Shown here piece by piece: positions 1 through 64,000 of a DNA stretch of 64,000 nt. The stretch comes from a virus (Duplodnaviria > Caudoviricetes). The translations under genes and the position numbers were made by a program. The notes below the pieces were generated by a model. It was not told the origin of the DNA, did no database searches, and was given only the letters and a program-made list of their open reading frames with translations. Within the stretch, counting starts at the first letter, position 1. Each line of letters begins with the position of its first letter. The stretch lies in the IMG/VR virus record IMGVR_UViG_2773857716_000001, positions 28,559 to 92,558 of that record; one strand, 5' to 3'.

Positions 1-341
1 CGGAGGTGGGCGGCGTAGGCGGGGGAGGTGGGCTGGACGGTGAGGCAGCCGGTGGCGTCGAGGGAGACGGGCTGGACCTTGCCGACGAGCTCGGGGCACA
101 GGGTGTGCCATTGGTCGACGATGTTGCCGCCGGCCATGCCGGTCTTCCAGTCCTGCTCGGCCTCGATGCGCTTGATGACGTTGCCGAGCCCGACGGGGTC
201 GCGGCCGTCGCCTGGTCGCGCACGCACGGTCTTGCTCTTGCGCTTGGTGGGGTCGTTGCCGGGGATGGCCCAGCTGCGGTTTTTGTAGGCGGCGAGGGCT
301 TCGCGGCAGATGTCTTTGCCGGACGGCTGGGGCTCAGTCAT
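1..341 (-). CDS. dciA: DciA (DUF721) family protein, 3' end outside window
   Basis: Manual translation from ATG at 341 (overlaps the upstream stop): MTEPQPSGKDICREALAAYK...DGRDPVGLGNVIKRIEAEQDW...GNIVDQW...LTVQPTSPAYAAHLR, matching the actinobacterial DUF721 pattern. Confidence 0.75.
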   Translation of the reverse strand, partial: MTEPQPSGKDICREALAAYKNRSWAIPGNDPTKRKSKTVRARPGDGRDPVGLGNVIKRIEAEQDWKTGMAGGNIVDQWHTLCPELVGKVQPVSLDATGCLTVQPTSPAYAAHL

Positions 342-1039
342 CGGGTCACCTCTCGGACGGGAATGCCGGCGGCGCGGGCGAGCTTCATGCAGTTGCGGGT
401 GCCGTAGGACCGGCCGAGGGGAAATCCGAGACAGAGGTACGCTCCGCGGCGCACGAGTTCGGCGTTCCGGCGGGGACCGGCCGAGGGGCAGAAGTCATCC
501 AGTTTGCCGGGGTGAGCGGTGTCGCCAGGCTTCTTTCGGCGGCGGTGCCCAGGGCCGGGCGGACAGTTGGGAGCACAGTGATCCCAGTCGGCTTCCAGGC
601 GCTCGGAGACGATGCCGTACGCCTCATGGGTCCGTGCCCAGCGATGAACGATGGGATCAGCTCCGTCGGGGCAAGCCCCCTCCACGAAGGCGACGCGCAC
701 GCCGTGGCCATAGATCTGCACCGCGTCGTGCCAGGAGTCCAGGAGCGCGTCCTCGATGAGCTGGGTGTCCCGGTGTTCGCGGGAGCCAGTGGTCAGGATG
801 CGCACGGTGCGGAGGGTGAGTGTCACCGACCGGATGATCGGCGCTGGCAGCGTGGCGTTGAGTCGTTCGATCAGGTTGGGACCGGCCAGACGCAAGAGGC
901 TGTGGGCCGCGGGGTTGTCGCAGCGCACGGTCAGCTTCTGCGTCTCTTCGTCGTAACCGACCGGTGCGATGTTGCTGGTCGTCACCACCTCTTTCCACGC
1001 CTCTCGCAATTCGGAGGCGAGGTTGATCTCGCGGCTCAT
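338..1039 (-). CDS. DciA/DUF721 domain fused to a SLOG (YspA/DUF2493-like) domain
   Basis: N-term PVGYDEETQKLTVRCDNPAAHSLLRLAGPNLIERLN (DUF721 core); C-term RILTTGSR...EGACPDGAD...AGPRRNAELV...GTRNCMKLARAAGIPV (SLOG motifs). Confidence 0.75.
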   Translation of the reverse strand: MSREINLASELREAWKEVVTTSNIAPVGYDEETQKLTVRCDNPAAHSLLRLAGPNLIERLNATLPAPIIRSVTLTLRTVRILTTGSREHRDTQLIEDALLDSWHDAVQIYGHGVRVAFVEGACPDGADPIVHRWARTHEAYGIVSERLEADWDHCAPNCPPGPGHRRRKKPGDTAHPGKLDDFCPSAGPRRNAELVRRGAYLCLGFPLGRSYGTRNCMKLARAAGIPVREVTR

Positions 1040-2517
1040 GCGTAGACCTCCTGGTCGGCGAGGTAGCGGTTGACGGCGGCGTTGGTGTAAACGCGGCGGG
1101 CGTCGGCCTCACCCATCCAAGAGATGGCGATTCCGATGATGGCCGGGTCCTTGGCGGCCGCGGCGCGCTGATCGATGACCTCGGCGCGGGACAGGGATGC
1201 CGGGTCGAAGGTTGTGGTTGCGGCGGTGTACTCGGTGCAGCCCTCCTCCGCGACCGGGGCCTGCTGGACGCGGGTGAAGGCTTCGGCAACCAGGCGCTGG
1301 ACGTGGGCGCTGGACGGGCCGGGTCCGAACGTCTCGTACTGCGTGCGGTCGTGCTCGCTTCGGGCGGCCTGCCGGGAGTCACGCCACGCCTGGACGCACT
1401 CCTGCCGGGCCTGGGGGGTGCGGAGGATCCGGGTGGCGCCCTTGAGGCGGCGGGCGAGGACTCCGGACGGGCGGCGGATGCCCTGGTCGTCACCGATGGC
1501 GAACTGGGACAGGTAAGCGGCCACCTCGGTGACGGACCAGCCGGCGTCCGCGACTTCGCGGGCTACCCAGGCGATACGGGCGGGGCTGGCGCCGCCGAGC
1601 CACGGGACCTGGGCGACGAGCTCACGGCCGAGCTGATGGCGACGGCCGACGCGGTTGAGGGCGCGACGGGCCCGCTGCTTGGGAATCTTCGGGGTGGGGC
1701 AATCGCTGGTCCCGCTGGCGAGCTTGCTCTCAGGGGGATAGGTAGTAGTTCCCGCAGATGTCGTCGTAGAGGTACCACCCTGCATTGGGGTGCAACGGGC
1801 CCTGCGCTGAGACGGCTTCCGGGAGCGGGTGCGGTGGACCTTCCGGGCGGCCTTCTTCGCGAGCTTCCCGATGGTGCTGCGGGACTCCTCGGCGATGCCG
1901 ACGGGACGCCGTTGCACCCCTTCGCCGATGATGCGGATGCCGAGGGCCTCGTCGAACGCGACCGGGATGACCCGCTCGTACACGGATGCCTGCGCACCGA
2001 CGCCGGAGACGCGGGTGCCCTTGGAGCGGTAGGCGAGGAGTCCGGCTTCGCGGAGCATGTCGAAGTGGTACTGCACGGCTCGCTCGGACAGCCCCAGCTT
2101 GCGCGCGAGGTAGGCGATCCCGGGGCGGCACTCGGTGAGCGCGGCGATCTCCTGGCAGATGCGGATGGTGGTCTGGTTCATGCCGCGAGGGCCGTGGGTG
2201 CGGCTGGGCTTGTAGAGGCCGGAGCTGTGGACCCAGTGGACGGACTGCATCCAGGAGTGGCCGCAGGTGGCGACACGTCCGGTGGTGGTGCCGATCCATT
2301 GGCCGTTGGGGGCGACACGGAGTGCCGTCTGAGCGCTGTGGTTGCGCTGCCCGGGGAGGGAAATCCGGGACGAATCGCCCAAGTCGGGGGCGTGAAGCTG
2401 ACAAGCGGTGTCGACGTCGTGCAAGATAGGTCCCGTCGTCAGGCACGCCTGATGGCATGCGAAAGGCCTTCGGGTCGGTCGTTGCTTCTCGGCAGAAGCG
2501 GATTGCTCGGAGCGCAA
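1036..2517 (-). CDS. HTH protein, putative replication initiator (true start probably downstream of 2517)
   Basis: ECRPGIAYLARKLGLSERAVQYHFDMLREAGLL winged-HTH typical of initiators; stop overlaps the start of the DciA-SLOG gene. Confidence 0.6.
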   Translation of the reverse strand: MRSEQSASAEKQRPTRRPFACHQACLTTGPILHDVDTACQLHAPDLGDSSRISLPGQRNHSAQTALRVAPNGQWIGTTTGRVATCGHSWMQSVHWVHSSGLYKPSRTHGPRGMNQTTIRICQEIAALTECRPGIAYLARKLGLSERAVQYHFDMLREAGLLAYRSKGTRVSGVGAQASVYERVIPVAFDEALGIRIIGEGVQRRPVGIAEESRSTIGKLAKKAARKVHRTRSRKPSQRRARCTPMQGGTSTTTSAGTTTYPPESKLASGTSDCPTPKIPKQRARRALNRVGRRHQLGRELVAQVPWLGGASPARIAWVAREVADAGWSVTEVAAYLSQFAIGDDQGIRRPSGVLARRLKGATRILRTPQARQECVQAWRDSRQAARSEHDRTQYETFGPGPSSAHVQRLVAEAFTRVQQAPVAEEGCTEYTAATTTFDPASLSRAEVIDQRAAAAKDPAIIGIAISWMGEADARRVYTNAAVNRYLADQEVYA

Positions 2518-2546
2518 CCGGGGTGGTACTCGGGGCGGTCCGAACG

Positions 2547-2612
2547 CTGGAGGGCTGGTAACCCGTCCAGCAGCAGAGGGGCCGTAGTCCGGCCGGTGCT
2601 GGTAACACCGGT
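2547..2612 (-). promoter_or_regulatory. Two hairpins in the rep leader, each containing GTTACCAGC (minus strand) at the loop
   Basis: ctggagggctggtaacccgtccag (2547-2570) and gccggtgctggtaacaccggt (2592-2612). Confidence 0.55.
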
Positions 2613-2659
2613 TGGCGGAGGCGGCCCGGGGCGGTCGAGGAATCTCCCGCCGGATATGG

Positions 2660-3064
2660 CTACGTCATCTGATCCCCTTCAGTGGGTGGGGTCTGTGCCC
2701 GTTGCTCGACAATGTCGAAGCGAACCGGGCTCGGCAGTTCGTGGGCTCCCGTCCGTCTCGTGTCGAAGTAGAGGCAGTCGAGCAGGACGGCCAGCCTCGC
2801 CTCCAGCTGGTCCGGTCGGTCGCCCAGCCGCGTGCCGGACACTTCCGTGCGGAGGCGAACCGTGCGCGAGGTCAGATCGAGTGAACTCCCGGGCGCGAAG
2901 AACGTATCGACGCTCCTCTGGATCCTCTCGGGAGTCAGGTGCCATTCCTGCTGCTGGACAGATACGCGCGGCTTCGGGCGTGGGCAGGAGACTGCGATGT
3001 TCCAGGTGCGGGCGCTCATCGCTCGCCCTCCACCCAGAACTTGCGGCACGCGGGGCGCTGGCAT
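2660..3064 (-). CDS. hypothetical protein (likely start near 3019, MSART)
   Basis: ORF within a minus-strand run, ATGA overlap with the upstream gene. Confidence 0.45.
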   Translation of the reverse strand: MPAPRVPQVLGGGRAMSARTWNIAVSCPRPKPRVSVQQQEWHLTPERIQRSVDTFFAPGSSLDLTSRTVRLRTEVSGTRLGDRPDQLEARLAVLLDCLYFDTRRTGAHELPSPVRFDIVEQRAQTPPTEGDQMT

Positions 3065-3390
3065 CGACCGGAGGCGTCAACCTTTGAGGCCGGGACCAGA
3101 TCCGCCAGATCGCTTTCCTCGCCGAGTTCCACGCTTCCGTTGCATGCGGCTACGGAAGCCCCGTACACGTATCCGGATCCGGTGACGGCGATGTGCACGA
3201 CGCCCCGGGAGTTCCAGTTGTTGCGGCCTTCGCCGTTGCGAGTGCCGGCGAGGACTGACCCGCGGTACGTCAGTACCCGGCGAGGCTCTTGGGCTTTCGC
3301 GGGGTGGTAGTCGTCGGGTCGGTTGGTCCGATGGTGCAGGACCTCGGCCTGGTAGTCGTGGACCTCAATGCGGCCCACCGCGGCGCTCAT
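3016..3390 (-). CDS. hypothetical protein with C-terminal CxxxxC
   Basis: ORF with overlapping start/stop on both sides. Confidence 0.55.
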   Translation of the reverse strand: MSAAVGRIEVHDYQAEVLHHRTNRPDDYHPAKAQEPRRVLTYRGSVLAGTRNGEGRNNWNSRGVVHIAVTGSGYVYGASVAACNGSVELGEESDLADLVPASKVDASGRCQRPACRKFWVEGER

Positions 3391-3531
3391 CGTGCGCTGT
3401 GGGTAGTGGTGACAGGGTCTCCGCTCTGCGTCGCCGGTGTGATCTTCACGGCGGTGGCTGGAGTCCCACTGTCTGATAGCCCGGGTGTCCGGGTACTCTG
3501 AGCCATATCGCTGGCCTTTCTACGTTGTGGC

Positions 3532-3608
3532 TGGCGGTGGCCGGGTTGACTGCCCGGCAACGGCCCCGCCACGATCCCGGTTACCAGCCGGGGGAGCGGG
3601 GCCGCTCC
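3532..3608 (-). ncRNA. candidate structured small RNA (C4/CI-like antisense RNA)
   Basis: Minus strand: cggccccgc...gcggggccg stem enclosing the hairpin cccgGCTGGTAACcggg, then a gccggg-cagtcaa-cccggc hairpin; the loop is complementary to the rep leader loops. Confidence 0.45.
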
Positions 3609-3770
3609 ATTTGTAGTTTGAGTGGCCGTCAGAAGCTGAATGCTCGTCTGGCGCAGGCCCCAGCCTAGCGGTTTACCTCGCCACCCCTCTACCTCCCTTG
3701 CATACGTGTCGATAACTGTTGATTCATCAATACGACCAGCTCATCGGGTCATCGGCGCCCTCCCGTCCGC

Positions 3771-3797
3771 GTCCTATAGTTTTGGGAAGTAAATAAC
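3771..3797 (+). repeat. 27-bp AT-rich site, exact inverted copy of 18028-18054
   Basis: gtcctatagttttgggaagtaaataac; reverse complement present at 18028-18054. Confidence 0.9.
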
Positions 3798-3833
3798 GGG
3801 AGTCAGCACAGGTCAGGCGCCTGCGGCTTTGAA

Positions 3834-4244
3834 CTACCCGACATCGGCCAGCACGGCGAACTTGGTTGTTGCGGTGTGTGGTTGGGGGATCGGCAGCGGG
3901 TGGACTTGTGCGGTTCTGTCGGGGCCGTCGTGCTGGACGGTGGCCTGCCGGTGTCGGGTGCGGGCTGCTGTGGCGGCGGCGGTGCAGCGGGGGCCGCGGC
4001 AGCCGTGGTTGTTGTAGCCGCCCGCGGTGCCGTGCGGGATGCGGTTGTCGCGGCCTGCGGCTTTTGCCGCGGCCAGGCGTTGGGCGAAGCCGGGGTTGCG
4101 GGCTGCCAGTTGTGTGGGGGTCCTGCGGCTGATGCCGAGCTTGTCGGCGGCGTCGCCGATGCGGACGCCCGAGGCGACGAGGCGCAGGAACTCGACCTGG
4201 GCGGCCTGGTCGAAGGTGACGGGGCGGCCGCGGCCGGCGGTCAC
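3834..4244 (-). CDS. HTH DNA-binding protein with HGT..GY...CRC-like motif
   Basis: IGDAADKLGISRRT HTH; PHGTAGGYNNHGCRGPRC. Confidence 0.6.
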   Translation of the reverse strand: MTAGRGRPVTFDQAAQVEFLRLVASGVRIGDAADKLGISRRTPTQLAARNPGFAQRLAAAKAAGRDNRIPHGTAGGYNNHGCRGPRCTAAATAARTRHRQATVQHDGPDRTAQVHPLPIPQPHTATTKFAVLADVG

Positions 4245-4639
4245 TCGTGGTCTCCGCGCGCGATGTCCTGCTCAGTGTTGGCGCGGTGCCGGCCGTGGGA
4301 TGCGGTGACGGCGACCCGGCGGGCCATGGCCTGGTATCCGGCGTCGACGAGGGCCGTGCGCAGCCGGTCCAGGGCCTGCGGCTCCCAGGTGGGTGCGGAG
4401 ACGATGCGGCCGGCGCGGTAGCCGACTCTCAGGCCGTGCTCGTATATCGCCGTCACCACCTCCTCCGGCACGTCCGGCCACAGCACGGTGGGGAGCTTCG
4501 TGGGCTGACCGAGGACGTCGAGGGTGGCGGCGGCGAGGACGCCGGTGAGCATGTCGGCGGAGGTGACGGCTCGCTGCTCGTGGGAGTGGTCGGCGGCTGC
4601 GACGTCCAGGGCGGCGGGGAGTTCGGGGGTGGTGGTCAT
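4241..4639 (-). CDS. hypothetical protein
   Basis: Start MTTTPELP overlaps the upstream stop. Confidence 0.55.
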   Translation of the reverse strand: MTTTPELPAALDVAAADHSHEQRAVTSADMLTGVLAAATLDVLGQPTKLPTVLWPDVPEEVVTAIYEHGLRVGYRAGRIVSAPTWEPQALDRLRTALVDAGYQAMARRVAVTASHGRHRANTEQDIARGDHE

Positions 4640-5490
4640 GCGGCGGGCTCCAGGACGGTGGTGATGGGGAGGGTGAGGGGCTGGACGGTGCGGACGATCC
4701 GCAGCCGCGGCCGGCGGGCGCCGCTGGTAGTGGGGGCGGCGGGTGTGCGGCGGCCGCGGGCGAGGTGCGGGAACCCGGGCAGGACCAGCTGCACGGGCCG
4801 GGCCGGCGCGATCCGCCGCTGCCGGGAGCCGTCCGTGTTCGGGGCCGCGGCTATGGGCCAGCGCCCGTCCGGGGCGATCCGAACTCCCGCGGGGAGGACG
4901 CCGAGTTCCCGGGCCCGCTCCAGGAGCTGCTGCCTGCTCGCGGTCTCCTTGTCCAGGCCGAGGAGGCCGCACAGGAGGCTGCGGTGCCAGTTGCTGGTGC
5001 GGACGTCCATGCCCGCCCGATACGCGACCAGTTCCTCGTCTGTCTCACGCGCCAACGACTTCAGGAGGGCCTGCTTCTGGGCGGTGCGTGCCTCGTCGAG
5101 CCGGGCGTCGTCCGCTGCAGGTGCCGCGGGTACGCCGGCCTCGCGGCGGCGGGCGATCAGCGCCTTGTGGCGGTCCAGGCTCCGCATCCCGCCGAGGACG
5201 CCCTCGGGTTCGGCGAGCTTGCCATCGGAGGTCTCGGTGAGGCCGTAGGTGCGGCACACGGCCAGGACCGGGCAGGTGCCGCACACGGCCTCGGCCGCCT
5301 CCAGCCGCAGGTTGCGCACCGACGGGCCCTCGCCGCCCTCCTCCGTGTACGGCCCCCATGCGTCCAGGCTCAGGTCCGGGTTGCCCTGGGCGCGGCCGGG
5401 CTGGTCCGGGTCGGGCGCGCACCCGCGGTAGCGCCAGTGGCGGTGGTCTTCGAGCTGTTGGCGTGCCGTCTCCGGCGTGAGGGTGGTCAT
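4636..5490 (-). CDS. WhiB-like (Wbl) Fe-S regulator with C-terminal extension
   Basis: RGC...AVCGTCPVLAVC...EGVLGGM: four Cys plus a G[V]xGG turn. Confidence 0.7.
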   Translation of the reverse strand: MTTLTPETARQQLEDHRHWRYRGCAPDPDQPGRAQGNPDLSLDAWGPYTEEGGEGPSVRNLRLEAAEAVCGTCPVLAVCRTYGLTETSDGKLAEPEGVLGGMRSLDRHKALIARRREAGVPAAPAADDARLDEARTAQKQALLKSLARETDEELVAYRAGMDVRTSNWHRSLLCGLLGLDKETASRQQLLERARELGVLPAGVRIAPDGRWPIAAAPNTDGSRQRRIAPARPVQLVLPGFPHLARGRRTPAAPTTSGARRPRLRIVRTVQPLTLPITTVLEPAA

Positions 5491-5765
5491 GAGGGGTCCC
5501 CGCTTCCGTGCTGCGTGCTGTGCTGGGTGAGGGCGTGGGTGACGATGGCGGTCGCGGCCGCGAGGACGTCCTGCTCGACGCGGTATTGGCGGGCGCCGGC
5601 GACGAGCCGGGCGACGTTCGCGGAGTGGTCCCGGGCTACGGCGGCGTCGGTGATGCGGCGCTCCGCCTGGACGGCGGTCAGGGCGCGGCGCATCCGCCAC
5701 CAGGCCACAGTGAGGCCGGCGGTGGAGAGGAGCGCCACGATCAACGCGGTGAGCATGGCGCTCAC
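5487..5765 (-). CDS. small membrane-anchored protein
   Basis: N-terminal hydrophobic helix; coupled ORF. Confidence 0.55.
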   Translation of the reverse strand: MSAMLTALIVALLSTAGLTVAWWRMRRALTAVQAERRITDAAVARDHSANVARLVAGARQYRVEQDVLAAATAIVTHALTQHSTQHGSGDPS

Positions 5766-5768
5766 CTC

Positions 5769-6011
5769 CTATTCGGTGGTGGGGTCAGTGCGGGCTGCGT
5801 AGTCGGCGACGATCTGCTCGGCCGCGCGGACGACGAGGAGCTCGGAGCGGACGCGTTCAAGCTCTTGCCGGACATACGAAGCGCGCTGGCCCCGGATGAG
5901 GCGCAGCGCGCGGTGGTAGATGAAGCGGGCCCCGGCCCAGACCGCCGCCGGTAGACCGGCGGCAGCCAGGCGCAGGGCCACGGCCTCAGAAGAGGGTGGC
6001 CGTTGGGTCAT
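5769..6011 (-). CDS. hypothetical protein
   Basis: ORF with GAGG RBS upstream. Confidence 0.5.
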   Translation of the reverse strand: MTQRPPSSEAVALRLAAAGLPAAVWAGARFIYHRALRLIRGQRASYVRQELERVRSELLVVRAAEQIVADYAARTDPTTE

Positions 6012-6052
6012 GACTAGACACCTCGGGAATGAGGGAGTGCTGTGGATGTGAA

Positions 6053-6086
6053 GCGGGGCCGCACCGGACTGCCGGTGCGGCCCCGC
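6053..6086. terminator. perfect GC-rich hairpin, probable terminator
   Basis: gcggggccgcaccgg-actg-ccggtgcggccccgc downstream of the PAPS-reductase-like gene. Confidence 0.65.
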
Positions 6087-6113
6087 GGGACGGTTGGGGT
6101 TAGGGGTGGCGGG

Positions 6114-7577
6114 TCACGCCGCAGACCGGGACTGGACGGTCAGCAGTCCGCCCTGCTGGCCGCCGGAGGGGCAGCCGAACGGGGAGCAGCCCTGCACCTC
6201 GTCCTCCTCTTCCTCCAGCTCCAGCTCCCCTTCGAAGGCCAGGTCGAGGAGGTCGCCCTGTTCGAACTCTCGGCGCTGTATGCGGTCGATGGGGGCCTGG
6301 TCCAGCGGCAGAGCCGAGATGTGTAGGAAGCGTTCGCCGTCCAGGCCTGGGCCGGTACGGAAGCGGTGGTCGAAGTCGACGGCGCGCTGCCACTCGGCGG
6401 GATTGGTGTCCCGCATGCGGCGCCAGGAGGCGTTGGAGCGGTACGGGCAGAAGTAGCAAGCGGACTTCGGGGTGGAGGCCCAGCCGCGGGAGGCGAGGTA
6501 TGCCCGGCACTGGGTGCGGGTCATGTTCAGTTCCAGCAGCGGGTGCCGGCTACGGCTGTAGCGGGAGTCCTTGATGTCGGAGGCTCGGTCGATTTCGTCG
6601 GTGGAGAACCCGACCCACTGCTCGACCCACTTTCCGGCCGGGGGCTGGCCGATGCGGCTGAGGCTTCCCAAGCCGCCGCAGACCGAGCACTCGCCGGTCT
6701 CGTCCTCACCGCGCTTGGCGCGCCAGGGAGCGACGCGCTGCCCGGCGCCGTCGCACTTGTTGCAGGGGCGCTCGGCGCCGGCCTTGGCGCCGAGGAGGAG
6801 GCGGACCTGCTCCATGATTCCGCGGATCTTGTATTTCTGGGTGCAGAAGCGTCGGATCATGCCCAGGTCGCGTTCCTGGACCATCTGCCAGGCCACCGGG
6901 ATCCGTCCGCTGGAGTTGCAGCTCGCGCACGGGGCCGGCATCACGTCGAGTCCCAGTCGCTTCATAGCTCGGGCCACGGTAGCTTCCGGGACCGGCGCAT
7001 AGCCATCCTCCGGACCCATCGTGGGGTTCTCGGCGGCGGCCTGCTCCAACTCGGCCAGCGTCACCCGGCCGTTCTCGCGACGCCTGGCAGCCATAGGAAG
7101 CTCATCGAAGAGCCCCCTCCATGCCTTCTGGTCGGCCAGGACCCGGAAGCGAGCCCACCCGCAGCCTTCGCCGGCGCCGTCCAAGCCGTCATCGGATGTC
7201 GTGGTCTGGCCGCACAGCTTCCACGCGGCGACCCGCTTGACCGTGCGCCACTTCGAAGCGGTGAATGCCGGGATGGACGACATCTTGTTCGGGTCGAACA
7301 AGTCGTTGTCGAGGTTGCCGTACTGGACGCGGATGATGGGGATGCCGGCCGGGCGGGCAATCTCCCGCTCCAGGCGGTCGAGGTGGTCGTACACCTCCTG
7401 CGGCTCTGCGCCGGTGTCAGCGAAGATCGCGTAGTCCAGCTTGGGGAGCACGCCCTCTGCGGACAGCATCAGTAGCGTCGTGGACTGCACCCCTGCCCCT
7501 AGGGACAGGACCCGCAGTGTTGGGGTGTCGGTGACGTCGCCCTCAATGACTCGCTTGGCGACGGTGGAGATGGTCAT
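6114..7577 (-). CDS. PAPS-reductase / adenine nucleotide alpha-hydrolase family protein with Zn-finger insertions
   Basis: VLSLGAGVQST (PP-loop variant), AIFADTGAE, CTQKYKI, VGFSTDE, KSACYFCPY; start MTIST after GGAAAGGA RBS. Confidence 0.75.
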   Translation of the reverse strand: MTISTVAKRVIEGDVTDTPTLRVLSLGAGVQSTTLLMLSAEGVLPKLDYAIFADTGAEPQEVYDHLDRLEREIARPAGIPIIRVQYGNLDNDLFDPNKMSSIPAFTASKWRTVKRVAAWKLCGQTTTSDDGLDGAGEGCGWARFRVLADQKAWRGLFDELPMAARRRENGRVTLAELEQAAAENPTMGPEDGYAPVPEATVARAMKRLGLDVMPAPCASCNSSGRIPVAWQMVQERDLGMIRRFCTQKYKIRGIMEQVRLLLGAKAGAERPCNKCDGAGQRVAPWRAKRGEDETGECSVCGGLGSLSRIGQPPAGKWVEQWVGFSTDEIDRASDIKDSRYSRSRHPLLELNMTRTQCRAYLASRGWASTPKSACYFCPYRSNASWRRMRDTNPAEWQRAVDFDHRFRTGPGLDGERFLHISALPLDQAPIDRIQRREFEQGDLLDLAFEGELELEEEEDEVQGCSPFGCPSGGQQGGLLTVQSRSAA

Positions 7578-7711
7578 GCGGAGGTCCTTTCCGTGAGCAG
7601 GGTCTGTGGGCCGCGTGGGTGGCGCGGCAACGGGTGAGGCCGGGAGGGCCGGAGCGACGACCGCTTCGGCCGGCACTTCCCGCCCCTCCACATCCAGCTG
7701 CGCACCTGTCA

Positions 7712-9337
7712 TCAGGCGGCGACCGCCAACTTCGCGGCGCCGCCCTGCTCCTCGTAACGAGACAGTTCCTCGCCGCTGATGGCCTCGACCAGCGCGCACA
7801 GCAGCACCTCGGCGGCGTTCGGCGTGACGGCGTTCCCGTACTGGCGCACCCGCTCCCGCTTCGAGCCGAGGACCGTGTAGTCGTCAGCAAAGGACATCGC
7901 GCGGCCGATCTCGTGCGGCTCAAGCATGCGGAACCGCACATCTTCGATGGCCGGCTGGCCGTTCACCAGGGCGTACCGGTCCCGAGTCGTCAGGGCACCC
8001 ACAGGGGCGGTGACGGGCCGGGCGGCGCCGTTGCCGTAGTACGGGACCAGGAGGTGCTCGGTGATGCTGTCCGGAGTGACCAGGCCGTGATGGTTGCCAG
8101 AGGCGCACACGGTGGCGAGGGCCTCGGAGACGGAGCGGGCGACTGATCCGCCGCCGCGCAACTCTGCGACGAACGGCAACCAGGCCAATCCCGTTTCGTT
8201 GCGGGTGGTCTGCGCTCGCAAAGGCAGGGCCGCCGAGGTCGCAGACTTCCCGTCTCGTCCTTCGACGGGCACCATCAGCGGCGGCACCGCGAGCGCGTCG
8301 TTCTCGCGGGTGGTGCGGGTCGGCATGGGATCCAGCACGCTTGACGCGTCGTTGCGCCATGTCCCGCCCGCGGGAACCATCATCGGCACCGGGGTGGCGA
8401 ACCGCTCCAGTCCGGCCTTGATCCGGGCGAGGGTCTTGTCCGCCAGGGGCCGGGCCCGGTCGCCGATGCGCTGGCCGGGGATCGACCAGTCGATCGCAGC
8501 CAGCGCGGGCAGCGCATCCGGCTCCACCACGCTGTTGCGGCACGTGGTGTGAGGGCAGCGGTAGACGTACTGCTGGCGGTAACGACCCATGTCGACGCCA
8601 GGGCGCTTCCACGACTGCACGGCCCGCACCCACTCGTCGCACGTCTCGCACCAGGCCCGCGGCCGCAGCCACTTGTCCCAGTCAGGCGTGCGGCCCAGCG
8701 ACTCGTGCCAGTAGCCGACGTACAGCCGGTCACGGGACTGCGGGGCCCGGTGAACGGTGCGGGGGTCGGCGTGCATGCTGTTCAGGGCGATGATGTGGGT
8801 GCGGTAGCCCATCTTGTGGATCTCGCCGATCCACCGGTCCCACTGGTCCCACGACCGCACGTCCACGACGTTCTCGACGATGCCGGCCTTGACCAGGCCG
8901 CCGCGTTCTATGACACCCCGCAGGTACAGCGGCACCTCCTCCATCAGCGCCCGGGACTCTTCCTCCAGCGTCGGGCCGCCCTCGTCGTCGGCCTCGAACT
9001 TGCTCTGCTCGATCGCGGCGTACAGGTCGAGGAGATCGCCCTGCATCGCGTTGACGAAGTCCCGCTTCTTGCCCTTGGCCACGCTCCAGTTGGTGCACTC
9101 CGGAGACGCCCAGAAGATGTCGGTGACCGGCCACGCCCACACCGGCGCCTTGCGGATGTCGCCGCGGTAGTGGTCGGCGTCCGGGAAGTTCGCGGCGTGC
9201 GACTCGATCGCCCGCTCCCAGTGGTTCGCCGCTCGGGCCACCCTCAGGCCAGGCACGGCGTGCGCGCCCTGGGAGGAGCCGCCGGCCCCGCAGAACCAGT
9301 CCATGACGGTCAAAGCGTCGTTGTCGTTGCGGTACAT
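7712..9337 (-). CDS. DNA (cytosine-5) methyltransferase
   Basis: Motif I DWFCGAGG, IV WASPEC, VI ENV, VIII QSRDR, X QYGNAV. Confidence 0.9.
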   Translation of the reverse strand: MYRNDNDALTVMDWFCGAGGSSQGAHAVPGLRVARAANHWERAIESHAANFPDADHYRGDIRKAPVWAWPVTDIFWASPECTNWSVAKGKKRDFVNAMQGDLLDLYAAIEQSKFEADDEGGPTLEEESRALMEEVPLYLRGVIERGGLVKAGIVENVVDVRSWDQWDRWIGEIHKMGYRTHIIALNSMHADPRTVHRAPQSRDRLYVGYWHESLGRTPDWDKWLRPRAWCETCDEWVRAVQSWKRPGVDMGRYRQQYVYRCPHTTCRNSVVEPDALPALAAIDWSIPGQRIGDRARPLADKTLARIKAGLERFATPVPMMVPAGGTWRNDASSVLDPMPTRTTRENDALAVPPLMVPVEGRDGKSATSAALPLRAQTTRNETGLAWLPFVAELRGGGSVARSVSEALATVCASGNHHGLVTPDSITEHLLVPYYGNGAARPVTAPVGALTTRDRYALVNGQPAIEDVRFRMLEPHEIGRAMSFADDYTVLGSKRERVRQYGNAVTPNAAEVLLCALVEAISGEELSRYEEQGGAAKLAVAA

Positions 9338-10233
9338 CAGGCGGCGTTCCTTTCGCGGTTGGCGGCAGTCGCGCGGGCGATGAGCGCGTCAAGGAAGTGC
9401 TCGAACGGCATCGGCTTCCGCTCCGGCGCCAGCCCCGGGACCTCCATGCCGAGGACACCCTTCTGCCGGGCGCCCTCCTTGATCTGCGTGAGGACGTCGG
9501 GGCGTTGCCAGTTCTCCTTGGCCTGCTCGTAGAACTTGGCGAGGATCGCGCCGGCCACCGGATCCGGCGACTCGCTGGCTGGCGGCGCCTGCTCGGCACC
9601 GCGACCTTCGGCAGGGACGGACGCGTCCTGAGTTGCGTCCGGCTCCGGCTCGGGCTGGACGGGCGGATCGACCGGCTCGGGCTGCGGTTCCGTGTCCTTC
9701 TGCCATTCGTTCGGCGGGTGCGGTGCCGAGAAGTGCACCACCGCGTCCGACTTCCCGCCGTTGTACAGGCCCAGGCCGAACTGGTCGCCGAGGTTGACCG
9801 CGCACCGCTTGAGGGCCTGGGACAGGGCCGTCTTCATCGCCATGTCGTGGGCGTCGCCCAGCTTCGGCTGGTTGATGGCGTCGCCGGCCGCGCCGTCTTC
9901 GAAGTGGGTGATCTCGCGGCCATCGGCGGCGTACACAGTGAGGCGGACCTGGGCGCGGTAGACGACGGTCCAGCGGCCCGGCTTGATCTCCTGCTGGGAC
10001 ACCAGGTCCAGGGAAAGCGTCTCGATGGAGAAGCCGCCGAAGCCGAAGATGCGGATCAGGTGACGGCGGACGTCCCAGGCTTCGACGTAGGACTGTCCTT
10101 GCGTATGGCAGACGCGGTTGCCGGCGATGCCCTTGTGCAGCATGCGGAGCTGGACGGGGGTGAAGCGGGGGGCCTGGTTTTGGGTGTGCTGGGTGGGGCC
10201 CTCCGCGGTTGCGGGGGCCTGCGTGTTCGCCAT
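9337..10233 (-). CDS. Rad52/Rad22 (Sak-like) single-strand annealing protein
   Basis: SYVEAWDVRRHLIRIFGFGGFS...AHDMAMKTALSQALKRCAVNLGDQFGLGLY. Confidence 0.85.
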   Translation of the reverse strand: MANTQAPATAEGPTQHTQNQAPRFTPVQLRMLHKGIAGNRVCHTQGQSYVEAWDVRRHLIRIFGFGGFSIETLSLDLVSQQEIKPGRWTVVYRAQVRLTVYAADGREITHFEDGAAGDAINQPKLGDAHDMAMKTALSQALKRCAVNLGDQFGLGLYNGGKSDAVVHFSAPHPPNEWQKDTEPQPEPVDPPVQPEPEPDATQDASVPAEGRGAEQAPPASESPDPVAGAILAKFYEQAKENWQRPDVLTQIKEGARQKGVLGMEVPGLAPERKPMPFEHFLDALIARATAANRERNAA

Positions 10234-10313
10234 GTGAGGTTCTCCAGGTATCAGGTTGTGAAGTGCGGGGCGCGTCTGGTGTCGGCGTCCAGGCCGCGCC
10301 CCGCAGGGAGCGG

Positions 10314-11159
10314 CTAGCTGCTCGGCGAGTCCTTACCGCGCTTGGAGCTGAGCCGGTTCAGCAGGCGAGTCACCGTCACGTAATGGACGCCGAACTCCTG
10401 GGACAGCGCCCACGGGACGATCGCCTGCGGGTCCGCGTCATAGCGGCGGACGATCTCCGCCTCATCCACCGGCGACAGACCCTGGCGCGGCTCAACGAGG
10501 AGTTCCACGGCGCCCTGGTTGAGACCGAACCGCTCGGTGATCTCCTCCACCGACGCGCCGGCCTCGTGCGCCTTGTACACCTCGGCCGGGTCGACGTCCC
10601 CGAACATCGGGTACTGCTGCTGGAGGAAGAGCCGCACCACCATGGCGGCGCCGCGGGGCTTCCATCCGAGCTCGCGAACGAAGTCCGGGTTCTTGATGAG
10701 GTTGGTGGCCTCGTCCTTGAGGCGCTTGTCGACGGTGAGGCTGAGGGTGCGTTCGTCGCCGGCGGAGGTGACTCGGGCTGCCGCCCTGGCGTAGGGGCCG
10801 GGGCGGAACTTGCCGTGGATGAACTCGTACAGGCCCTGGTCGCCGAGGGCGCTGACGTTGTCGCCAGCCTCTTCGGCTGCCTTGCGGACGTGGTCGCGTT
10901 CGACCTCCGGCATGTAGACGTTCATGGGGGTGGGGACGCGTTCGGCGTAGAGGCGCTTGATGAACGCTGCGCCGCTGGGGGTGAGGAGGCCGTCGACGGT
11001 GTCGGCGTATTCGGGTTCTCCTGCCGCGCGGAGGGCGTCTGCGGCGGCTTGAATATTGGCTTTGGTGCGTTGGTCGTTGCGGTGCAGTGGCACAGGGCGT
11101 GGTCCTCTCGGTGGCGCGGTCCGGCCGGTGCGGCCGGGCGGGCGCTTGTCTCGTGCCAC
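10314..11159 (-). CDS. hypothetical protein, probable DNA-binding (RHH-like and HTH-like segments)
   Basis: GTG start after AGAAGGAGG; ASVEEITERFGLNQ and WALSQEFGVHYVTVTRLL. Confidence 0.55.
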   Translation of the reverse strand: MARDKRPPGRTGRTAPPRGPRPVPLHRNDQRTKANIQAAADALRAAGEPEYADTVDGLLTPSGAAFIKRLYAERVPTPMNVYMPEVERDHVRKAAEEAGDNVSALGDQGLYEFIHGKFRPGPYARAAARVTSAGDERTLSLTVDKRLKDEATNLIKNPDFVRELGWKPRGAAMVVRLFLQQQYPMFGDVDPAEVYKAHEAGASVEEITERFGLNQGAVELLVEPRQGLSPVDEAEIVRRYDADPQAIVPWALSQEFGVHYVTVTRLLNRLSSKRGKDSPSS

Positions 11160-11220
11160 CAGTTTCCTCCTTCTACCTTGGGTTGGGCTAACAGGTTGGT
11201 GCGGTGTTCTGGAACCACAG

Positions 11221-11257
11221 TACACGAACCTGTTTGCTTAACACCAGGTTCAATGTA
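11221..11257. promoter_or_regulatory. inverted repeat in a divergent promoter region (operator candidate)
   Basis: tacacGAACCTG-N12-CAGGTTCaatgta, AT-rich, between divergent genes. Confidence 0.5.
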
Positions 11258-11290
11258 GTGTGGGGTTACGTCCTACCGAGGAGCGCCCCA

Positions 11291-11575
11291 ATGCGACACA
11301 CCCGCCGCGCCATCCGAGCCGCACACGCCACAGGCCACGCCCTCCTGGCAGCCGCCTGCGGACTCGTTGGCCTCCTCCGCTACGCCGCCGACACCGGCCG
11401 CACCGTCCGCATCGCCTACGTCAAGGAAGACGGCACCGCGTCGATCCGGGACATCCGCCCCGAGCAGGTCCGACGCAGCAAGGCCGGCTACCTGTACGTC
11501 CGCGCCCACGACTTCCTCCGCGACGCGGCCCGCTCCTTCCGCCTCGACCGCATCACCGCCCTGGAGACCGCCTGA
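11291..11575 (+). CDS. stand-alone WYL domain protein
   Basis: VRIAYVKEDG...RDIRP...YVRAHDFLRDAARSFRLDRI. Confidence 0.85.
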   Translation: MRHTRRAIRAAHATGHALLAAACGLVGLLRYAADTGRTVRIAYVKEDGTASIRDIRPEQVRRSKAGYLYVRAHDFLRDAARSFRLDRITALETA

Positions 11576-11636
11576 CAGGCAACACCCGCCCCGAACCGCG
11601 ACACCATCAAAGAACAGCCCCCAAAGGAGAATCCGC

Positions 11637-12077
11637 ATGGCCACAACCTCCCAGCCCAAGACCCTGGACCTACTCCGCATTGCCACGAGCCTGGTTACCG
11701 AGAACATTCGGCACGGCTCCCCGTCGATGTTGATGCGCCGCATCAACCAGGACCACGGCATCAGCATCGGCTTCGAAACCGCCCGAGCTCTGCTGATCGA
11801 CCTGTACGCAGCAGGAATCGTCGCCGCCGTGGATCGAAAGACCCACGCCTACCCGGTGTTGCTGGAGCGTCAGGCCGCCCTGACTGCCCTGGAGAGCTAC
11901 GTCGGCAGCGGAACCACGGACCGGCAGACGCTGTATGAGTGCCCCCAGTGCTCCCGCGTCGCCGCGTGGACCGACGGTCGCAAGGTCTCCGCTGGCGACG
12001 AGGTCGACGAGTTCTGGTGCCAGACGTGCGGGGCGGAGGTGCCGCTGAGCGGCTGCACCATCGTTTCCACTGCCTGA
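11637..12077 (+). CDS. FtsK gamma-like winged helix fused to a Zn ribbon
   Basis: LLRIATSLV...GSPSMLMRR...IGFETARALLIDLYAAGIV resembles the FtsK-gamma consensus; CPQC...CQTC; AAAGGAG RBS. Confidence 0.6.
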   Translation: MATTSQPKTLDLLRIATSLVTENIRHGSPSMLMRRINQDHGISIGFETARALLIDLYAAGIVAAVDRKTHAYPVLLERQAALTALESYVGSGTTDRQTLYECPQCSRVAAWTDGRKVSAGDEVDEFWCQTCGAEVPLSGCTIVSTA

Positions 12078-12189
12078 CCCCAGGAACGACGAAGGCCACC
12101 GCCCCGAACCGGGTGGTGGCCTGAACACGCGCCGCGTACAACGCGGACAGTGTACCCGCGGACCTCACCACCCCACAAGGAGAAGGCAC

Positions 12190-12522
12190 ATGACCGCACA
12201 CCCCACCGCTGGATCGAGGGTCCGCATCGTCATCGAGGACACCATCGAGTCCTTCGACTCCGGCACCCTCCGCACCACCGGAGGTGTCTACATCGAATCC
12301 CTCGGCGAGCCGGGAGCCCTCACCCTCCAGGTCCTGGAGCCCGGCTGGCAGCTCGGCGACATCGTTCACGACGGCCGCGACCAGCTCGTCCGCATCAACA
12401 AGGGCGACGGCGTCCACGTCTGGCAGCGGCCCAACGGCTACGTCACCTACGACGACGAGACCAACCTCGCCAGCCTCCGAGTCATTCGTACCGCCTCCAC
12501 CCGAGTCGGCAAGGAGAACTGA
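12190..12522 (+). CDS. hypothetical protein
   Basis: ORF with RBS and GC3-rich codons. Confidence 0.6.
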   Translation: MTAHPTAGSRVRIVIEDTIESFDSGTLRTTGGVYIESLGEPGALTLQVLEPGWQLGDIVHDGRDQLVRINKGDGVHVWQRPNGYVTYDDETNLASLRVIRTASTRVGKEN

Positions 12523-12524
12523 CC

Positions 12525-12794
12525 ATGGGCGCCTACGCCACCGTCTTCGTCCTGAGCATTGTCAGCATCGGCACCGACATCACGCTCTACCTGAAACGGC
12601 GCATCAACCTGAAGGGTGCGGCCGCCTGGTTCGCCCTCACCATGCTGACGCTCGCCCTCGCCGCCGGATTCGCAGGCTTCACCCGAACCGCGCTTCTGGC
12701 CACCATCTCAGCAGTCGGCATGTCCTTCACGTGGTGGGGGCTCGTCCAACAGAAGGCCCCCCAGACGCGATCGTCGGGGCGGACCGCCCCGTGA
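12525..12794 (+). CDS. small three-TM membrane protein
   Basis: Hydrophobic segments; AAGGAG RBS. Confidence 0.6.
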   Translation: MGAYATVFVLSIVSIGTDITLYLKRRINLKGAAAWFALTMLTLALAAGFAGFTRTALLATISAVGMSFTWWGLVQQKAPQTRSSGRTAP

Positions 12795-12994
12795 CGTCCC
12801 GCCCGCAGCAACCGTCCCTGCCCATCCCCGAGCAGGGACGCAGCCGCATCTGGTGCCGCGGCGCAGGCTGCCACCACGAACTCACCGACCCGGAATCCCG
12901 CAAGCGCGGATACGGGCCCGTCTGTGACCCCGAGACCCGCAACCGCGACCCGCGCACCGAGCACGTCGACCAGGACACCATCCCCGGCACGTGA
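12791..12994 (+). CDS. DUF6011-like Zn-binding protein
   Basis: C....CHHELTDPESRKRGYGPVC. Confidence 0.6.
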   Translation: MTSRPQQPSLPIPEQGRSRIWCRGAGCHHELTDPESRKRGYGPVCDPETRNRDPRTEHVDQDTIPGT

Positions 12995-13004
12995 GGAGCC
13001 AACC

Positions 13005-13208
13005 TTGACCAGCCCCGCGTACTACGACCAGGACAAAGACCCCTTCGGCCCCTTCGAATACGTTGAACCCGGCGACCGGTGCCAGGGTGCAGAAGGGGAT
13101 TGTGACGGCATCCGAAGTCGATGCACGGGGCGCGCCAGCACCTGCCGCTGCATGTGCCCGGCGTGCTGCGGCGATACCCCAGACGTGTGGGGCGCCCCGG
13201 TCTACTGA
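13005..13208 (+). CDS. small Cys-rich protein
   Basis: TTG start after GAGGAG; CRCMCPACC. Confidence 0.5.
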   Translation: MTSPAYYDQDKDPFGPFEYVEPGDRCQGAEGDCDGIRSRCTGRASTCRCMCPACCGDTPDVWGAPVY

Positions 13209-14206
13209 CGCCCGGCCGCCTGCTCCTGCGCCCACTCCACCCCGCGGCGCCACTGCTCCACCCTCAGCGGCAAAGGAGACCACGGACCCGGCCCCTTCCA
13301 CCGCGCCGCCAACACCCCGTTCAGCCGCGCCATGCCCGCACTGAACCCCATCCGCAGGCCCTGCGCCCTCAACGGCATGCCCGCCTCGTACGTCTGCCCC
13401 ACACCCCCAACCAGGCGGCCCATCCTCTGCACCGTCACCCACAACATGCCGTGATCCGACCCCTCCAGTCCAGCCACCAGCTCGTCACGGAACCGCAGCC
13501 ACCGCCCCAACGCCGCTACCGTCCCGGGCGACAACACCGCCGGCTCCGCACGGGCCCGGCCCCAGCCCTGCGGAGTCCACACCCCCTCCACCCACGGATC
13601 GCCCTCGTCGAGGTGCACATGCTCCACCCGGCGAGTAGCCAGGTCACCCGAGCGCATCCGCGAATCCAGCACCAGCCCGGCACACGCCAACGACCGCGCC
13701 ATCAAGGCGTCCACCGGGGCGTCACCCGACAGCCACACCAGCCGCTCGTACACCGCCTCCAGCTGCGCAGCCTCCGCCACCGGCGCCAGGTCCAGCCGCT
13801 CCCGGTACACCCGCGGCGCCACCACCTGCACCCCGACCTCCTCGCCGAGGATGACGATGCAGTCCCGCAGCATCGCCCGGGTCGACCACGGCAGCGGCTT
13901 TCCCAACAGCTTCGCCTTGTCCGGGTCCCGGAACGCGCCCTCGCTGGCCAACTCCAAGAACACGTCCACCGACTCCGCGGCCAGCAGCCGCTTCACCGAC
14001 CGGCCGCAGCCCTCCGGCATCCCCTCATGCCCCACCGCCAAGCCCAGCTGCCGCACCGTCGCCCGCAACTGCCGCGCCCGCGAAGGGGACACCAGCCGGC
14101 CACGCTTCAACGCCGGCCGCGCCTCCCACCGGTCCGGGTCCCGCGGCGCCACCCGCTCCACCACGCTCTCCAGCCGTCGGATCGCCGGTGGTCCCTGCTC
14201 TGCCAC
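13202..14206 (-). CDS. divergent tyrosine-recombinase-like protein apparently lacking the C-terminal catalytic Tyr region
   Basis: RSLACAGLVLDSRMRSGDLA (box I-like); ends shortly after LRVEQWRR. Confidence 0.55.
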   Translation of the reverse strand: MAEQGPPAIRRLESVVERVAPRDPDRWEARPALKRGRLVSPSRARQLRATVRQLGLAVGHEGMPEGCGRSVKRLLAAESVDVFLELASEGAFRDPDKAKLLGKPLPWSTRAMLRDCIVILGEEVGVQVVAPRVYRERLDLAPVAEAAQLEAVYERLVWLSGDAPVDALMARSLACAGLVLDSRMRSGDLATRRVEHVHLDEGDPWVEGVWTPQGWGRARAEPAVLSPGTVAALGRWLRFRDELVAGLEGSDHGMLWVTVQRMGRLVGGVGQTYEAGMPLRAQGLRMGFSAGMARLNGVLAARWKGPGPWSPLPLRVEQWRRGVEWAQEQAAGRQ

Positions 14207-14208
14207 GC

Positions 14209-15315
14209 CTACTCCCCTCTCTGCTGCTGCGCCATCACCCGCGCCACCGCCGCCGGGTCCACCGACGACGGATCAGCACCCAGCGCGGCCGCCACCGCCC
14301 GCACCAGGGCAGCATCGACCTCGGGCACAGTCTCCCCTGACAGGGCCGTTGCCAGGGCCTCAACCGTCGCCCGCCGGCCACGTCCCCGGTCGTAGCGTTT
14401 CGTGGTGTTGAGGCTGGCGTGCCCGACCAGGTCAGCGACGTCCTCGATGTCCTGCCCGGCGTCCCGCAGCAAAGTGACCGCGGTGTGCCGCAGGCCGTGC
14501 GGCGTCACCCCCGTATCCAGGCCGGCGGAGGCAAGGAGTGTCTTGAGGAGGTAGGCGACCTGCTGACGGGTTATGCGGGCGCCCTTGTCGCCGAGGAACA
14601 GGGGCCCGCGCCGTTCGCCGCGGTAGTCCTTGAGGGCAGTGTCTACCTGGTCGGGCAGGTCGATGTTCTGCTTCTTGCCGCCCTTGCGCTTCACCCGGAT
14701 CGCGGGGCCGTCGTTCTTGCGGACGAGGTCGGTGCAGTCGGCGGCGCACACCTCGGAAACCCGCAGACCGCAGTGGAGCAGCACGGCGATCAGCGCGTAG
14801 GCCCGCAGCCCGGACGCCTCCGCCACGTCGAGGAGCCTGCGGGCCTCGTCGAGGTTGAGGCTCTGCGTCGCCGACTCGTCATCGACCATGGGCCGTTCGA
14901 CGTACTGGAAGGGGTTCTCGTCCACCAGGGCGCGGTGCTTGCGCACGCAGTACGTGTAGAAGGAGGACACCCCCGACATACGGCGGGCGACAGTGGTGGG
15001 CGGGAAGCCGTCCTTGATGCCGTACCGGGTGTGGTGCCGGCCGTGGAGGAGGTGCTCGCGCCACAGGTCGCAGTGGTGCTGCTCAGCCGCGAGAGGGTCG
15101 CCGCCGAGGGTGGCGCAGAACGTGAACCACTCGCCGAGGTCGCGGCGGTAGGCGTCGCGGGTGTTGGTGTTGGCCTTGGACAGGAGGAAGAGATCGCGGA
15201 GTTGCTCGTGTGGGAGCGGTGCGCGCTGCTGGACGCCTGTGTCGGTGGCTACGGCGGGGAGGCGATCGTCGTCCACCAGCTCGGCGTCGACCACCTCCAG
15301 ATCGGTCCCGGTCAC
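14209..15315 (-). CDS. XerC/D-like tyrosine recombinase (resolvase/integrase)
   Basis: GLRVSE, KRKGGK, PHGLRH, VGHASLNTTKRYD; N-terminal SAM-like NTRDAYRRDL. Confidence 0.92.
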   Translation of the reverse strand: MTGTDLEVVDAELVDDDRLPAVATDTGVQQRAPLPHEQLRDLFLLSKANTNTRDAYRRDLGEWFTFCATLGGDPLAAEQHHCDLWREHLLHGRHHTRYGIKDGFPPTTVARRMSGVSSFYTYCVRKHRALVDENPFQYVERPMVDDESATQSLNLDEARRLLDVAEASGLRAYALIAVLLHCGLRVSEVCAADCTDLVRKNDGPAIRVKRKGGKKQNIDLPDQVDTALKDYRGERRGPLFLGDKGARITRQQVAYLLKTLLASAGLDTGVTPHGLRHTAVTLLRDAGQDIEDVADLVGHASLNTTKRYDRGRGRRATVEALATALSGETVPEVDAALVRAVAAALGADPSSVDPAAVARVMAQQQRGE

Positions 15316-15331
15316 GGCTGCATCCGGTTGG

Positions 15332-15661
15332 TCATGCTGCGAACTCCTGACGGAAGGAGTGACCGCATGGGCTCATGCTGATGAGCTGCGCAACCCCTGC
15401 GGCTTCCCGGATGTGGGTGAAGTCGGCGTCCTCGTAGGCGAGGATCGACTCCGTCTCGACCGTGGACACTTCGGCGTGACAGTGGGGACAGCGGTAGTCC
15501 ATGCGCGCAATGACCGGGCCCCGCCGCTCGGCGGCCGCGAAGGCTGAGCGGAGGTTCTGGCTCATCTGCGACGTCCAGTCGCCGGTTGCGAGCTTGTACG
15601 CGGCGATGGGGCCCTCGAACTCTCGGTACCTCGCGTGCAGAGGAAGCTGTTGAGTGCTCAT
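15332..15661 (-). CDS. hypothetical Zn-ribbon protein
   Basis: CPHC...PCGH; first gene of the recombinase run. Confidence 0.5.
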   Translation of the reverse strand: MSTQQLPLHARYREFEGPIAAYKLATGDWTSQMSQNLRSAFAAAERRGPVIARMDYRCPHCHAEVSTVETESILAYEDADFTHIREAAGVAQLISMSPCGHSFRQEFAA

Positions 15662-15672
15662 GACCTTGACGC

Positions 15673-15704
15673 TAACAGCGATTCTCCATAATCGCTGTTA
15701 TGGA
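15673..15704. other. dif-like / resolvase site made of two overlapping dyads
   Basis: TCCATAA-tcgctg-TTATGGA (15685-15704) overlapping TAACAGCGATT-ctccat-AATCGCTGTTA (15673-15700), upstream of the recombinase genes. Confidence 0.6.
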
Positions 15705-15738
15705 ATCCCCGGATACGGAGGACGTGTCCGAATCTTCG

Positions 15739-15990
15739 TCAGGAGCGATTCTCCGCCGAGGCGTTCCAAGCGGCACCGGCGCGAGCTTCCGCCCGAGCCG
15801 CACTCCGCGCGTTGCAGCCATAGCACCCTAGGGCAGCGAAAGCCGGCAGCCCCTCGGGATCAGGGTTGGCCGCCGCCTTGGTGAAAGGGAGGTACCAGCC
15901 GTCCGGGGTGCCGCACTCCTTGCACCACCTCTGCTGCAACTGCCCTGGCACGTATCCGTCAATGGTCACCGGCAGGCGCTGTTCTCTCAT
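15739..15990 (-). CDS. small CxxC-CxxC protein
   Basis: WCKEC...GCYGC. Confidence 0.4.
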   Translation of the reverse strand: MREQRLPVTIDGYVPGQLQQRWCKECGTPDGWYLPFTKAAANPDPEGLPAFAALGCYGCNARSAARAEARAGAAWNASAENRS

Positions 15991-16056
15991 GAGACGGAGC
16001 GTACGGGGGAGGCAGTGTCTGCCGTGGAAGGCAATGCTAGCTACGGGTCAGGAACA

Positions 16057-16284
16057 TTAACCGGAGCCAGACGGATCGGTGCCCCAGTGAGCGACCTCTT
16101 CGGGCGGGACCACGCGATGGTCGGCTTCCTCCAGGTGCACCCAGCCCCACGGCGCCCAGTCGGACGGCTCACCGGGCTCGGCGTTGTCGATGCTCAGGAA
16201 CTCCGCATCCTTGAAGCAGGCTTGGCATCTGAAGACGTCGACCCACTCCAAGTCACCTATCGGCTCATTCGGCTTGAAGGGCAT
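16057..16284 (-). CDS. small hypothetical protein
   Basis: ORF with natural amino acid composition in a lower-GC patch. Confidence 0.4.
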   Translation of the reverse strand: MPFKPNEPIGDLEWVDVFRCQACFKDAEFLSIDNAEPGEPSDWAPWGWVHLEEADHRVVPPEEVAHWGTDPSGSG

Positions 16285-16831
16285 ATGTGAGCTTATCGGG
16301 AATCAGAGGCAAGATCAGGTAGGTGTTCCCCCCGACAAGAAGCCGGCGAAGGCTTCAGGACCTCCCACTCACCCGACGCCCCAAGCACCAACCCGCGATC
16401 ACAGCCGGCGCACCGGGCGAACCGCACAGGAACGCAATCGATGTCAGCAACTGGCTGATGGGCGAAGCAGGTTCCGGCACGCCGGATCTGCACAGCCATC
16501 GCGGCAGCCGAACCAGCAGGCGGAGCGATACCGAGGAGAAGGTGCTCAAGGACAGTGACGAGTGTTCGGCTGGGACGCGGCACGGATGCTCCTCTTCGAC
16601 GGCCGGGATATCAGGAGAGTATCTGGGGCGAGGCGAGTTGGTGTCCCGACACCGCCAACCGGAGGCGCACTGCCGTTTCTTCGCCTGGATCGATCCTAAG
16701 CTCGGCGGTCGTTGGCGCCAGATCGCCATCTAGCCTCCCCACGTCGAACTGAATCCTTGGATTGAACCCTTGACATACATCTTTGCCTTGGTACCTTGGG
16801 TGTACGAGATAGGCAGACCGAAGGAGCAGTC

Positions 16832-16975
16832 ATGAAGGTGTACACGCTCGTCATGCAGATCGAGACCGAGGATGACGACCAGCTCTCCGCCAAGGACGTC
16901 AAGGCGATGGTCTACGACGCCGGGAGCGACCTCCCGTTCGGCTTCGAGATCACGAAGGTCGAAGAGGCGAACTGA
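16832..16975 (+). CDS. 47-aa hypothetical protein
   Basis: MKVYTLVMQIETEDDD...; GAAGGAG RBS; TTGACA at 16770 upstream. Confidence 0.55.
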   Translation: MKVYTLVMQIETEDDDQLSAKDVKAMVYDAGSDLPFGFEITKVEEAN

Positions 16976-16978
16976 CCG

Positions 16979-17287
16979 ATGAGCGGCAAGAAGCCCCGCC
17001 TGATCCCCACCGGCAACTGCTGGTGCGGCTGCGGCAAAGAAGTCGGCCTCGGCAAGTTCTTCGCCGCCGGCCACGACAAGGCCGCCGAATCCGCCCTCAT
17101 CGCCCTCAAATACGGCGGCTCCGTACCCGAGTTCCTCCACGCCCACGGCTACGGCCCCCAGCACTCCGTCAGCCACGCCGCCGTCGAAGCGGGAGCCTGG
17201 ACGACGTGCGCGCACTGCGACTACATGGGAGCCCCGGCCAGCGTCCGCAACCACACCCGCAAGAACCACCCCGACAAGGAGAACTGA
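16979..17287 (+). CDS. Cys/His-rich Zn-binding protein
   Basis: CWCGCG...FAAGHD...CAHC...NH...H. Confidence 0.65.
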   Translation: MSGKKPRLIPTGNCWCGCGKEVGLGKFFAAGHDKAAESALIALKYGGSVPEFLHAHGYGPQHSVSHAAVEAGAWTTCAHCDYMGAPASVRNHTRKNHPDKEN

Positions 17288-17289
17288 CC

Positions 17290-17850
17290 ATGCCCGAGCA
17301 GCGCCGCTACGACGTCGACTGGACCGACGAGAACAACCCGCAGATCGTCCACGCCCAGCCCGGCGACGACGCCATGACACTGACCGAGGCCCCAGCAGGC
17401 CATCAACGACGAGTTGGCCGACCGCACCACCGAGCAGTGAGGACACCGACCATGGTGATCACCAGCACGTCGGTCTGGCGCGTGCAGCGGTTCGACCAGA
17501 CGCTGAACACGTACTCCAACCTCGACGCCGCCAAGGCGCACGGCGAGCACGTCATCCACGCCCACTACCAGGACGTGATGACCCGCCGTCGGGTCCCCAC
17601 CGAACACCGCGTCATTGACTGGCGCATCTGGTGCTGCGGTCACCTGTACGGACCCGGGAACTTCAACCACACTGCGTACCCCGAGACGCATGCAGAAGGA
17701 TGCTGGCGTCCGACGTCGGAGATGCTGGGCTTGCGCCCCTTCTGGGCCGCCAGTGGGACATCGGCTGGTACCGGCCACACCAGCACCGCCTGGGAGATCT
17801 GGCAGGTACTGGCCCATGACCGGTTCGATCCCGGCACAGTGCTCGTATAG
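17290..17850 (+). CDS. hypothetical protein; probably two genes (17290-17440 and 17452-17850) joined by an extra C at 17390-17393
   Basis: Removing one C gives ...EAQQAINDELADRTTEQ* followed by GAGGA and ATG at 17452. Confidence 0.5.
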   Translation: MPEQRRYDVDWTDENNPQIVHAQPGDDAMTLTEAPAGHQRRVGRPHHRAVRTPTMVITSTSVWRVQRFDQTLNTYSNLDAAKAHGEHVIHAHYQDVMTRRRVPTEHRVIDWRIWCCGHLYGPGNFNHTAYPETHAEGCWRPTSEMLGLRPFWAASGTSAGTGHTSTAWEIWQVLAHDRFDPGTVLV

Positions 17851-17878
17851 GGCCGCCGCACCAACCGACAAAGTAGCC

Positions 17879-17963
17879 ATGCCCTCCCGGGTCTAGCGGG
17901 AGGGCATCTGCCGTACAGGGCAGATCACGAAGGCCCCCGCGCCAGCCAGGCGTTGGGGCCTTC
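17879..17963. terminator. two hairpins between convergent transcription units
   Basis: atgccctcccg...cgggagggcat and gaaggcccc...ggggccttc. Confidence 0.6.
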
Positions 17964-18022
17964 CGTGTTGCGTGCGGGCCGCAAAGCGGCAGGTCAGGAG
18001 GTGAAGCAAGCGGAAGCGCTTA

Positions 18023-18054
18023 GTCCTGTTATTTACTTCCCAAAACTATAGGAC
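18023..18054 (-). repeat. inverted copy of the 3771-3797 site; imperfect 12-8-12 dyad
   Basis: gtcctgttattt-acttccca-aaactataggac. Confidence 0.9.
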
Positions 18055-18059
18055 ACCGG

Positions 18060-20003
18060 TCACGGGGCCAGAACCTCCCGCCACGCAGCCACAATCCGCC
18101 GCGACAGATACACATGGCCCGCATCCGTCGGATGCACGTTGTCGCCACCCACGTAGGACGCTGCGTTCCCCGACGTGATCCACGCCCCCTGCGTCGTGAT
18201 CAACGTGCCCGTCGCGTCGTACACGCTGCCCGTGATCGGCGACACGAACGGGAACCCCGCCGCGGCCGCCTGCGTCCGCAACGTCGCGTCCGTGTTAGTG
18301 ATCGACCCAGCCGGACTCGCCGTCGGCGCCCAACACCCAATCACCAGCACCTGGCACGCGGGCAGACCGCTCTTCACCGCGGAGAACAGCGACGCTGCCG
18401 CAGTGCCGATCGACGACTGGCTGCCCGTGTTGTCGTTGTACCCACCCCAGATCACCAGGCGCGTCGGGGCCCACGCCACCACGTCCGCGGCCACACGATC
18501 CCCGAACGTCGCATACGAGCCGGGCGTGATGTAGCCGGTCCCGCCCCTCCCCTGCTCCCACGCATCCGTCGCGCCCAGCAGCCGGGCCGCCCGTGCGAAC
18601 CACGTGCCCGCGCCCGCCCCGGTGTTCTGCGCCGAGCCGTCGCTGATGGAGTCGCCGAGGACCATCAGCCGGCCCCCCTGCAGCGGCACCCTCCACATCG
18701 TCGCCGACGGAGGCAGGTACACCCCGCCGAACGGCATCGTGTAGAAGTCCAGGCGGACCCTGCGCGGCGCAGCGCTACCAAGGTCGACGGTGAGCATGTG
18801 CCCGGAGCCCGCCGTCGTCCCGCCACTGGACTGCATCAGGTCGGTAACCTTCCGACCATCGATCGACAGCCGGTACATCGTCGAGCTGGAGATGTACTTG
18901 AACCGCAGCTGGAAGACCTGGGCGTCCGTCCCGAACTCCACCGACCAGATTCCTTGGCCGCTGCTGTAGGTGTTCGGGTACTTGCTGGTCGGGAGGACGT
19001 AGTTGGTGTCGGGGCTGGACGCGCCGATCGCGAAGTTGCCCGCGCCCGCGTAGGCGTACGGGCCGGTCACGTCCGAGCCGGACAGGGCCACCAGCGGAGG
19101 CGCGTACTTGATGTAGCCGGTGGTCGGCGTCGTCGTCTGCGCGGTGCTGATGGTCGGGGCGCTGCCGGTGTACAGGCTGTCGGCCACCACCGGGTCCGGC
19201 AGGTCGCGGCGGCGCCACAGTGTGGCCGGGTCGCCCGGATCGCCCTTGTCGCCCTTCGGGCCTGTCGCCCCGGTCGGCCCGGTTGCTCCCGTCGGGCCCG
19301 TACTGCCCGTCGCACCCTGGGGCCCTGCAGGGCCGACGTCGCCTTGGTCACCCTTGGGGCCCTGGGCGCCAGCGGCTCCCGCTGGCCCTGCAGGACCGGT
19401 GTCTCCGGTGTCGCCCTTCGGCCCGGCAGGACCCGTCGCGCCGGTGGCCCCCTGCAGGCCGGTTGCTCCCGCGGGGCCCGGATCGCCCTGGGGGCCGGCA
19501 TCCCCTGTTGCTCCCGGCTCGCCCTGCAGGCCCTGCTCGCCTTGCGGTCCCTGTGCCCCTGTGGCGCCGGTCGGCCCGGCGGGGCCCGTGGCTCCCGTCG
19601 GGCCGACCTCGCCCTGCGGGCCCTCGGGGCCCGGCACGTACACGATCGTCCCCGCGCCCAACGGCGCGCCCGACAGCGCGATCCGCACGTCGCCGAGCCA
19701 CCACGGCTCGTCGGACTCCGGCACCACCACGTACGTCGTGTTCGGGGTGCCATCCAGTGCCCGGCCCTCGGTTATCGCCCAGGCCGTGTCGCCAGCATCC
19801 GCGGTGATCTGCGCGTTCGGCGTCAGGTCCAGCTCCCACAGCCCATCCTCGTCGGGGGTGGCCGTGTCCTGCCCTGTGACCTCCCCCTGCGCGGTGGCGA
19901 CGTATCCGACGGCCCTCTCCCCCGCCAGGTCGACGAGGACCGCGGTGATCTGCACCCGCGTCGGGTCCGGTAGATCGAGGAGCTTGCCCCGAACGATGGT
20001 CAT
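18060..20003 (-). CDS. tail fibre-like protein: collagen Gly-X-Y stalk plus SGNH/GDSL esterase
   Basis: Long GXY run; VLGDSIS, GGTGY, GGYND, DNVHP. Confidence 0.85.
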
Positions 20004-20015
20004 CGCATTCTCCTG

Positions 20016-20693
20016 TCAGTACCTTCTACGATCCGGCGCCAAGCCGAGCAGCCTGTCGCCCGCGCCCTTGTTGGTCGGGGTGGGTTCCGGCGTCGGGTCA
20101 GGCGCGCCATCTCGGCGGCACACCAGCGCGTCCGGGTCGTAGCTGGGCACTTGCGGTGAATAGCCGTCCGGGCACGAAGCCCCTGCCTCGCCCGGATCGC
20201 CCTTTTCGCCTTTCTCGCCGCGCTCCCCCTGTGGGCCGGCTGGCCCTGGAGGTCCTGTCGGGCCGGGTGCCCCATCGGATCCGTCGGCGCCCTTCGCTCC
20301 GTCCGAGCCATCTGATCCATCCACGCCTGCGGGGCCTGGGGGCCCGTCGGATCCGTCGCTGCCAGGAGGTCCCGTGGCGCCTGGCCGCCCGTCCTGGCCA
20401 TCCGTCCCGTCATCACCCGCCTTGCCAGGGCGCCCGCTTGGCCCGGGTGGGCCCGAGGGGCCGATGTCTCCCGGTCCTCCCCGTGACCCTGGTGGGCCCG
20501 CAACCGGCGTAGCTCCCAGTGCCTGCACCTGAGCGGCCAGTTGATCCCGGGCCTGATTCGCCGCCGTCAACTGACGGGACAAGACCAGAAATCCCGTCAC
20601 TATGGCGGCCAGCGCAACGGCGGCGGCTATCGCTCCAGCCGCCGCCAGGTAGTCGCCTCGGCGCCGCTCCTTGCGTGCCTGTGCCCGGCTCAT
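20016..20693 (-). CDS. membrane-anchored collagen-like protein
   Basis: TM helix, coiled coil, GXY repeats, CPDGY...LVCRR. Confidence 0.75.
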   Translation of the reverse strand: MSRAQARKERRRGDYLAAAGAIAAAVALAAIVTGFLVLSRQLTAANQARDQLAAQVQALGATPVAGPPGSRGGPGDIGPSGPPGPSGRPGKAGDDGTDGQDGRPGATGPPGSDGSDGPPGPAGVDGSDGSDGAKGADGSDGAPGPTGPPGPAGPQGERGEKGEKGDPGEAGASCPDGYSPQVPSYDPDALVCRRDGAPDPTPEPTPTNKGAGDRLLGLAPDRRRY

Positions 20694-21004
20694 GCTCCGG
20701 CTCCTCGCAGCATCATGATCAGTGGGAGCACGATGCCGATCAGGGGGATGATGACAGAAGCGACCATCCACCGGCGGGTCTGCGTGACCCGCTCAGCGTC
20801 CTGACTCCGCTGCGCCGCAAGGCCTTCGACGTCCTTGGCCAGGTCGGCGATCTCTTTGACCAGCCCGGCCTTTTCGACCGTGTAGACGTCGGTGGAAACC
20901 ATGCGGTCCAGCCGGGCGTTGATCTGCGCCATGTCATCGCGGATATCACCCCGAAGGGCCTGGATGAGCCGCCCCAGCTCTCCCAGAGACGGCTCATCGG
21001 CCAT
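20690..21004 (-). CDS. lysis-cassette membrane protein
   Basis: Coiled coil plus C-terminal TM helix. Confidence 0.65.
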   Translation of the reverse strand: MADEPSLGELGRLIQALRGDIRDDMAQINARLDRMVSTDVYTVEKAGLVKEIADLAKDVEGLAAQRSQDAERVTQTRRWMVASVIIPLIGIVLPLIMMLRGAGA

Positions 21005-21032
21005 GTCGTGCTCCGAAGGGTGTGTAAGTGGG

Positions 21033-21395
21033 TCAGGAGACCGGGGTGACAGGCCGCTTGAGGGCGGCAGCGGATACCGGCGCGGTCACCTGGGTGCGGT
21101 CCCACATCGCGACGACGGCGGCCGCAACGGACAGGACGACGGCCTGCTTCTCAGCGGACCAGTCGAGTCCGAAGCCCACAGCGAGGGCGACGACTGCCTG
21201 GACGAAGCCGAGGAGTGCGGCGCCCAGCCCGTCGTGCACCGTGTACGCGACGGCGACGCCGACAGCTGCTGCGGCGACCGCGTTGACGACGGCCTGCTGT
21301 TCAGAGGACACATCCATGCCGAACGCGGCGAGCATCTTGACTAGGACAGCCACCAGCGTGAGAAGCGCCGCTGGCTCTCTTCCGAAGATCTTCAT
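21033..21395 (-). CDS. holin
   Basis: MKIFGREPA..., four hydrophobic segments, RTQVT; directly after the endolysin. Confidence 0.75.
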   Translation of the reverse strand: MKIFGREPAALLTLVAVLVKMLAAFGMDVSSEQQAVVNAVAAAAVGVAVAYTVHDGLGAALLGFVQAVVALAVGFGLDWSAEKQAVVLSVAAAVVAMWDRTQVTAPVSAAALKRPVTPVS

Positions 21396-21432
21396 GAGGG
21401 TTCCTTTGCGAGGAGGATGGGTCGTGCAGGGT

Positions 21433-22347
21433 TCAGACGTTCGGGATGTGGAGCTTGTCCCAGCTGGCCTTTCCGGGCGGCCACTTGGCGGCGGCCCCGC
21501 TGTAGCCACATTTCCGCTGCCAGGCCTCGTAGGAGGCGATGTCGCCGGAGCCGATGACGTCGGTGTTCTTGCTGGACTTGTAGTGGTTGCAGCCCATGGC
21601 GACGAGGCGCTTGTGCATCGCGGCGACGATCGGGGACTTCCGGCCGAGCTTGAACCAGGAGGCGCCGGGGAACGGCTCGTACGTGGGCTTCGGGGTCGGC
21701 TTGGTTGGCTTGGAGGACTCCCCGCCGGCCCACTCACGCAGCGCGGACGCGGACAGGTAGCAGATGGAGCGGTCCATGGGCTGGCTGGTGAACTGCCAGA
21801 TCATCGGCGACCAGCCGGACGGCTTCGGCTTCGCAGCGGCCTCCGCCTTGGAGTACGCAGCCGCGCCCCACGGGTACGCCGGGTACCACAGCGGCGTTCC
21901 GGCCGGGATGTGCCCGTTCTTCAGGTCATCCGCGGACGTGTAGACGCCGACACGCTGCCCAGGAAACGCGGTCTGCACCAGGGACAGCCAGGTCTGCACC
22001 CACGTCTTGATCTGCGCCGCGGTCTTCCCGCGGTAGTTGCGGCCGTCGGAGTAGCGCTCCAAGTCCAGCCAGTGCGTGAAGCCCTTTCCCGCGTACGGCT
22101 TGACCGCGGCTATATAGTTCGCGGCCTCCAGCTTCGGGTCCTGATTGGGCCACGCGAAGTGATACCCACCCGGCACCAGGCCCGCGGCCTTGATGCCCTT
22201 GATGTGCGTGGCGAACCGCGCGTCGCGGCCCTTCTGTCCCTCGGAAGCCTTGGCGAAGGCGAAGGCGATCCCGTCCGCCTTGAGGGCGGTCCAGTTCTGG
22301 GTGCCCTGGTAGGCGGAGACGTCGATTCCTCTACAGGTGGCCATCAT
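21433..22347 (-). CDS. endolysin, GH25 lysozyme plus peptidoglycan-binding domain
   Basis: GIDVSAYQG, FAKASEG, GGYHF, WLDLE, WQFTS; C-term YEPFPG...PGKASWDKL. Confidence 0.92.
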   Translation of the reverse strand: MMATCRGIDVSAYQGTQNWTALKADGIAFAFAKASEGQKGRDARFATHIKGIKAAGLVPGGYHFAWPNQDPKLEAANYIAAVKPYAGKGFTHWLDLERYSDGRNYRGKTAAQIKTWVQTWLSLVQTAFPGQRVGVYTSADDLKNGHIPAGTPLWYPAYPWGAAAYSKAEAAAKPKPSGWSPMIWQFTSQPMDRSICYLSASALREWAGGESSKPTKPTPKPTYEPFPGASWFKLGRKSPIVAAMHKRLVAMGCNHYKSSKNTDVIGSGDIASYEAWQRKCGYSGAAAKWPPGKASWDKLHIPNV

Positions 22348-22415
22348 CTGTCCTTGGTGCTGGGCGGAAAGAGGGACGTACGTCTCTCCGGGTGTGAAGG
22401 TGACGCCGTGTCCGG

Positions 22416-22799
22416 TCATCGCGGGCTTACTCGGGGAACCCGGAGCGCCCGCCAGGCGACCTCGTCTGGGATGCCGGAGACGTCGCCGCCCTCCTTGGGG
22501 CGCAGCGTGTGCTGGTGGGCGGCGAAGGCCCGCTTGTGGGCGTTCGTCCAGTCCTGGCCGAGGCGGACGCCTTCGGGGGCGTGGCCTTCCTGCTCGAGGC
22601 GGCGGCCCATCGCACCGACGATTTCGCTGCTGCGGCCGCCGTGGAAGAAGGCGGATCCGGGGAACGGCTCGTACAGGTCGTCGTTGTCCGCGTCCGGCTC
22701 GGTGGCCTGGGGCTGCTCGGGCTCCGGTGCTTCTTCTGGGGCTTCAGCTGTGTCCGTGGCGGTGTGTTCTTCGTCGGGCTCGTGCTTTGCGCGCGGCAT
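22416..22799 (-). CDS. stand-alone peptidoglycan-binding domain protein with acidic N-terminus
   Basis: YEPFPGSAFF...GIPDEVAWRALRVP parallels the endolysin C-terminus. Confidence 0.7.
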   Translation of the reverse strand: MPRAKHEPDEEHTATDTAEAPEEAPEPEQPQATEPDADNDDLYEPFPGSAFFHGGRSSEIVGAMGRRLEQEGHAPEGVRLGQDWTNAHKRAFAAHQHTLRPKEGGDVSGIPDEVAWRALRVPRVSPR

Positions 22800-23620
22800 C
22801 ACTGGCTCCTGGAGTCGAGGCGCGGCTGGATGAGGTCGATTTCGGAGCGAAGGGCCTGGTAGACGGCCAGGGACATGCGGAAGGAACCGTTGTCGCCCCA
22901 GGACCCCCAGGAATTTCTGACGCGGAGGACGGTGTGCTCGTAGGCGATGTCGCCCTCGACCTCGGCGACGGACTCGATGGCGGTGATGCAGACCTCGTGA
23001 CCGCCAGCGACCGGGGAGTCCTGCCAGTGAGGGATCTCGTCCAGCAGCGCGAGGGAGGAGACCGGTTCGAAAAACGCCTGATGCCAGGGCATGCCCATCA
23101 GGACCGGGCCGGTCTGGAGCAGTGCACACAGCTCTTCTGCGGTCTTGGCGTGGCCGTACTGGTCGATGAGCCCGCGTCGGCGGAGTGCCTTGGCGACGCC
23201 GAGGCCGGAGGATCCGCAGTCATCCGAGGGCCAGGTGTAGTCGAGCCACTGGTCGGCCTTGGTGGCGTCGGCGTATAGCTGGATGGCGAAGCGCTCGGCG
23301 GCGACGGCGTCGGTGGTGTCCAGGCCTGCCTTGGCGCATGCGTCGTGGCTGAGGAGGACGGACAGGCAGGCGGTGGCAGCATTGGCGGTGCAGCTGCCGA
23401 GCGCGTCCACGTCCTGGACCCCGTCGAACATCTGTGAGGTGTGGATGCGCTGCGCGAGGAGATTCTGTTGGTCGAGCACGGGAACCCGAGGTGCCCACTC
23501 CACTGTGCGGATAGTCGCGCCGGCGTACGGGCGGCGGTAGGCAAGGCTGCGGGGGTCCAGCACGCGGTGCCGGCCCAATGAGCCGGTTACGTCGTACTGG
23601 GTGATGTCGAGGTCGGGCAA
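22799..23620 (-). CDS. papain-like (C1A) cysteine peptidase
   Basis: VLDQ...GSCTANA, GGHEVC, RNSWG-WGDNG; probable TTG start at 23620. Confidence 0.85.
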   Translation of the reverse strand: MPDLDITQYDVTGSLGRHRVLDPRSLAYRRPYAGATIRTVEWAPRVPVLDQQNLLAQRIHTSQMFDGVQDVDALGSCTANAATACLSVLLSHDACAKAGLDTTDAVAAERFAIQLYADATKADQWLDYTWPSDDCGSSGLGVAKALRRRGLIDQYGHAKTAEELCALLQTGPVLMGMPWHQAFFEPVSSLALLDEIPHWQDSPVAGGHEVCITAIESVAEVEGDIAYEHTVLRVRNSWGSWGDNGSFRMSLAVYQALRSEIDLIQPRLDSRSQ

Positions 23621-23765
23621 TGCCCCGAGCTCCTGCACTCCCCGCGCCTGAGCTGATGTGGTGTCTGACTGGGCGCCACGGGCGCGGTCAGTCCCTCGGG
23701 GTGCGGCGGAGGGTCGCCTACAGATGAGAGTACGGGCGATCAGCCCCGGCATTGCCCCTGATGTG

Positions 23766-25643
23766 TCAGGCGATGCGGACGGCTCGCATCCATGAGCCGA
23801 GGCCCATGCGGTTGAAGGTGGTGCTGGAGGTTGACTGGGCCCATCCGAGGGCGAGCGTTCCGGCGCTGGTGGTGGTGACCGTGCCGGTCTCGATCGCGTA
23901 AACCAGGTTGGTGTTCACGTTGCGGCGGCCGTATGTGACGGTCGTACTGAACCCGTGACTGCCCGATCGCATGGCGATGCCGTCGGCGTTGTTGTTGCCC
24001 GCGGTCGTCTCTGTAGCCGACGAGGCCGGGCCCATAGCGCCCTTCAGGCCGGTAGCGCCACTGGGCACCAGCCACTCCGTCACCGTCAACGCGAACGACG
24101 AACCGCCGGTGTACAGGTGGAACTCGACGATGTACGTCGCGTTCGCGAGGAGGGACACCGTCAGGTGCGGGTCCGCAGTGCGGGTCGTGGTGCTGATGCG
24201 GTCGGTGTTGATGGGCTTGCTGACCAGGTACGGGGTGTTCTGGGCCATGACGCTGCCGGTGACCTGGATCCCGGACGAAGTGAACGTGTGATCGGCGCCG
24301 TTGGCGGTGATGTTGACGTAGTCGCCGGTGATGTAGACCGAGGAGTGCTTGCCGGTGATGTTGCCGTCCTTGGCGTAGATGTTGCAGCTGGAGGCCCCGC
24401 TGGTTGTCGTGGCGGTGGTAGCGCTGATCCCTGCGTACCCGATTTCGCTGGTCGCGGTGGGGGCGCCCGTGGCGCAGGTGAAGTTTCCCGAGTACGAGCC
24501 GGCCTTGGGTGAGCTGAGGGACAGGAAGGTTTGGGAGTAGTTGCCGCTGCTGTCTTGGGCTACGACGGGCGCGCCGATGACGGTCGTGGGTTGTGCCGAG
24601 TTGGTGACGTTCGGCCCGGAGTTGAGGGCTGCTGGGAAGATTTCGCCGGTGACTCCGGAGTAGAGGAGAACCGTCGGCCTGGTGACCATGCCTGCGGGCG
24701 GGGTGGGGGTGACGACGACGCGGGAGCCGGAGGTGTTGGTCTGGAGGACGCCGCCGGTGACGGTGGCGCCGATGATGTCCGTGCCGGTGATGGTGCCCCC
24801 GGTGATCGTCTTGCCGGTGATGGCGTCCGCTTTCAGGGCGGTCGCGTCCACCGATCCGGCGGACAGCTTGGCTGTGGTGACCGCGTTGGCGTCGAGCTTG
24901 TCGGTGGTGATCGCCAGGGAGGCGATTTTGGCGGCGGTGACGGCTTCCGCGGCAAGCTTGTCGGTGAGGACGGCCCCGGCGGCTATCTGACCGGCGAGGA
25001 TCGCCCCGGCCACGATCTTCTGTGTGGTGACGGCGTTATCGGTGATCTCTGTGGTGCCGATCGCTCCTGCGGCGACCTTGGCCGCGGTCACTGCGTCGTC
25101 GGCGAGCTTGACGGTGGTGATGATGCCGTCGAGGACGTCGGAGGCGACCACGGGCGTCGGTCCGAACGGGCCCACTTCGGCCGAGGGGGTTGAGGCGGCG
25201 CCGGACGTGTTGCGGGCTAGCAGTTGTACGTACACCGGGTCGTCCGTCACTACGACGACGGTGGCGCCCTGCGCCGTCTCGATCGTGGACTGTAGCGTCG
25301 CCGCAGTCGGCGTGAAACCGGGGCTGGTGGAGGCGTGGACCTCGATCCGGGCCCAGTCCAGCGGGATCACCGCGCCGTCGACGAACTGCCCGTCCCACGA
25401 AACGGTGACCCCGCCCAGGACGGACACCGCGATCGGTGCGGACGGTGCGGGCGGGGGCGGTCCGTTGACGACCTGTATGCCGGACGTGCCATCAGCCTGC
25501 TGGCCGACGATGGCGCGCAGGCCTCCCGTATCGTCTCGCGCGACGAGCGAGGTCCCGTCCAGGGATGCGGACGACAGACGTGAAGATCGTTCGACCTTCG
25601 TGAGCCGGGCCTCTAGCCGGGCGAGCTGGGCTCCGATGTCCAT
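23766..25643 (-). CDS. minor tail / tail fibre protein with 10-aa repeats
   Basis: Repeats of the type VTAAKVAAGA, FnIII-like segment, position after the minor tail genes. Confidence 0.75.
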   Translation of the reverse strand: MDIGAQLARLEARLTKVERSSRLSSASLDGTSLVARDDTGGLRAIVGQQADGTSGIQVVNGPPPPAPSAPIAVSVLGGVTVSWDGQFVDGAVIPLDWARIEVHASTSPGFTPTAATLQSTIETAQGATVVVVTDDPVYVQLLARNTSGAASTPSAEVGPFGPTPVVASDVLDGIITTVKLADDAVTAAKVAAGAIGTTEITDNAVTTQKIVAGAILAGQIAAGAVLTDKLAAEAVTAAKIASLAITTDKLDANAVTTAKLSAGSVDATALKADAITGKTITGGTITGTDIIGATVTGGVLQTNTSGSRVVVTPTPPAGMVTRPTVLLYSGVTGEIFPAALNSGPNVTNSAQPTTVIGAPVVAQDSSGNYSQTFLSLSSPKAGSYSGNFTCATGAPTATSEIGYAGISATTATTTSGASSCNIYAKDGNITGKHSSVYITGDYVNITANGADHTFTSSGIQVTGSVMAQNTPYLVSKPINTDRISTTTRTADPHLTVSLLANATYIVEFHLYTGGSSFALTVTEWLVPSGATGLKGAMGPASSATETTAGNNNADGIAMRSGSHGFSTTVTYGRRNVNTNLVYAIETGTVTTTSAGTLALGWAQSTSSTTFNRMGLGSWMRAVRIA

Positions 25644-26737
25644 CAGACGCCTCCGTAGACGTACGACTCTGCGGGCTTGAGCTGCAGGGTGGCCTGCTCG
25701 CCGCCCTGTGCGGTGGGTTTCACGGTCCAGCCGGTGATGCGGCACCAGCCCACGAAGCTGGTCCAGGGGTTGTTGACGCGGACGGGGACGTCATCGCCGA
25801 CCTGCCAGGAGCCGATGGGGGCCGCGGGGTGGTTGCGGACGGTGATCTCTGCGACCGAGCCGAGGGTCTGGCGCCACTTCGATTCGGCGGCGGCGCGCCT
25901 GGCGAGGAGGTCGGTGCCGTTGACGTCGGGCAGGTCGAGGATCGCTTCAAGGCGCAGGCGGCCGTTGCGGACGGCGCTGATGGATCGCTTCTTCGCGGAT
26001 CCATCTCCGGCGCCGGCGGCGACGACGACCTGCGCGTACTCGTCGCCGGCCTGCGGTACTTCGGGGTCTTCGATGATGTTGACGCCGGTCGCGAAGCTGA
26101 TGTCGGTGCGGCGGGCGCCGAGTCGTGGCCAGCCGAGGCGGACGCGGCGCACGGGCGCGGTGCGGCCGGTGTTCCAGGCGACGTCGCAGGCGTAGTCGGG
26201 GGTGGCGTCGCCGGAGACGAGGTTGTCGATGGCGTCGCCAAGGACTGGTGACTCCCACCAGTTGAATTTGAGGGGTTCGGTGGTGGTGCCGACCTTCGCG
26301 GTGCTGGTCGTCGCGTCCACCGTCACGCCGAGGTTCCCGTCGGCGATCGACTGGGCGTACGCCCAAATGTCGCGGATGACTGTGCAGGGGTCGGCGTAGG
26401 CGTAGGGGCCGCGGCCGCCGAGGTTGCCGTCCAGGTCGTGGCGGTGCTGGAGGTAGGAGGACCAGCCGGCGGCTTCGATGGCGTACTCGGAGCCTTGGGG
26501 TCGGGCGTCCCAGACCAGGCCGCCCCAGCGCAGCAGCCCGTCCCGCTCCACGTAGATCAGCGTGGTGCCGGGGTCGGTGAGGGTGGTGTTGGACGCCAGG
26601 AGGTGCGGGGAGAGCGTGCCGGACAGGGAGCCAGGGCCGTTCAGCTCGGATCCGTACTCCAGGCCGGTCATGGGCAGGGCCTTGGACAGCCACTGACCGG
26701 TGAGGGCGTGCTGGGTCAGCACCCGGTAGTCGGCCAT
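25643..26737 (-). CDS. minor tail (baseplate hub/Gp37-like) protein
   Basis: Start MADYRVL; ELNGPGSLSG, LRWGGLVW; synteny. Confidence 0.7.
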   Translation of the reverse strand: MADYRVLTQHALTGQWLSKALPMTGLEYGSELNGPGSLSGTLSPHLLASNTTLTDPGTTLIYVERDGLLRWGGLVWDARPQGSEYAIEAAGWSSYLQHRHDLDGNLGGRGPYAYADPCTVIRDIWAYAQSIADGNLGVTVDATTSTAKVGTTTEPLKFNWWESPVLGDAIDNLVSGDATPDYACDVAWNTGRTAPVRRVRLGWPRLGARRTDISFATGVNIIEDPEVPQAGDEYAQVVVAAGAGDGSAKKRSISAVRNGRLRLEAILDLPDVNGTDLLARRAAAESKWRQTLGSVAEITVRNHPAAPIGSWQVGDDVPVRVNNPWTSFVGWCRITGWTVKPTAQGGEQATLQLKPAESYVYGGV

Positions 26738-27678
26738 CAGTACGGCGCCTCGAAGAATTCGACGTCCGCAATGATCGTGGTGCTGGAGTCGACGGAGAAC
26801 TTGCCGGCGTTGCCGGAGAATCCGGCGACCTGGAGGCGCAGGAGCTGGCTGGTGCCGCGGTAGGTGTCGGGGATGAGGAGGTTGTCGCCGAGGACGACGG
26901 TGGCGCGGCGGACGCCGGTGCCCTGGTTGTCGTCGAGGATGACCTGCTGGACGGTGAGGGATGCTCCGAAGGTGGCGCGGAGCTGTCCGAAGATGGTGCC
27001 GGTGCTGTAGCGGATCTGGCCCACGTCGATCTTGATTTTGACGCGGGCTGCCCAGGTGGGGATGGCGAAGTTCCAGCCCGCGGCGGTGCTGAAGTACGAG
27101 TAGGTGCCGCTGCTCCCGGAGATTTCGGTGGACAGGGAGCCCGGGGACTGGAGCTGCATCTGCCGGTCGCGGCGAGGGTTGGCGATGCTCCGCAGGTCCG
27201 TGATCATCGCGTTGGTGATGATCGACGTGGAGGCCGGTATGTCGATGCGGGCCAGCGGGATCGCCGTACGCGCATCCGGGATGACGGTGGCGGTGCTGGT
27301 GACGTTGGAGATGACCTGGAAGTACTCGATCTGATCGACGAGTGGGTCGAGACTGCTGCCGCCGTATTCGGGGTCTTCGACACGCAACACGATCATGTCG
27401 GAGCGTGGGCTCCCGCCCGTCGGGGCGATGTCCATCGTCTCGGTGCCGACGTTGCACACTGCGTAGGAGCCCTGGAAGGTGTTGTCGCGGCCGCGGATGA
27501 TGCCGGATCCGTCAGATATCTGCACCTGGCTGCCGGGCGTGGACAGGGCGGTGACCTTCAGGTCGTCGCCTTCGGTGATGCCCTCGGAGCCGCGGGCCAG
27601 GTCTCGCACGAGCATGCGGAACTGCTGTGCTGAGTGGTACGCGCCATCGGTCATGATCGGCGCTTGGAACAGGGCCAT
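26737..27678 (-). CDS. minor tail protein
   Basis: Start MALFQAP; RSDMIVLRVEDPEY, IPLARIDIPA; synteny. Confidence 0.7.
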   Translation of the reverse strand: MALFQAPIMTDGAYHSAQQFRMLVRDLARGSEGITEGDDLKVTALSTPGSQVQISDGSGIIRGRDNTFQGSYAVCNVGTETMDIAPTGGSPRSDMIVLRVEDPEYGGSSLDPLVDQIEYFQVISNVTSTATVIPDARTAIPLARIDIPASTSIITNAMITDLRSIANPRRDRQMQLQSPGSLSTEISGSSGTYSYFSTAAGWNFAIPTWAARVKIKIDVGQIRYSTGTIFGQLRATFGASLTVQQVILDDNQGTGVRRATVVLGDNLLIPDTYRGTSQLLRLQVAGFSGNAGKFSVDSSTTIIADVEFFEAPY

Positions 27679-27686
27679 TGGTGCTC

Positions 27687-28589
27687 CTAGAGGGCGGTGT
27701 AGGCGTCGCGCCAGGTGACGCTGAGGCGGGCTGAGTTGGTCGGGTCGACAGCCGTCCACCGCATCTCGGACTGGCCAGGCGGTAGCGAGAACTGATCGAG
27801 GCGCGATGCCGGGGACAGGTACGTCTCGGCGTTGCCGCCGTTCTCCCGCACCACCGACAGACGGCCGGGACGGGTATCGAGCTCCACCCACTGCTCCGCG
27901 GTCAGCGTCAGCGTCGGCAGCGTCAGCGTGCGGCCGGATGCGACGTGCGTAATGGTGACGTTGCTGCACGGCCCCTGGATGCGCAGCACAGGCCAGGTGC
28001 TGCGGGTGCCCGCGTTGGTGACCCACCCGGGGCGTACCGCTGCCTCGGTGGCGGAGGTGACGAAGATCGGCGCGAAGACGGGTGCGGTGAAGCCGCCGCC
28101 AGTCATCCACCCCAAGGGGATGTCGACCGTTTGCTCGGCGTCCCCGTACCAGGTCGGGTCGGTGGCCTCGAAGGCCATGTCGACGGGGATGAAGCCGTGG
28201 ATGGCTGTGGCCATTTCCGGGGCGAGGCGGCGCAGGCGGCCGTTGACGCGGCGGGTGTCGCTGCCTGGCCGGCGGACGCGCAGCGGCATGGTGGCGCCGC
28301 CGACGAGCCGGATCGTGGGGTCGTCGGCGGCTGCCTGCATCTGCGCGAGGATCGCCTCACAGGCCGGGCCGTTCCCGGGGACGCGGATATTGGCGTCGAA
28401 CTCGATGGTGCGGGCCGTGTAGTAGTCCGGGCCCGGGAACGCGCCGTCGGCGGACGGCTGGTCGACGTCGCTGTCGCGTGTACCCGGCCAGCCCAGGCCG
28501 GTGATCTCTTTGAACCGGACCGGCGTGCCGGTGCCCATGAGGATTCCGCCGAGGTCCCACTGTCCTTCTTCCAGGTCAATGTCCGGCAC
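27687..28589 (-). CDS. distal tail (Dit-like) protein
   Basis: Directly after the tape measure gene; DGAFPGPDYY, FEATDPTWY, NAGTRSTWP. Confidence 0.75.
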   Translation of the reverse strand: MPDIDLEEGQWDLGGILMGTGTPVRFKEITGLGWPGTRDSDVDQPSADGAFPGPDYYTARTIEFDANIRVPGNGPACEAILAQMQAAADDPTIRLVGGATMPLRVRRPGSDTRRVNGRLRRLAPEMATAIHGFIPVDMAFEATDPTWYGDAEQTVDIPLGWMTGGGFTAPVFAPIFVTSATEAAVRPGWVTNAGTRSTWPVLRIQGPCSNVTITHVASGRTLTLPTLTLTAEQWVELDTRPGRLSVVRENGGNAETYLSPASRLDQFSLPPGQSEMRWTAVDPTNSARLSVTWRDAYTAL

Positions 28590-31500
28590 GGGCTGCCACC
28601 CCTCCCCGCTTGGCGCGCCGCATCTGACGGCCGACCTGGTGGCCGATGTCGTAGGCGGAGGCGTTGGTCTTGGTCACCGGGACGTTCACAGTGGTGGGGC
28701 CTTCCTGGCTGATGACGACGATGCGGCCGGCGTTGGCGTCGGTGAGGCCGACGCCGAAGCGGTGGGCGACGTCGCCGAGGACCGCGGTGGCGGAGGCGCG
28801 CTTGTTGGCGCCGAGGGGGATGTACGCCTCGCCGCCGGTGGAGGGTTCGGCGAACGTGACGGCGCCGGTGCGGGTGCCGTAGATACCGGGGCGGATGCCG
28901 CCGTTGGCGTAGCTCAAGCCCTTCTGCGCGCGGGCCAGGTCGACGAGGAATTTCGTCGAGCGGGAGCCGAGGCTGCTCTTGATCTGGGCACTGGCCTTGG
29001 TGGCGACAGTAACGATGTCGTCCTCGCCCAGGCCCGTGGCTGCGGCGACGTCGTGGATGCCGGTCTTGCTGGTCTTGACCGCGGCGATGATCTGCACGAG
29101 CTGCGCGATCTGCTCGGAGGAGAGCGCATTGTTTGCCGCGGTAGCGGCCCTGTTCGCCGAGGACGCCTTTCCCTTGTCCTTGACCGCGGCGGCCGCCAGG
29201 GCTTCAGCGTCCTGGTCGTTCTGCGAGGCGAGACGCGTAGCGAGAGCCCCGTAGCCGCCGGCGGCGAGCTTGGTGAGGTTCGCCTGGAAGGTGGCCTGGT
29301 CCTTGACGGCGGCGTTCAGCTGGGAGGTGTACTCGCCCAGGGAGGCCCCTGGCGGAGGCGGCCAAATTCCGCAGCTGGGATGCCATGTCTTTCAAGTACT
29401 TCGACGAGCCGTGGGCCATGTTCTTCGTGAGGGCGATGCCTTCGTCGCCCATCTCGGCGAGGGCGTCGGCTACGTCCTGGCCGGCGCGGGATGCGACGGT
29501 GGCGAGGTCCTTGCGCCAGGCGTCGAGGGAGTTGTTCGAGGCTCGCAGTTTGCTGTTGAAGATGGAGAGGTTGAAGTTGCCTTTCTTGTCGTTCGAGGCG
29601 CTGATGAGCCCGGACAGGGTGTATCGCTGGGCTCCGGCTCCGGTGCCGGAGTAGGTGAAGTCGAGGCCGCCGCCGTCCGCGAACTGGGTGACGCTTCCCG
29701 CGGCGTTCCAGGCGATGCCCTTGCCGCCGAGTCGGCGCACGGTCTCCTCGGCTATCTTCCGAGACCGTGGGCGCTTCGACCTGGCCAAAGGGATGTAGCT
29801 CTCGCCCTGAGTTTCGTCCTCCGCCCACACTCGCCATTCGCCAGCGCGGGCGATCTGTGCGACGTGGTTCTCACGCCGCATGCCGCCGCCGGCGAAGCGG
29901 CTGACCTGGACGGAGCCGTCGGCCTGGTACCCGGAGGCGTAGGGGCCCGGGTTGGACTTGCGGACGATGGTGTCGATGAACGTCTTCTTGTAGACGCTGA
30001 TGGTCGCCGAGCTTCCGTGGACGCTGTTGATCGCGGATTGGATTGCTGCGACTTGAGACCTGGGCGTCCCCGTCGGCACGCTGACGACCACGGTTTTCCC
30101 GTTCGTCGACTGGATTTTGAAGCCGAGGAGTTCCAGCTGTCGGCGGCCCTCGGCGGTGGGGACGTTCATGGTGATGGTCTTGCCGTGCTGCTTCTCGACT
30201 GCAGCCTTGAGGTTTTGCAGATCGCGGAGCGCTCCAGCGGTCTTGGCGCTCATGCTGATGTTTTTGCCGCCCGGCACGGCCTGCATCTGCTTGAGCAGGT
30301 TCGCGAGGTCGGCTTTGGCCTGCCCGGTCTTGGCGGTGACCTTGTATTCGCGGGTGCCGGGGATCAGCTTGACGGTGTAGCCGAGTTCCTCGAGCTTCTT
30401 CTTCGCGTCGTCGGAGAGGGTGTCGACCTTGACGGTCTTCGACTTGGGGACCTTTGCGAACTCGGCCTGGACGGCGAGGAGCTCGGCGAGGGTGGAGTCG
30501 ACGCCCTTCGTCTGGAGCAGGATGCTGACTTGGCCGGGGATGAGGCCCATGGCGTCGGCAACGCCTTGCGCCTGCTTCGTCGACAGGCCGTAGCCCTCAC
30601 CCAGCTTGATGGCCGCATCGCGGGCCTTTTGCATCTCTGCCTGGGAGGCCTTGAGCTTTTCCGGGAGCCCTTTGCCCTGGGACTCCGCGAAGTCGTAGGC
30701 AGCAATCGCGGCGTCAGCGCTGCCGCTGGCAATGTTGTTGAGGGTGTTGAAGAGGCCCTGGCCGTTCTTCGTGGTGGTGTCGATCGTGCCGTTGGTCTTG
30801 ACGAGTGCCTTGCCCCAGCCGTCGGACTTCTTGACGCCGGTGGCCATCGCCTCGTTGGCCTGGGTGATGGCCTCGTTGACGCGGGCTTGGGCTGCCTGGA
30901 GGCTGATGCTGCCGCCGGAGAGCAGGTCGAGGCTCGCGCGCAGGGCGCGGGTGCGGGAGTCGGCGTCCCCGGTCTTGTCGGCGAGGGCCGCGACGCTGTC
31001 CTTCAGCTGCTGGTAGGCCGAGACTCCCTCGCCTGAGCCCTTCTGTGCTGCGGCGAGCTCCTTCGCGGACTGCACCGAGTCCTTCATCTCTCCCTTCATG
31101 CCGGAGAGGGCTTCGGCCGCGTCCTTCGCGGACTTACCTACGGGGTCGATGTCGGTTGCCACGCCACCGCCGGAGCTGACGGTGACCTTGGTGTGGGCCT
31201 CGGCGACCGCTTCCAGCTGCTTTTGGAGACTGCCGAGGCTTTTGCCTTCGCCCAGGTAGGAGCTGGTCAGGTCTTTCAGCGTGACGCCGGAGCGGCGCAT
31301 CACGTCGACGAGTTTTTGGCGGCCGCCGCCGACCTTCATGTCCTGGATCTGCTGGGCGGCGACGGCGCGGACGTTGTCGTCGACGGCGCCCTTGGACTCG
31401 CGCAGGGCCTGGGAGAGGTTCGCGATCCGCTGGTCGTGCTCTGCGGCGGCCTGGGCTGCTTTCTGCTGTGCGCTGGCGAGGAAGCCCAGGGCGACGGTTG

Positions 31501-33781
31501 CGCCGGCGATGGCTACGCCCCAGGGGCCGCCCATAGCGGCGGTGAGGCCGGACATTGCTCCGCGCAAGCCGGTACCTGCTGCGGCAGCGACGCCGCGGAG
31601 TGTGCCGGTGAACCCGGATCCGGCGGCGGCCGCGGTCCGGAAGCTGCCAGCCATCCGGCCGATGATCGGCACCCGGTCTTGGAGGACAGCGAATGCCGCA
31701 CCGTAGCGGGAGAGGGACTGGCCGGCTGCACCAGCCAGGGTTCGCTGGTAGGCCATCTGCTGTGACAGGGACTGGAAGGCTCCGGTGACACGGCCGCGGA
31801 CGGTGTTGGCGATGTTGGACAGGGGGCCCTGGACGCGGCGGAAGAGGAACATTGCGGCGACGGCTGCCTGTACTGGTCCGGGGAGGGAACCGAAGGCCGA
31901 GACGATGCCACCAACGAGGTGGCCGATGGGCCCGAGGACTCCGGAGAGCCAGCCCAGTACGGAGAGGATCGCGTCGAGAGCCATGGTGGCGATGTCGATA
32001 GCGGAGCCCAGGCCGGACGATCCGTGGGCGAGGGAGGAGAAGCCGCTCACGACGGGCTGGATGAAGGAAACGACGTTGTCGAACACTTGACCGGCGGTGT
32101 CGCCGATGGACAGAAGAACGTGCAGGACCTGGGCGAGGGCGTGCTCACCGAAGTCCTTGAGGGGGCCGACCATTCCGGACACGCTCTTGCCGATGGCGGA
32201 GAACTTGCTGGACAGGGCGGCGCCGACCTCCGGGCCGAAGAGCGTGGCGGCGCTGTTGAGGTACTGGAAGAACTTTTCGATCTTCGGGGTGGCGGCGGAC
32301 AGTCCCTTGGTGATGCCGCGGGTCATCCACTCCATCCCGGGGGCCATGCCCTGGTAGATGGCGAGTCCGGTCTGGCGTGCCTGGGTTTTGAGGCCGAGCA
32401 TGGCGCCGGCGAGACCCTTGCCCTTGGCGGCGGCGATGTCGGCGGCCGATCCGGTGCCCTTTACGGCGGCCATGAGGTTATCGAAGCTGTCGACGCCCTG
32501 GTGGGCCATGGCGATCGCGCCGGACATCGCGGGCTTGCCCATGGACTTCTTGACGGCGGCCGCGAAATCCTGCTGCGTCATCTTGTGCTGGGCCTTGGAC
32601 AGGCCGTCGATGACGTAACGCAGGCCCTTGAACTGCCCGGAGGCGTCCCACGCCTCGATACCCATGGCCTTGAGGCCTTCGATCATCTGCGGGGTGGGCG
32701 CAGCCAAGTTGGCCATCATGCCGCGGAGCGTCGTACCGGCGGTCTGACCGAGGATGCCCGCCTTGCCGAGCATGCCGACCGCGGAGGCGGTCTCCTCGAT
32801 GCTGACGCCGAGCCCGTGCGCGACCGGCCCGGCGTATTTCATCGCGTAGTAGATGTCTTTGATGTCACCGGACGCGGCGTTGGCGGTGGAGGCCAGGGTG
32901 TCGGCGGCGCGGGAGGCCTGGTCGGCACCCATGCCGAACTGGTCCATGATGTCGCCGAGGTATTTTGCGCTGTCGGCGGCGTTGACCTGCGCTGCGGACG
33001 CCAGACGCAGGGATGCGCCGGTCGCCGAGATGGCCTGATCGGTGCGGAAGCCGGCCTTCGCGAGCTCGACCATGGCCTCGGCGGCGTCGCCGGCGGTGGC
33101 ACCGGGCAGGGACAGGTCGTTGCCGAGCTGGTTGGCAGTCGCGGCGGCCCGCTTCATCTGCATCTGCGTGGCACCGGTCACCGCGCCGAACGCGTTCATC
33201 TGCTGCTGGTATTCGTTGCCCTCTTTGACCATCCCGGCCAGGCCCATGACCAGCGCCCCGCCGGACAGGAGCGCGGCCATGCTGCGGAGCTGGCCGTGGG
33301 CGCGGCCGGTCTCGCCGGCGAAGCGGCGCATGGAGGAGATGCCTCGGGAGCCGACCCGGTCGGTTTGGGTGGCGGCAGTGCGGGCGGCGACGGTGAGGCG
33401 CTGGAGGTCGCGGACGGCGGTGGTGAGCTGGCTGCGCATGCGGGCGATGTCGCGGGCCGCGTTGCGGCTGTTGGAGCCGAGACGGTCCATGTTGCGCTGT
33501 GCGGTGCGGGCGGCGTCGCCGTAACGGCCCAGGTTGCGGGCGGTGGTGCGGGCGTTGTTGCCGAGGCGCTGGATGTCGCGGGCCGCGTTGCGGGCCTCGC
33601 GGCCGAGGGAGCGGAGGTTGCCGCGGGCGGACCGTGCGGCGGTGTCGAGTTCGCGGACGCCGGTGCGGGCGCGGGTGAGGGACTGGTCGAGGGTTCGGGC
33701 GTGGGTGGCGGACTCGCGGAGGGCGCGGGCCAGTGACGTGCCGTTGCCCCGCAGGTCAACGGACAGGTTCCAGTTCGCCAC
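28576..33781 (-). CDS. tape measure protein, split by a 1-nt frameshift near 29346-29349
   Basis: TP901-type core (ELAKAG, MKYAGPVA, AGTTLR). The 1525-aa ORF loses sense after AASAR; deleting one G continues as ASLGEYTSQL... into the 28576-29097 ORF. Confidence 0.85.
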
Positions 33782-33796
33782 CGGGCCCGCTCCCTT

Positions 33797-34743
33797 CTAT
33801 TCGTCGTCTTCGAACTTGCGGCGCTGCTTGGCTTGGAGCTGCTTCATCGCTTCGGTCGCGGCGTGCACCGAAGCCGGGATGAGCAGGACTTTCTTGCCGT
33901 GGCTGCTGGAGTCGTCGGTCTTGAGGGAGTCCTGTTTGTCGGCGATGGTCTGGCAGCCGATGCACAGGTGGGTGATGGCGACGTAGGCGTCCTCGGTGTC
34001 GTCGTCGCCGCCCTGGTCCCAGTCCTCTGCTCGGGTGCCGCACTGCGAGCACACCGAGCGTTGGTAGTCGCGGTAGGCGAGGGCCTTGGCGCGGTCGCGG
34101 GATGTCCAGGTGCCGTCGCCGATGCCGCGGAACTGGCTGTGCGGGATGCCCCACCGGTCGCACAGTTCGAGCTCGCCGCGTAGTCGCGCATCGGCGATCA
34201 GCCTTTTCCCAGGTCCAGGCGCGACTCCAACTGCACGTTCCAGGCAGTGGAGAACAGGGCGCCGGCCTCGGCGTCGGACCAGGTGTCGAGGAATTCGCGG
34301 GCCTGCTCCTCGGTCATGCCGTCGAGGTTGGAGGCCGCGACGAGGGCGGGGCCGAGGGTGTTGGCGTTGATTTCGAAGCCGTCCTCGGCCTGCTCCTCGG
34401 TTGGTGGGTGGGCCTTCTTCAGCGCGTCGAGGGCGGCGCGCTCCAGTGCCCGAAACGTCAGGACGATGGAGGCCTCGTCGACGGCGGCCTGCGCCTTGGC
34501 GACCGCAGCGTCGGCCGTCTTGACGGCCTTCTTCGCTTCGGGCGAGGTGTCGTCCTCGGCGAGGCGCTTGGCGTTGCGCTGCTCGTACTGCGCGAGACCG
34601 AGGGCGGTCTTGGCGGCCTGGTCGTCGCAGATGGTGAGCGTGGCGGTGGGGCGCTGCCGGTTGCGCAGGCGCTCCAGGGTGGTGGCCCAGTGGGCGTCCT
34701 TGGCGACGGCGTCGGCCGGGGGCTGGGGCAGGGTGGTGGTCAT
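33797..34743 (-). CDS. tail assembly chaperone pair (G 34198-34743; GT via -1 frameshift)
   Basis: GGGAAAA slippery site at 34204-34210 just before the stop; the -1 frame continues GKRLIADARL... to 33797. Confidence 0.8.
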
Positions 34744-34827
34744 GGTGTTCTCCAGTGGGAAGGGGCCCGGCCGGCACCGCGGCGCCCCTTCCCAAAAGCG
34801 GAGGGCGCCGGCCGGGGGCTGGGTGGG

Positions 34828-35301
34828 TCAGGTGGCGGCCGGGACGGCTGCGCCCTGTACCGGGGTGTCGGTGATGCTGAACTTCGCCGTCCACTTGGCG
34901 GCCTCGTTGTCGGCGGTGATTTCCGAGCTGCGGGAGGCGACACGCACCGGGTAGACGTCCATGGACATGCTGGCGGGGACGTCGCCCTTGCGGAGGATGA
35001 TGATGAAGCCGACGGTGCCCTTTGCCAGGGCTTCTTCGAGGTCGCTGTCGGTGTCGTCCTCGTAGAACGTCAGCGACGAGTCGGCGGCCTGGTCGGAGCC
35101 GGGGATCTTGGAGTCGAAGGTGGACTCCATGTCGGGGGTTTCGATCTCCTGGTTTTCCAGGGAGAACCCGTCGACAGCGGCGATGGCCTTGGTCAGCTTG
35201 GTGGCGCCGGTGATCTCGGCGCGGGTGGGGATGTAGCTGGTGGAGGTGATGGTTTCGGCGAACAGGATCTTCGTTACGCCCTTGCGGGAAAACCTGGCCA
35301 T
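34828..35301 (-). CDS. major tail (tube) protein
   Basis: MARFSRKGVTK...; position before the chaperones. Confidence 0.8.
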   Translation of the reverse strand: MARFSRKGVTKILFAETITSTSYIPTRAEITGATKLTKAIAAVDGFSLENQEIETPDMESTFDSKIPGSDQAADSSLTFYEDDTDSDLEEALAKGTVGFIIILRKGDVPASMSMDVYPVRVASRSSEITADNEAAKWTAKFSITDTPVQGAAVPAAT

Positions 35302-35423
35302 GAGGTGGGCCCCTTGTCCCGGGGCCGGTCGTGGCCCCTTCACGTGATGTGTGGGTGTTCGGCCACTGGGTGGCGCGTCCGCGAAAGGGGCCGCCGCGGT
35401 GCGGTGAAGTGCCTGACCGTGGG

Positions 35424-35879
35424 TCAGGCGGCGGTCAGGTCGAAACGAAACCGCTGCACATAGCTGATGATGCCATCGGTGGGATCATTCATTGCCCCGA
35501 CCTCGACCTCCAGTTCCCGGCACATGCACGCGGCGCCGGCGACGGCGAGGCGGTTCGTCCACTGGCCGGTCGAGGGGTTGCGGGCTAGAAACGCGGCGCG
35601 GGCTTTGTCGGCGAGGCCTTCGGCTTGCTCGAGGGTGCCGACGGACCCGGGGCGCGTCCTGTCTGGGGCGGAGACGCTGGTGACCTGGACGACGAGGGAC
35701 AGGTCCTCGTTCATGTCGGCGAAGGGGGCGCCGGACAGGGTGGAGTCCAGGGGGGTGAGGACGTAGTAGGCGGTGGCGTTGGCGGGGCTGGCCGGCAGGA
35801 CGCCGCGGCCGACGGGCAGGCTGGTGGCCGTGCCGAGGAGGGCGGCGAGGGCGTTGGTGACGGTCCGGCGTTCGATCAC
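35424..35879 (-). CDS. tail terminator-like protein
   Basis: Synteny; GTG start overlapping the upstream stop. Confidence 0.65.
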   Translation of the reverse strand: MIERRTVTNALAALLGTATSLPVGRGVLPASPANATAYYVLTPLDSTLSGAPFADMNEDLSLVVQVTSVSAPDRTRPGSVGTLEQAEGLADKARAAFLARNPSTGQWTNRLAVAGAACMCRELEVEVGAMNDPTDGIISYVQRFRFDLTAA

Positions 35880-36262
35880 CGCAGGGCCTCCGCGACGGCG
35901 GACATCATCCCGAAGTGCAGCGCCGCGGTCATCGCGGGCAGGGACGGCTGGACGTGTGGGAACGGCGGCTGGTTGTATACGCGGCCCAGGCTGTCGGCGC
36001 CGACGAAGCCGAATTCGAGGCGGCGGCCGTACGGTTCCATGGTGCCGATGGTGCACTGCGCGCCGTGCGGAAGGTGCCGCTTCTCGATCTGCCAGCTGTT
36101 GCGGTAGAAGCCGGTGATGACGTTCGGTCCTGGGCGGCCGGAGGCGTGCCCTTTGATCTGGGCGCGGCCGAGCTCGGCGGCGTGTTCTACGCCGTGTGCG
36201 ATGGCGGGGCCGATGCGCAGCGCGGCCGCCTCAAGACGGGCGGCCAGCTGGTCGGGCGTCAT
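35876..36262 (-). CDS. HK97 gp10-like neck protein
   Basis: PNVITGFYRNSW...YGRRLEFG...PHVQPS. Confidence 0.8.
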   Translation of the reverse strand: MTPDQLAARLEAAALRIGPAIAHGVEHAAELGRAQIKGHASGRPGPNVITGFYRNSWQIEKRHLPHGAQCTIGTMEPYGRRLEFGFVGADSLGRVYNQPPFPHVQPSLPAMTAALHFGMMSAVAEALR

Positions 36263-36708
36263 ACGGCCTCCCGCGGAGCCTGGTTCTGGTCGAGTGGGGT
36301 GATGCGGACGACCTCCGTGGTGGCGGCGCGGGCCGGGTCCTGCGTGATCCAGGACCGGCCGAGGAGCGCCGTGTTTGCGACGTTGTGGACGCTGACGACG
36401 GTGACGATGGCGTCCTTGGGGGCGAGCGGCGCGGACAGCGGCGTCATCAGCCGGTAGCGGGACTTTGTCTCCTGCACCCACATCTGCCCGGCATCGGGCG
36501 TGGCGCTGATCTCCGACTGGGCGGTACCGCCCTGCACCGCCCCCGGCCCCTCGTACAGCACGTCGCCCTCGGGGTATTCGTTCTGCCCGGTGTCAGGGTT
36601 GTAGACCGGGCCGCCGGTGGCGGGCAGCGTGATGCGGATCGTGTCCACCAGGAGATTGGTGTTGATCCAGCGGACGGCGCCCGCCAGCGCGGCATCAAGG
36701 CTGGCCAT
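36259..36708 (-). CDS. head closure / DUF6093-like protein
   Basis: YNPDTG...VLYEGPGAVQ; synteny. Confidence 0.7.
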   Translation of the reverse strand: MASLDAALAGAVRWINTNLLVDTIRITLPATGGPVYNPDTGQNEYPEGDVLYEGPGAVQGGTAQSEISATPDAGQMWVQETKSRYRLMTPLSAPLAPKDAIVTVVSVHNVANTALLGRSWITQDPARAATTEVVRITPLDQNQAPREAV

Positions 36709-37085
36709 CAGGCTCCTCCCCTCTCCTCGGCCCAGTCCATGAGCTGGGCGAGCATCGCCCGGGTGAGGGCGTAGCGCTCGTCCTCGAGGTCGTCGCTGTC
36801 CAGGGCCGCCTGCTCTAGCTCGGCGGGGTTGACGGTGCGCAGGAACGCGCGGATCGCCTCGGCGGGCGGCGTGGTGTCGGCGACCATGACGTGCGCCAGG
36901 CCCTCGAAGGTGACGCCGGCGGGCTGCCGGGTGTGCACGAGCATCTGTGGGAGGGTGCTGTGTACGTCGTGCTGGAGGGTGTAGCCGATGACGTCGGGCC
37001 CGATCTCGGTGCCGTCGAGGCGGATGCTGACGCTGCCGGGCTGCGCGTCGATCCGGACCCCATGCGCGGTGGGCTCAGTGGGCAT
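36708..37085 (-). CDS. hypothetical protein
   Basis: Coupled ORF in the head-tail operon. Confidence 0.6.
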   Translation of the reverse strand: MPTEPTAHGVRIDAQPGSVSIRLDGTEIGPDVIGYTLQHDVHSTLPQMLVHTRQPAGVTFEGLAHVMVADTTPPAEAIRAFLRTVNPAELEQAALDSDDLEDERYALTRAMLAQLMDWAEERGGA

Positions 37086-37254
37086 CTTGCCCCTCCTCCA
37101 TCTCTCGCCCGTCTAGGGAGTTGTGCACGACGACCCAGTTGATGGATCCGTCGTCGGCCTTTACGGGGCGTTCGGTGGGGCCGCACACGCAGGAGGTGCC
37201 TGTGTCTTCATGCTCGATCAGGTCGTTGATCGGGAGGACATGCATCGCGCTCAT
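37075..37254 (-). CDS. small His/Cys protein
   Basis: HVLPINDLIEH...CVCGP...VVHNSLDGRE. Confidence 0.55.
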   Translation of the reverse strand: MSAMHVLPINDLIEHEDTGTSCVCGPTERPVKADDGSINWVVVHNSLDGREMEEGQDAH

Positions 37255-38093
37255 GCAGGGTCTCCGTCTGCGATGTCGGGGCGGCCGGTGAGGTCGGGGC
37301 GGGGGTAGAACTCCCGGATGCAGCCGTGGTGAGCGCTGGGGTAGGTGGCGCATTCGTCGAGGGAGCGGAGGGTGCCGTCGGCGTGATCGGTGTCCGGGTG
37401 GCTCGTCCATCCGCACTCCGGGCCGTCCCGGACCTGCATCCACTCGGCGCCGAGCTCGTCGCGGGCGGTGTTGATCGCGCCGTGGTTGGCGGTGACGACG
37501 CCCTGCCAGGACAGGGCTGCTGCGGCCCAGGAGCGGACGGGGTGGCGGGCCTGGTTGGCGTAGATGACCGTGTCGAGTGGGTGCTCCTCGAGGAGCCGAT
37601 CTGTCTGGATGCCGAGGATGCTGCGGGCGGCGTCCTGCGCGGCGCGGGCGAAGGCCTGCGCGCGGCGGACGGCTTCGGTGATGCGGCGGATCAGGTCGCC
37701 CCAGAACGGCGCGGTGATTCCGGTGATGGCGGCCTGATGGGTCGCGGTCCAGGTGAACAGGTCACGGTTGGCTTCGGTGCGCTCGAGGGCGCGGACGGCG
37801 CCGTCGCGGTAGGCGACCGGCAGGTCCTGTGCGGCCCAGCGTTCGACGAAGGCTCGGGCGCGGCGGTCGAACTCCCCCACGTCGGCGTTGAACTCGACCA
37901 GCGCGGTGCGGATCTGCTGGGTGGCGCCCACCGTGTGGCCGCCTTGGATCTGGGCGAGGCGGGCGAGGAGGACGCGCTGGCTGGTGTGGAGGATGGACCA
38001 GGCGGTGGTGAGCTGGGCTGCGCCGGCGGCGATGAGGGCGGTGAGCTCTTCGCGGCCGTTGCGGGTGCGCTGGTCTTGGATGGGTGTGGTCAT
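37251..38093 (-). CDS. minor capsid / MuF-like head morphogenesis protein
   Basis: C-terminal DGPECGW...PSAHHGCIR. Confidence 0.6.
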   Translation of the reverse strand: MTTPIQDQRTRNGREELTALIAAGAAQLTTAWSILHTSQRVLLARLAQIQGGHTVGATQQIRTALVEFNADVGEFDRRARAFVERWAAQDLPVAYRDGAVRALERTEANRDLFTWTATHQAAITGITAPFWGDLIRRITEAVRRAQAFARAAQDAARSILGIQTDRLLEEHPLDTVIYANQARHPVRSWAAAALSWQGVVTANHGAINTARDELGAEWMQVRDGPECGWTSHPDTDHADGTLRSLDECATYPSAHHGCIREFYPRPDLTGRPDIADGDPA

Positions 38094-38428
38094 CGGCGGC
38101 GCCGCTCTACGAGCCGGATGATCCCGAACCTGTCGTCGCTGCTGGTGTTGGTGTCGGCGGGCTCGTCGGGGGCGGGCGGCGCGCCGTCGGCCTGGAGGGC
38201 GGCCATTTTGCGTTCCAGGGCGGCGAGGTTCGCAGTGGTGTTGAGGTTGACGACGGAGCTCACGCCGATGACGGTCGGCTGGGCGACGAGGTCGTTCCAG
38301 CGTTGCTGGAGGACGGTGAGTGCGACGGCGCGGGCTTTGCCGAGGCGGGCGTAGCGGGCTTCCAGGTCGGCGATGTCGGTGTCTTTGCCGAGCTGGTCGA
38401 GTAGCCAGTCGCGGATGGCTACGTCCAC
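38090..38428 (-). CDS. head-tail adaptor-like protein
   Basis: Synteny after the capsid genes. Confidence 0.55.
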   Translation of the reverse strand: MDVAIRDWLLDQLGKDTDIADLEARYARLGKARAVALTVLQQRWNDLVAQPTVIGVSSVVNLNTTANLAALERKMAALQADGAPPAPDEPADTNTSSDDRFGIIRLVERRRR

Positions 38429-38512
38429 TGCGGCCTCCAGGTGGTGCGGGTTGGGAAGGGTGGGGTGTGGGTGCGGGCCCTGAGCGCCCCTGCCGGGGCC
38501 CGCACCCGTGTG

Positions 38513-38809
38513 TCAGCTGCCTTCGCCCTCGTCGGCGGCTGACTTCCGGCCCCGAGCCGGTCGGTTGGCCGCCGTCTTCTTGGCGGCCGGCTTGTCGTCC
38601 CCGTCGTCGTCGGGCGACGGTTCGGGCTTGCGCTGCTCCTCCGCGGCCGCCTTTGCCGCGGCGGCGGGGAGCTTGCCGTCCTCCCACGCGTCCGGGTTGG
38701 TGACCGCGGACTCGAGGTGCTCGGGCACTTCCTGGCCAGCGTCCAGCCGGACACTGACGCCTGCGCGTTCCGGGTCGGTGACGAACACCGTCTTCGCGAG
38801 CTTGGCCAT
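38513..38809 (-). CDS. small capsid-adjacent protein
   Basis: AGQEVPE...VTNPDAWE; follows the major capsid gene. Confidence 0.6.
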   Translation of the reverse strand: MAKLAKTVFVTDPERAGVSVRLDAGQEVPEHLESAVTNPDAWEDGKLPAAAAKAAAEEQRKPEPSPDDDGDDKPAAKKTAANRPARGRKSAADEGEGS

Positions 38810-38814
38810 GGCGA

Positions 38815-39861
38815 TCAGAGCACCGTTGCGGAGATGTGGATGTCGGGCACGTACAGGACGGGCATGCCGACGGCCGCGCCGCGGGTGTAGATCTGCACCG
38901 GGTTGTCGTCTACGTGGGTGACCACGACGATGCCGGGGGCTTCTTCGCGGGTCAGGGCGGGGTTGGTGCCGCTGGTGAACTGTGCGGCTTCACGGGTGCG
39001 GCCCCACTGGGTCTCGGCCCACTCTGCCGGGGACACGTCTGGGACGAGGATCCACTTGGTGTCGGGGATGACGCGCTTGTAGACGTCGTCGTCCCAGACC
39101 TGGACGTCGTACTCCACGATCGGAGGCAGGCCGTAGCGGGCGCGTACGGTGTCCACGTCGTTCGGCGCAAGCGTCGCTGTGGGAGTCGTCTCGGTCGAGT
39201 ACGACCCGTAGAACGCTGCTCGGTACTCGGCGTTGGAGGCAAGGATGCTGCGCGCGCGGCGCGAGGTCAGGACCATCTTCGGCGTGGGTGCACCGGAGTT
39301 GACGAGGTAGTCGATCCACGCGCGCTCGTCGGCGAGCGGGGTCGCGGAGGGCTGGTCCCACTTGACGGCCGCGGTCGGCATGTTCGCCGACGGCACGTTC
39401 CAGTTGATGTCCAGGCCGATGCCGGGCAGGTTCACGGTTCCGTTGGCCAGCAGCTGGCCGGCGGCGAGTTCCTGCGCGGTCTGGATCGATTCGACGTGCC
39501 GCTCGACGTCGCTGTAGAGCAGGTCGATGTAGCGGGCGGTGTCCTGCCCGGATCCGACGTCGAGGAGGATCTGGTCCATTTCGGAGACGGCGAGGGTCTG
39601 GCCGAGGGCGGGGAGCATGCCCTCGTTGACGACTCGCTCGGCCTGGCGCTGCGCCATGGCGGTCGGCGCGTCGTAGGCGCGGAACTTCGCGGCGTTGACG
39701 CGGCGCTTCATGGACTCGGCCTTGAAGCGGATGCCCTGGATCGTGCGCGGCGGCAGGACCTCTCGGGTCAGTCGGTACTTGGCGGGCGTGTCGAGCTGAC
39801 GCGCGAAAACGGTCAGGTCGGTGGCGCTGGTGTCCTGAAGAAGGAGCTCAAGGGCTTCCAT
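38815..39861 (-). CDS. major capsid protein (phage capsid E-like)
   Basis: 348 aa; AKFRAYDAPT, PLADERAW, AVGMPVL; synteny. Confidence 0.85.
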   Translation of the reverse strand: MEALELLLQDTSATDLTVFARQLDTPAKYRLTREVLPPRTIQGIRFKAESMKRRVNAAKFRAYDAPTAMAQRQAERVVNEGMLPALGQTLAVSEMDQILLDVGSGQDTARYIDLLYSDVERHVESIQTAQELAAGQLLANGTVNLPGIGLDINWNVPSANMPTAAVKWDQPSATPLADERAWIDYLVNSGAPTPKMVLTSRRARSILASNAEYRAAFYGSYSTETTPTATLAPNDVDTVRARYGLPPIVEYDVQVWDDDVYKRVIPDTKWILVPDVSPAEWAETQWGRTREAAQFTSGTNPALTREEAPGIVVVTHVDDNPVQIYTRGAAVGMPVLYVPDIHISATVL

Positions 39862-39876
39862 CGGACTCCTCCTTCT

Positions 39877-40620
39877 TTACCGGTAGTGGATGTTGACGCC
39901 GGGGGCGGTGGACGCGATGTTCGTCGGGTCCATGGGGACGGGGAGCTTGGCCGCGAAGATCTCGCCGCGCCACAGCAGGGCGCCCGCGGCCTTGGTGCTG
40001 CCGGGGTTGAAGAAGATGTGGTCGACGAGGAACCCGGCGAGGTTCTGGGTGCCGTCGGAGGCGGATGCGGCGCCGCCAGCGGTGTTGGTGGTGACGGCGA
40101 CGGCCGGGGAGGAACCGCCGGTGAACGAGCCCGAGGCGGTCATCTGGGAGACGTCGTCGGACAGGTACGCGCCCGCGAAGACCACCGTGTAGGGGCCGCC
40201 CGCGTTACCGGTGACAGTCACGTCGCCCGGGGCGATGTTCGACAGGGCCTCCAGCGCGGCCTGCACGGTCGCCGCGGTGGCGTTGTAGGCGATGGCGGAG
40301 GTGGTCTGCCCTGAGAACGCCAGCGTGAAGGTTCCGCCCGTGGGCGAGCCGCTGATGGTGACGGTCTGCGTCTCGGACGTCGGCCCCGAGTACGGGGCGT
40401 ACAGCCCGCTGGCCGTGACCTTGCCGAGCGGGATACCGGACTTCATGACATTGCGGCCCTGAAGGAACGGGCTGGTGGAGGCGGTGTAGTGGGTGCCCGA
40501 GCTGAACTTGGTCAGGTCGAGGGTGATGGTGTTGGTGTCCTGGACTCCTACCAGGGACGCGAGCCACGGCCGGTCGGCGGTGACACTGTCCGAGTAGGAG
40601 AGCGGCTGGAAGTCGTTCAC
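39877..40620 (-). CDS. head decoration protein with inserted Ser/Thr/Gly-rich beta domain
   Basis: KSGIPLGKVTASGLYAPY...DGTQNLAGFL interrupted by about 105 aa. Confidence 0.7.
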   Translation of the reverse strand: MNDFQPLSYSDSVTADRPWLASLVGVQDTNTITLDLTKFSSGTHYTASTSPFLQGRNVMKSGIPLGKVTASGLYAPYSGPTSETQTVTISGSPTGGTFTLAFSGQTTSAIAYNATAATVQAALEALSNIAPGDVTVTGNAGGPYTVVFAGAYLSDDVSQMTASGSFTGGSSPAVAVTTNTAGGAASASDGTQNLAGFLVDHIFFNPGSTKAAGALLWRGEIFAAKLPVPMDPTNIASTAPGVNIHYR

Positions 40621-40729
40621 GACTGCTCTCTCCTCGTGCGGTGACGGTGCTGCTGCGGCACCGGGTGGTGCGCGTCCACGAGGAGAGGGCGTGGTCCCGT
40701 TCGCCCGGCCGTGACCGGGAAGTGTGTGG

Positions 40730-41458
40730 TTAGGCGGTGTTCTTGAGGTGGCCGCGGATGCGGGCCATCTCGCGGCCGCGGTCGCCGGGCTTGCCGGTGG
40801 ACGCGGGCCGGGCCGGCGGTCCTCCGGCGGGTGCGCCGCCGGGGGCGGGTGGGAGGCTGGATGGTGCAGGCGCGGGCCGGACGCCGAACAGCTCCGGACG
40901 GCGTTCCTTCAGCTTGGCTGCTGCTTCCTGGACCGCGGTGTCGTCCGCGTCGTCCTCTACACGCAGTAGGGCTGCGGCGTCGTCGAGGTCGTCGCCGGTC
41001 GCGCCGAGCCCGGCGAGGACCGCGCGGCGGTTGGCGTTGCGTTCCCGGGCGATGGCGGCGGACTCGCGGGTGGCGAGTTCCTGCTCGCGTCGCTCCAGCT
41101 CGGCTCGGCGCTTCTCCTCCTCGGAGAGGGCATCCTGCTGGGCCTGACGTGCGGCTTCGATGAAGGCCTTGGCGTCGTCGGCGTTCTTGAAGCCGTTGGC
41201 GGCGGCGAAGTCCTCGAGGGCCTTGCGGGCGCCGGCCCGCTCTCCCTGGGACTTCTCCTTGGCGGCGAGGGCTGCGACCTCGTCTTGGGTGAAGATCTTC
41301 CCGGCGGGCGGGGCAGGCTTCGGGGCCTCGGCTGCGGCGGGCGGTGTGGGCGCGGGGTCGTCGCCGCCGTCGGCGTAGCAGATGGCGGGGTTCGGGGCGT
41401 AGGGGTGCGACCAGCCGGTGGTGGCCGGGTGCGGGTGGTGCAGCGCGGGGCGGCGCAT
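40730..41458 (-). CDS. capsid scaffolding protein
   Basis: FTQDEV, charged helical content, LKERRPELF. Confidence 0.75.
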   Translation of the reverse strand: MRRPALHHPHPATTGWSHPYAPNPAICYADGGDDPAPTPPAAAEAPKPAPPAGKIFTQDEVAALAAKEKSQGERAGARKALEDFAAANGFKNADDAKAFIEAARQAQQDALSEEEKRRAELERREQELATRESAAIARERNANRRAVLAGLGATGDDLDDAAALLRVEDDADDTAVQEAAAKLKERRPELFGVRPAPAPSSLPPAPGGAPAGGPPARPASTGKPGDRGREMARIRGHLKNTA

Positions 41459-41523
41459 GAGGGCAAGTCCTCCCACAGGAGAGTCGTCAGGCCCCGCGCC
41501 TGTGATCAGAGTAGGCGCATTCG

Positions 41524-43470
41524 TCACGGGGCATTCCCCCTGCTCTGCCCCTGCTTAGCGTTTCCGCTGGTCACATCGGTGGTGGTGTTCGGGTCGGTGG
41601 CTGCTTGCGCGTCAGGGGCGGCCTGGTCGGCGGGGGTTGCTGGGAGGACGACGGTGGGCGGTGTCGGGTCGGGGTTGAGGTCCAGGCCGAGGTAGTCGCC
41701 GACGGCGCCGCTGTCGCCGGTGGCGTCCGCGAGGGCCTTGGCCTGGTCGAACGAGCGGGACTGGATGCGTTCGATCTCCTGCGCGGCGTCTTCGATCGGG
41801 AAGCCCGCGTCCATCAGCATGCGGATCGCGGTCTCCAGGGAGAGGACTCCCGCGCCGACGCCGGTGCTGACCTGCTCGAGAACGGCCGCCTTGTCGGTGG
41901 GAGTGTAGGCGCCGAACGTGAGCTTGGCGGGCTGCGGCTGTATGCCGACCCAGTCGGGGTGCTGTCCGGCGAGGTACAGGCGCTGTACGAACTTGAGGAG
42001 CAGGGCGTACTTGTGGTCGCGGGCCAGGCGCATGGAGGAGACGAGCGCGTCGAGCGGGCCGAGGGACAGCTGGAGGGCGTAGCCGGACGGGACCTTAGAC
42101 GGGTCCATGGTGCCGAGGGCGACCGCGGGGAGGCGGGCGACGTTCGCGGTGCGGTCCTGGAGGTCGTGGGTGTGGTTGCGGAGCTCGGCGAGAGCCTTGG
42201 AGGTGTCGACGGCGACCATGCCGCCGCCCTCCCCCAGCGTCCACACCATGCCGGGGGCGACTTCCTGCGCGTTGCTGCCGGTGGCGGCCTTGCCCCAGAT
42301 GCCGACCATCGGGGAGCCGGTGGTGGCGGAGGCCCGGGAGGAGTCGGTGTCGGTGCCGGCGAGCTCGTCGAGGGTCTGGAGGACCTTGGCGAGCGACGAC
42401 TGGCCCCAGTGCTCCTCGGCTGGCGGCACCGTGTTGGGGAGGTGCACGACCGGCACGAAGTCAATCAAGAGGTCCAGGTGGTCGAGTACCTCGCCGTCGC
42501 CGCGAGTCGCGAACGTCGCCACGTCCAGGGGCAGGGAGTCGACGTCGCAGGGGCCCTTGATGTCGCCTAGGTTCCAGGTGGCGTCGGTGAGGTAGCAGGT
42601 GACGTAGCTGGGTTCGTCGTTCCAGGCGTACTGGCGGGAGATGGCGCCGCTGTCGGGGTTGAGGAAGTCGCCGCGGGTCAAAGGCGGCGGGGGCTCCTCC
42701 CCCTCGGCTGCTTCGTCGGGCAGGACGCCGGGGAGCGGGGCTCGCACGGCACGGCCGGCCTGGTCGACTCCGGAGCCGGTGGCGGGCCGGATCCAGTCCA
42801 GCTCGTAGGTGATGCGCCGGATCCTGGCTTTCAGGCCGCGCTTCGGGTCTTCGGGCAGCTCCCACGCGAAGTGCACGCGGGTGGGGTAGTCGCCGCCGTC
42901 GGCGTCCTCGCCGATGACGGGGAAGTAGAAGCCGGGGTCGTGGACGCGGACGGTGGGCCGGTTCTTGCCGCGGTCCCAGGCCAGCCGGTACACGCCGTCC
43001 CCCAACGAGACGGCCTTGCGTTCGGCCTGCTGGAGGCGCATCGGCAGCTGCTCGGCCTCGGCCCAGTCGCGCAGGAATTCCTGCACGCGGGCGGCCATCG
43101 CCGCTTCGGCATCCGCGTCGTCGTCGCCTTCGTGCTCGGCGCCGGGCACGGTGATGGTCTGCTCGCGGCCCAGGACGTGCGCCATGACGGTGTCGATGAG
43201 CATCGACGGGTCACCGAATTCGCGGCGGTCCCGGGCGTGGTGGTCTCCGCCGACGGCGGCGACCTCGGAGGCCTGGTTCTGGTCGTAGGCGGCGAGCAGC
43301 TTGTAGGCGGCGAGGCGGCGTTCGTCCTCGGCGGGCACCCACATGGCGTGCGCTTCGGGGAAGGCGCGGCGGTTCGGCATGCCCGCGGCGTCGCCGCTGT
43401 AGACCGGCTTGTAGTTCAGCCAGCTCCAGGCATGGATGACGACCTCGCGGGTTCGCCCAATCAGGCCCAC
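41524..43470 (-). CDS. portal protein
   Basis: Between terminase and scaffold; LGDGVY, PVVHLPN, SGYAL, EIERI. Confidence 0.8.
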   Translation of the reverse strand: MGLIGRTREVVIHAWSWLNYKPVYSGDAAGMPNRRAFPEAHAMWVPAEDERRLAAYKLLAAYDQNQASEVAAVGGDHHARDRREFGDPSMLIDTVMAHVLGREQTITVPGAEHEGDDDADAEAAMAARVQEFLRDWAEAEQLPMRLQQAERKAVSLGDGVYRLAWDRGKNRPTVRVHDPGFYFPVIGEDADGGDYPTRVHFAWELPEDPKRGLKARIRRITYELDWIRPATGSGVDQAGRAVRAPLPGVLPDEAAEGEEPPPPLTRGDFLNPDSGAISRQYAWNDEPSYVTCYLTDATWNLGDIKGPCDVDSLPLDVATFATRGDGEVLDHLDLLIDFVPVVHLPNTVPPAEEHWGQSSLAKVLQTLDELAGTDTDSSRASATTGSPMVGIWGKAATGSNAQEVAPGMVWTLGEGGGMVAVDTSKALAELRNHTHDLQDRTANVARLPAVALGTMDPSKVPSGYALQLSLGPLDALVSSMRLARDHKYALLLKFVQRLYLAGQHPDWVGIQPQPAKLTFGAYTPTDKAAVLEQVSTGVGAGVLSLETAIRMLMDAGFPIEDAAQEIERIQSRSFDQAKALADATGDSGAVGDYLGLDLNPDPTPPTVVLPATPADQAAPDAQAATDPNTTTDVTSGNAKQGQSRGNAP

Positions 43471-43769
43471 AGTGGTCTCCGTCCACGTCAGGCCCCGCGC
43501 CTATCGATCAGGGTACGGGCGGATCGTGTGGACGTTGCCCCGGTCGCGGTGGCGGAACGCTGAGTTGATCTGAAAGTGCCCTCACGGGGATAGGTTCACC
43601 CGTTTAGGTGACGGCCGTTCAGGGACGTTCGTCCGGTGCGCCGTTGATGGTCTGAGGGGGGTCTGTGGGGGGTTAGAGTGACGCCTGGCGGACTATCCGA
43701 CGTCCTTCGCTCCCCGCGCTCCCGGGACACGTGTCCGGGAGCACAAGGCCCCCGGCCAACCTATGGGAG

Positions 43770-43874
43770 ATGAGGATGCTCGGGGACGAACCACCGGACC
43801 GGGTGGAGTTGCTGACCCTGTACGTTGCGCTTTTCCAGCTGCTACTGGACATCGCGCAGGCTCTCAGCCCCTGA
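43770..43874 (+). CDS. 34-aa hydrophobic peptide
   Basis: MRMLGDEPPDRVELLTLYVALFQLLLDIAQALSP; followed by a hairpin at about 43939-43968. Confidence 0.4.
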   Translation: MRMLGDEPPDRVELLTLYVALFQLLLDIAQALSP

Positions 43875-44203
43875 TGACCCGGACCGGCGTCCGCACCAGC
43901 GGTGACCGGCCCACAGGCTGAGGCCACCGTCTCCATCGCTGAGGGCCTCGCTACCGCGGGGCCTTCAGTGTTTTCCACTCCAGCTACGCATGGATGGTTG
44001 TGCTGAGTTGGACTCCGTCACTGTAGCCCGCGAGACACGAGGTTTGTAATCGGGTCCGTAAGTACTGGCCCGGAAAGTGTCACTCGTGATTCTTTCCACT
44101 GTCTGTTAGTAATGCGGGAAACTCAATGTCTTGTCATATGCCTAAGGGATATTTTCAGCGCTTTGGAGCGGGGCGGACGGTCCCGGGCGGGCCTAGCAGA
44201 GTC

Positions 44204-45736
44204 TTAGCGGCGCCCTGAGAGTCGCCTGTCGGCGTACTGAGCTGTGCCGACGGCTGCTGCGACTTCGTTGGCGAGCTCGGTGATGACGTGTACGGCCGCG
44301 TCGAGGCGGTCTGGGGAGTCCATGCCGGGGAGCCAGGAGATGTACTGGATCTCCAGGCCGGGGAATTCGCCGACGTGGTGGACATGCCCGTTCTCGTAGA
44401 GCTGGGCGACTGGTTCGGCGCGGAGTCGTTTGCCGACCTTGGCGGTGACCTCGATGATCCGCGGCATCAGCAGGCCCTTGGTGCGGCCTTCGCGCTCGAG
44501 TTCTGCCCAGGCTTGGCGGATGATCTGGGCTGCCATGTCGCCGCCGAAGTTGGATTCGACGACGAAGGCGTCCGCGGTCAGGTCGATGGCGAGGAGGCAG
44601 GCGGCGCGGCCCCAGTCGGCTGCGCCCATCTTCCCGGAGCGGTCGGCGAGCAGGTACATCTCGCCTTCCTTGTCGCGGCCGGCGCCGATGAGGCCGACTT
44701 CATCGCTGTCTTCGCGGCCGCCGGCGGTGTCGATGCCGACGAGGGTGCGGGTGAGGTCGATGCCGCGGAAGGCTTGGGCGGTGATGCGGTTCTCGGTGAT
44801 CCAGGGCCACTGCCACACGCCGCCCTCGAGGGGGCGGGGTTGTTGTTGGTAGAGGGCCCACCAGCCTCGTTCGCCGACGTCTTTCTTGAAGCGGTCGAGG
44901 TGCTTGCGGCGGAATCGTTCGGGCCAGAGGGGTTCGCCGATTTTGCGGCCGAGGGGGTCGGTGTCGGTGAGGGCGAGGGCGGGGAGGTCGAGGACGGTCC
45001 AGCCTTCGGCGCCGCTTTGGAGGATGCGGCCGGCGAGGTCGTTCTCTGACCAGCGGGTCTGGATGACGACGATGGAGCCGTTGGGTTCCATGCGGGTGTT
45101 GATGACTTGCTGCCACCAGTCCCAGAGGTTGGCGAGCTTGACGGGGCTGTCGGCTTCTTTGGCGTCTTTCAGGGGGTCGTCGACTATTGCGACATTCGCG
45201 CCCATGCCGGTCAAAGATCCTCCGACGCCCGCGGTGACGAGCCCGCCCGGGGTGCCGGCCAGGTCGAAGCGGTTCGCGGCCATGGAGCCGTAGCGCAGCT
45301 CGATGCCCAGCTGCGGGCCGAACTCCTTGATGCCGTCGCGGATCCACCGTCCGTGCCCCTCGGCGAGCTTCGCGGCGTAGGAGGCGATCATCACGCGGTG
45401 ATCAGGGTGCCGGGCCAGATACCAGAGGGGAGCCCAGCGCGCGGCCCTGGCGCTCTTGCCGTGCCGTGGAGGCATGTTCAGCAGGACACGCATCCGCTCC
45501 CCGTTGGCGATGCGGACGAATGCCTTGTCGATGAGGTCCAGGTGCCGGGCCTGCCACTCCCGTCCGCCGGTGAGCACCGCGGCCATGGAGCCGGGCGACC
45601 GCTCGAGCGCCATCTTCTTTTCGGCCCAGGCGAGGACCTTGCGCATCTCGGGGTCGGCGGCCTGGACGACGGCGGCGCGCTCGTCGGCGGGGAGGGAGCG
45701 ATAGCGGTCAAGGGCGCGCTCGATCTGGCTGCTCAC
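44204..45736 (-). CDS. terminase large subunit
   Basis: MPPRHGKS Walker A, IVDDP Walker B, QTRW, GIDTA, SPDRLDA. Confidence 0.95.
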   Translation of the reverse strand: MSSQIERALDRYRSLPADERAAVVQAADPEMRKVLAWAEKKMALERSPGSMAAVLTGGREWQARHLDLIDKAFVRIANGERMRVLLNMPPRHGKSARAARWAPLWYLARHPDHRVMIASYAAKLAEGHGRWIRDGIKEFGPQLGIELRYGSMAANRFDLAGTPGGLVTAGVGGSLTGMGANVAIVDDPLKDAKEADSPVKLANLWDWWQQVINTRMEPNGSIVVIQTRWSENDLAGRILQSGAEGWTVLDLPALALTDTDPLGRKIGEPLWPERFRRKHLDRFKKDVGERGWWALYQQQPRPLEGGVWQWPWITENRITAQAFRGIDLTRTLVGIDTAGGREDSDEVGLIGAGRDKEGEMYLLADRSGKMGAADWGRAACLLAIDLTADAFVVESNFGGDMAAQIIRQAWAELEREGRTKGLLMPRIIEVTAKVGKRLRAEPVAQLYENGHVHHVGEFPGLEIQYISWLPGMDSPDRLDAAVHVITELANEVAAAVGTAQYADRRLSGRR

Positions 45737-46242
45737 TCCTTCCCGTCCTCCTCCTGTTCGCCGTCGTTCTCATCGGGGGTGGAGGTGGCGGTGTTGGTGG
45801 GGTTGTCGTGGTCGAGACGGCTGCTGGCGGAGATGAGCGTCATCAGCTCGTCGGGGCTGGCGCTGGACAGGGCGAGCGGGCCGCCGTCGGCTCCGGTGAT
45901 TTCTGCGCGGACGGGCTGGTCGAGACCGTTGAGGCGGCACAGCTTGTCGACCAGCTTGCTGGCCTGCTCGTTGGCGCGGACGTCACCGGCGAGGGCGTCG
46001 GGCCAGACCGCGGCGAGGAGTTCCTCGTAGCGGTCGGTCTGGAAGCGGCGCCACACGTCGGCCTCGGTCTTCTCTTCCTCGAGGTAGGAGCGGTAGGCGC
46101 GGGTGAAGTCCTTGGCGAGGGTGCCGCGGCTCAGGCCGAAGGACTTGGCGATGGAGTCCATGGACTCGCCGGCGCGGCGGCGTCGGAACATTTCGCGGCG
46201 CCGTTCGGAGACTTCGGCCATTTCGGATTTGCTGTGGGGCAT
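45733..46242 (-). CDS. terminase small subunit
   Basis: N-terminal HTH; EITGADGGPL; coupled to the large subunit. Confidence 0.8.
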   Translation of the reverse strand: MPHSKSEMAEVSERRREMFRRRRAGESMDSIAKSFGLSRGTLAKDFTRAYRSYLEEEKTEADVWRRFQTDRYEELLAAVWPDALAGDVRANEQASKLVDKLCRLNGLDQPVRAEITGADGGPLALSSASPDELMTLISASSRLDHDNPTNTATSTPDENDGEQEEDGKE

Positions 46243-46360
46243 GGCGGTCGGGGCTCCCGCTTGGTCGTGTCGGTGGTGCAGGCCCCGCGCCTAGTTGAAT
46301 CTTCCCCGGTTTCTGACGTTCCGTTCCCCCGTGCCCGGTGGCGGTGGGATCCTCCGCCGT

Positions 46361-46789
46361 ATGAGACGTGTGCGTGTGTCGGGTGTAGCGGTGGCTGCTG
46401 TGGCGGTGTTGGTGCTGGTCGGGGGCTGCTCGGGCGGAACGGGGGACGCAGGGGGTAAGGCATCGGCGGGCCCGTCGGCCGCGGCTTCGTCGTCGGCTGC
46501 GATGGGCGTGGACGAGGCGCTGTCCCGGTACCAGGAGGTGACCGCGCCGGGCTGCTCCGCGGAGGACTGCACGGACTTCATGGAGGCGAAGCTGGCGGCG
46601 GCGCGGGATCTGCGGCTGGCCCTGGTGGCGGAGGACAAGGCGCGGTTCGCGGAGCCGATCCGGGATCTGCGGCGGGGCGAGGAGGCGGCGGATCACTACG
46701 GGCGGGACAACCTCAACGCGCGGGGCAACTCCGCGGCGGTGAATGTGCCGATCCAGCATGCGGTTGCGTGGCTGCGTACGAACCGGTGA
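46361..46789 (+). CDS. lipoprotein
   Basis: MRRVR, hydrophobic stretch, LVGGC lipobox. Confidence 0.65.
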   Translation: MRRVRVSGVAVAAVAVLVLVGGCSGGTGDAGGKASAGPSAAASSSAAMGVDEALSRYQEVTAPGCSAEDCTDFMEAKLAAARDLRLALVAEDKARFAEPIRDLRRGEEAADHYGRDNLNARGNSAAVNVPIQHAVAWLRTNR

Positions 46790-47230
46790 GAGAGGGCGGC
46801 CCCGCCCTGAGGGACGGGGCCGCCGGCCGCGGCGGGGAGTGCGCTCCTGCCGGGCGGTGCGCCGCGGTCTGGGGGAACGACGGGCGCACGTTTGGGGGTG
46901 CACGGCCCGGTTCAACCCGGTTCCTCGGCGCGGGGACACTAAGGACAAGATGGATCCGGGCCGTGCACTGTTGATGGTGGGGCACGTCAGCGGGTTTGTC
47001 TGGCGTGCATTCCCCCGGGCTACTGGCCGAGGCCTCCGGGGCACGTCTCGCGGGATCCGTCGGGTTTCTGGTGGGTGGTGACGGGTTGGCCGGGCGGGCT
47101 GCCGACGATCTGCTGGCAGCTGGGGCAGGTCGCTTCGGTTAAGGCCGGGTCGATCCGCATGATGCCTCCAGGCATGCGAAAGGGTGCCGCCCCGTGCGGA
47201 GCGACACCCTGGACTACCCGGGGGCAGTGG

Positions 47231-47710
47231 TCAGAAAGCGTCTTGCAGGTCGAAGGCCCTGCTGCCCTTGCCCTGGCCGGGGCGGGCGGTGTGTACGAAT
47301 GGCATCCAGCCTTTGGCTTCGGAGTGGAATTCGATGCCGACGCCGGGGTGGACGGTGGGGGTTGCGTCGGCGGAGTAGGCGTAGGTGCGCTTGATCTCTG
47401 CGCTGCCGGAGTTGTTGAGGACGGCGGCGAGGTACGCCTCAGCGCTGGACGGGGTGATCTTCCCGTTCCGGAGGAGGTCGGGGACGGGCATTTCGGCGGG
47501 GGGTGCGTCGGTGACGGGGACCTCGGGCTGGCTGTGGTCGTCGCCGGGGCGGCCTCCTGTGATGGCGAGCCACAGTTCGGAGCCGGTGATGAAGGTGACG
47601 TGGACGCCGGCGGGCCGGGTCGTACCTTCCTGCCACGCCTCTGCGCGCTGGACCTCGGGGGCTTTGCCGAGGGCGTCGACGACGAATTCCATGAGGCGGT
47701 GCGGGCGCAT
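47231..47710 (-). CDS. hypothetical protein
   Basis: GAAGGA RBS and typical codon use. Confidence 0.6.
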   Translation of the reverse strand: MRPHRLMEFVVDALGKAPEVQRAEAWQEGTTRPAGVHVTFITGSELWLAITGGRPGDDHSQPEVPVTDAPPAEMPVPDLLRNGKITPSSAEAYLAAVLNNSGSAEIKRTYAYSADATPTVHPGVGIEFHSEAKGWMPFVHTARPGQGKGSRAFDLQDAF

Positions 47711-47937
47711 GGCGGGCGGTCCTTCCAGTGGGGAGCGTTTCAGTCTACGAGGCTGAAGCGGTGATCACTTGCGGGGTTGTGGGGCCTCGTAGTGGAGGCG
47801 GGCGGCGGCGAGGTGGCGGTGCAGGGGGCTGGTGGGGTCGGGGCCGAGGTGGGCGATGACGAGCCGCCCGCTGGGGGTGCGGGCGGTGTACGTCGCGGTG
47901 CGGTCCGGCGGGGCCGGGGTGGTGCTGGGCACAGGCG

Positions 47938-50202
47938 CTACTCCGCCGGGGCTTCCTCGTCGGTGGTGGGCTTGGGGCCCAGGCCGTACTCGCCTCGGGC
48001 GCCTTCCCGGGGGTGAATCTTGTCTGCCTTCTTGAGGCGGGTCAGGGCGTTGTCGAGGGTGGAGCCCTGGATGTCGGCGAGCTTTGCGATCTCGTCTTTG
48101 TGCTTGTAGATGACGTCGATGCCCAGCGGGTCGGAAACGTCCTCGAGCGCTTGGAGGATCTTGTCGTCGGCGCTGGCGGGCTTCTTGGGGGCTTCGAATC
48201 CGCTGAAGAAGGTGCTGGGCGAATCGCCGAAGTCTCCGTCTGCGCCGTCCTCGCCGAGGATGGACGTGGCGGCGATCTCGTCGCGGTTCTCCCAGTCGGG
48301 CCAGTCCGCGGGGTAGGCGACGGCCGTCTCGTCGATGTAGGGAGCGGCGGACTCGAGGGTGAAGGTGCGCATCATCTCGGCGGATCCGCCGGGGCCGAGG
48401 GTGTATCCGAGGCCGAAGGTCGAGCGGGGGTCCTTGAGGGCGACGGTCTCGTCGTAGATGAGGGGGCGGTCGACGTCCCAGGCGGCAGGGATCTGGCCGG
48501 GGTCGACGCCTTCGAATCCGGTGGTGGCGAGGTGCTGCTGGTCGGAGTCGGTACGGAGCATGACGAGGCTGCCGCCCTGGATGACATTGGTGCGCAGGGC
48601 GGTGGAGCCGCCGAGCTTGTCAGCGTTCACAGCCTGGTTGACGATCAGCAGGATGATGCCGAGGGAGCGGGCCTTGGCGGCAAGGGCCTCCAGGATGATG
48701 CGGGCTTCCTTCTTGTGGTGGTCCAGCTCGGAGAGGGGGACGTGGGCCTCGTCGAGGATGAAGCGGACCCAGGGGCGTTCCGGGGTGGCGACGAAGTTCT
48801 TCATCTTGAGGCGAGCAGACTCTTCGATGCGCCACTGCATGAGGGCGTAGGCGACGCGGAGGCCGCCCATGCAGCCGTCTTCTCCGAGGCCGTTGTAGCA
48901 GGCCATGGTTTCGACGTCGGGGTTGGAGGAGCCCTTGGGGTCGGAGTAGATGATGGCGTGGCCGTTGACGTGGTCGGCGAGGGCGGCAATCTGGACGAGT
49001 CCTCCCTTGCCGGACCCGGTAACGCCGGCGATGAAGAGGTGACGGGCGCCGAGGACGGGGTCGGTGAACTGGACGCGGGCGGGGAACCCGGAGACGTGGC
49101 GGCCGACCTGGACGTAGCCGCCTTCGGAGATCTTCAGGACGTCGGTGCCGGGGAACGGGGTGCCGTCCTCCAGGGGGTTGTGCTGCATCAGGCGGATCTC
49201 TCCGCGGCGGGGGTTGCCGGGGGTGGGTGAGTAGGAGCAGAGGAGGGTGGTGGTGCGGAGGGCTCCGGCGAGGTCGTCCTGGTTGGGGGTGACGAGGCGG
49301 GCGGTGTCTTCGTTGGCGACGACGATGGCGACCTCTCCGCCGGTGTGGGGGTCGGTCTGGACTTCTTCGAGGTGGGAGCCCTTCATGACGGCGGGGGCGA
49401 CCCACTTCTTCCAGGCCCCGGCGAGGGTGCTGGTGTCGAGTTCCGCGGGGGCGGTGAGGTTGACGGTGATGTGCTTCTCCCCTGTGTGGGCGCCGGACCT
49501 GAGGGTGATCCAGGCGGCGTCCTTGCGGTAGACGGAGGAGATCTTCTCCTCGGTGACGGTGACGGAGGATCCGACGGGGGCGGTGATGGTGCCGGTCCAG
49601 CGGTTCGGGCCGATGGTTCGGACGGTGAGTTCCTGGCCCTTGTGGGTGCCGTTGTGGGGGTTGGAGATGTGCTGGGCCCACTGCTTGAGGATGTCGTTGG
49701 CGTCGGTCGGGGCGAGTGTGTGCGCCACAGCTGCGGCCGTAGCGTGGCCCACGGAGGTCTTGCGTGCCTTGCGGCCGAAGACGTTGCGGAGCTTGAGCGG
49801 CACGAGGGCGACCGCGGCCCACCAGCCGAGGGAGACGATGCCGGGTACGGAGGGCAGGGTGAGGAGGCCGGCCATGAGGGCGTCGGCGCCGTCGGGTCCG
49901 CCGAGGGTGCCGATGCCGAGGGCCATGCCGGTGGAGAGGGTGGAAATGAACAGCGGGGAGCGGTGGGCCTGCATGATGTCTGCGGCGGGGAGGTTGTTGG
50001 CCAGGGCCTGCGGGATGCGGCGCATGTAGTTGGCGGCCATGAATCCGGCTGCGCCTCCGTAGGCGAGGGTCGCGGTGAACGCTGCGCCGCCGTCGAGGAA
50101 CGGGGCGACGACGCCGACGGCTACGGGGGCTGCGGATGTAGCGAAGGCGACGGCTCGTTCGGTGGATGCTGTGCGGGGGGTGGTGGCGGCGGGCGTGTTC
50201 AC
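47938..50202 (-). CDS. traB: FtsK/SpoIIIE-family conjugative DNA translocase (TraB-type)
   Basis: N-terminal TM helices, AGVTGSGKG Walker A, ILDEAH Walker B, KARSLGI, C-terminal wHTH. Confidence 0.85.
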   Translation of the reverse strand: MNTPAATTPRTASTERAVAFATSAAPVAVGVVAPFLDGGAAFTATLAYGGAAGFMAANYMRRIPQALANNLPAADIMQAHRSPLFISTLSTGMALGIGTLGGPDGADALMAGLLTLPSVPGIVSLGWWAAVALVPLKLRNVFGRKARKTSVGHATAAAVAHTLAPTDANDILKQWAQHISNPHNGTHKGQELTVRTIGPNRWTGTITAPVGSSVTVTEEKISSVYRKDAAWITLRSGAHTGEKHITVNLTAPAELDTSTLAGAWKKWVAPAVMKGSHLEEVQTDPHTGGEVAIVVANEDTARLVTPNQDDLAGALRTTTLLCSYSPTPGNPRRGEIRLMQHNPLEDGTPFPGTDVLKISEGGYVQVGRHVSGFPARVQFTDPVLGARHLFIAGVTGSGKGGLVQIAALADHVNGHAIIYSDPKGSSNPDVETMACYNGLGEDGCMGGLRVAYALMQWRIEESARLKMKNFVATPERPWVRFILDEAHVPLSELDHHKKEARIILEALAAKARSLGIILLIVNQAVNADKLGGSTALRTNVIQGGSLVMLRTDSDQQHLATTGFEGVDPGQIPAAWDVDRPLIYDETVALKDPRSTFGLGYTLGPGGSAEMMRTFTLESAAPYIDETAVAYPADWPDWENRDEIAATSILGEDGADGDFGDSPSTFFSGFEAPKKPASADDKILQALEDVSDPLGIDVIYKHKDEIAKLADIQGSTLDNALTRLKKADKIHPREGARGEYGLGPKPTTDEEAPAE

Positions 50203-50287
50203 GGGGATACTCCTGGGTGCGGGTCGTAGTGGCCTGGGTTAGAGGGCGGGACCGGGGGCTTCCGGTCCCGCCCGCCGCATTGGGCGG

Positions 50288-50665
50288 TTAGCCCTGGCGG
50301 AGCCATTCGCGGTCGAGGTGGCTCATGTCGAGCGCGGCCCTGGCGAACGCTTCCTGGATGCCGCCGTGGGTGGTGTGGGCCTGGATGGCTGCGGCGTTGG
50401 CGGACTTGGCGGTGTTGCCGCCGGCGGAGGCGTAGGCGATGGCCGCTTCGGAGACGCCGTTCATGAGGCGCGACAGGTCGCGGGTCTCGCCGACGGTGGC
50501 GGTGTCGACGCCCATCCCGGCGATCATCTCTGCGATGCGGGCGGTGTCCTTGGCCTCTTCGTCGATCTGCTGGGCTTTGCCGCGGATAGCGTCTGAGGCG
50601 CGGGTGACCTCCTTGGCGAGGCCTTCGACGGCGGCCTTGAGTTGCTTGTAGGTGATGTCAGCCAT
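50288..50665 (-). CDS. small helical transfer-associated protein
   Basis: Upstream of the translocase; THGGIQEA; resembles the C-terminus of the preceding gene. Confidence 0.6.
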   Translation of the reverse strand: MADITYKQLKAAVEGLAKEVTRASDAIRGKAQQIDEEAKDTARIAEMIAGMGVDTATVGETRDLSRLMNGVSEAAIAYASAGGNTAKSANAAAIQAHTTHGGIQEAFARAALDMSHLDREWLRQG

Positions 50666-52565
50666 GGGTGGTGGCTCCGTCCTTGTAGAAGTCCATTTCT
50701 CCGGGTACTTCCTCGTCGGAGTCGACGACGGCCTTGTACATGGCGCCGTATCGGGTCTGGGCGTTGGCGAGGACTGCGGCGCAGCCGTCGGCGGCGCGGA
50801 CTGCGCGCTTGTGGATCTCTTCGGCCAGGTCGGCCTGGACCTTCGCCGCGTCCGCGGTCTTGACCAGGGAGGCGATCAGCTTCTCCCCGCCTTTGACGGA
50901 CTTGGTTGCCTCCATGAGCGCGGTGGCCTTCTGGGACTGTGCCTCGGCGTGGGCTTTGAGTAGCTTCGTGCCCTCGGCGACCTTCTTCATGGACGTCGCC
51001 TTGGCCTCGAGGCGGCGTTCGAAGTGCTTGAGGGACCGGACTTCGCCGCGGCTGAGGGAGTTTCGGTCGGCGCCTTCGCCCAGCCAGACGGTGTCTGCGT
51101 CGACGCCTTTCACTTCGATGGGTTGGGGCTTGTGATGGTCGGCGCTGGTGCCGGCTCCGCTCACGTCCTGCTCCTTGTCTCGGGCTGCTTCCCGTGCCTT
51201 CTTGCGTTTTTCGTGGGCTTTGTCGAGCTGAGCTTTCTGCCGGTCGGCGGCCTCGGTGACGTCGTTCCAGCCGTCCTTGACGCCGTCGCAGTACGCCTTG
51301 GCGTGGGCGACGCAGGTGGCGGCGCGGATTCCGTCGCGGTAGCCGGTTGCGCGGGACTCCCTGGTGGTGAAGGGCTTGCCGACGGTTTTCTTTCCGTCGG
51401 CCTGCTTCCTGGTCTCGGCCTTGGACTTGGGCTGTGCGGTCTTGTCGTCCTTGGCCTTGCTGTCCTTGCTGTCCTTGGGCGTCTTGTCGGTCTTGGTGGC
51501 TGGTGAGTCCGGTTCGGGGTTTTTGCCGGTGGGCGCTTCGGCCGGGTCAGGCTTGCCGGGCTTCTCCCCAGGCCTTTTGGTGAGGTCGGTCTTGCTGGCC
51601 TTCCCGCCCTTGGTGTCGGCGCTGCCCTTGCCGGAGGTAGCCTTGGGGCTCTTGCCGTCCTTGCTGGCGGCCGCGGGGCTGGGCCCCTTGGCGCTGCCGC
51701 CGTTGGTGGAGGTGCCGTTTTTGCCGCTGCTTCCGGTCGGGCCGGTAGTGCCGTTCTTGCTGCCGCTCGCCCCGCCACCGTGGTGGTGGTCCTTGCCCTT
51801 GGTCAGGTCGGCCTTGGAGGGCTTCGGGTCGCGTCCGCTGCTTCCGTCTGTCTTGGGGCACTTGGGGGCGGCGCCACCGCGGCCGCTACTGCTGCTGTCG
51901 CCGTCGCCGCCGGCAGACCCGCCCGCCCCGCGTCCGCCAGTTCCCGATCCGGAGCCGGCACCGCCCCCAGACCGTCCCGCCGGGCCCTTGTGGGCGTGTC
52001 CGTTGGAATTCCCCTGGCTCTTCACCGGCCCCTTGGCTGGCCCCTTCCCGGATGCGCCGGAGCTGCCAGATCCCCCTCCTCCCGAATTACCCTTGCCGCC
52101 GCCAGATTTCCCGCTCCCGTTGGATCCTGCATTCCCTTTTCCGGGAAGCAGGCCGCTGGAGCGGTTTACGGAAACCTGCCTGTTTTCCTTCACCTGATGC
52201 GCGGCGGCTTTCGCCTTCAGCATGTCGAGGCGCTTATTGTGCGCACCGCCGCCCTTTCCCCAACGGGCTGCACCGGCAAGGAGCCAGGCGCGCCAGATGC
52301 TTTTCTTGTCGATGGTGGTGCTGCTCTTGTGGCCGGGGCCGGCTGCTTCTTCGGTGCCGTGGTAGGCCGCGCTGGACGCGGCCGCGACGGCCTCCTCGGC
52401 CGTCCCGTCAGATGCCGCGGGTGCGGGGATGTCGAAGGTGGCAGGCCGGGCGGGCTCGACGGGGGCGAGCATGGATGCGAGCAGCCCGGAGGGGCCGTTG
52501 CCGGTGCTGGTGTTGGGCGGGTCGTTGGGGTCGGGAACGGCCGCGGGGACGGTGGCGGTTGCCAT
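50658..52565 (-). CDS. transfer-associated protein with long G/S/K low-complexity region and helical C-terminus
   Basis: Composition and position in the tra operon. Confidence 0.6.
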   Translation of the reverse strand: MATATVPAAVPDPNDPPNTSTGNGPSGLLASMLAPVEPARPATFDIPAPAASDGTAEEAVAAASSAAYHGTEEAAGPGHKSSTTIDKKSIWRAWLLAGAARWGKGGGAHNKRLDMLKAKAAAHQVKENRQVSVNRSSGLLPGKGNAGSNGSGKSGGGKGNSGGGGSGSSGASGKGPAKGPVKSQGNSNGHAHKGPAGRSGGGAGSGSGTGGRGAGGSAGGDGDSSSSGRGGAAPKCPKTDGSSGRDPKPSKADLTKGKDHHHGGGASGSKNGTTGPTGSSGKNGTSTNGGSAKGPSPAAASKDGKSPKATSGKGSADTKGGKASKTDLTKRPGEKPGKPDPAEAPTGKNPEPDSPATKTDKTPKDSKDSKAKDDKTAQPKSKAETRKQADGKKTVGKPFTTRESRATGYRDGIRAATCVAHAKAYCDGVKDGWNDVTEAADRQKAQLDKAHEKRKKAREAARDKEQDVSGAGTSADHHKPQPIEVKGVDADTVWLGEGADRNSLSRGEVRSLKHFERRLEAKATSMKKVAEGTKLLKAHAEAQSQKATALMEATKSVKGGEKLIASLVKTADAAKVQADLAEEIHKRAVRAADGCAAVLANAQTRYGAMYKAVVDSDEEVPGEMDFYKDGATTHG

Positions 52566-52604
52566 CACACTCCTCACTCTCGGTAGCTGACGTGGTTGCG
52601 GTGG

Positions 52605-52704
52605 AGTTCTTACTCCTCATCCCTCGGCCCGAAAAAGCTGTCCTGGCGGGCTCTAGGGGGTCGAGAGGAGGTCTTTTCGGGCTGAAGGAAGAGGAGTAAG
52701 AACT
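52605..52704. repeat. 100-bp imperfect palindrome
   Basis: Perfect outer arms agttcttactcctc/gaggagtaagaact; inner arms gcccgaaaa/ttttcgggc. Confidence 0.8.
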
Positions 52705-53299
52705 AGGCGGGGTTACTCCGCGTGCCCTTCTTCACGGCGACCACGAGGGCCACGGCGAGGACGCCACCGCCGACCAGGAGGCCCTGGTTGACGCCGCCGG
52801 CGCCGTTGTCGGTGGCGGTCTGCGAGGCGCCTGCCGCCTCCATGTCACCGCCGGCGACGGTGTCCGGGTACTGGGTCTGGCAGGCCTCGACGACGTCCCG
52901 GTAGGTGGTTCCGAGGACCTTGCCGACCTGGTCGTCGTGGCTCTTCACGCACGAGTCGATGGAGGCCTGGCGGGCGTTGGCCTGCTTGTTCTGCGCCTTC
53001 TTGTTGGCCTCGCTAGCCCTGTTCAGCTCGCGCATCTTCTGGATTTCCAGTGCCTGTGCCTTCAGCGCGATTTCCTGCGCTTTGACTTCGTTGGCGGCGT
53101 GGGTCTGGTAGCCGATCAGGCCGCCGCCTGCGATGACGGTGGCGCCGATTCCGAGGGCGACCTTTCCGCGCTTTGTCAGGCCGGGCTTTGCGGCCTGCGC
53201 GGGTCCGCCATAGGGGGTGTTGTCGACGTATTCGGCGGGGTAGTTCACGGGGAATTCCTTGCTCATCATGCGGTCGAATTCGGGGTCGGGGGCAGGCAT
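52703..53299 (-). CDS. two-TM membrane protein (spread/transfer-like)
   Basis: TM, coiled coil, C..C pair, C-terminal TM with basic tail. Confidence 0.6.
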   Translation of the reverse strand: MPAPDPEFDRMMSKEFPVNYPAEYVDNTPYGGPAQAAKPGLTKRGKVALGIGATVIAGGGLIGYQTHAANEVKAQEIALKAQALEIQKMRELNRASEANKKAQNKQANARQASIDSCVKSHDDQVGKVLGTTYRDVVEACQTQYPDTVAGGDMEAAGASQTATDNGAGGVNQGLLVGGGVLAVALVVAVKKGTRSNPA

Positions 53300-53300
53300 T

Positions 53301-53819
53301 TCATTCTCCGTTTTCTCGGGCGGTGCGGGCGGCGGCTTCGAGGAGGGTCTGGATGGTGGAAAACTGCTGGTCGGGGAGGTCGTTCCAGGCGAAGTACTGC
53401 ATGGTGATTCCGGCCTGATGGAGGGTCTGCTGGAGGTAGTGGACGGCCCGGTCACGGGCTTGGGGGGTGACGTGACCGGTCTTCTCCAGCACGTTCATGG
53501 CGCCGCGGATGCACAGCCGGCCGGTGGCGGTGACGTCGAGGGACTGGCACCAGCCGTAGCGGCGGAGTACGGCGAGGACCTGCTCAAGGTGGACGGAAGG
53601 GCGTTGGGGGGTGGGGTCCTGCCACAGGCCGAGGTCGGCGAGCAGGCCCCGCACGGTGGCGGGGAGGAGGCGGTGGGACCAGGACGGGGTCTCGGAGGTC
53701 ACCGGCGGGAGACCGCGGAGGGCTTCGTCGACCAGCTGCCGGGTGGTCTTCGTGCGAACCGGGGCGGCACTCGAGGGCGCCGTCCGCGTTGTCTGGTCGA
53801 AGGTGGTGGTGCGGCTCAT
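53301..53819 (-). CDS. DUF6197-like protein
   Basis: GWCQ...GRLCIRGA...AWND. Confidence 0.55.
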   Translation of the reverse strand: MSRTTTFDQTTRTAPSSAAPVRTKTTRQLVDEALRGLPPVTSETPSWSHRLLPATVRGLLADLGLWQDPTPQRPSVHLEQVLAVLRRYGWCQSLDVTATGRLCIRGAMNVLEKTGHVTPQARDRAVHYLQQTLHQAGITMQYFAWNDLPDQQFSTIQTLLEAAARTARENGE

Positions 53820-53856
53820 GGCGGCCTCCTTCCGGGGGTGGTGGGCGGCGCGGCGG

Positions 53857-55050
53857 TTACGCGTTGTTGCCGGTGACCTTGGTGTGGACGTCCTTGTAGA
53901 GGGCGCGAATGTCGTCGGTCTTCAGCCCGTAGCCGGCATCGCGCCATGCCTTCTCGAAGGCGTTCTGCGAGGGGGCCGGGCCGGTCTTGCGGAGGTCGAA
54001 GTAGAGGTCGAAAGCGAGGGTGCGCCGGTCGGTCTCGCCTGCGTCGGGCCCCTGGCTCGCCTGCGCCTCGCCCGGGTTCGCCTCGGGCGCGCCTTCACCT
54101 CGCCCTGTGGTGCGCCCCGGTGCGCCCTCGCTGGTCAGAGCGCTGATGTCGTCGGGCGCGGCCTCCGGTGCGCCCTGCGGGCCGCTGGCGGGGCGCAGGG
54201 ACCGCAGGACGTAGGTCTCGTCCCGGGAAGGGAGGTTTTTGAAGGCCCGCATCCGGTCGATGCGGGTCGTGATTCGCAGCTCGATGCCGAGCTCGTCGAG
54301 GGTGTCGCCGAGGCCGTGGAAGGAGGCGTCGCCGGCGCGCATCAGGGCCTTGTTGTAGCGGTGCTGGCTCATGTACCAGGGCTTACCGAGAGTGGTGAGG
54401 GTGGCGAGCTTGTCCTGGGCGTTGCGGCGGCTGATGGACTCGGCGTCCGCGCCGCGGGAGCCGATGCCGAGCTTGGATTCGAGGCGCTTCATCCGGTCGC
54501 GCCAGGCACGGGCGAGCATCCCGTCGGACTTGATCTCGATCTTGCCGAGCTTGGCTTCGAGGCCGAGCAGCTTGTGCAGGCCGTAGGCGAGCATGACCGG
54601 CCCGACGATGCGGACCAGTGCGGTGCCGAGGTCCTCGTGCTCCTGGCGGACGACCTCGGTGGCGCCGACGGCCTGGGCGAAGACGAGGAAGTAGGCGGTG
54701 CGGGCGGCGCCCTTGTCGTTGAAGGCCCAGGAGTAGATGGACAGGCCCATGACGATGGCTTCGAGGACGAGGCCGACGGTCATGTGCCAGGGCGAGTCCA
54801 TGTGGAGGCGCTTCTCGGCGAAGCGGGAGGAGGTGTTGGTGGAGAGGGCGAGGCCGGCGGCGACGACGAGGCCCATGCCGAGGAAGCCGGTGCGGGCGCG
54901 GCGCTTCTTGGCGTCGTGGGGCTGCTTGCGGTCGGTGCGGACGCGGGTCTTTGCGATGCGGTAGCCGAAGGTGAGGGTGAGCAGGGCGAGCAGGACGGCC
55001 CATGCTTCTCCGGGCACCTGCGCGACCGCGTGCAGCATCTGGGAAAGCAT
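53857..55050 (-). CDS. SpdB-like multi-TM spread protein with C-terminal HTH-like segment
   Basis: Several TM helices, RIVGPVML; located in the tra operon. Confidence 0.55.
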   Translation of the reverse strand: MLSQMLHAVAQVPGEAWAVLLALLTLTFGYRIAKTRVRTDRKQPHDAKKRRARTGFLGMGLVVAAGLALSTNTSSRFAEKRLHMDSPWHMTVGLVLEAIVMGLSIYSWAFNDKGAARTAYFLVFAQAVGATEVVRQEHEDLGTALVRIVGPVMLAYGLHKLLGLEAKLGKIEIKSDGMLARAWRDRMKRLESKLGIGSRGADAESISRRNAQDKLATLTTLGKPWYMSQHRYNKALMRAGDASFHGLGDTLDELGIELRITTRIDRMRAFKNLPSRDETYVLRSLRPASGPQGAPEAAPDDISALTSEGAPGRTTGRGEGAPEANPGEAQASQGPDAGETDRRTLAFDLYFDLRKTGPAPSQNAFEKAWRDAGYGLKTDDIRALYKDVHTKVTGNNA

Positions 55051-55121
55051 GGGCGGCGGTGTCCTTTCGGGCGCGGGGTGCGGGGCCCGGTGTCGGCTTC
55101 CGGGCCCCGCGGGAGGGGTGG

Positions 55122-55328
55122 TCAGGCGGTGAGCTTGTCGGCGGCGGTCTTGAGGGGGCCGCCGGCGGCGTCGAGTGCCGCGCGGGCGGTGTAGGCGGCA
55201 TCCACGACGCGGTTGATGTCGGTGTCGGTCATGCCTGCGGGGTCGTGGGCGGCTCCGGACTGGGCGAGGGCGGTGTGGAGGTTGTTGATGGCGTTGATGG
55301 CGGCGGTTTCGGCCTTGGGCGGTGCCAT
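55122..55328 (-). CDS. small hypothetical protein
   Basis: AGGAGA RBS. Confidence 0.55.
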   Translation of the reverse strand: MAPPKAETAAINAINNLHTALAQSGAAHDPAGMTDTDINRVVDAAYTARAALDAAGGPLKTAADKLTA

Positions 55329-55399
55329 GGGGTCTCCTATGCGGGGTCGGTGGGTGGGGCCCGGCCTGTCGGCTCGACCGGGCCCCGGTCGGTGGGTGG

Positions 55400-55579
55400 C
55401 TAGCGCCGGTACCAGGGCACCGACTTCTCGGTCTCGTTCACGCGGGCGTTCAGCTCGCGGTAGGTGTCGGTCTCGTGGCTGATGCCGGCCTTCTTCTCGG
55501 CGGCCTGGTTGTTGTGGAGGGCCTGCTTGGCGGCGCGGTGTTCGGCGCGGGCCTGCTTGCGTTCGGCCTTGCTGCTCAT
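55400..55579 (-). CDS. 59-aa hypothetical protein
   Basis: MSSKAERKQARAEH...VPWYRR; CAGGAG RBS. Confidence 0.55.
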   Translation of the reverse strand: MSSKAERKQARAEHRAAKQALHNNQAAEKKAGISHETDTYRELNARVNETEKSVPWYRR

Positions 55580-55625
55580 CGTGTTCTCCTGTCTCGGGTG
55601 CAGTGCGGAGGCTGGGGTGGGTCTC

Positions 55626-56471
55626 TCAGGCGCGGTAGACGGCCGGGCGGACGCCCGCGCGGAGCTCGCGGATGATCGAGCAGGGGCCCTTGGTCGCGCA
55701 GTACGCGTCGTCGGTGTCCGGCAGAGGGTTGCTCGTCATGCCGAGGCGGTTCTTCGCTACGGCGTTGACGACGCGCAGCATCTCGCCGCCGTTCGGCCGG
55801 CAGGAGCTGTTCCTGTCGCCGACGCCGTGGCGGTGAGCGCTCACAATGTGCTGCCGGGCCTGCCGGGCCGCCCAACGTCGGCTGTAGGGGCCGTTGTTCT
55901 CGCGCACGTGCCCGGAGTCGTGGAACGTGTCCTTGTGGCAGGCGGTGCAGTGGTAAGTGACCATCTGGGTCGTGTCGCTGTCGGGCAGCCACTTGCCTTC
56001 GAACTCGTAGACGATGACCTCGGCGCCCGGAACCTCGGTGTGCGCGAAGGCGGTGACGAGGCCGACGCCGTCCGCGATTGCTCCGCGGGCTGCCTGGTTC
56101 CAGAAGACGCGGGGCAGGAACTCGTCCCAGCCCTTGCCGTGGGGCCACTGTGCGTACGTGACGCCCTGCTGGGCATCGAACGTCGCCTTGCCGTCGACGT
56201 TGTCGCGCTTGTACTGCTCGATCTGCTCGATCGACCCGAAGTAGGTGGCGCTGAACTCCTCGGACTCCAGGAAGATCAGTCCGTAGCCCTCGGGGCGGGT
56301 GTCGTGGCCGTTGTCCTTCAGCATCTCGACCATGTCCTCGTAGCCCGGGTTGCCGGGGGCGATGGTGCCGACGAGCGGCAGCCGGTAGCGGTCGCAGCTG
56401 GTGACGTGGGTCGGGTTCGTGTCGCTGACGTTGTGCGGGGTGCCGTACGTGTTCCGGATCGTGGTGGCCAT
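55626..56471 (-). CDS. hypothetical protein with Cys/His motifs
   Basis: Start MATTIRN after AGGAG; YHCTACH. Confidence 0.65.
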   Translation of the reverse strand: MATTIRNTYGTPHNVSDTNPTHVTSCDRYRLPLVGTIAPGNPGYEDMVEMLKDNGHDTRPEGYGLIFLESEEFSATYFGSIEQIEQYKRDNVDGKATFDAQQGVTYAQWPHGKGWDEFLPRVFWNQAARGAIADGVGLVTAFAHTEVPGAEVIVYEFEGKWLPDSDTTQMVTYHCTACHKDTFHDSGHVRENNGPYSRRWAARQARQHIVSAHRHGVGDRNSSCRPNGGEMLRVVNAVAKNRLGMTSNPLPDTDDAYCATKGPCSIIRELRAGVRPAVYRA

Positions 56472-56481
56472 GTCGGTGCTC

Positions 56482-56850
56482 CTATGCGGGGTCGAGGTGC
56501 CAGGCGGCCTTGTCGGCGGCGGCCTGATCGGCGATGTGGGTGAGGCCGGCGGCCAAGGCCAGCAGCTGGTCGGCGAGGGAGTTGAGGGCGCTCTGGGCAC
56601 CGTCACGGTCGTTGGGGGCGAGGTCCTGGACGGTGTCGCTGCTGGCCATGCCCTGCGCGATGAGGGCGAGGAGGCGGAGGAAGCTGTCGTCTCCGAAGAG
56701 CCGGGGCGCGACGGCGGCAAGGCCGTCGGTGTCCAGGTCGGCGTGGTGGAGGGCGACCGTGTTGCTGATGATCTGGTCGAGGAGGGGGTGGGCGCCGTAC
56801 AGGCCGCCGGACAGTTCGTGGATCGCGGTGGTGAGGTCGTCGCGGGTCAT
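56482..56850 (-). CDS. hypothetical protein
   Basis: Coupled ORF. Confidence 0.55.
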   Translation of the reverse strand: MTRDDLTTAIHELSGGLYGAHPLLDQIISNTVALHHADLDTDGLAAVAPRLFGDDSFLRLLALIAQGMASSDTVQDLAPNDRDGAQSALNSLADQLLALAAGLTHIADQAAADKAAWHLDPA

Positions 56851-57029
56851 GCGGTGCCGCCTTCGAGCGGGTCGACGAGGGTCTGGAATGCGGCGAAGGA
56901 GGCGTCGGGGTCGGCGGAGTGGTCGTAGACGTCGGCGAGGAGGTCGAGGGGGTGGATGGCCCAGAAGGTGAGCTCGATTTCGGCTTCGAGGTCGAGGTCG
57001 ACGGGCTCGGGGGCCGCGGCGGCGGTCAT
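56847..57029 (-). CDS. small acidic protein
   Basis: Coupled ORF with ATGA overlaps. Confidence 0.5.
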   Translation of the reverse strand: MTAAAAPEPVDLDLEAEIELTFWAIHPLDLLADVYDHSADPDASFAAFQTLVDPLEGGTA

Positions 57030-57268
57030 GCCGCGTCTCCGGCCTTGCGTGCCTTGCGGTAGTAGCTGACGGTCGCGCTGGCCAGGAGCAGCAGGGTGAC
57101 GGTGAAGACGCCCGCCCAGTACTGGTCGCCCTGGATGACATACCGGGCAAGGAGGAAGGCGGTGCCGATGGTCGAGAGACCGGAGGCCTTGTAGCGGGCG
57201 ATGCGGTTGACGGTGAGGAATCCGCCGGCCAGGAACAGGGTGCCGATGAGGGCGAGCGCGTAGATCAT
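57026..57268 (-). CDS. small three-TM membrane protein
   Basis: Hydrophobic segments. Confidence 0.6.
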   Translation of the reverse strand: MIYALALIGTLFLAGGFLTVNRIARYKASGLSTIGTAFLLARYVIQGDQYWAGVFTVTLLLLASATVSYYRKARKAGDAA

Positions 57269-57642
57269 CGGGCACCGCCAGCAAGGGCCAGGAGACGCGA
57301 GGCCGGGGGGAACACGGCGTCCATGAGGGCGGTCAGGCCGTCGTCGCCGGCCAGCCGGTCAGCGGCCTCGCGGTACACGGCGGTCAGGGTGCGGACGACG
57401 TGGTCGGGGAGCTGTCCTCCGCCGATCAGGTCCCCAGTGTCCGGGTCGCTGATGGCGTGGACCGCGGCCGGGTCGCCGAGGCTTCCGTTCGGGGCGGCGG
57501 CCATCGCGGCCTGGACAAGGCCGGCGAACGCGACGGCGTTCTCAAGCAGCAGCTCGTCGGCCTGGTTGCGGATCGGGACCACCGGGCGCGCCGTACGCGG
57601 GGCGCGGGACCGGATGTCGGCGGTTGTGAGACCCTTGCTCAT
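57265..57642 (-). CDS. hypothetical protein, first gene of the leftward operon
   Basis: CAGGAGGT RBS. Confidence 0.55.
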   Translation of the reverse strand: MSKGLTTADIRSRAPRTARPVVPIRNQADELLLENAVAFAGLVQAAMAAAPNGSLGDPAAVHAISDPDTGDLIGGGQLPDHVVRTLTAVYREAADRLAGDDGLTALMDAVFPPASRLLALAGGAR

Positions 57643-57764
57643 ACGGATCGGACCTCCTGGTTGTGCAGGTAGGGCTGGTCTTCGAGGCCCTGGGCCGTGG
57701 TGCGGACACACCACGTCACCCGGGGCCTTTTGCGTGCCGCCGTGGTGGCGACACATCTGAAGTT

Positions 57765-57785
57765 ACTCGCACTCTCAGTGCGAGT
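57765..57785. promoter_or_regulatory. palindromic operator in a divergent promoter region
   Basis: ACTCGCACT-ctc-AGTGCGAGT perfect 9-3-9 dyad. Confidence 0.65.
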
Positions 57786-57840
57786 CAACACACTTCCTCT
57801 TTAGAGTTAGCACGTGTAGTGTTAGTGCCAGGATTGGCCC

Positions 57841-58191
57841 ATGACTGAAGTAGAAGGAGAGGCCACAGTGACCGGCGGATACGCACTCGTAGTGCGGTTC
57901 ACAACCCGCGACGCTGACGCAGCCCGCGAGTTCGATGCCCTCGTGACCCGCACCGCCGAAGGCATCCGCAACGAGCCCGGGACGCTCGTGTACGTCACGC
58001 ACGTCCCCGAAGACGAACCCCTGGTGCGCGTCTTCTACGAGCTGTACGCGGACCGGGACGCCTTCCAGGCGCACGAGAACCAGCCGCACACGAAGCACTT
58101 CCTGAAGGAGAGGGAGCAGCACCTGACCAGCACCGAGGTGACGTTCCTGAACGAGGTGACCGGCAAGAGGCCGGCCGTGGAGGGGACATGA
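57841..58191 (+). CDS. ABM / putative quinol monooxygenase domain protein
   Basis: IRNEPGTLVY...FYELYADRDAFQAHENQPH. Confidence 0.85.
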   Translation: MTEVEGEATVTGGYALVVRFTTRDADAAREFDALVTRTAEGIRNEPGTLVYVTHVPEDEPLVRVFYELYADRDAFQAHENQPHTKHFLKEREQHLTSTEVTFLNEVTGKRPAVEGT

Positions 58192-59450
58192 ATAGTCGGA
58201 AGCCGACGGCCAGAGAGGTCGACCCGAAGGACGTCGAGTTCGGCCGGCGCGTGAAGAAGCTGCGCGAAGAACGGAAGCTGACCCAGCTCCAGTTCGCGGC
58301 GATGCTGGAGAAGACCGGCAGCTGGGTGTCGCAGATCGAGCGCGGCATCCAGCCGGTCACCCGCATCGACACACTCCAGGCCCTGGCAGACGCACTCAGC
58401 GTGCCAGTGCAACGGCTGCGCCCCGGAACCCCGGCCCCGAGCGCTCCAGCCGAGATTCCGCAGCCGATGTCGTACACCAACGACCTCGACGGTGCAGCGC
58501 AGCTGATCTCCGGCCACCCCGCGCTGGGCACACTGCTGGGGACCGACTCCACAAGCGGCCCGGTATCGCTCGATGACCTGCGTACCGAGGTCGACGAGAT
58601 CTGGGAGCTGACGCACGCCGACGAATACGCCGCGGTCAGCGAGTCCCTCGAGGACCTGCTGCCAGCTCTGGAACGTGCCGTGCGCGTCGTCGACCGGGAG
58701 CAGCGCCCCGAGGCGTACTCACTGCTGGCCCGGACCTACCAGGCCCTGGCTGCCGCGTTCGTCCGGCAGGGGCTTCCTAGTCCGGCGTGGGTGGCCGCTG
58801 ATCGCGCAATCTCGGCCGCCGAGCGGTCCGGTGACCCCCTCAGCGTCTGCGCTGGCATCTTCCGGATGGTTCAAGCCTTCGTACGCAACAAGGAGCTAGG
58901 CCAGGCCGCGCACGCGGCCCGTACGGCCACCCTGGCGCTCAGCGCGCGTGACGATCTGGGCCCAAAAGGGTTGTCCGTGCTAGGCGCCCTGCATCTCACG
59001 CTCGCCCTTGTGAGTGCACGGTCCGCGGAGCGCGCTGAAGCCAAGGAGGAGATCCAGAAAGCCCGGGAGATCGCAGCTCAGATCGGCGAGGATCGGAACG
59101 ACTTCAACCTGGAGTTCGGGCCGACGAACGTCGAGATCCACGCTGTGTCCATCGCGGTCGAACTGGGTGATGCCGGGGAGGCCGTGGACATCGGTCTCTC
59201 GATCGACGCGGAGAGCCTTTCTCCGGAGCGGCAGGGGAGGTTGCTGATGGACCTGGGGCGAGCGTATGCGCAGCGCCGCAGGATCCCGGAGGCCGTGGAC
59301 TGCCTGCTGCGTGCCGAGGCTCTGACGCCCCAAATGATCCGTACGCATGGCGCTTCGCGTGCAGCGATCAAGGATCTGGTCCTGATGGCTGGAGACAAGG
59401 TGACTGCCGACCTGGTGGGTCTGGCGGAGAGGGCTGATGCCATGCCCTGA
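58188..59450 (+). CDS. XRE-family HTH regulator with TPR-like C-terminus
   Basis: LREERKLTQ...SWVSQIERG; helical repeats; FGPTNV. Confidence 0.85.
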   Translation: MNSRKPTAREVDPKDVEFGRRVKKLREERKLTQLQFAAMLEKTGSWVSQIERGIQPVTRIDTLQALADALSVPVQRLRPGTPAPSAPAEIPQPMSYTNDLDGAAQLISGHPALGTLLGTDSTSGPVSLDDLRTEVDEIWELTHADEYAAVSESLEDLLPALERAVRVVDREQRPEAYSLLARTYQALAAAFVRQGLPSPAWVAADRAISAAERSGDPLSVCAGIFRMVQAFVRNKELGQAAHAARTATLALSARDDLGPKGLSVLGALHLTLALVSARSAERAEAKEEIQKAREIAAQIGEDRNDFNLEFGPTNVEIHAVSIAVELGDAGEAVDIGLSIDAESLSPERQGRLLMDLGRAYAQRRRIPEAVDCLLRAEALTPQMIRTHGASRAAIKDLVLMAGDKVTADLVGLAERADAMP

Positions 59451-59616
59451 CAGGCGACGGCCGACCGGTGTGGAGACCGGCCGACCGTCTAAGCCCGGCG
59501 CTACACGAGTGCATCGCAGCCAGCGCCGAGATGACGTACCAACCAGCAAGGAAGGCCGTCCTAATGAGCCTATCGCTACTTTCGCACGACGAAAGAAGTC
59601 GGGGTGAAGAACCCCG

Positions 59617-59910
59617 ATGACCAGCAAGAACAATGTGCCGCCGTACATCTCGTTCACCGAAGGAGCGCAGCTCCTGGTGGACCGGAACCTCGTCTCCAGC
59701 ATGACCCCGCAGGGCCTGCGCTACATCGCCCGCAGCCGCGCAGACGAGTGGCCGTTCGGCGAAGGGCGCACCAAGAGCGGCAAGAAGCGCGTGCCGTATT
59801 TCATGGCCAGTGGCACTCGGATGATGCCGACCGAGGAGTTCCTGGCCTACTTCGAGAAGAAGCCGCCTCGAGGGCGCGGGCCGAACAAGAAGCCCCGGGG
59901 GTCTCGGTGA
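59617..59910 (+). CDS. small basic DNA-binding (Xis/AlpA-like) protein
   Basis: ISFTEGAQLL...MTPQGLRYIAR. Confidence 0.55.
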   Translation: MTSKNNVPPYISFTEGAQLLVDRNLVSSMTPQGLRYIARSRADEWPFGEGRTKSGKKRVPYFMASGTRMMPTEEFLAYFEKKPPRGRGPNKKPRGSR

Positions 59911-60138
59911 GCCGCTTAGGCCGCCTAGGCCGCGTTCGCGGTAGTCCTGGACGCGCGAACGGCCGGCGAGTGTGGAGCTCACCGGCCGCCCGAAGCGCAA
60001 CAGCGAGTGCGACCTCGCTGCACAAATCGCCATCCCTGCAAAAGAGGCGTTGATGAAGAGCGTACCCAAAGCAGTACGGGAAGTCCGTACTACCCCCAGC
60101 CACATGGTCGTGATCCTCCGCACGGCGGAGGTGCCTGC

Positions 60139-61299
60139 GTGAAGACGCCCATCCGCCGCACGCAGCCGAAGTTCTCGTTCGTGCAGGTCCCGAACCTCGT
60201 CGCTCGCGACTACCGCCTTTCCTGGCGGGCCCGCGGGCTGCTGGTGGAGCTGCTCAGCTACCCGCCGGGCTGGGAGACGACGGTCGACGACATGGTCGAC
60301 CGGGCGAAGAAGGAGGCCGCCAAGCACGGCGGCAAGGTGGAAGGCCGCGAGGCCATGCGCAGCGCGGCGAACGAGCTGGTGCAGTTCGGCTACATCATCC
60401 GCAACCGGTTCCAGGACGAGCGTGGCCACTGGCGGACCGAGTCTCTGCTGTCAGAGGAGCCACTGTTGACCTTCATGCTCCAGGGAGCTGTTTCCGCTGA
60501 TGGAGCCGGGGCCCAGGATCCCGTTTCCGGTGTGACCTGCGGAAACACTGCGTTTGGTGCTGGTCAGGCCGAAGACGGGTTTCCGGGCGTCGGTTTTCCG
60601 GCAGTCGGTTTCCCGGGCCGTATTAGTAATACGGAGAGCAACACAGACACGAACAAGACGGATGGGGCACCTTCGGCGCATCGCGCCCTGGATGTCCGTA
60701 GGACAGGTGCAGGTAGTAGAGGCGGATCCGAGGGCGGCTTCGCCGCGTCCGGCAACAGCAAGCCCCGTCTCACCCGAGAGCAGAAGCAGATGGTGCAGGC
60801 CGTACGGGATCTCCTGCCCCGCGACCTGGACCGGGCTCTGCCGGTGAAGACGCCCCGGAACATCGCAGACGACATCCTCGCCGGCTTGGCGGAGGGCACG
60901 CCGCGGTCGCGGACGCCTGAGCAGCTGGTGGCCTACCGGGTGCTGCCTCGTTGGGAGCGTTTCTGGGCATCGAAGTTCTACGCGGGAGAGCTGGGCAAGC
61001 AGCCGTTCGGCCCGCTGCGGGCCATGGTGACGGCCGATGATTCGGACCACGACCGGTGCGACGAGCGGGTGGACGTCGACACCGCCGAGCCGTGCCGGTC
61101 TTGCGAGGTGAGGAAGAGCGACCGCAAGGCCGACCGTCAGCGAGAGTCCGCAGGAGCCCCCCGGGCGCCAGAAGCGCAACCGTCTGTGCCCGTCCAGGCG
61201 GCTCCTGGCCGACCGCGGTGCCCGGAGTGCACACGCCCACTGATCGGCGCCACCGAGCCCGTTCTCTGCCGGGACTGCCGAGAAGGCGCGCTCGTCTGA
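60139..61299 (+). CDS. phage-type replication initiator (HTH) with C-terminal Zn finger
   Basis: FVQVPNLVARDYRLSWRARGLLVELLSYPPGW...ELVQFGYI; internal tandem repeats. Confidence 0.7.
   Translation: MKTPIRRTQPKFSFVQVPNLVARDYRLSWRARGLLVELLSYPPGWETTVDDMVDRAKKEAAKHGGKVEGREAMRSAANELVQFGYIIRNRFQDERGHWRTESLLSEEPLLTFMLQGAVSADGAGAQDPVSGVTCGNTAFGAGQAEDGFPGVGFPAVGFPGRISNTESNTDTNKTDGAPSAHRALDVRRTGAGSRGGSEGGFAASGNSKPRLTREQKQMVQAVRDLLPRDLDRALPVKTPRNIADDILAGLAEGTPRSRTPEQLVAYRVLPRWERFWASKFYAGELGKQPFGPLRAMVTADDSDHDRCDERVDVDTAEPCRSCEVRKSDRKADRQRESAGAPRAPEAQPSVPVQAAPGRPRCPECTRPLIGATEPVLCRDCREGALV
60576..60634 (+). repeat. three 15-bp iteron-like repeats plus AT-rich near-palindrome (origin candidate)
   Basis: cgggtttccgggcgt / cggttttccggcagt / cggtttcccgggccg, then ccgtattagtaatacgg. 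Confidence 0.55.
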
Positions 61300-61372
61300 C
61301 CGACCGCCCGGCGGCCCGCAGCGTCGCCGGGCTTGTCAGTGCCCACCGCTACCGTCCAGCCATGGGGGAACC

Positions 61373-61873
61373 ATGACGAATGCGCGCACCGCGCTCTACC
61401 GCCTCTTCGACGCCGACGGCCATCTTCTGTACGTCGGCGTCACGAAGGACACCAAGTCTCGATGGCAGACCCACGCCCTGGAACAGTGCTGGTGGCACCT
61501 GGTGACGCATAACAAAGTCACCTGGTACCCCAGTCGACGCGAGGCCGCGGACGCGGAGAAGCAAGCCATCTACGACGAAGATCCGGTATACAACTACATC
61601 TGGAAGAAGGGGAGGGTTACCCGCCTGGCTGGCGAACTCCCGCCGGACCCCTTCCTGGAGCCCTTCGTGCACGCGATGCGCGACAAGATCCTGTCTGGCA
61701 AGTATCCGCCGGGGCACGTCTTCCTCGCCGATCTGGCTACGGCGTTGAGCCTTGGCGCGTCGCTCACGACGTTTTCCAAGGCGTTCTACGCGCTACAGCG
61801 CGAGAAGCTGGTCGCTTACCGGCCTCAGTCACGGATCCAGGGCCGGCGCTGCGCATCCTTCGTCGTCACCTGA
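61373..61873 (+). CDS. GIY-YIG-like domain fused to a GntR-like wHTH
   Basis: ALYRLFD...LLYVGVT...RW..H...AEKQAI..EDPVYN; MRDKILSGKYPPG. Confidence 0.7.
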   Translation: MTNARTALYRLFDADGHLLYVGVTKDTKSRWQTHALEQCWWHLVTHNKVTWYPSRREAADAEKQAIYDEDPVYNYIWKKGRVTRLAGELPPDPFLEPFVHAMRDKILSGKYPPGHVFLADLATALSLGASLTTFSKAFYALQREKLVAYRPQSRIQGRRCASFVVT

Positions 61874-61973
61874 CGAACGCATCTGATCAGGCCAGCGCGG
61901 CGCGGCCGGCGTCCGTGGCCTCCACGAGGTCCGGGCGCCGGCCGTTCGCCGGACCCTTCCCTAAGGGTTGGCC

Positions 61974-62402
61974 TCAACTGAACGCGTCGGCGATCGCTTG
62001 GGCGTACCCCTGACACTGCGCCAGGACTTCCTTGACCTCGTCGTCCGTGTAGTCGCTCTCACAGAGGCCAAAGATGTACCGGGCGAGGTGCATGCGCATC
62101 CACTCACTGTCGCCCCACGATTCGTAGGCGCACAGCCGCGGCGCCCCGTGCAAGCGCGCCAGGTCTTGCAGATGAAAGGCTACGAAGTGCGGAACGCCCG
62201 TGTCGTTGATGACGGCTTTGAGGCCGGTCGAAGGACACCGGGCCCCCCTTGGGGCGGGACCGAAGTAGCGGGCGCGGGCCCAGCACAGCAACTCGGCGTC
62301 ATCGATGAGGGCGTGAGCCGCGCGGATCCTCGCGAACTCGGGGTGGAGGGTCGTCACGGCGGAAACCCCACCAGGCTCTGGCGCCGGCCGGTCGTCGTAC
62401 AT
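61974..62402 (-). CDS. hypothetical protein
   Basis: ORF only; alternative GTG start at 62357. Confidence 0.45.
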   Translation of the reverse strand: MYDDRPAPEPGGVSAVTTLHPEFARIRAAHALIDDAELLCWARARYFGPAPRGARCPSTGLKAVINDTGVPHFVAFHLQDLARLHGAPRLCAYESWGDSEWMRMHLARYIFGLCESDYTDDEVKEVLAQCQGYAQAIADAFS

Positions 62403-62410
62403 GACCGCAC

Positions 62411-62695
62411 TCAGTTCCCTTCCTCAGTCAAACCGTCGAGCATCTTGTTCTTGTCGAACTTGCCGTCCTCATCGGTCCAGCCCAGGTCGTCGATGGCGAC
62501 GCTCATCACGAGGTCCACGTAGTCCTTGCGCTTGACGCCCTCGCACTCGGCCGGCTTGCTCTTGTCGCCCTCCGGCCGGGCCTTCAACGCCGTCAGGCAG
62601 GACTCCGTCAGCTCCTCGTAGCTCTGGCCGCAGCCAGTGACGCCGGCGAGGCCGGCCAGCAGGGCGGCGGCGGTGATGACGGTGCGGATGCGCAT
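62411..62695 (-). CDS. lipoprotein
   Basis: Signal peptide with VTGC lipobox. Confidence 0.7.
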   Translation of the reverse strand: MRIRTVITAAALLAGLAGVTGCGQSYEELTESCLTALKARPEGDKSKPAECEGVKRKDYVDLVMSVAIDDLGWTDEDGKFDKNKMLDGLTEEGN

Positions 62696-62933
62696 GGGTC
62701 CCCGAGGTCGTGGTGTGGGGGCATCATCCCGGGTTGGGTGGGGGCGTGTGGGTGGCGTGACGGAACGGTGACGTCCACGGGGTGCTGCGGTCGGGTCTCG
62801 AGGGTCGACTTCATCGAACCTGTTGCGTCAACCCTCGAAAAGCGTCATGCTGTGGACGCGCCCAAGGGAGCAGCCACCACCAGGTGCGCCCCAGCCGGCG
62901 CCACCCAGCAGCCTCAACTCGCGGAGGTCCACC

Positions 62934-63380
62934 ATGTGGCAGTCCATCATCGCGATCCTCGGCACCCTGGCCGGCGCCTCCGTCACCGCCTGGTTCCAGC
63001 AGCGCGGGCAACGCGCCGAACGCACCGCCACCGCGACCGCTGCGCACCGCAGGGACGCGCTGGACGCCGTCACCGACCTCGTCACCGCGCTCGCCGACCA
63101 CCGCAAGGCGATGTGGCTGCGGGAGGACGCCCGTCTCTCCGGCGCCGATTGGGCTGGGCTGCGTGCCGACTCGCACACCACCCGCGCAGCGATCACCGCC
63201 CCCGCCGTCCGCGTCACCGTCCTCCTGCCGGGCCTCGCCACCGCCGTCCAGGCCGCCGCGGCCGCCACCTATGCGATGCGCAACGCCACCGACCACGCTG
63301 CGTTGAACGCAGCCCGCGAGGATGCCATCACCGCCACCGACGCGCTCACCCACGCCGCCGGTGGACTCCTCGCCGCATGA
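62934..63380 (+). CDS. kilB: KilB-like plasmid protein
   Basis: IIAILGTLAG...ALADHRKAMWLRE resembles Streptomyces plasmid KilB as recalled; GGAGG RBS. Confidence 0.65.
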   Translation: MWQSIIAILGTLAGASVTAWFQQRGQRAERTATATAAHRRDALDAVTDLVTALADHRKAMWLREDARLSGADWAGLRADSHTTRAAITAPAVRVTVLLPGLATAVQAAAAATYAMRNATDHAALNAAREDAITATDALTHAAGGLLAA

Positions 63381-63483
63381 CCCCCTGGGCGCCGCACCCG
63401 CGGCGCCCGCTCCACCGCGTCGGGGTAACGAACCCCGCTGACCGCGGAACCATAGACACCCGCCTCCCCTCGAGGAGCCCCGC

Positions 63484-63816
63484 ATGATCCGCACCACGTA
63501 CAAGGGCCGCGACATCAAAATCCTCAAAGCCCGGCAGCCCGGACACGTCCGCACCTTCATCAACGGCCAGATCATCAGCCACGCCTGGCAGGGCACCGAA
63601 GTTCAGGCCCTCGACTGGTTCCGGCAGGTCATCGACAAGATCGACGCCCGCGGCCCCGGCAACAACCCCTACGAGACGTCGCCCCACTGGTACGAGCCCG
63701 GCACCTACACCCTCAACAAGTTCGGGCACGTCATCGCCAAGGACGGAGGCGCCTGCTGCTGCGACCTGTGCCTCACGTGGCCGGAGAAGAACATCCCAGT
63801 GGAGGCCGCCGCATGA
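63484..63816 (+). CDS. hypothetical protein
   Basis: GAGGAG RBS; CCCDLC. Confidence 0.6.
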   Translation: MIRTTYKGRDIKILKARQPGHVRTFINGQIISHAWQGTEVQALDWFRQVIDKIDARGPGNNPYETSPHWYEPGTYTLNKFGHVIAKDGGACCCDLCLTWPEKNIPVEAAA

Positions 63817-63986
63817 CGCAGAACCGCATGCCCCAGCCGAACAGTTGCCGCTGGTGCGGCATCGACCAGCGCCAGCACATGCAGCAGTGGAAGCCGCCCG
63901 TGGGCTGGCACCAGTGGGAGCAGCCCACCCAAGACCAGATCAAAGCCCGGATGCTAGCCCGACGCCAACAGAGGGGCAGCAAGTGA
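63813..63986 (+). CDS. small Cys/His/Trp protein
   Basis: Coupled ORF MTQNRMPQPNSCRWC... Confidence 0.5.
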   Translation: MTQNRMPQPNSCRWCGIDQRQHMQQWKPPVGWHQWEQPTQDQIKARMLARRQQRGSK

Positions 63987-64000
63987 CCGACGACCTGTGG

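Follow-up and report, generated by a model that had tools for sequence, protein, structure and literature searches.

The question raised by this locus is what two DciA-type genes are doing beside an initiator-like gene on a viral genome, and whether they descend from a host gene captured and duplicated by the element, as an earlier note on this DNA had proposed. In the available text of PMC5109545, DciA is described as the endogenous helicase loader of most bacteria, encoded almost exclusively on chromosomes, with mobility noted in one case only, that of Streptomyces. The window analysed here is a 64,000-nucleotide stretch (positions 28,559 to 92,558) of the parent record IMGVR_UViG_2773857716_000001 (92,558 bp, 92.6 kb). 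Profile searches detected terminase, portal, capsid, tape measure and lysin genes on the record, a complete-looking siphovirus, and the record is a pZL12-related Streptomyces phage-plasmid, a virus also able to live as a plasmid.

Gene order and coupling of the locus

Three consecutive genes on the minus strand open the window, and their stop and start codons overlap, as the earlier note had described: both junctions are ATGA overlaps, each with a GGAGG-like stretch 8–10 nt upstream. The same note held that a full-length DciA gene runs off the window edge, and the parent record does contain a complete 265-amino-acid gene at 28102–28899 (window −456 to 341), the last 152 codons of which lie outside the window. 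ParA and ParB genes follow directly downstream, the DciA gene lying directly upstream of parA. The features are as follows.

1–341 (3–341 in the ORF list, open at the window edge), minus strand: first 113 codons of the 265-aa DciA paralogue (ORF, PF05258, predicted fold)
338–1039, minus strand: DciA'-SLOG fusion gene, 233 aa (ORF, coupled to both neighbours by ATGA overlaps)
818–1030, minus strand: truncated DciA (KH/DANL) domain, aa ~4–74 of the fusion (PF05258, Foldseek)
341–808, minus strand: YAcAr-type SLOG domain, aa ~78–233 of the fusion (PF10686, phrog_289, fold)
1036–2517, minus strand: gene for the Rep-like winged-helix protein (longest ORF, 493 aa)
2023–2133, minus strand: winged helix-turn-helix of the Rep-like protein, aa ~129–165 of the 493-aa ORF (sub-threshold HTH_20/24/36/ArsR matches)
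2518–3015, no strand: non-coding, ORF-free DNA ahead of the Rep-like gene, no more than a candidate promoter/origin region

A search for DnaB_C returned no match on the record at E ≤ 1 and was positive in 14 of 14 control genomes; with no such match, the element may plausibly rely on the helicase of its host. The locus is, on balance, best explained as the replication-partition module of a pZL12-like Streptomyces phage-plasmid. It resembles pZL12 (GQ919031), pSLE1, pCQ3 and pSAM1, elements of ~85–95 kb which, from what is available of PMC4487206, combine siphovirus genes with Rep-like, DciA, parA and parB genes in the same order. The pZL12 equivalents of these four genes are pZL12.20c, 18c, 17c and 16c respectively, and the window DciA is 40–44% identical to pZL12.18c; the middle gene differs, encoding a DUF6085 protein in pZL12 and DciA'-SLOG here. 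In the deposited pZL12 annotation, 18c is “Tra3-like” and 20c hypothetical. The abstract of the pZL12 paper reportedly names only “repA” as the replication locus.

The two DciA-type proteins

Both DciA-type proteins belong to the family by profile score and by predicted fold, in line with the earlier note, which had proposed a DUF721 profile search and structure prediction as checks. Against Pfam DciA (PF05258/DUF721, cut-off 24 bits), the 265-aa protein scored 35.2 bits over profile positions 2–88 (37.6 bits on the DNA of the gene), and the 113-aa piece inside the window scored 22.5 bits by itself, slightly below the cut-off. Five host chromosomal DciAs scored 88.7–90.8 bits on the same profile. 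For the NCBIfam equivalog NF002871, the 265-aa protein reached 43.2 bits, under the 246-bit cut-off, a weak criterion, since a chromosomal Streptomyces DciA also fails it (137.4 bits). A PDB sequence search with the 265-aa protein found nothing.

The structure model of this protein (pLDDT 80.6) comprises a lasso helix (aa 8–24), a disordered basic linker, a KH/DANL DciA domain (aa 52–136) and a confidently predicted C-terminal helical domain (aa 171–264, outside the window), with ~130 extra C-terminal residues carrying conserved motifs of their own. Its best structural matches were DrDciA (7ykm_A, Z 8.6, rmsd 2.6, 76 aligned) and VcDciA (8a3v_D, Z 8.1), with a Foldseek match to DciA at prob 1.00, and the fold is also common to DnaA domain I (4tps_D, Z 7.4), RbfA and other KH-like proteins (Z 5–7.4). 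The C-terminal domain in the model matched generic coiled coils only (Z about 4.8–5). A Foldseek search of the DciA model against viral models (BFVD) gave nothing better than E 0.13, which is not evidence of absence. Profile and model together indicate a true DciA-family homologue with a predicted type II KH, DnaA-domain-I-like fold.

In alignments, the lasso motif SGxDLARxALxAxK and the GRDP motif are common to the 265-aa protein and five chromosomal Streptomyces DciAs. Ten positions are near-invariant across 60 plasmid DciAs (G8, D10, L11, A12, R13, A15, L16, R47, D48 and P49); the five chromosomal proteins carry identical residues at all of them and the window protein keeps eight. The lasso and C-terminal motifs are strongly conserved over these 60 sequences at 34–71% identity. 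According to the accessible portion of PMC13501899, the lasso is the principal DnaB-binding determinant of MtDciA. The same portion describes the group-3 layout of chromosomal actinobacterial DciA (single-helix lasso, basic disordered linker, GRDP and KH domain), which the 265-aa protein shares, as it shares the PF05258 domain and KH/DANL fold of M. tuberculosis Rv0004/MtDciA and the Streptomyces proteins. Unlike chromosomal dciA, however, the gene is plasmid/phage-borne beside Rep and parAB genes, rather than in the dnaN-recF-gyrB region, and its product has the added C-terminal helical domain, falls in a separate clade and carries Tyr for Trp at one conserved column. That column is Trp in all chromosomal copies and Tyr (SPAYA) in both the window protein and the 60-sequence plasmid consensus, hence an aromatic residue is retained in the plasmid clade; it probably corresponds to MtDciA W113, a mapping drawn from the text available of PMC5720831 and not from an alignment to MtDciA. 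With a DciA fold and, at its N-terminus, the lasso helix of actinobacterial DciA, the protein is best read as a putative loader of host DnaB at a plasmid origin, a reading that sequence and model favour by a little.

The 233-aa protein had been described as a DciA-SLOG fusion. The fusion stands, with 35.9 bits against YAcAr SLOG (PF10686, cut-off 28.2), a phrog_289 match at E 3e-20 and 30.3 bits against PF05258, above its cut-off, but the DciA part is truncated rather than whole. The PF05258 match spans profile positions 24–87 only, the protein starting inside the domain without the lasso and first helices (profile positions 1–23), and alignments place Ala-His at the position of the conserved chromosomal Trp. 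The remaining DciA domain still matches 7ykm by Foldseek (TM 0.71, rmsd 1.9, 73 columns) in a model with pLDDT 94.8 and pTM 0.84. The SLOG domain has TGSR, GAD and AGPRRN motifs conserved in the family alignment and a Cys-Cys-His-Cys insert (C155, C159, H165, C184). Its fold matches are SLOG proteins of the MoCo-carrier, DprA and ThsA types (6y01, 5mll, 4ljk and 7uxs; prob 0.97–1.00, E 1e-3 to 1e-2), with which the C-terminal 155 aa share a Rossmann-like SLOG fold, whereas the window domain is of the YAcAr family, contains the Cys/His insert and shares its polypeptide with a DciA-type domain. A PDB sequence search with the fusion gave a chance designed-repeat match only, and PADLOC had no match for either this protein or the 265-aa DciA.

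A word-indexed search with the fusion gave 86 proteins with at most 74% coverage of the query, hence no full-length fusion; an exhaustive search recovered at least four full-length fusions among the 150 listed of 1738 matches. The fused form recurs in other plasmids at 38–40% identity, and a protein with two DciA' domains and a SLOG-like domain is present on a 545-kb plasmid. Architectures of the DciA-YspA (YAcAr) and multi-DciA kinds are listed by Blaine et al. 2022 (bioRxiv 10.1101/2022.01.24.477630), a survey in which the word “plasmid” is absent, and which is therefore without mobile-element context. It mentions neither a second, full DciA gene as a companion nor that the fused domain is truncated and lasso-less.

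Relatives and origin of the plasmid clade

Homologues of the plasmid-type DciA occur in 220 plasmid records. In all 36 related IMG/VR viral loci, DciA is preceded on its own strand by a Rep-like gene, and in 18 of 19 plasmid records, counted among matches listed in both searches, the two lie within 1 kb of each other. A SLOG gene adjoins DciA in 13 of the 36 IMG/VR loci, and the two are arranged in either of two ways. What lies in the middle of the module varies freely: S. platensis and pCQ3 have no gene there, pFRL2 has a partial DciA domain and other elements have SLOG fusions. In another Streptomyces plasmid-like contig, 80 nt separate the end of a DciA paralogue from the plasmid dnaB paralogue that follows it. 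Module genes are also found on non-phage plasmids of up to 545 kb.

The earlier note's proposal that the element itself captured and duplicated host DciA, to be judged by a phylogeny against chromosomal dciA, was not supported. Plasmid DciAs formed one clade (support 98/91) apart from six Streptomyces-type and 25 other actinomycete chromosomal DciAs in a tree of 89 columns, unrooted as no outgroup was included. A topology with a Streptomyces-lineage donor gave AU p = 0.42, and on these sequences such a donor appears neither shown nor rejected; recent capture from a Streptomyces chromosome is thus not favoured by the free tree, though the AU test does not reject it. The two DciA-type domains of the window are 24–28% identical (BLASTP, 40% over 40 aa, E 7e-4), which together with long separate branches rules out a recent tandem duplication. 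The single plasmid clade, its 220 plasmid records, the low identity and the recurrent fused form suggest that any capture or duplication is old and family-wide.

The third gene had been called HTH initiator-like. The winged-helix matches behind that label are all sub-threshold: HTH_20/24/36 and CggR_N at E 2e-4 to 1e-3 and RP-C at E 0.089, with 13 bits against RP-C (PF03428, cut-off 24.4) and 19.1 bits against HTH_36 (PF13730, cut-off 25). No family reached its cut-off in Pfam, NCBIfam or PADLOC, where sub-threshold wHTH or Csa3-like matches only were seen; an Atlas search returned unnamed clusters only, one with HTH_36 in 16% of members, and a PDB profile search with the Rep-like family gave SmtB (1r22) only, aligned to the wHTH stretch at E 0.94. 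The longest ORF has 493 aa, a 462-aa version (P0207) would start near window position 2424, and family conservation spans about 2379 to 1045. Homologues were detected by tblastn in 178 plasmid records, and 771 homologues are named only HTH or transcriptional regulator, a few carrying precomputed PF13730 or PF03428. From gene position and these weak matches, the protein is likely the plasmid initiator. Counting against that role, searches of 1–4400 and 59850–61450 revealed neither an iteron array nor a clear origin, but only weak two-copy repeats and modest GC dips.

Proposed helicase loading and its rivals

Under the loading model, the winged-helix protein would bind a putative origin as initiator, and the 265-aa paralogue would act as a plasmid-dedicated, ATP-independent helicase loader. 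As the element carries no dnaB, the lasso helix of this paralogue would engage DnaB supplied by the host, docking at the DH-LH module, while the KH domain may contact DNA or DnaB and the lineage-specific C-terminal helical domain may tie the loader to the plasmid initiation complex. Because it lacks the lasso, the DciA'-SLOG protein would not itself be a loader; it is conceivable, though rather doubtful, that it serves as an accessory or regulatory subunit whose SLOG domain makes loading respond to a nucleotide-type ligand or to ssDNA. ParA and ParB would then segregate the plasmid copies. As a functional analogy only, this resembles phage lambda P and DnaC/DnaI-type loaders, which in the available text of PMC13696075 act on the DH-LH module of host DnaB as mobile-element factors, but the fold is unrelated and without an AAA+ domain, and the element's factor is a paralogue of the host's ancestral loader. 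In favour of the model are the gene order and its conservation, the ATGA coupling, the ParA and ParB genes directly downstream, the family membership and fold, the conserved lasso and GRDP positions, the absence of dnaB, and the closeness of a DciA paralogue to dnaB on another contig.

Against the model, the host already has its own DciA and does not obviously need a second loader, the Pfam score is low (35 bits), Tyr replaces Trp throughout the clade and the paralogue may be dispensable. That Rep with host DciA and DnaB suffices, the paralogue only adjusting efficiency, host range or compatibility (for instance to suit hosts that differ in their DnaB, or dnaB paralogues found on related elements), is unlikely but deserves weight: all five host genomes examined encode a high-scoring chromosomal DciA, the middle gene varies freely among relatives, and some related elements carry a dnaB that is absent here. 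Retention of a full DciA gene beside Rep in all 36 loci argues against a dispensable accessory, however, and so does the conservation of lasso and C-terminal motifs across 60 sequences, which points to selection for a specific function.

Motif conservation leaves DnaB a plausible target also for diversion of the helicase and host takeover, in which the paralogue or the decoy-like DciA' domain, with neither lasso nor conserved aromatic residue, titrates host DnaB or competes with host DciA. The consequence would be slowed chromosome replication or a switch between plasmid and lytic modes rather than productive loading. We consider this improbable, as the genes sit in a maintenance module running from Rep to ParAB and occur on non-phage plasmids, a setting that stable replication fits better. 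Equally improbable is that the paralogue is not a loader at all but a KH-type domain binding other nucleic acids or proteins, such as a partition accessory or a parAB/rep regulator. Its position directly upstream of parA and the fold it shares with DnaA domain I and RbfA are consistent with this; yet DciA itself is the best fold and profile match, a conserved DnaB-binding lasso fits poorly with another role, and DciA adjoins dnaB on another plasmid. As a variant, the SLOG protein would make or sense an NAD- or ADP-ribose-derived signal in host-defence conflict, as predicted for jumbo-phage YAcAr domains; use of NAD+ by YAcAr domains is predicted in the accessible text of PMC7824862, while the PADLOC result speaks against such a role.

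Helicase loading stays the preferred reading. Extended to Streptomyces plasmids and phage-plasmids generally, a tentative proposal that we hold with less confidence is a private, ATP-independent loading system, in which the lasso of the DciA paralogue captures DnaB (the host's or a plasmid paralogue), the C-terminal domain docks on the initiator and a lasso-less DciA'-SLOG or stand-alone SLOG protein gates the process by a nucleotide-type signal.

Parts of the module are already catalogued. Publications have covered mobile dciA in Streptomyces (2016), DciA-YspA fusions (2022) and pZL12 (2010), and the name DciA is in use for these proteins at NCBI. What emerges here is that the mobile DciAs make up one large and coherent clade. 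They are linked to genes for a plasmid initiator and for partition, occur both on phage-plasmids and on other Streptomyces plasmids, carry an added domain of their own and recurrently have a SLOG protein as partner. If the paralogue is dispensable, the locus would be ordinary plasmid baggage, already annotated by NCBI. If the private loading system is real, it would give the first demonstrated example of a virus or plasmid employing a DciA-type loader, as well as a tractable model of how a non-DnaA initiator recruits DnaB in bacteria with DciA-type loading. A working loader would offer a small, non-essential and genetically tractable system for lasso-DnaB recognition, initiator-loader coupling and possible nucleotide control, and could improve Streptomyces vectors.

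Three coupled genes at the left edge of the window

The three genes with overlapping stop and start codons that the earlier note placed at the left edge of the window were confirmed by the ORFs, the junctions and the parent record.

1036–2517, minus strand: Rep-like gene, longest ORF 493 aa; a 462-aa form is P0207 in the protein collection
338–1039, minus strand: DciA'-SLOG fusion gene, 233 aa
341 to beyond the window edge (record 28102–28899), minus strand: DciA gene, 265 aa in the parent record

Both junctions read ATGA, a 4-nt stop/start overlap with a GGAGG-like stretch just 5'. The full-length DciA predicted to run off the window is indeed present, its 265 codons being followed in the parent record by parA and parB. 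When the DUF721 profile check was run, both the 265-aa and 233-aa proteins matched PF05258 above the cut-off of 24, the former at 35.2 bits (profile positions 2–88); its 113 in-window residues alone scored 22.5 bits. Homologues of this DciA already carry the NCBI names “DciA family protein” or “DUF721 domain-containing protein”. The 265-aa protein was modelled with AlphaFold on 60 homologues (pLDDT 80.6), giving the following layout.

aa 8–24: N-terminal helix
aa 28–47: disordered linker
aa 52–136: KH-like domain, with a second disordered stretch after it
aa 171–264: confident helical region

Among 48,161 PDB representatives, the top structural match of this model was the D. radiodurans DciA domain (7ykm_A, Z 8.6, rmsd 2.6, 76 aligned residues), followed by V. 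cholerae DciA (8a3v_D, Z 8.1) and then DnaA domain I (Z 7.4 and 6.6), and Foldseek concurs with the DciA fold. The first gene had been called an initiator-like HTH gene; a winged-helix signal was seen in its product, but every family match in the profile searches was sub-threshold, and neither a PDB profile search nor the Atlas gave a better one. The Rep-like protein matches 178 plasmid records, with 771 homologues among 7,999 scored candidates.

Distribution and ancestry of the plasmid DciA

The only phage records that the 265-aa DciA matched by tblastn were two of Streptomyces phage ZL12; its plasmid matches numbered 220 records, of which 216 were from Streptomyces and many were 85–95 kb. 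The gene order in pZL12 is 20c (461 aa, hypothetical), 19c, 18c, ParA, ParB, where 18c is annotated “Tra3-like” yet carries PF05258 at 33.8 bits; synteny with pZL12 has been reported for the plasmid pSLE1 (PMC4487206). A pattern search of IMG/VR based on a 60-sequence plasmid DciA alignment yielded 36 loci (near-duplicates included; several loci coincide with PLSDB plasmids), whose six-frame ORFs were searched with custom HMMs for Rep, the DciA domain, SLOG, ParA and ParB. In all 36, DciA was preceded on its own strand by a Rep match. Among 19 plasmid accessions listed for both proteins (drawn from 30 of the 220 DciA and 40 of the 178 Rep-like matches, and counted by hand from coordinates), 18 have Rep and DciA matches that share an orientation and are no more than 1 kb apart; in NZ_CP109052.1, the one exception, the best places are separated by 30 kb.

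The plasmid proteins share the exact layout of the N-terminal lasso of MtDciA, a single helix within a disordered arm, which is described as the principal high-affinity DnaB-binding element, targeting the DH-LH module (PMC13501899). In the 60-sequence alignment, the most conserved N-terminal columns are G8, D10, L11, A12, R13, A15 and L16, then R47, D48 and P49, and all ten residues are identical in five of five chromosomal Streptomyces DciAs (SGVDLARxAL...DGRDP). The window's DciA keeps eight of the ten, with I11 and C12 at the others. Unlike chromosomal DciA, the plasmid clade has Tyr in place of the STAW-motif Trp, which we infer to be W113 of MtDciA (PMC5720831), and adds a C-terminal domain with near-invariant T165, G172, Y173 and F261.

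In five of five Streptomyces genomes bearing such elements there is one chromosomal DciA (88.7–90.8 Pfam bits), along with one or two weaker copies (26.4–44.5 bits) on plasmid-size contigs. Across 61 sampled same-class genomes, a tally that takes in seven flagged as unpublished and used neither in the tree nor for the sequences given (G011, G019, G028, G034, G036, G040 and G047), 59 had a DciA match and only two had two. In a maximum-likelihood tree of the DciA domain (72 rows, 89 columns, no outgroup, five fusion-domain rows left out), a branch with support 98/91 has the 41 plasmid DciAs on one side, and another (97/84) has the six Streptomyces-type chromosomal DciAs on one side. Constraining the plasmid and Streptomyces chromosomal proteins to unite lowers the log-likelihood by 1.6 units (AU p 0.42), so the data are compatible with a donor in the Streptomyces lineage without demonstrating one. 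The domain of the window's DciA averages 36% identity with Streptomyces chromosomal copies and 28% with other sampled actinomycetes; for the DciA' domain these values are 31% and 23%. The two window domains are 24–28% identical to each other, and a quick tree including the fusion domains put these on long branches outside both the plasmid and chromosomal groups. The proposal that this element captured and duplicated host DciA is thus not supported, as the plasmid proteins group apart and the two window domains are so divergent; an old, family-wide paralogue lineage is the preferred reading instead.

The DciA'-SLOG fusion

The 233-aa protein scored 30.3 bits against Pfam DciA, over profile positions 24–87 only, and 35.9 bits against YAcAr SLOG (cut-off 28.2). 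In its model (pLDDT 94.8, pTM 0.84), the first 73 residues can be superposed on 7ykm (TM 0.71, rmsd 1.9) and the remainder resembles SLOG proteins (MoCo carrier, DprA and the ThsA SLOG); the fold calls also lean on the Pfam matches because the structural E-values are 1e-3 or weaker. The fusion has no lasso, and the window copy has no aromatic residue at the STAW-Trp position, where three of four full-length relatives have Trp. Exhaustive searching of representative proteins retrieved 1,738 matches at E ≤ 1e-3, with four full-length fusions (alignment beginning at query residue 10 or earlier) among the 150 listed. Plasmids of S. atratus and Streptomyces sp. NBC_01723 have fusions of 222 and 227 aa (38–40% identity) at the middle position of the module, and a 291-aa protein encoded elsewhere, on a 545-kb linear plasmid, combines two partial DciA domains with a SLOG-like end.

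A SLOG gene adjoins DciA in 13 of the 36 IMG/VR loci. Eight are stand-alone genes just downstream of DciA, four (L092, L100, L102 and L104) repeat the window's arrangement of a fusion gene placed between Rep and DciA, with DciA' and SLOG in one stop-to-stop frame, and one (L097) lies upstream without a detectable DciA' domain. The middle module position is empty in S. platensis and pCQ3, and pZL12 has a DUF6085 protein there. In the linear plasmid pFRL2 (L078, 4971–5531), a 186-aa “hypothetical protein” between the Rep-like and DciA genes has a partial DciA-domain match (HMM positions 27–70) and no SLOG, hence tandem partial-plus-full DciA genes recur without fusion. Blaine et al. 2022 (bioRxiv 10.1101/2022.01.24.477630) listed DciA dyads and, from Streptomyces, three DciA homologues bearing a YspA/YAcAr domain; the text of that survey does not use the word “plasmid”.

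Element gene content and the putative loader

The window covers bases 28559–92558 of a 92,558-bp IMG/VR virus record (G+C ~69%). The record is classed as linear, CheckV puts its completeness at 100%, and a search for terminal repeats found none. Its 108 ORFs, called by our own GC3-based script, were all scanned against Pfam and PHROGs, identifying large terminase, portal, scaffold, major capsid, tail tube, a 1525-aa tape measure, minor tail proteins, a GH25 endolysin, ParA and ParB, together with a tyrosine recombinase, Rad52-type recombinase, SSB, RusA, ATP-dependent ligase and C5 methyltransferase. No DnaB, primase or polymerase family was detected among them, and a DnaB_C search of the record gave no matches at E ≤ 1, the identical search being positive in 14 of 14 control genomes.

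Several further genes were observed. An MmyB-like regulator and type III polyketide synthase gene lie upstream of the window (record 7763–9719, L004), as also reported for pZL12.100 and pSLE1. A 354-aa protein (window 4636–5700) has a central WhiB domain (aa 131–178) and long Arg/Pro-rich flanks, with WhiB-family genes at the matching position in related plasmids. At 6114–9337, two overlapping genes encode a 561-aa PAPS-reductase-like protein (phrog_424), which contains a DnaJ-type CXXCXGXG stretch, and a 541-aa C5 cytosine methyltransferase; the two may be a DNA-modification pair. A 647-aa tail-fibre-like protein with collagen triple-helix repeats is encoded at 18060–20003. Two large ORFs (754 and 639 aa, 47938–52577) without Pfam or PHROG match correspond by position to the pZL12.71c–72c region, where 71c is noted as FtsK/SpoIIIE-like, and may be transfer genes.

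A dnaB paralogue is present in some related elements, two pZL12-like contigs (G002:C27 and G005:C30) among them, and 132 Streptomyces plasmids in PLSDB have a DnaB match. On a 109-kb Streptomyces plasmid-like contig (L072, G005:C23; 6900–9061), 80 nt separate the end of a DciA paralogue from the 447-aa DnaB paralogue downstream of it; the genes upstream of this pair differ and are not of the window's Rep-like family. In the window, an HTH_31-TPR regulator (58188–59450) and a 97-aa ORF precede 1.4 kb without a confidently called gene (59911–61372), in which no iterons or strong repeats were found. In the related element L073, the same regulator, small ORF and gap lead into a dnaB paralogue, at the place of which the window has a GIY-YIG endonuclease gene (61373–61873).

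The component parts of this locus are already catalogued and annotated, and Brezellec et al. had noted a case of mobile dciA in Streptomyces (PMC5109545). A full-text literature search found no paper joining “DciA” and “phage-plasmid”, and by title and abstract none of those containing both “DUF721” and “plasmid” dealt with plasmid-borne DciA. We favour, with moderate confidence, the 265-aa DciA as a putative plasmid-dedicated helicase loader acting on host DnaB, and more tentatively regard DciA'-SLOG as a possible accessory protein. In the proposed mechanism, the origin of a pZL12-like phage-plasmid would receive host DnaB from a plasmid-dedicated DciA-type loader, and a SLOG-containing protein would accompany this loader. 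Our contribution is the family-level context of plasmid DciA, together with a proposed mechanism for the putative loader.

What the first reader, a model, noticed from the sequence alone, without database searches (positions are those of the whole stretch)
2547..3608. Candidate C4/CI-like antisense RNA that could pair loop-to-loop with the replication-gene leader
Seen: the 9-mer GCTGGTAAC occurs three times here, always at the apex of a hairpin. On the transcribed minus strand, the upstream element (3532-3608) folds into a nested GC-rich stem presenting GCUGGUAAC. About 1 kb downstream, just before the initiator-like gene, two different hairpins (2592-2612 and 2547-2570) present the exact complement GUUACCAGC. 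The stems differ while the 9-mer is conserved. Known: P4 CI RNA and P1/P7 C4 RNA are processed from an operon transcript and block downstream expression by pairing to short targets. Inference: this is an RNA switch controlling rep-dciA expression (immunity, copy number or plasmid-versus-lytic state). I am not aware of one described in Streptomyces phage-plasmids.
Basis: partly seen in the sequence, partly recalled or inferred. Interest (0 to 1): 0.85.

Follow-up and report, generated by a model that had tools for sequence, protein, structure and literature searches.

The report
Hairpin-tip words in phage-plasmid replication leader
The three matching hairpins are real parts of two conserved control modules in front of a Streptomyces phage-plasmid's replication gene, but relatives do not keep the two loops complementary, so the proposed P1/P4-style antisense switch is probably not how the family works.

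Summary
GCTGGTAAC occurs three times, always at a hairpin tip, and its 7-nt core occurs nowhere else in the 92.6-kb element.

The element is a pZL12-like Streptomyces phage-plasmid. The upstream hairpin (U) is a covariation-supported nested stem in a conserved operon leader. The two downstream hairpins (R1, R2) lie in a conserved ~240-nt cassette before rep.

In 51 unique cassettes the hairpin tips carry a short word. It is usually repeated 2-4 times within an element and differs between elements (TTGGCG 27, CGCCAA 9, others). The word is uncoupled from Rep and sometimes flips to its reverse complement.

The U loop is CTGGTAA in 19 of 31 unique relatives. U and R are perfectly complementary in 3 of 31 (window, L014, L035) and wobble-complementary in one more.

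My preferred reading (about 0.4) is that the tips are RNA kissing-loop specificity determinants of a self-contained rep-leader control cassette. That cassette probably works with a countertranscript and sets copy number and incompatibility. On this reading the U-R match comes from word sharing between hairpins.

No transcript was mapped. One soil RNA contig ends exactly at U's base.

The parts
3562..3603 (-). U: nested hairpin. Outer stem 3603-3596 / 3569-3562, inner stem 3592-3588 / 3580-3576, loop CUGGUAA 3587-3581.
   Evidence: Sequence. Covariation on 11 relatives: 97.2% of cells paired, 3 pairs with compensatory changes, slid controls at most 49%. Further stem variants carry the same loop, for example CCTGGTG/CACCAGG and CCCGGTG/CACTGGG.
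3609..3622 (-). A-rich tract just 5' of U. On the + strand it is a U-rich tail after the hairpin, which is terminator-like. A discrete RNA end lies at 3608/3609.
   Evidence: The A fraction is 0.50 in the 14 nt 5' of the outer stem in 31 unique relatives, against a background of 0.17. The + strand terminator-like site at 3593-3608 with tail ATTTGTAGTT is the only one found in 2300-4300, with 1.1 expected by chance. An RNA contig runs into adapter letters at 3609.
3540..3558 (-). U2: second leader hairpin GCCGGG-CAGUCAA-CCCGGC. Its loop varies among relatives.
   Evidence: Loops seen: window CAGTCAA, L001 GGCGAA, L035 CGCCAA, L014 ACTTCCCA, L015 AAAGTCCA.
3641..3667 (-). Conserved TAGGCT (3667-3662, -10-like) followed by the conserved GCGCCAGACGA motif. 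Candidate promoter and 5' end of the operon transcript.
   Evidence: Invariant or near-invariant columns in an alignment of 15 relatives. The promoter role is inferred. The consensus scan found no sigma-70-type site in 2300-4300.
3387..3506 (-). Conserved 39-codon ORF (or RNA) that ends the U module. Relatives diverge immediately after its stop codon.
   Evidence: Alignment. No Pfam or PHROG match. Strong nucleotide-level conservation.
2660..2680 (-). Start of the rep-leader cassette: SD-like GAAGGGG, then ATG-ACG-TAG. This is also the shared ...GDQ(M/V/L)T* tail of non-homologous upstream ORFs.
   Evidence: The base before TG-ACG-TAG is G in 33, A in 12 and T in 2 of 47 leaders, and never C.
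2630..2651 (-). H1: first cassette hairpin, GGCGG-GAG-AUUC-CUC-GA-CCGCC.
   Evidence: Other classes carry an added apical hairpin here that bears the element's word.
2579..2627 (-). R1 domain: outer stem GGGCCG/CGGCCC around CCGGUG-UUACCAG-CACCGG (2611-2593).
   Evidence: It is homologous to H2 (GGUG-word-CACC) of the other classes.
2546..2571 (-). R2: GCUGGA(C)GGG-UUACCAG-CCCUCCAGC.
   Evidence: In L015 the outer stem is kept but the tip is replaced by CAGGU-UUUGCCG-ACCUG.
2395..2427 (-). rep start (TTG 2424-2422) and the conserved CTTGTCAGCTT (2405-2395) in codons 7-10. On the + strand these read CTGACA (2398-2403), an 18-nt spacer, then CAAGAT (2422-2427): a candidate countertranscript promoter.
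   Evidence: TTGTCAG is present in 50 of 51 independently ascertained leaders. The codons used there are TGT and CTT, which make up 7 of 226 Cys and 37 of 1259 Leu codons in the rest of rep. The start aligns with annotated GTG starts. The promoter role is inferred.
1036..2424 (-). rep: HTH initiator-like gene, the regulated gene.
   Evidence: Weak Pfam HTH matches. PHROG replication-initiator families at E of 1.5e-5 to 2.8e-4. Synteny with dciA, parA and parB in annotated plasmids.

Best explanation
The three hairpins belong to two conserved regulatory modules of the maintenance operon (leader, small ORF, variable cargo genes, rep, dciA, parAB) of pZL12-like Streptomyces phage-plasmids. U sits in the operon's 5' leader module. 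R1 and R2 are two hairpins of a self-contained, highly structured cassette that runs from the stop codon of the upstream gene into about the first ten codons of rep.

Shown:
- Stems covary.
- Each cassette displays one 6-7-nt word on 2-4 hairpin tips.
- Words differ between otherwise near-identical cassettes.
- Words are uncoupled from the Rep protein.
- Words can flip to their reverse complement in place.
- Words are shared between U, U2 and R positions across the family.

Inferred:
- The words are RNA loop-loop (kissing) specificity determinants.
- The partner is a countertranscript made from the same cassette. The candidate promoter on the opposite strand overlaps rep codons 1-10.
- Binding of this countertranscript to the leader lowers rep translation or promotes termination. 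This would set copy number and define incompatibility groups.
- The exact complementarity of U to R1/R2 in this lineage is most likely a by-product of tip or word exchange between hairpins. It might add cross-talk between the operon leader and the rep leader. It is not the conserved mechanism.
For: (1) Hairpins are selected as structures. In 58 distinct stem-word hairpins of the cassettes, 340 of 355 pairs are Watson-Crick, with many different stem sequences. U shows 3 compensatory pairs.

(2) Words repeat within an element. In 41 of 51 unique leaders the same loop word occurs 2-4 times: TTGGCG 27, CGCCAA 9, TTGACG 2, TTTGCCG 1, TTGCCG 1, TGCCAC 1. The three TTACCAG leaders fall among the 10 'none' only because R2 has a bulged stem.

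(3) Words behave like alleles. L004 and L007 leaders are 90.9% identical, but all four tips differ, TTGGCG against TTGACG.

(4) Words are uncoupled from Rep.
- L007, L021 and L030 have rep bodies 90-92% identical (nt) but leaders 61-62% identical, with words TTGACG, TGCCA-type and CGCCAA.
- L004/L007 and L018/L022 show the reverse pattern.
- The HTH region is the most conserved part of the 13-sequence Rep alignment.
- pZL12 Rep is only 28% identical but carries a CGCCAA-type leader.

(5) The cassette behaves as an autonomous unit. Window, L014 and L035 share an almost identical cassette core although rep is 78-79% identical (nt). L015, with rep 83% identical, has a different core at 52%.

(6) Flips occur. 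TTGGCG and CGCCAA occupy homologous hairpins. The U loops CGGCAAA (L018, L038) and TTTGCCG (L021, L007) sit in the same stem. A flip is neutral only if both strands matter.

(7) No trans partner exists. Complete genomes of CGCCAA and TTGACG elements hold no hairpin with the complementary loop. The TTGGCG genome holds only 4 weak ones.

(8) There is a nucleotide-level constraint in rep codons 7-10. TTGTCAG occurs in 50 of 51 leaders and uses rare TGT and CTT codons. On the opposite strand it reads as a -35-like CTGACA, 18 nt from CACTAT or CAAGAT.
Against: - No antisense transcript was seen, and no RNA data exist for this organism.
- The proposed antisense promoter scores only 8 of 12 against the sigma-70 consensus, and the consensus scan found none.
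- No clear terminator for such an RNA lies inside the cassette.
- A cis-encoded antisense RNA does not require all tips of one cassette to carry the same word, nor U and R positions to share a word pool. Both features would be predicted by a single common reader, whether a protein or one trans RNA.
- The strand test is indecisive. Non-Watson-Crick pairs in R stems are 10 A.C against 5 G.U on the sense strand, and alifold energies are -46.0 sense against -52.4 antisense.
- The MFE folds close the UUACCAG loops to 3 nt.
- TTACCAG recurs in an unrelated metagenomic cassette (L100, one of four tips), and L012's U is complementary to its R. Both fit some selection for U-R pairing.
Confidence: 0.4

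Rival explanations
1. The U hairpin RNA, at the 5' end of the operon transcript and perhaps processed, pairs loop-to-loop with R1 and R2. It does so in the same mRNA or in trans and lowers rep-dciA expression, as P1 C4 or P4 CI do.
For: - The loops are exactly complementary over 7 nt (9 nt with R1, 11 nt with R2) and occur nowhere else in 92.6 kb.
- Duplex energy is -7.4 kcal/mol for 7 nt and -13.4 for 9 nt.
- The U loop is predicted to be open.
- The geometry matches: leader hairpin, about 1 kb, then two targets before rep.
- An RNA contig from a relative ends at U's base with adapter attached.
- All 3 elements with R = TTACCAG have U = CTGGTAA.
- L012's U (CGCUAA) pairs with its R (UUGGCG) through one G.U pair.
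- L100 carries one TTACCAG tip.
Against: - U and R are complementary in only 3 of 31 unique relatives. Those three share one cassette and so count as one event.
- U stays CTGGTAA while R changes in 16 of 19 relatives.
- When U changes, R does not follow: 0 of 12 are perfectly complementary.
- L015, a DNA relative in run X13 and L001 all keep U = CTGGTAA, but L015 has TTTGCCG, X13 an altered, TTGCCG-like R1 loop (my reconstruction from the base changes listed), and L001 TTGGCG.
- CTGGTAA is the majority U allele (19 of 31), so any cassette with TTACCAG would match it without selection.
- There is no Rfam C4 match.
- Cofolding gains only -1.4 and -1.5 kcal/mol over the separate folds.
Confidence: 0.15
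2. The hairpin tips are binding sites for a sequence-specific protein that reads the loop word. It could bind RNA, as a translational repressor or antiterminator in the manner of lambda N with boxB. It could instead bind extruded or single-stranded DNA at an origin or priming site.
For: - The same word sits on 2-4 tips of one cassette with different stems.
- In the TTGGCG class the sites are spaced a regular 37-38 nt apart.
- Words are shared between U, U2 and R positions.
- Flips are harmless for a DNA-level reader.
- A helix followed by a U-run lies upstream of rep in many cassettes. An antiterminator could act there.
Against:
- Cassettes move between elements independently of flanking genes. 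That would separate a site from a reader encoded elsewhere.
- The genes between U and R are non-homologous among elements.
- Exact reverse-complement words (TTGGCG/CGCCAA, CGGCAAA/TTTGCCG, CTGGTAA/TTACCAG) are not expected for an RNA-binding protein.
Confidence: 0.2
3. This concerns U only and is compatible with the other readings. U is mainly an intrinsic terminator for transcription on the window's + strand, antisense to the operon. It could be the 3' hairpin of a short antisense RNA that covers the operon's first ribosome-binding site.
For: - U is a GC-rich nested stem. On the + strand it is followed by a U-rich tail in all 31 unique relatives, although the tail sequence is not conserved. 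The A fraction 5' of the stem on the gene strand is 0.50 against 0.17. L076 and L094 read CCTTTTTTGT.
- The only terminator-like site found in 2300-4300 is + strand 3593-3608.
- All 4 non-paired cells in U's outer stem are C.A or A.C on the gene strand, which is G.U on the + strand.
- The RNA contig ends at 3609.
Against: - A plain terminator does not explain a loop invariant in 19 of 31 relatives or allele-like loop swaps in identical stems, such as L094 against L062.
- The extended outer stem also holds G.U pairs on the gene strand.
- The adapter attached to the contig is, from memory, the read-1 type. In the common dUTP protocol that would make 3609 the 5' end of a gene-strand RNA.
- The conserved TAGGCT upstream argues that the gene strand is transcribed through U.
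Confidence: 0.35

Closest known systems
P1/P7 C4 RNA and P4 CI RNA (immunity RNAs processed from an operon leader)
   Same: In this element a leader hairpin loop is exactly complementary to two short sites upstream of a downstream gene of the same operon. As in P4, that gene is a replication gene. A discrete RNA end lies at the hairpin base in a relative.
   Different: There is no sequence or structure match to any Rfam family, C4 included. Loop and target do not covary in relatives, with complementarity in only 3 of 31. The targets are hairpin loops rather than sites over the ribosome-binding site. Processing and trans action were not tested.
Countertranscript (antisense RNA) copy-number control of plasmid rep genes (R1 CopA/CopT, ColE1 RNA I/II, pT181 and pIP501 attenuation)
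   Same: The rep leader is structured, with several hairpins of 6-7-nt loops. Most words start with YU, like the U-turn loops of such systems (a recalled motif). Loop changes between close relatives look like incompatibility alleles. The unit is self-contained and independent of Rep. A helix plus U-run lies upstream of rep in many cassettes.
   Different: No antisense transcript or proven promoter was found. All tips of one cassette carry the same word, and words flip or move between hairpins. I do not know of either feature in those systems. The host is an actinobacterial phage-plasmid. My five full-text searches found no description of this: pZL12 with Streptomyces and replication; pCQ4; phage-plasmid, Streptomyces and DciA; Streptomyces, plasmid, antisense RNA, copy number and rep; pZL12 alone.
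Iteron or inverted-repeat origins of Streptomyces theta plasmids (pFP1, pFP11, pWTY27, SCP2)
   Same: Repeats and inverted repeats lie in a non-coding stretch beside rep. In pWTY27, RepA binds a long inverted repeat that may fold back (passages of PMC3583192 read).
   Different: Here the repeated words do not follow Rep or its HTH. The arms covary instead of being conserved.
Lambda N / boxB (nut) type hairpin readers
   Same: Identical short hairpin loops occur at several places in a transcript, and the loops differ between related phages.
   Different: No candidate reader protein covaries. Reverse-complement words are not expected for a protein reader. This comparison is recalled only.

Membership tests
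C4/CI-type immunity RNA | Homology to the Rfam C4 model | tested here: not met
   cmscan of 1-8000 at E up to 10 gave four chance-level hits, none at 2540-3620 and none to C4.
C4/CI-type immunity RNA | RNA loop complementary to two or more sites upstream of the controlled gene in the same operon | tested here: met
   CUGGUAA at 3587-3581 against UUACCAG at 2605-2599 and 2561-2555.
C4/CI-type immunity RNA | Loop and targets change together in relatives | tested here: not met
   Perfectly complementary in 3 of 31 unique relatives (one lineage) and wobble-complementary in 1 more. U is unchanged while R differs in 16 of 19.
C4/CI-type immunity RNA | Discrete small RNA processed from the leader | tested here: inconclusive
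   One metatranscriptome contig from a relative (183 nt, depth 31) ends at 3608/3609 with adapter. Its strand and other end are unknown, and it reaches 3447, beyond the ORF start.
C4/CI-type immunity RNA | Acts in trans to block expression or confer immunity | not testable with these tools
   Needs genetics.
Countertranscript rep control | Conserved hairpins with covarying stems in the rep leader | tested here: met
   There are 51 unique cassettes. 340 of 355 pairs are Watson-Crick across 58 distinct stems.
Countertranscript rep control | Promoter on the opposite strand reading back through the leader | tested here: inconclusive
   Candidate CTGACA-18 nt-CAAGAT/CACTAT overlaps rep codons 1-10. 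It is supported only by nucleotide-level conservation with rare codons. The consensus scan was negative.
Countertranscript rep control | Antisense transcript present | not testable with these tools
   No RNA run exists for this organism. Contigs carry no strand information.
Countertranscript rep control | Loop sequence defines specificity independently of Rep | tested here: met
   Words are uncoupled from the Rep tree and from rep identity. Their function as an incompatibility determinant is inferred.
Iteron / Rep-binding origin | Repeats covary with the initiator's DNA-binding domain | tested here: not met
Intrinsic terminator (U, + strand) | GC-rich stem followed by a U-rich tract | tested here: met
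Intrinsic terminator (U, + strand) | RNA 3' ends map to the tract | tested here: inconclusive
   There is an end at 3609, but its strand is unknown.

The most novel reading that the evidence does not exclude
The hairpin-tip words form a family-wide address code. Words seen on leader hairpins (U, U2) of some elements are the exact complements of words on rep-leader tips of other elements: CTGGTAA/TTACCAG, CGGCAAA/TTTGCCG, CGCCAA or CGCTAA/TTGGCG. A leader RNA of one phage-plasmid could therefore dock on the rep leader of a competing element and shut down its replication. That would be RNA-based superinfection immunity or incompatibility in trans. Tip swapping and flipping would be the escape route. 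In the window's lineage the same contact would be turned on self, as autoregulation.
Probability: 0.1. Interest if true: 0.85.

Novelty: new variant of a known kind. Interest (0 to 1): 0.55.

Why it matters
pZL12-like phage-plasmids are common in Streptomyces. 127 plasmid records matched this region, and many more hits came from soil metagenomes. In the papers I could search, I found no description of how their replication is controlled or why they are compatible or incompatible with one another.

A small, exchangeable cassette whose hairpin tips act as specificity alleles would explain how closely related elements coexist. It would also give a handle for building compatible actinobacterial vectors.

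The finding is also a caution. A striking loop-loop match within one genome did not survive comparison with relatives.

Tried and rejected
- Rfam search of 1-8000 at E up to 10: nothing relevant.
- Trans partner elsewhere. I searched each locus and three complete relatives for hairpins with the complementary word. None was found in the CGCCAA and TTGACG genomes. The TTGGCG genome had four weak, chance-like ones.
- Strand of the structure. G.U against A.C counts and alifold on both strands were both indecisive.
- MAFFT-based fold_alignment of 22 U sequences mixed two architectures and gave a meaningless 5-pair structure. I replaced it with a gap-free subgroup of 11 of the 22.
- Co-residence test. 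I asked whether two such elements in one genome carry different words. Each of the five genomes searched holds a single rep homologue, so the test could not be made.
- U2 loops and the conserved GCGCCAG motif as alternative partners of R: only short, non-covarying matches by eye, so I dropped this.
- Resemblance of CUGGUAA to a tRNA anticodon loop, and of GGCGGTAG (H1, opposite strand) to an ops-like site: considered from memory, not tested, not claimed.
- Literature. The pZL12 paper (J Bacteriol 2010) is not held, so its mapping of the minimal replicon could not be read, and it may bear on the origin question. For PMC3583192, PMC4487206 and PMC7157519 I read passages only. For the searches I saw the listings only. 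Supplements were not opened.
- Read laying. Parts of the stretch without cover in X22, X2 and X5 say nothing. Contigs carry no strand.
Full report
**Observation.** The 9-mer GCTGGTAAC occurs at 2554, 2598 (+) and 3580 (-). In 100 shuffles, 0 reached three copies. The 7-nt core occurs nowhere else in the 92,558-nt record of which the window is part. All genes in this region read on the minus strand. On that strand the upstream copy is the open 7-nt loop CUGGUAA of a nested GC-rich hairpin (U, 3603-3562). The two downstream copies are the loops UUACCAG of two different hairpins: R1 at 2611-2593 and R2 at 2571-2546.

Three caveats apply. Predicted folds can close the R loops to three bases. R2 has a bulged stem. 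Among 109 hairpins with 7-nt loops in the window, one unrelated complementary pair also exists.

[quoted passage not shown] The gene order is leader, small ORF, variable genes, rep, dciA, parA, parB. By alignment with annotated relatives, rep starts at TTG 2424. The rep leader therefore runs from 2660 to 2424.

I collected relatives from genomes, viral contigs, metagenomes and plasmid records. This gave 51 unique rep leaders and 31 unique U hairpins.

**The rep leader is a conserved cassette.**
- It starts with an SD-like box plus start-ACG-TAG. This is also the common tail of non-homologous upstream ORFs.
- A series of hairpins follows.
- It ends inside rep, at the nearly invariant TTGTCAGCTT in codons 7-10. 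That motif uses TGT and CTT codons, which are rare elsewhere in rep: 7 of 226 Cys and 37 of 1259 Leu codons.
- Stems differ between elements but stay paired, with 340 of 355 pairs Watson-Crick in 58 distinct hairpins.

**Tip words.** The tips carry a short word. In 41 of 51 leaders the same word sits on 2-4 tips: TTGGCG 27, CGCCAA 9, TTGACG 2, and one each of TTTGCCG, TTGCCG and TGCCAC. The three TTACCAG leaders (window, L014, L035) count among the 10 'none' only because of R2's bulge.

Words behave like alleles. L004 and L007 leaders are 91% identical, yet all four tips differ by the same base. CGCCAA is the reverse complement of TTGGCG at homologous hairpins.

**Rep does not read the words.** L007, L021 and L030 have rep bodies 90-92% identical but different leaders and words. 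L004/L007 and L018/L022 show the opposite pattern. The HTH is the most conserved part of Rep. pZL12's Rep is only 28% identical, yet it carries a CGCCAA-type leader.

The cassette core of window, L014 and L035 is almost identical although rep is 78-79% identical. L015, the closest Rep relative, has a different core and the word TTTGCCG. It retains the outer stem of R2, so the hairpin tip has been replaced.

**U.** The nested structure is supported by covariation: 97.2% of cells paired, three pairs with two-sided changes, slid controls at most 49%. Stems of quite different sequence carry the same loop.

The loop in the 31 unique relatives is:

| Loop | Count |
|---|---|
| CTGGTAA | 19 |
| TTGCGAA | 5 |
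| CGGCAAA | 4 |
| TTTGCCG | 2 |
| CGCTAA | 1 |

TTTGCCG is the flip of CGGCAAA in the same stem. L094 and L062 have identical stems but different loops.

U lies in a conserved module with a -10-like TAGGCT, a conserved GCGCCAGACGA motif, a second hairpin with a variable loop, and a conserved 39-codon ORF. The 14 nt before U are 50% A in all 31 relatives, against 17% background. On the other strand U therefore looks like an intrinsic terminator, and the scan flagged 3593-3608 (+).

**The decisive test.** If U paired with R as C4 or CI pair with their targets, loop and targets should change together. They do not.
- U and R are perfectly complementary in 3 of 31 relatives, all with the same cassette.
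- One more (L012) is complementary through a G.U pair.
- With U = CTGGTAA, R is something else in 16 of 19.
- With another U, R is never perfectly complementary (0 of 12).
- A DNA relative in a public run also keeps the U loop but has an altered R1 loop.
- No Rfam family matched.
- Complete genomes of two other word classes hold no complementary hairpin anywhere. A trans-encoded hairpin partner is therefore not the general rule.

**RNA evidence.** No RNA run exists for this organism. In a soil metatranscriptome, a 183-nt contig from a relative covers 3447-3609 at depth 31. At 3609 it continues into letters that I recognise from memory as Illumina adapter. A second contig (2620-2871) has depth 5.6. 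This shows a discrete RNA end at the base of U. Strand and function remain open.

**Interpretation.** These features are what one expects of RNA loop-loop specificity determinants in a rep-leader control unit that carries its own partner, a countertranscript:
- folded single strands;
- short loops;
- allele-like and flipping words;
- independence from Rep;
- autonomy of the cassette;
- absence of a trans partner.

The constrained TTGTCAG in rep reads on the other strand as CTGACA, 18 nt from CAAGAT or CACTAT. That is a possible promoter for such an RNA. This part is inference and I give it about 0.4.

It does not explain why all tips of a cassette share one word, or why words are shared among U, U2 and R. 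Both would fit a common reader, which I rate at 0.2. Because CTGGTAA is the majority U allele, any cassette with TTACCAG would match it without selection. On the other hand, TTACCAG recurs on one tip of an unrelated cassette (L100), and L012's U looks like an inverted copy of its own R tip.

**Verdict.** The anatomy of tip words is, as far as my searches show, undescribed. I rate it a new variant of antisense-type replication control, of moderate interest.

Noticed in passing
It faces outward at both ends of the early region and could equally be a shared promoter or operator. Its core ACTTCCCA is also the loop of the second leader hairpin in L014.
   Followed up: partly
window 2660-2680 and homologous places in 47 leaders: A conserved SD-like box plus start codon, ACG and TAG. 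The start is G/A/T-TG in 33, 12 and 2 of 47 leaders, never CTG. It could be a two-codon mini-ORF. The same letters also supply the C-terminal ...GDQ(V/M/L)T* of non-homologous upstream genes.
   Followed up: partly
window 3387-3506: A 39-codon ORF conserved at nucleotide level across 15 relatives, with no family match and no annotation in several plasmid records. It could be a leader peptide or part of an RNA.
   Followed up: partly
window 2395-2405: rep codons 7-10 (..CTTGTCAGCTT..) are nearly invariant in DNA and use rare TGT and CTT codons. This indicates an overlapping signal in the coding sequence.
   Followed up: yes
L094:1495-1553 against L062:136-194; L018 against L021 and L007: Hairpins with identical stems but different loops, or the same loop flipped. 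The tips are exchanged or inverted as units.
   Followed up: partly
L017 (pZL12) 3442-4824: pZL12's replication protein (pZL12.20c) is only 28% identical to this family's Rep, yet it shares the leader cassette and the first ~35 codons.
   Followed up: partly
leaders of L018, L004, L023 and others, about 45-60 nt before the rep start: A long-range helix closes two hairpins and is followed by a U-run. The arms covary: GCCCGACTTC/GAAGCGGGC, GACTCTCA/TGAGAGTC, GCCCGCC/GGCGGGC. It may be an attenuator. It is less clear in the window's own cassette.
   Followed up: no
window 2490-2509 and 3627-3646: A 20-nt direct repeat (17 of 20) links the operon leader's 5' motif and the 3' part of the rep cassette. 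It is weaker in L014 and may be chance.
   Followed up: no

Follow-up and report, generated by a model that had tools for sequence, protein, structure and literature searches.

The low-copy circular plasmid-prophage P1, of about 90 kb, carries a partition system and resolves its dimers with Cre, a tyrosine recombinase encoded near a simple palindromic site, loxP, whose arms are arranged 13-8-13. XerS/difSL is reported as a single module in which xerS directly adjoins difSL, and dif-type sites are described in the same report as 11-6-11 (PMC5357621). For the FtsK-controlled XerCD/dif system, the isolated gamma domain of FtsK is reported to activate XerD (PMC3130261), and FtsK R1289 is described as the key XerD contact: changing R1289 hurt recombination most, and E184 of XerD was also important (PMC5052618). 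Mobile elements can bring their own Xer activator, as reported for XafT of TLC-phi, and some phages are described as encoding FtsK_gamma as a separate ORF, its role being given there as unknown (PMC8190038).

We analyzed a 64,000-nucleotide stretch of viral DNA (the window) from a pZL12-like Streptomyces plasmid-prophage, whose virus record is complete at 92,558 bp. This 92.6-kb replicon encodes ParA and ParB as well as a tape measure, portal and large terminase, and no FtsK motor was found on it. An initial annotation had proposed that part of the window forms a self-contained Xer-type module of a free FtsK-gamma protein, a recombinase, a divergent partner and a dif-like site. We located all four objects (Table 1). 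The recombinase, partner and site are indeed linked, but the gamma-like protein g146 falls outside this unit by its distribution.

Table 1. Coordinates of the features in the window, with the basis for each assignment.
Feature	Position	Strand	Basis
WYL-domain gene preceding g146	11204..11575	+	PF13280 at 4.6e-11
g146, FtsK-gamma-like winged helix + 4-Cys Zn ribbon, 146 aa	11637..12077	+	profile homology
g334, recombinase-fold protein without catalytic residues, 334 aa	13202..14206	-	phrog_6657, Foldseek
int368, Xer-like tyrosine recombinase, 368 aa	14209..15315	-	PF00589 + PF02899
g109, small Cys-rich ORF, first gene past the site	15332..15661	-	variable operon member
Candidate recombination core site	15673..15704		palindrome + conservation with integrase

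The recombinase int368 and its palindromic candidate site

The recombinase int368 matches PF00589 with an E-value of 4.6e-28, and its SAM-like N-terminal domain corresponds to PF02899. It is the only PF00589 gene on the replicon, and the gene is present in a single copy in the genome. Residues R185, K211, H273, R276, H299 and Y308 are invariant across 21 sequences, in line with the earlier description of an intact XerD-like recombinase. XerA and XerD are its best solved sequence relatives; int368 nonetheless scores far under the cut-offs of the XerC, XerD, XerS and XerA models (146.9 bits on the XerC model TIGR02224 versus an equivalog cut-off of 335.15, and 125.8 bits on the XerD model TIGR02225 versus 329.6). 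Judged from its sequence, int368 is an intact, active-looking Xer-like tyrosine recombinase.

The dif-like site named in the initial annotation, TCCATAA-TCGCTG-TTATGGA (15685-15704), stands as to its geometry: the 92,558 bp contain a single ATAA-N6-TTAT, with 0.01 occurrences expected from 200 Markov-1 simulations. The strongest repeat, however, is not this dyad but an overlapping perfect palindrome of 28 bp with 11-nt arms in 11-6-11 arrangement (TAACAGCGATT-CTCCAT-AATCGCTGTTA, 15673-15700). Perfect-arm 11-6-11 repeats number three in the genome versus 0.05 expected. The site is more than chance, and either of the two overlapping dyads may be the crossover site. Around it, conservation extends over about 55 bp (15658-15712).

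Only two other plasmids, L007 and L008, carry the same integrase, giving three identical copies of the site in all. The 32-nt site block is unchanged in both while both flanks have diverged: the DNA upstream of the site in L007 is unrelated, and downstream the two plasmids have, with site and integrase unchanged, an unrelated 63-aa ORF in place of g109, which itself has no family match above cut-off. Site and integrase are thus conserved together in 3/3 plasmids. In the close relative L003, g334 is 94% identical to the window copy in DNA; the similarity ends at the g334 start and restarts 8 bp outside the palindrome, so the site has been swapped together with the integrase, as a single cassette. 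L002 and L003 each have a unique ATAA-N6/7-TTAT palindrome of their own, shortly upstream of the integrase that each encodes, and no comparable palindrome was found near the integrase in L001, L004, L005 or L009. The locus has the layout of multimer resolution, with a single site adjoining its recombinase and the two carried by a circular low-copy plasmid that has a partition system.

An integrase also adjoins its site in temperate phages, and the authors of the pSLE1 report noted two integrase genes and suggested chromosomal insertion as possible (PMC4487206). Applied to our locus, the palindrome would be an attP core, int368 an integrase for chromosomal insertion, and g109 or g334 directionality factors; a small variable ORF does lie between site and integrase. 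We regard this reading as unlikely. The relatives found are all free circular plasmids or whole contigs of 86-93 kb, with no chromosomally embedded copy among them; ParAB is present, there is no tRNA in the window, and no arm-type repeats are evident beside the simple symmetric core of the site. The 32-nt site was found in 0/401 Streptomyces genomes (the unpublished G133 among them) at ≤3 mismatches, a search that a short shared attB core would escape.

The palindrome lies 11 bp upstream of the operon's first start codon, directly past the stop of the upstream gene, and is predicted to fold stably as RNA (z -2.9); the same arms are found as an apparent terminator 3' of a gene on an unrelated low-GC metagenome contig. 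It could accordingly be regulatory only, as an int-operon operator for some repressor or as a terminator/attenuator hairpin of the upstream gene, with int368 acting elsewhere. Because the three site copies are identical, comparing them fits a site bound by protein and an RNA hairpin equally. We nevertheless think a purely regulatory role quite improbable: a T-tract is absent and no terminator was called, the loop and flanking bases are conserved as much as the stem, the palindrome changes with integrase type and only then, and its geometry is that of Xer core sites.

The recombinase-fold partner g334

The g334 gene starts 2 nt past the int368 stop. Its product matches phrog_6657 at 1.1e-65; Pfam gives no match for the window protein, and a precomputed PF00589 label is present on 2/43 of its relatives. 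With an AlphaFold2 model of g334 (pLDDT 82.5), Foldseek returned 47 PDB matches at E≤0.001 over 300-350 columns, the top ones being Cre (5.4e-6), XerA, XerH, Tn1549 Int and lambda Int. The model predicts that g334 is a protein of two-domain Cre/Int fold. What had been called a divergent recombinase partner therefore keeps the fold, but the catalytic set is absent. An 18-sequence alignment of the g334 family shows Tyr, His and Lys invariant at no position, with R, Q or P at Arg I; hhalign of g334 against the int368 family pairs the catalytic K with Q and H with Q. Since its family lacks a conserved Tyr, His or Lys, g334 is catalytically dead and does not qualify as a second catalytic subunit of Xer type. 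Two competent paralogous subunits, as in XerC/XerD, are not found here.

An integrase lies immediately 5' of the g334 homologue in 7/10 plasmids, with 0-18 nt from integrase stop to g334 whichever the integrase type. The g334 gene is kept across the plasmid family while integrases change, an odd pattern for a subunit that would have to contact one particular integrase or site. The g334 homologues of L009 and L010 may be broken genes, as each is matched in two different reading frames.

The free FtsK-gamma-like protein g146

In agreement with the initial annotation, the g146 protein consists of a winged helix followed by a Zn ribbon. The winged helix spans residues ~8-90, and four Cys residues lie in the C-terminal ribbon (~95-145); this ribbon domain also stands alone in many small proteins. 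Against PF09397, g146 scores 13.2 bits (E 0.074), under the gathering cut-off of 30.6, and a search of the full-length protein at E≤0.1 gave no match with PF09397, nor did a six-frame genome scan. All 13 N-domain relatives, in contrast, match PF09397 at E≤1 (best 1.5e-12). The g146 family profile matches the solved FtsK gamma structures 2j5o, 2ve8 and 2j5p at about 1.5e-5, chromosomal FtsK in 3/3 host genomes, and the gamma end of chromosomal FtsK (frames of 900-1090 aa) in 201/201 Streptomyces genomes, G133 included, at E 1e-13 to 1e-16. These profile matches bear out the proposed resemblance and indicate that the g146 N-domain is a real but remote FtsK-gamma homologue.

An AlphaFold2 model of g146 (pLDDT 87.6) has a three-helix winged-helix fold that superposes on solved gamma, reaching a TM by target of 0.76 and an rmsd of 1.8 A over 68 columns with 2ve8_E. 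Because 2ve8_E ranks only 48th and all E-values are >1e-3, the fold by itself is that of a generic winged helix-turn-helix, yet gamma homology holds at the profile level; an Atlas structure search with g146 names FtsK_gamma. Residue R34 is the equivalent of E. coli FtsK R1289 and is invariant in 13/13 free-gamma relatives, so g146 could still contact a recombinase. On the side of int368, the XerD 'GEE' aligns with 'PDQ', placing Gln at the E184 position by a chain-to-residue offset inferred by counting. At the positions aligned to E. coli 1296, 1300 and 1303, which we take to be KOPS-contact residues of helix 3, g146 has E, A and I, and these are variable within the family. The g146 subfamily is marked by an insertion of 6 residues that separates helix 2 from helix 3.

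The distribution of g146 does not follow that of the recombinase unit. The gene lies on the opposite strand, four genes from the unit, in a variable slot that other genes fill in relatives. The start of this slot is marked by the WYL gene, which is conserved in all relatives (homologues in L002-L008; WYL annotation on that gene in L007-L009). The integrase unit occurs without g146 in 6/10 plasmids of the family examined, including L007 and L008, which have the same integrase and site. Conversely, three plasmids with unrelated integrases carry g146 (L003, L009 and L010); the L003 copy is 98% identical and adjoins a different palindrome and an integrase in which no similarity to int368 was detectable. 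The co-occurrence expected from the initial annotation failed to appear in a tblastn survey of 72,556 PLSDB plasmids: g146 was found in 2 records only, neither among the 2 records with an int368 orthologue. From this distribution, g146 looks like an accessory gene separate from the recombinase unit.

A broader, speculative role would make g146 a mobile FtsK-gamma mimic in trans that either activates int368/g334 or host Xer without a septum-bound motor, or occupies gamma targets and so blunts host FtsK or the TraB-type translocases of competing plasmids, with g334 as a universal adaptor that plugs interchangeable integrase-site cassettes into the same control; we give this little credence. Also improbable is the original proposal that g146 acts as a free FtsK-gamma activating int368/g334 at a dif-like site, for septum-independent multimer resolution in hyphae: although g146 is a gamma homologue with the key Arg, isolated gamma and the phage-encoded XafT set precedents for Xer activation, and the recombinase is Xer-like with a site of dif geometry, the protein is missing from both other plasmids with this integrase and site, travels with unrelated integrases from a variable slot on the other strand, and would face a recombinase with Gln in place of R1289's partner E184 and a g334 incapable of catalysis.

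Proposed module and comparison with known systems

We consider it probable that the region holds a module for plasmid multimer resolution, resembling Cre/lox or XerS/difSL, and beside it an independent accessory gamma protein, g146. The unit would comprise the core site, the small variable ORF, int368 and g334, and its role is most likely keeping plasmid copies separate. Working as in P1 Cre/loxP and XerS/difSL, int368 would bind both site arms, synapse two copies on a plasmid dimer and resolve it to monomers. Because the site is so close to the first start codon, we propose that binding there probably also represses the operon, a form of autoregulation. The g334 protein would most likely take part in the complex without cleaving, as an architectural or regulatory subunit. 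As for g146, it would derive from an FtsK gamma domain that was captured and joined to a Zn ribbon, serving as an optional DNA- or protein-binding factor in the variable slot behind the WYL gene.

The locus is like P1 Cre/loxP in having a recombinase with a nearby palindromic site on a partitioned plasmid-prophage, and g334 finds its best structural match in Cre. It differs in that, beyond the fold, its sequences are unrelated to Cre, its arms are arranged 11-6-11 and not as in loxP, and it has in addition an inactive partner and a small ORF. With XerS/difSL, XerH/difH and archaeal XerA/dif it shares one Xer-family recombinase and two inverted arms of ~11 bp around a short centre. Those single-recombinase modules are chromosomal, whereas int368 belongs to a plasmid-phage, with a dead paralogue downstream of it and a site whose perfect palindrome overlaps a second dyad.

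The likeness to XerCD/dif with FtsK gamma lies in a gamma-type winged helix, its key Arg conserved, and an Xer-like recombinase on one replicon. The differences are the lack of co-occurrence, the single catalytic recombinase and the Gln at the E184 equivalent; g146 also differs from FtsK gamma by its insertion and its variable recognition-helix positions. Gamma-only proteins of 112-122 aa form ESM Atlas clusters of 87 and 75 members, mostly from Actinomycetota, and NCBI names an 87-aa relative 'DNA translocase FtsK'. Compared with these small actinobacterial proteins and with the single FtsK_gamma genes of phages, g146 adds the C-terminal Zn ribbon and the subfamily insertion between helices 2/3. 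A further difference is that the terminase is 32 kb away rather than adjacent to g146.

The plasmid pZL12 (GQ919031) belongs to the same family and has the same gene order, an integrase/recombinase followed by a g334 homologue of 34% identity (pZL12.36c / pZL12.34c). It differs in the type of its integrase, in an EndoVII gene that separates this integrase from the g334 homologue, and in the slot behind its WYL-type regulator, which holds a GmrSD_N-domain protein rather than g146.

The replicon and its recombinase operon

The window spans bases 28559-92558 of a single 92,558-bp contig, a virus record rated 100% complete by CheckV, whose sole DNA-level relative in the phage database is pZL12, a circular Streptomyces plasmid-phage of 90,435 bp. 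The replicon encodes ParA and ParB, a tape-measure protein, portal, large terminase and repressor-like regulator, and exactly one PF00589 gene; we found no FtsK/SpoIIIE motor gene in it. Relatives retrieved with the 334-aa protein, the integrase and the 146-aa protein were all 86-93 kb contigs or complete circular Streptomyces plasmids. We compared ten plasmids: the window, pZL12 (L001), L002, L003, L004 (the same 88,119-bp contig as L006), L005, L007, L008, L009 and L010. A tRNA scan found none, promoter and terminator prediction made no call, an Rfam scan returned one sub-threshold match (M23, E 0.11, 25.7 versus 41.2 bits), and PADLOC gave no match for g146, g334 or the small genes.

The initial annotation had proposed a self-contained module of an intact XerD-like recombinase, a divergent partner, a dif-like site and a free FtsK-gamma protein. 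The recombinase, int368, is indeed intact: it contains PF00589 and PF02899, and its six catalytic residues are invariant across 21 aligned sequences (the window plus 20 of 21 matches, leaving out the 243-aa partial P0157). Among solved structures, XerA and XerD are its best relatives. Because its model scores of 147 (XerC) and 126 (XerD) bits fall far below the cut-offs of 335 and 330, we class it as Xer-like and not as an XerC or XerD orthologue.

The partner protein, g334, belongs to phrog_6657, has no Pfam family and found no match in a sequence search against the PDB. Its structural model (pLDDT 82.5), built from the window sequence and 17 of 43 matches, matches Cre, XerA, XerH, Tn1549 Int and lambda Int over 300-350 columns. 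In the 18-sequence alignment, Tyr, His and Lys are missing from all 39 invariant columns and the Arg I column varies between R, Q and P. An hhalign comparison with the int368 family (E 5.9e-5, probability 65%) placed Gln at both the Lys position and the first His. Since the catalytic residues are missing, we conclude that g334 is a recombinase-fold protein unable to cleave DNA; the proposed partner retains its fold but not its catalytic set. In seven of the ten plasmids the g334 homologue directly follows a tyrosine recombinase gene (gaps of -4 to 18 nt), and this close start-stop spacing, seen for every integrase type, is consistent with co-expression. An EndoVII gene separates the two in pZL12, and the gene may be broken in L009 and L010, where the match to g334 runs over two frames. 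The relative pSLE1 is described as having 'two genes encoding putative integrases' (PMC4487206). Convergent to the g334 3' end is a DUF6011 gene whose position is kept in nearly every relative, as conserved as g334 itself.

Coordinates of the features discussed, in window positions
Feature	Position	Strand	Detail
Further perfect 11-6-11 inverted repeat	about 6056		genome 34614
PAPS-reductase-like protein	6114-7799	-	phrog_424, E 1.1e-39
541-aa protein	7712-9337	-	
Single-strand annealing protein	9337-10233	-	
g146, ORF as initially annotated	11637-12077	+	146 aa
Zn-ribbon module of g146	11925-12074		residues about 95-145
DUF6011 protein	12791-12994	+	PF19474, E 1.4e-9
g334	13202-14206	-	334 aa
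int368	14209-15315	-	368 aa
g109	15332-15661	-	small Cys-rich ORF
Perfect palindrome	15673-15700		11-nt arms, 6-nt spacer
32-nt block	15673-15704		candidate site
AGCGATTCTCC, copy inside the site	15677-15687		
TCCATAA-N6-TTATGGA dyad	15685-15704		initially annotated
AGCGATTCTCC, second copy	15744-15754		codes for E-N-R-S-stop
102-aa Cys-rich protein	16979-17287	+	
647-aa protein	18060-20003	-	
Further perfect 11-6-11 inverted repeat	about 50245		genome 78803

The candidate site and its co-variation with the integrase

The dif-like dyad of the initial annotation is present upstream of int368, but the stronger feature is an overlapping perfect palindrome. This has the same 11-6-11 geometry as dif-type sites, in which a 6-bp central region separates two half-sites of 11 bp (PMC5357621). 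The 92.6-kb genome contains one ATAA-N6-TTAT where 0.01 would be expected, and three perfect 11-6-11 repeats where the expectation is 0.05. The palindrome had no match in viral contigs, and its single metagenome match, terminator-like and on an unrelated low-GC contig, was set aside as chance. We also rejected the 11-nt direct repeat AGCGATTCTCC as an accessory site: its second copy is coding and is also found in L003, which has another integrase. That copy forms the conserved C-terminus of the upstream 83-aa gene, present in L008 as well, and the duplication could be chance or a trace of the site's origin.

Among 72,556 plasmids, int368 orthologues were found only in S. decoyicus NZ_CP109340 (L007) and S. 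platensis NZ_CP108975 (L008), with full-length identities of 92% and 91%, and the 32-nt block is identical in both. A three-way alignment with the window reveals about 47 invariant bp, from ATTCCATAA to TCATGA. Upstream of this block the L007 DNA is unrelated to the window, and the first ORF downstream of the site differs as well: the window has g109 there, L007 and L008 a 63-aa ORF. L003 is the closest relative overall, with g334 94% identical in DNA; its similarity to the window stops 6 nt inside g334 and restarts at 15715, 8 bp past the palindrome. The segment in between carries another integrase (PF00589, E 8.3e-6) and a 15-7-15 palindrome of its own, with ATAA-N7-TTAT at the centre. The integrase of L002 belongs to a third type, and 52 bp ahead of its start lies CTCGTATAA-TTTCTA-TTATGCGAG. 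Whole-locus scans found a single motif of this kind in each of L002, L003, L007 and L008 and none in L001, L004, L005 or L009, while L010 has only a different 9-3-9 repeat; no site was found for the remaining integrase types. Across three integrase types, these sequence comparisons indicate that the site changes with the integrase and stays when the integrase stays, and because the two are conserved or swapped together we assign the site to the integrase.

It is possible, though improbable, that the palindrome is purely a regulatory element or a terminator hairpin, but this would leave its exchange together with the integrase unexplained. We consider it unlikely that the locus is an integration module with the palindrome as attachment site: the 32-nt site is found in none of 401 Streptomyces genomes (including G133) at up to 3 mismatches, a search that a short attB core would escape, and we found neither a tRNA nor a chromosomally embedded relative.

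Several nearby genes also vary or carry suggestive annotations. Next to the variable integrase cassette lies the gene of the 102-aa Cys-rich protein (N-terminus MSGKKPRLIPTGNCWCGCGKEV...), which has 91-92% DNA identity in L003 and L005 and corresponds to pZL12.37 in pZL12. At the position of the single-strand annealing protein, L007 is annotated with a Rad52/Rad22 family member and L009 with ERF, so that the recombinase type there is likewise swapped between plasmids. Probably a tail fibre with an esterase domain, the 647-aa protein contains a long collagen-like Gly-X-Y tract, and its counterparts in L007 and L008 carry the annotation GDSL-type esterase/lipase. The PAPS-reductase-like protein and the adjoining 541-aa protein may form a DNA-modification pair; in relatives, homologues of the latter are annotated as DNA cytosine methyltransferase.

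The FtsK-gamma-like protein g146

An exhaustive HMMER search with g146 identified 98 proteins at E<=0.001, comprising full-length relatives, N-domain-only proteins and many C-domain-only proteins. We aligned the window N-terminal part with 12 of these 98, selected for a match within residues 3-99 (alignment A1). All 13 sequences match Pfam FtsK_gamma at E<=1 (best 1.5e-12), with g146 alone scoring 13.2 bits against a cut-off of 30.6. The A1 profile matches solved gamma domains across the whole domain (E about 1.5e-5); PPR matches that rank above gamma are spurious and repeat-driven, without a single significant stretch. A1 also matches the C-terminal end of ~950-aa FtsK frames in three of three host genomes. 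The same match to the end of FtsK recurs in each of 201 Streptomyces genomes (E 1e-13 to 1e-16), and in each of 200 when the unpublished G133 is left out. A MAFFT alignment of the family with host FtsK shows a common S-x-S-M-L-x-R ... G-F-x-x-A ... G-I-V-G-P ... V-L pattern and a six-residue insertion ahead of helix 3.

The AlphaFold2 model of g146 (pLDDT 87.6; 42-row input of the window and 41 of the 98 matches) contains a winged helix of three helices and, C-terminal to it, a beta-rich Zn ribbon. In Foldseek, the full model superposes most tightly on FtsK gamma 2ve8_E (rmsd 1.8 A, TM by target 0.76), but all matches are generic winged helices with none at E<=0.001, and Foldseek alone cannot tell gamma from other folds of this class. 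A direct sequence search against the PDB gave only a chance match (E 0.35). An ESM Atlas search returned sizeable gamma-only actinobacterial clusters, and an 87-aa relative is labelled 'DNA translocase FtsK' by NCBI; a viral-contig search with the database protein P0018 found no relatives, and a related-locus search with g146 found only L015, a Zn-ribbon-only relative. The profile matches to Pfam, solved gamma domains and chromosomal FtsK, together with the model, argue that the initially noted resemblance to FtsK gamma reflects true but remote homology. We rejected a small-terminase-like role, as in phage Sam46, with the large terminase 32 kb distant.

The four-Cys ribbon (YECPxC...DEFWCQTCG) has no Pfam family, the best match being Lar_restr_allev (E 0.016). 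It lies behind most of the 98 matches, as stand-alone proteins of 50-110 aa or as domain fusions, for example to HTH_3 in P0023. Free gamma genes are known in phages, where their role is described as 'still unknown', and the gamma-plus-Zn-ribbon protein would be a tractable addition to these 'single FtsK_gamma genes' (PMC8190038). Our search, which left out supplements and the original pZL12 paper, turned up nothing on a protein of this kind in Streptomyces plasmid-phages.

g146 lies four genes from the convergent recombinase operon, on the opposite strand. It is missing from both plasmids that have an int368 orthologue and the identical site (L007 and L008). L003 carries g146 at 98% identity with an integrase that has no tblastn match to int368, and a tblastn search of all 72,556 plasmids found g146 in two records, NZ_CP046906 and CP042280, whose integrases are 23% identical to int368 and not of its type. 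In each of the four of ten plasmids that carry g146, the gene directly follows a conserved WYL gene; elsewhere this slot holds unrelated small genes, or a GmrSD_N-domain protein in pZL12. Across the ten plasmids g146 and the int368-type integrase are not linked, and comparative genomics does not support the proposed membership of the gamma protein in the Xer module.

Ten genomes contain a second A1 match. Nine of these matches are in open frames of 818-7003 aa, and only that of G080 is in a short frame (195 aa). This gamma-only match (L061, G080:C40:77000-94000, at 8187-8372) is canonical, with PF09397 at 73.8 bits and without the insertion, and its chromosomal surroundings resemble a mobile element. 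A scan of the six neighbouring ORFs found a GntR/UTRA regulator, a Bro-N/ANT antirepressor and an APH-domain protein, and no integrase.

In the XerD-gamma structure, XerD E183/E184 and FtsK R1289 matter most, and the XerD and KOPS surfaces of gamma overlap (PMC5052618). The counterpart of R1289 in g146 is R34 (from the E. coli gamma chain, the domain numbering and the MAFFT alignment with host FtsK), which is invariant in the 13-sequence family; because the surfaces overlap, R34 does not distinguish one role from the other. In int368, 'PDQ' stands opposite the XerD 'GEE', placing Gln at the salt-bridge Glu. With the invariant Arg in its favour, and this substitution and the lack of a tie to int368 or the site against it, a functional link between g146 and the recombinase is unlikely.

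A candidate dimer-resolution unit

Plasmid-prophages must resolve dimers, and no description of a system that does so in Streptomyces plasmid-phages was found in the literature searched, which did not extend to the original pZL12 paper. We propose that int368 dimers would occupy the site arms on each copy within a plasmid dimer, and that strand exchange across the 6-bp centre would restore monomers for segregation by ParAB. g334 would most likely enter the synapse as a non-cleaving or architectural subunit. As the first start codon lies 11 bp from the site, site occupancy probably also throttles the operon.

Our data suggest an uncharacterised design, in which an exchangeable cassette of active integrase and site is coupled to a conserved dead recombinase paralogue. 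Should g334 act as a non-cleaving subunit, it would provide a natural example of an inactive partner controlling a tyrosine-recombinase tetramer, and the integrase-site cassettes could become orthogonal recombination tools for actinomycetes. The pairing of int368 with its site resembles P1 Cre/loxP. The nearest described layout is that of XerS/difSL, in which the gene and its adjacent site form 'a single module' (PMC5357621). The recombinase, site and partner appear to make up a coherent, partly described variant of known plasmid resolution systems.
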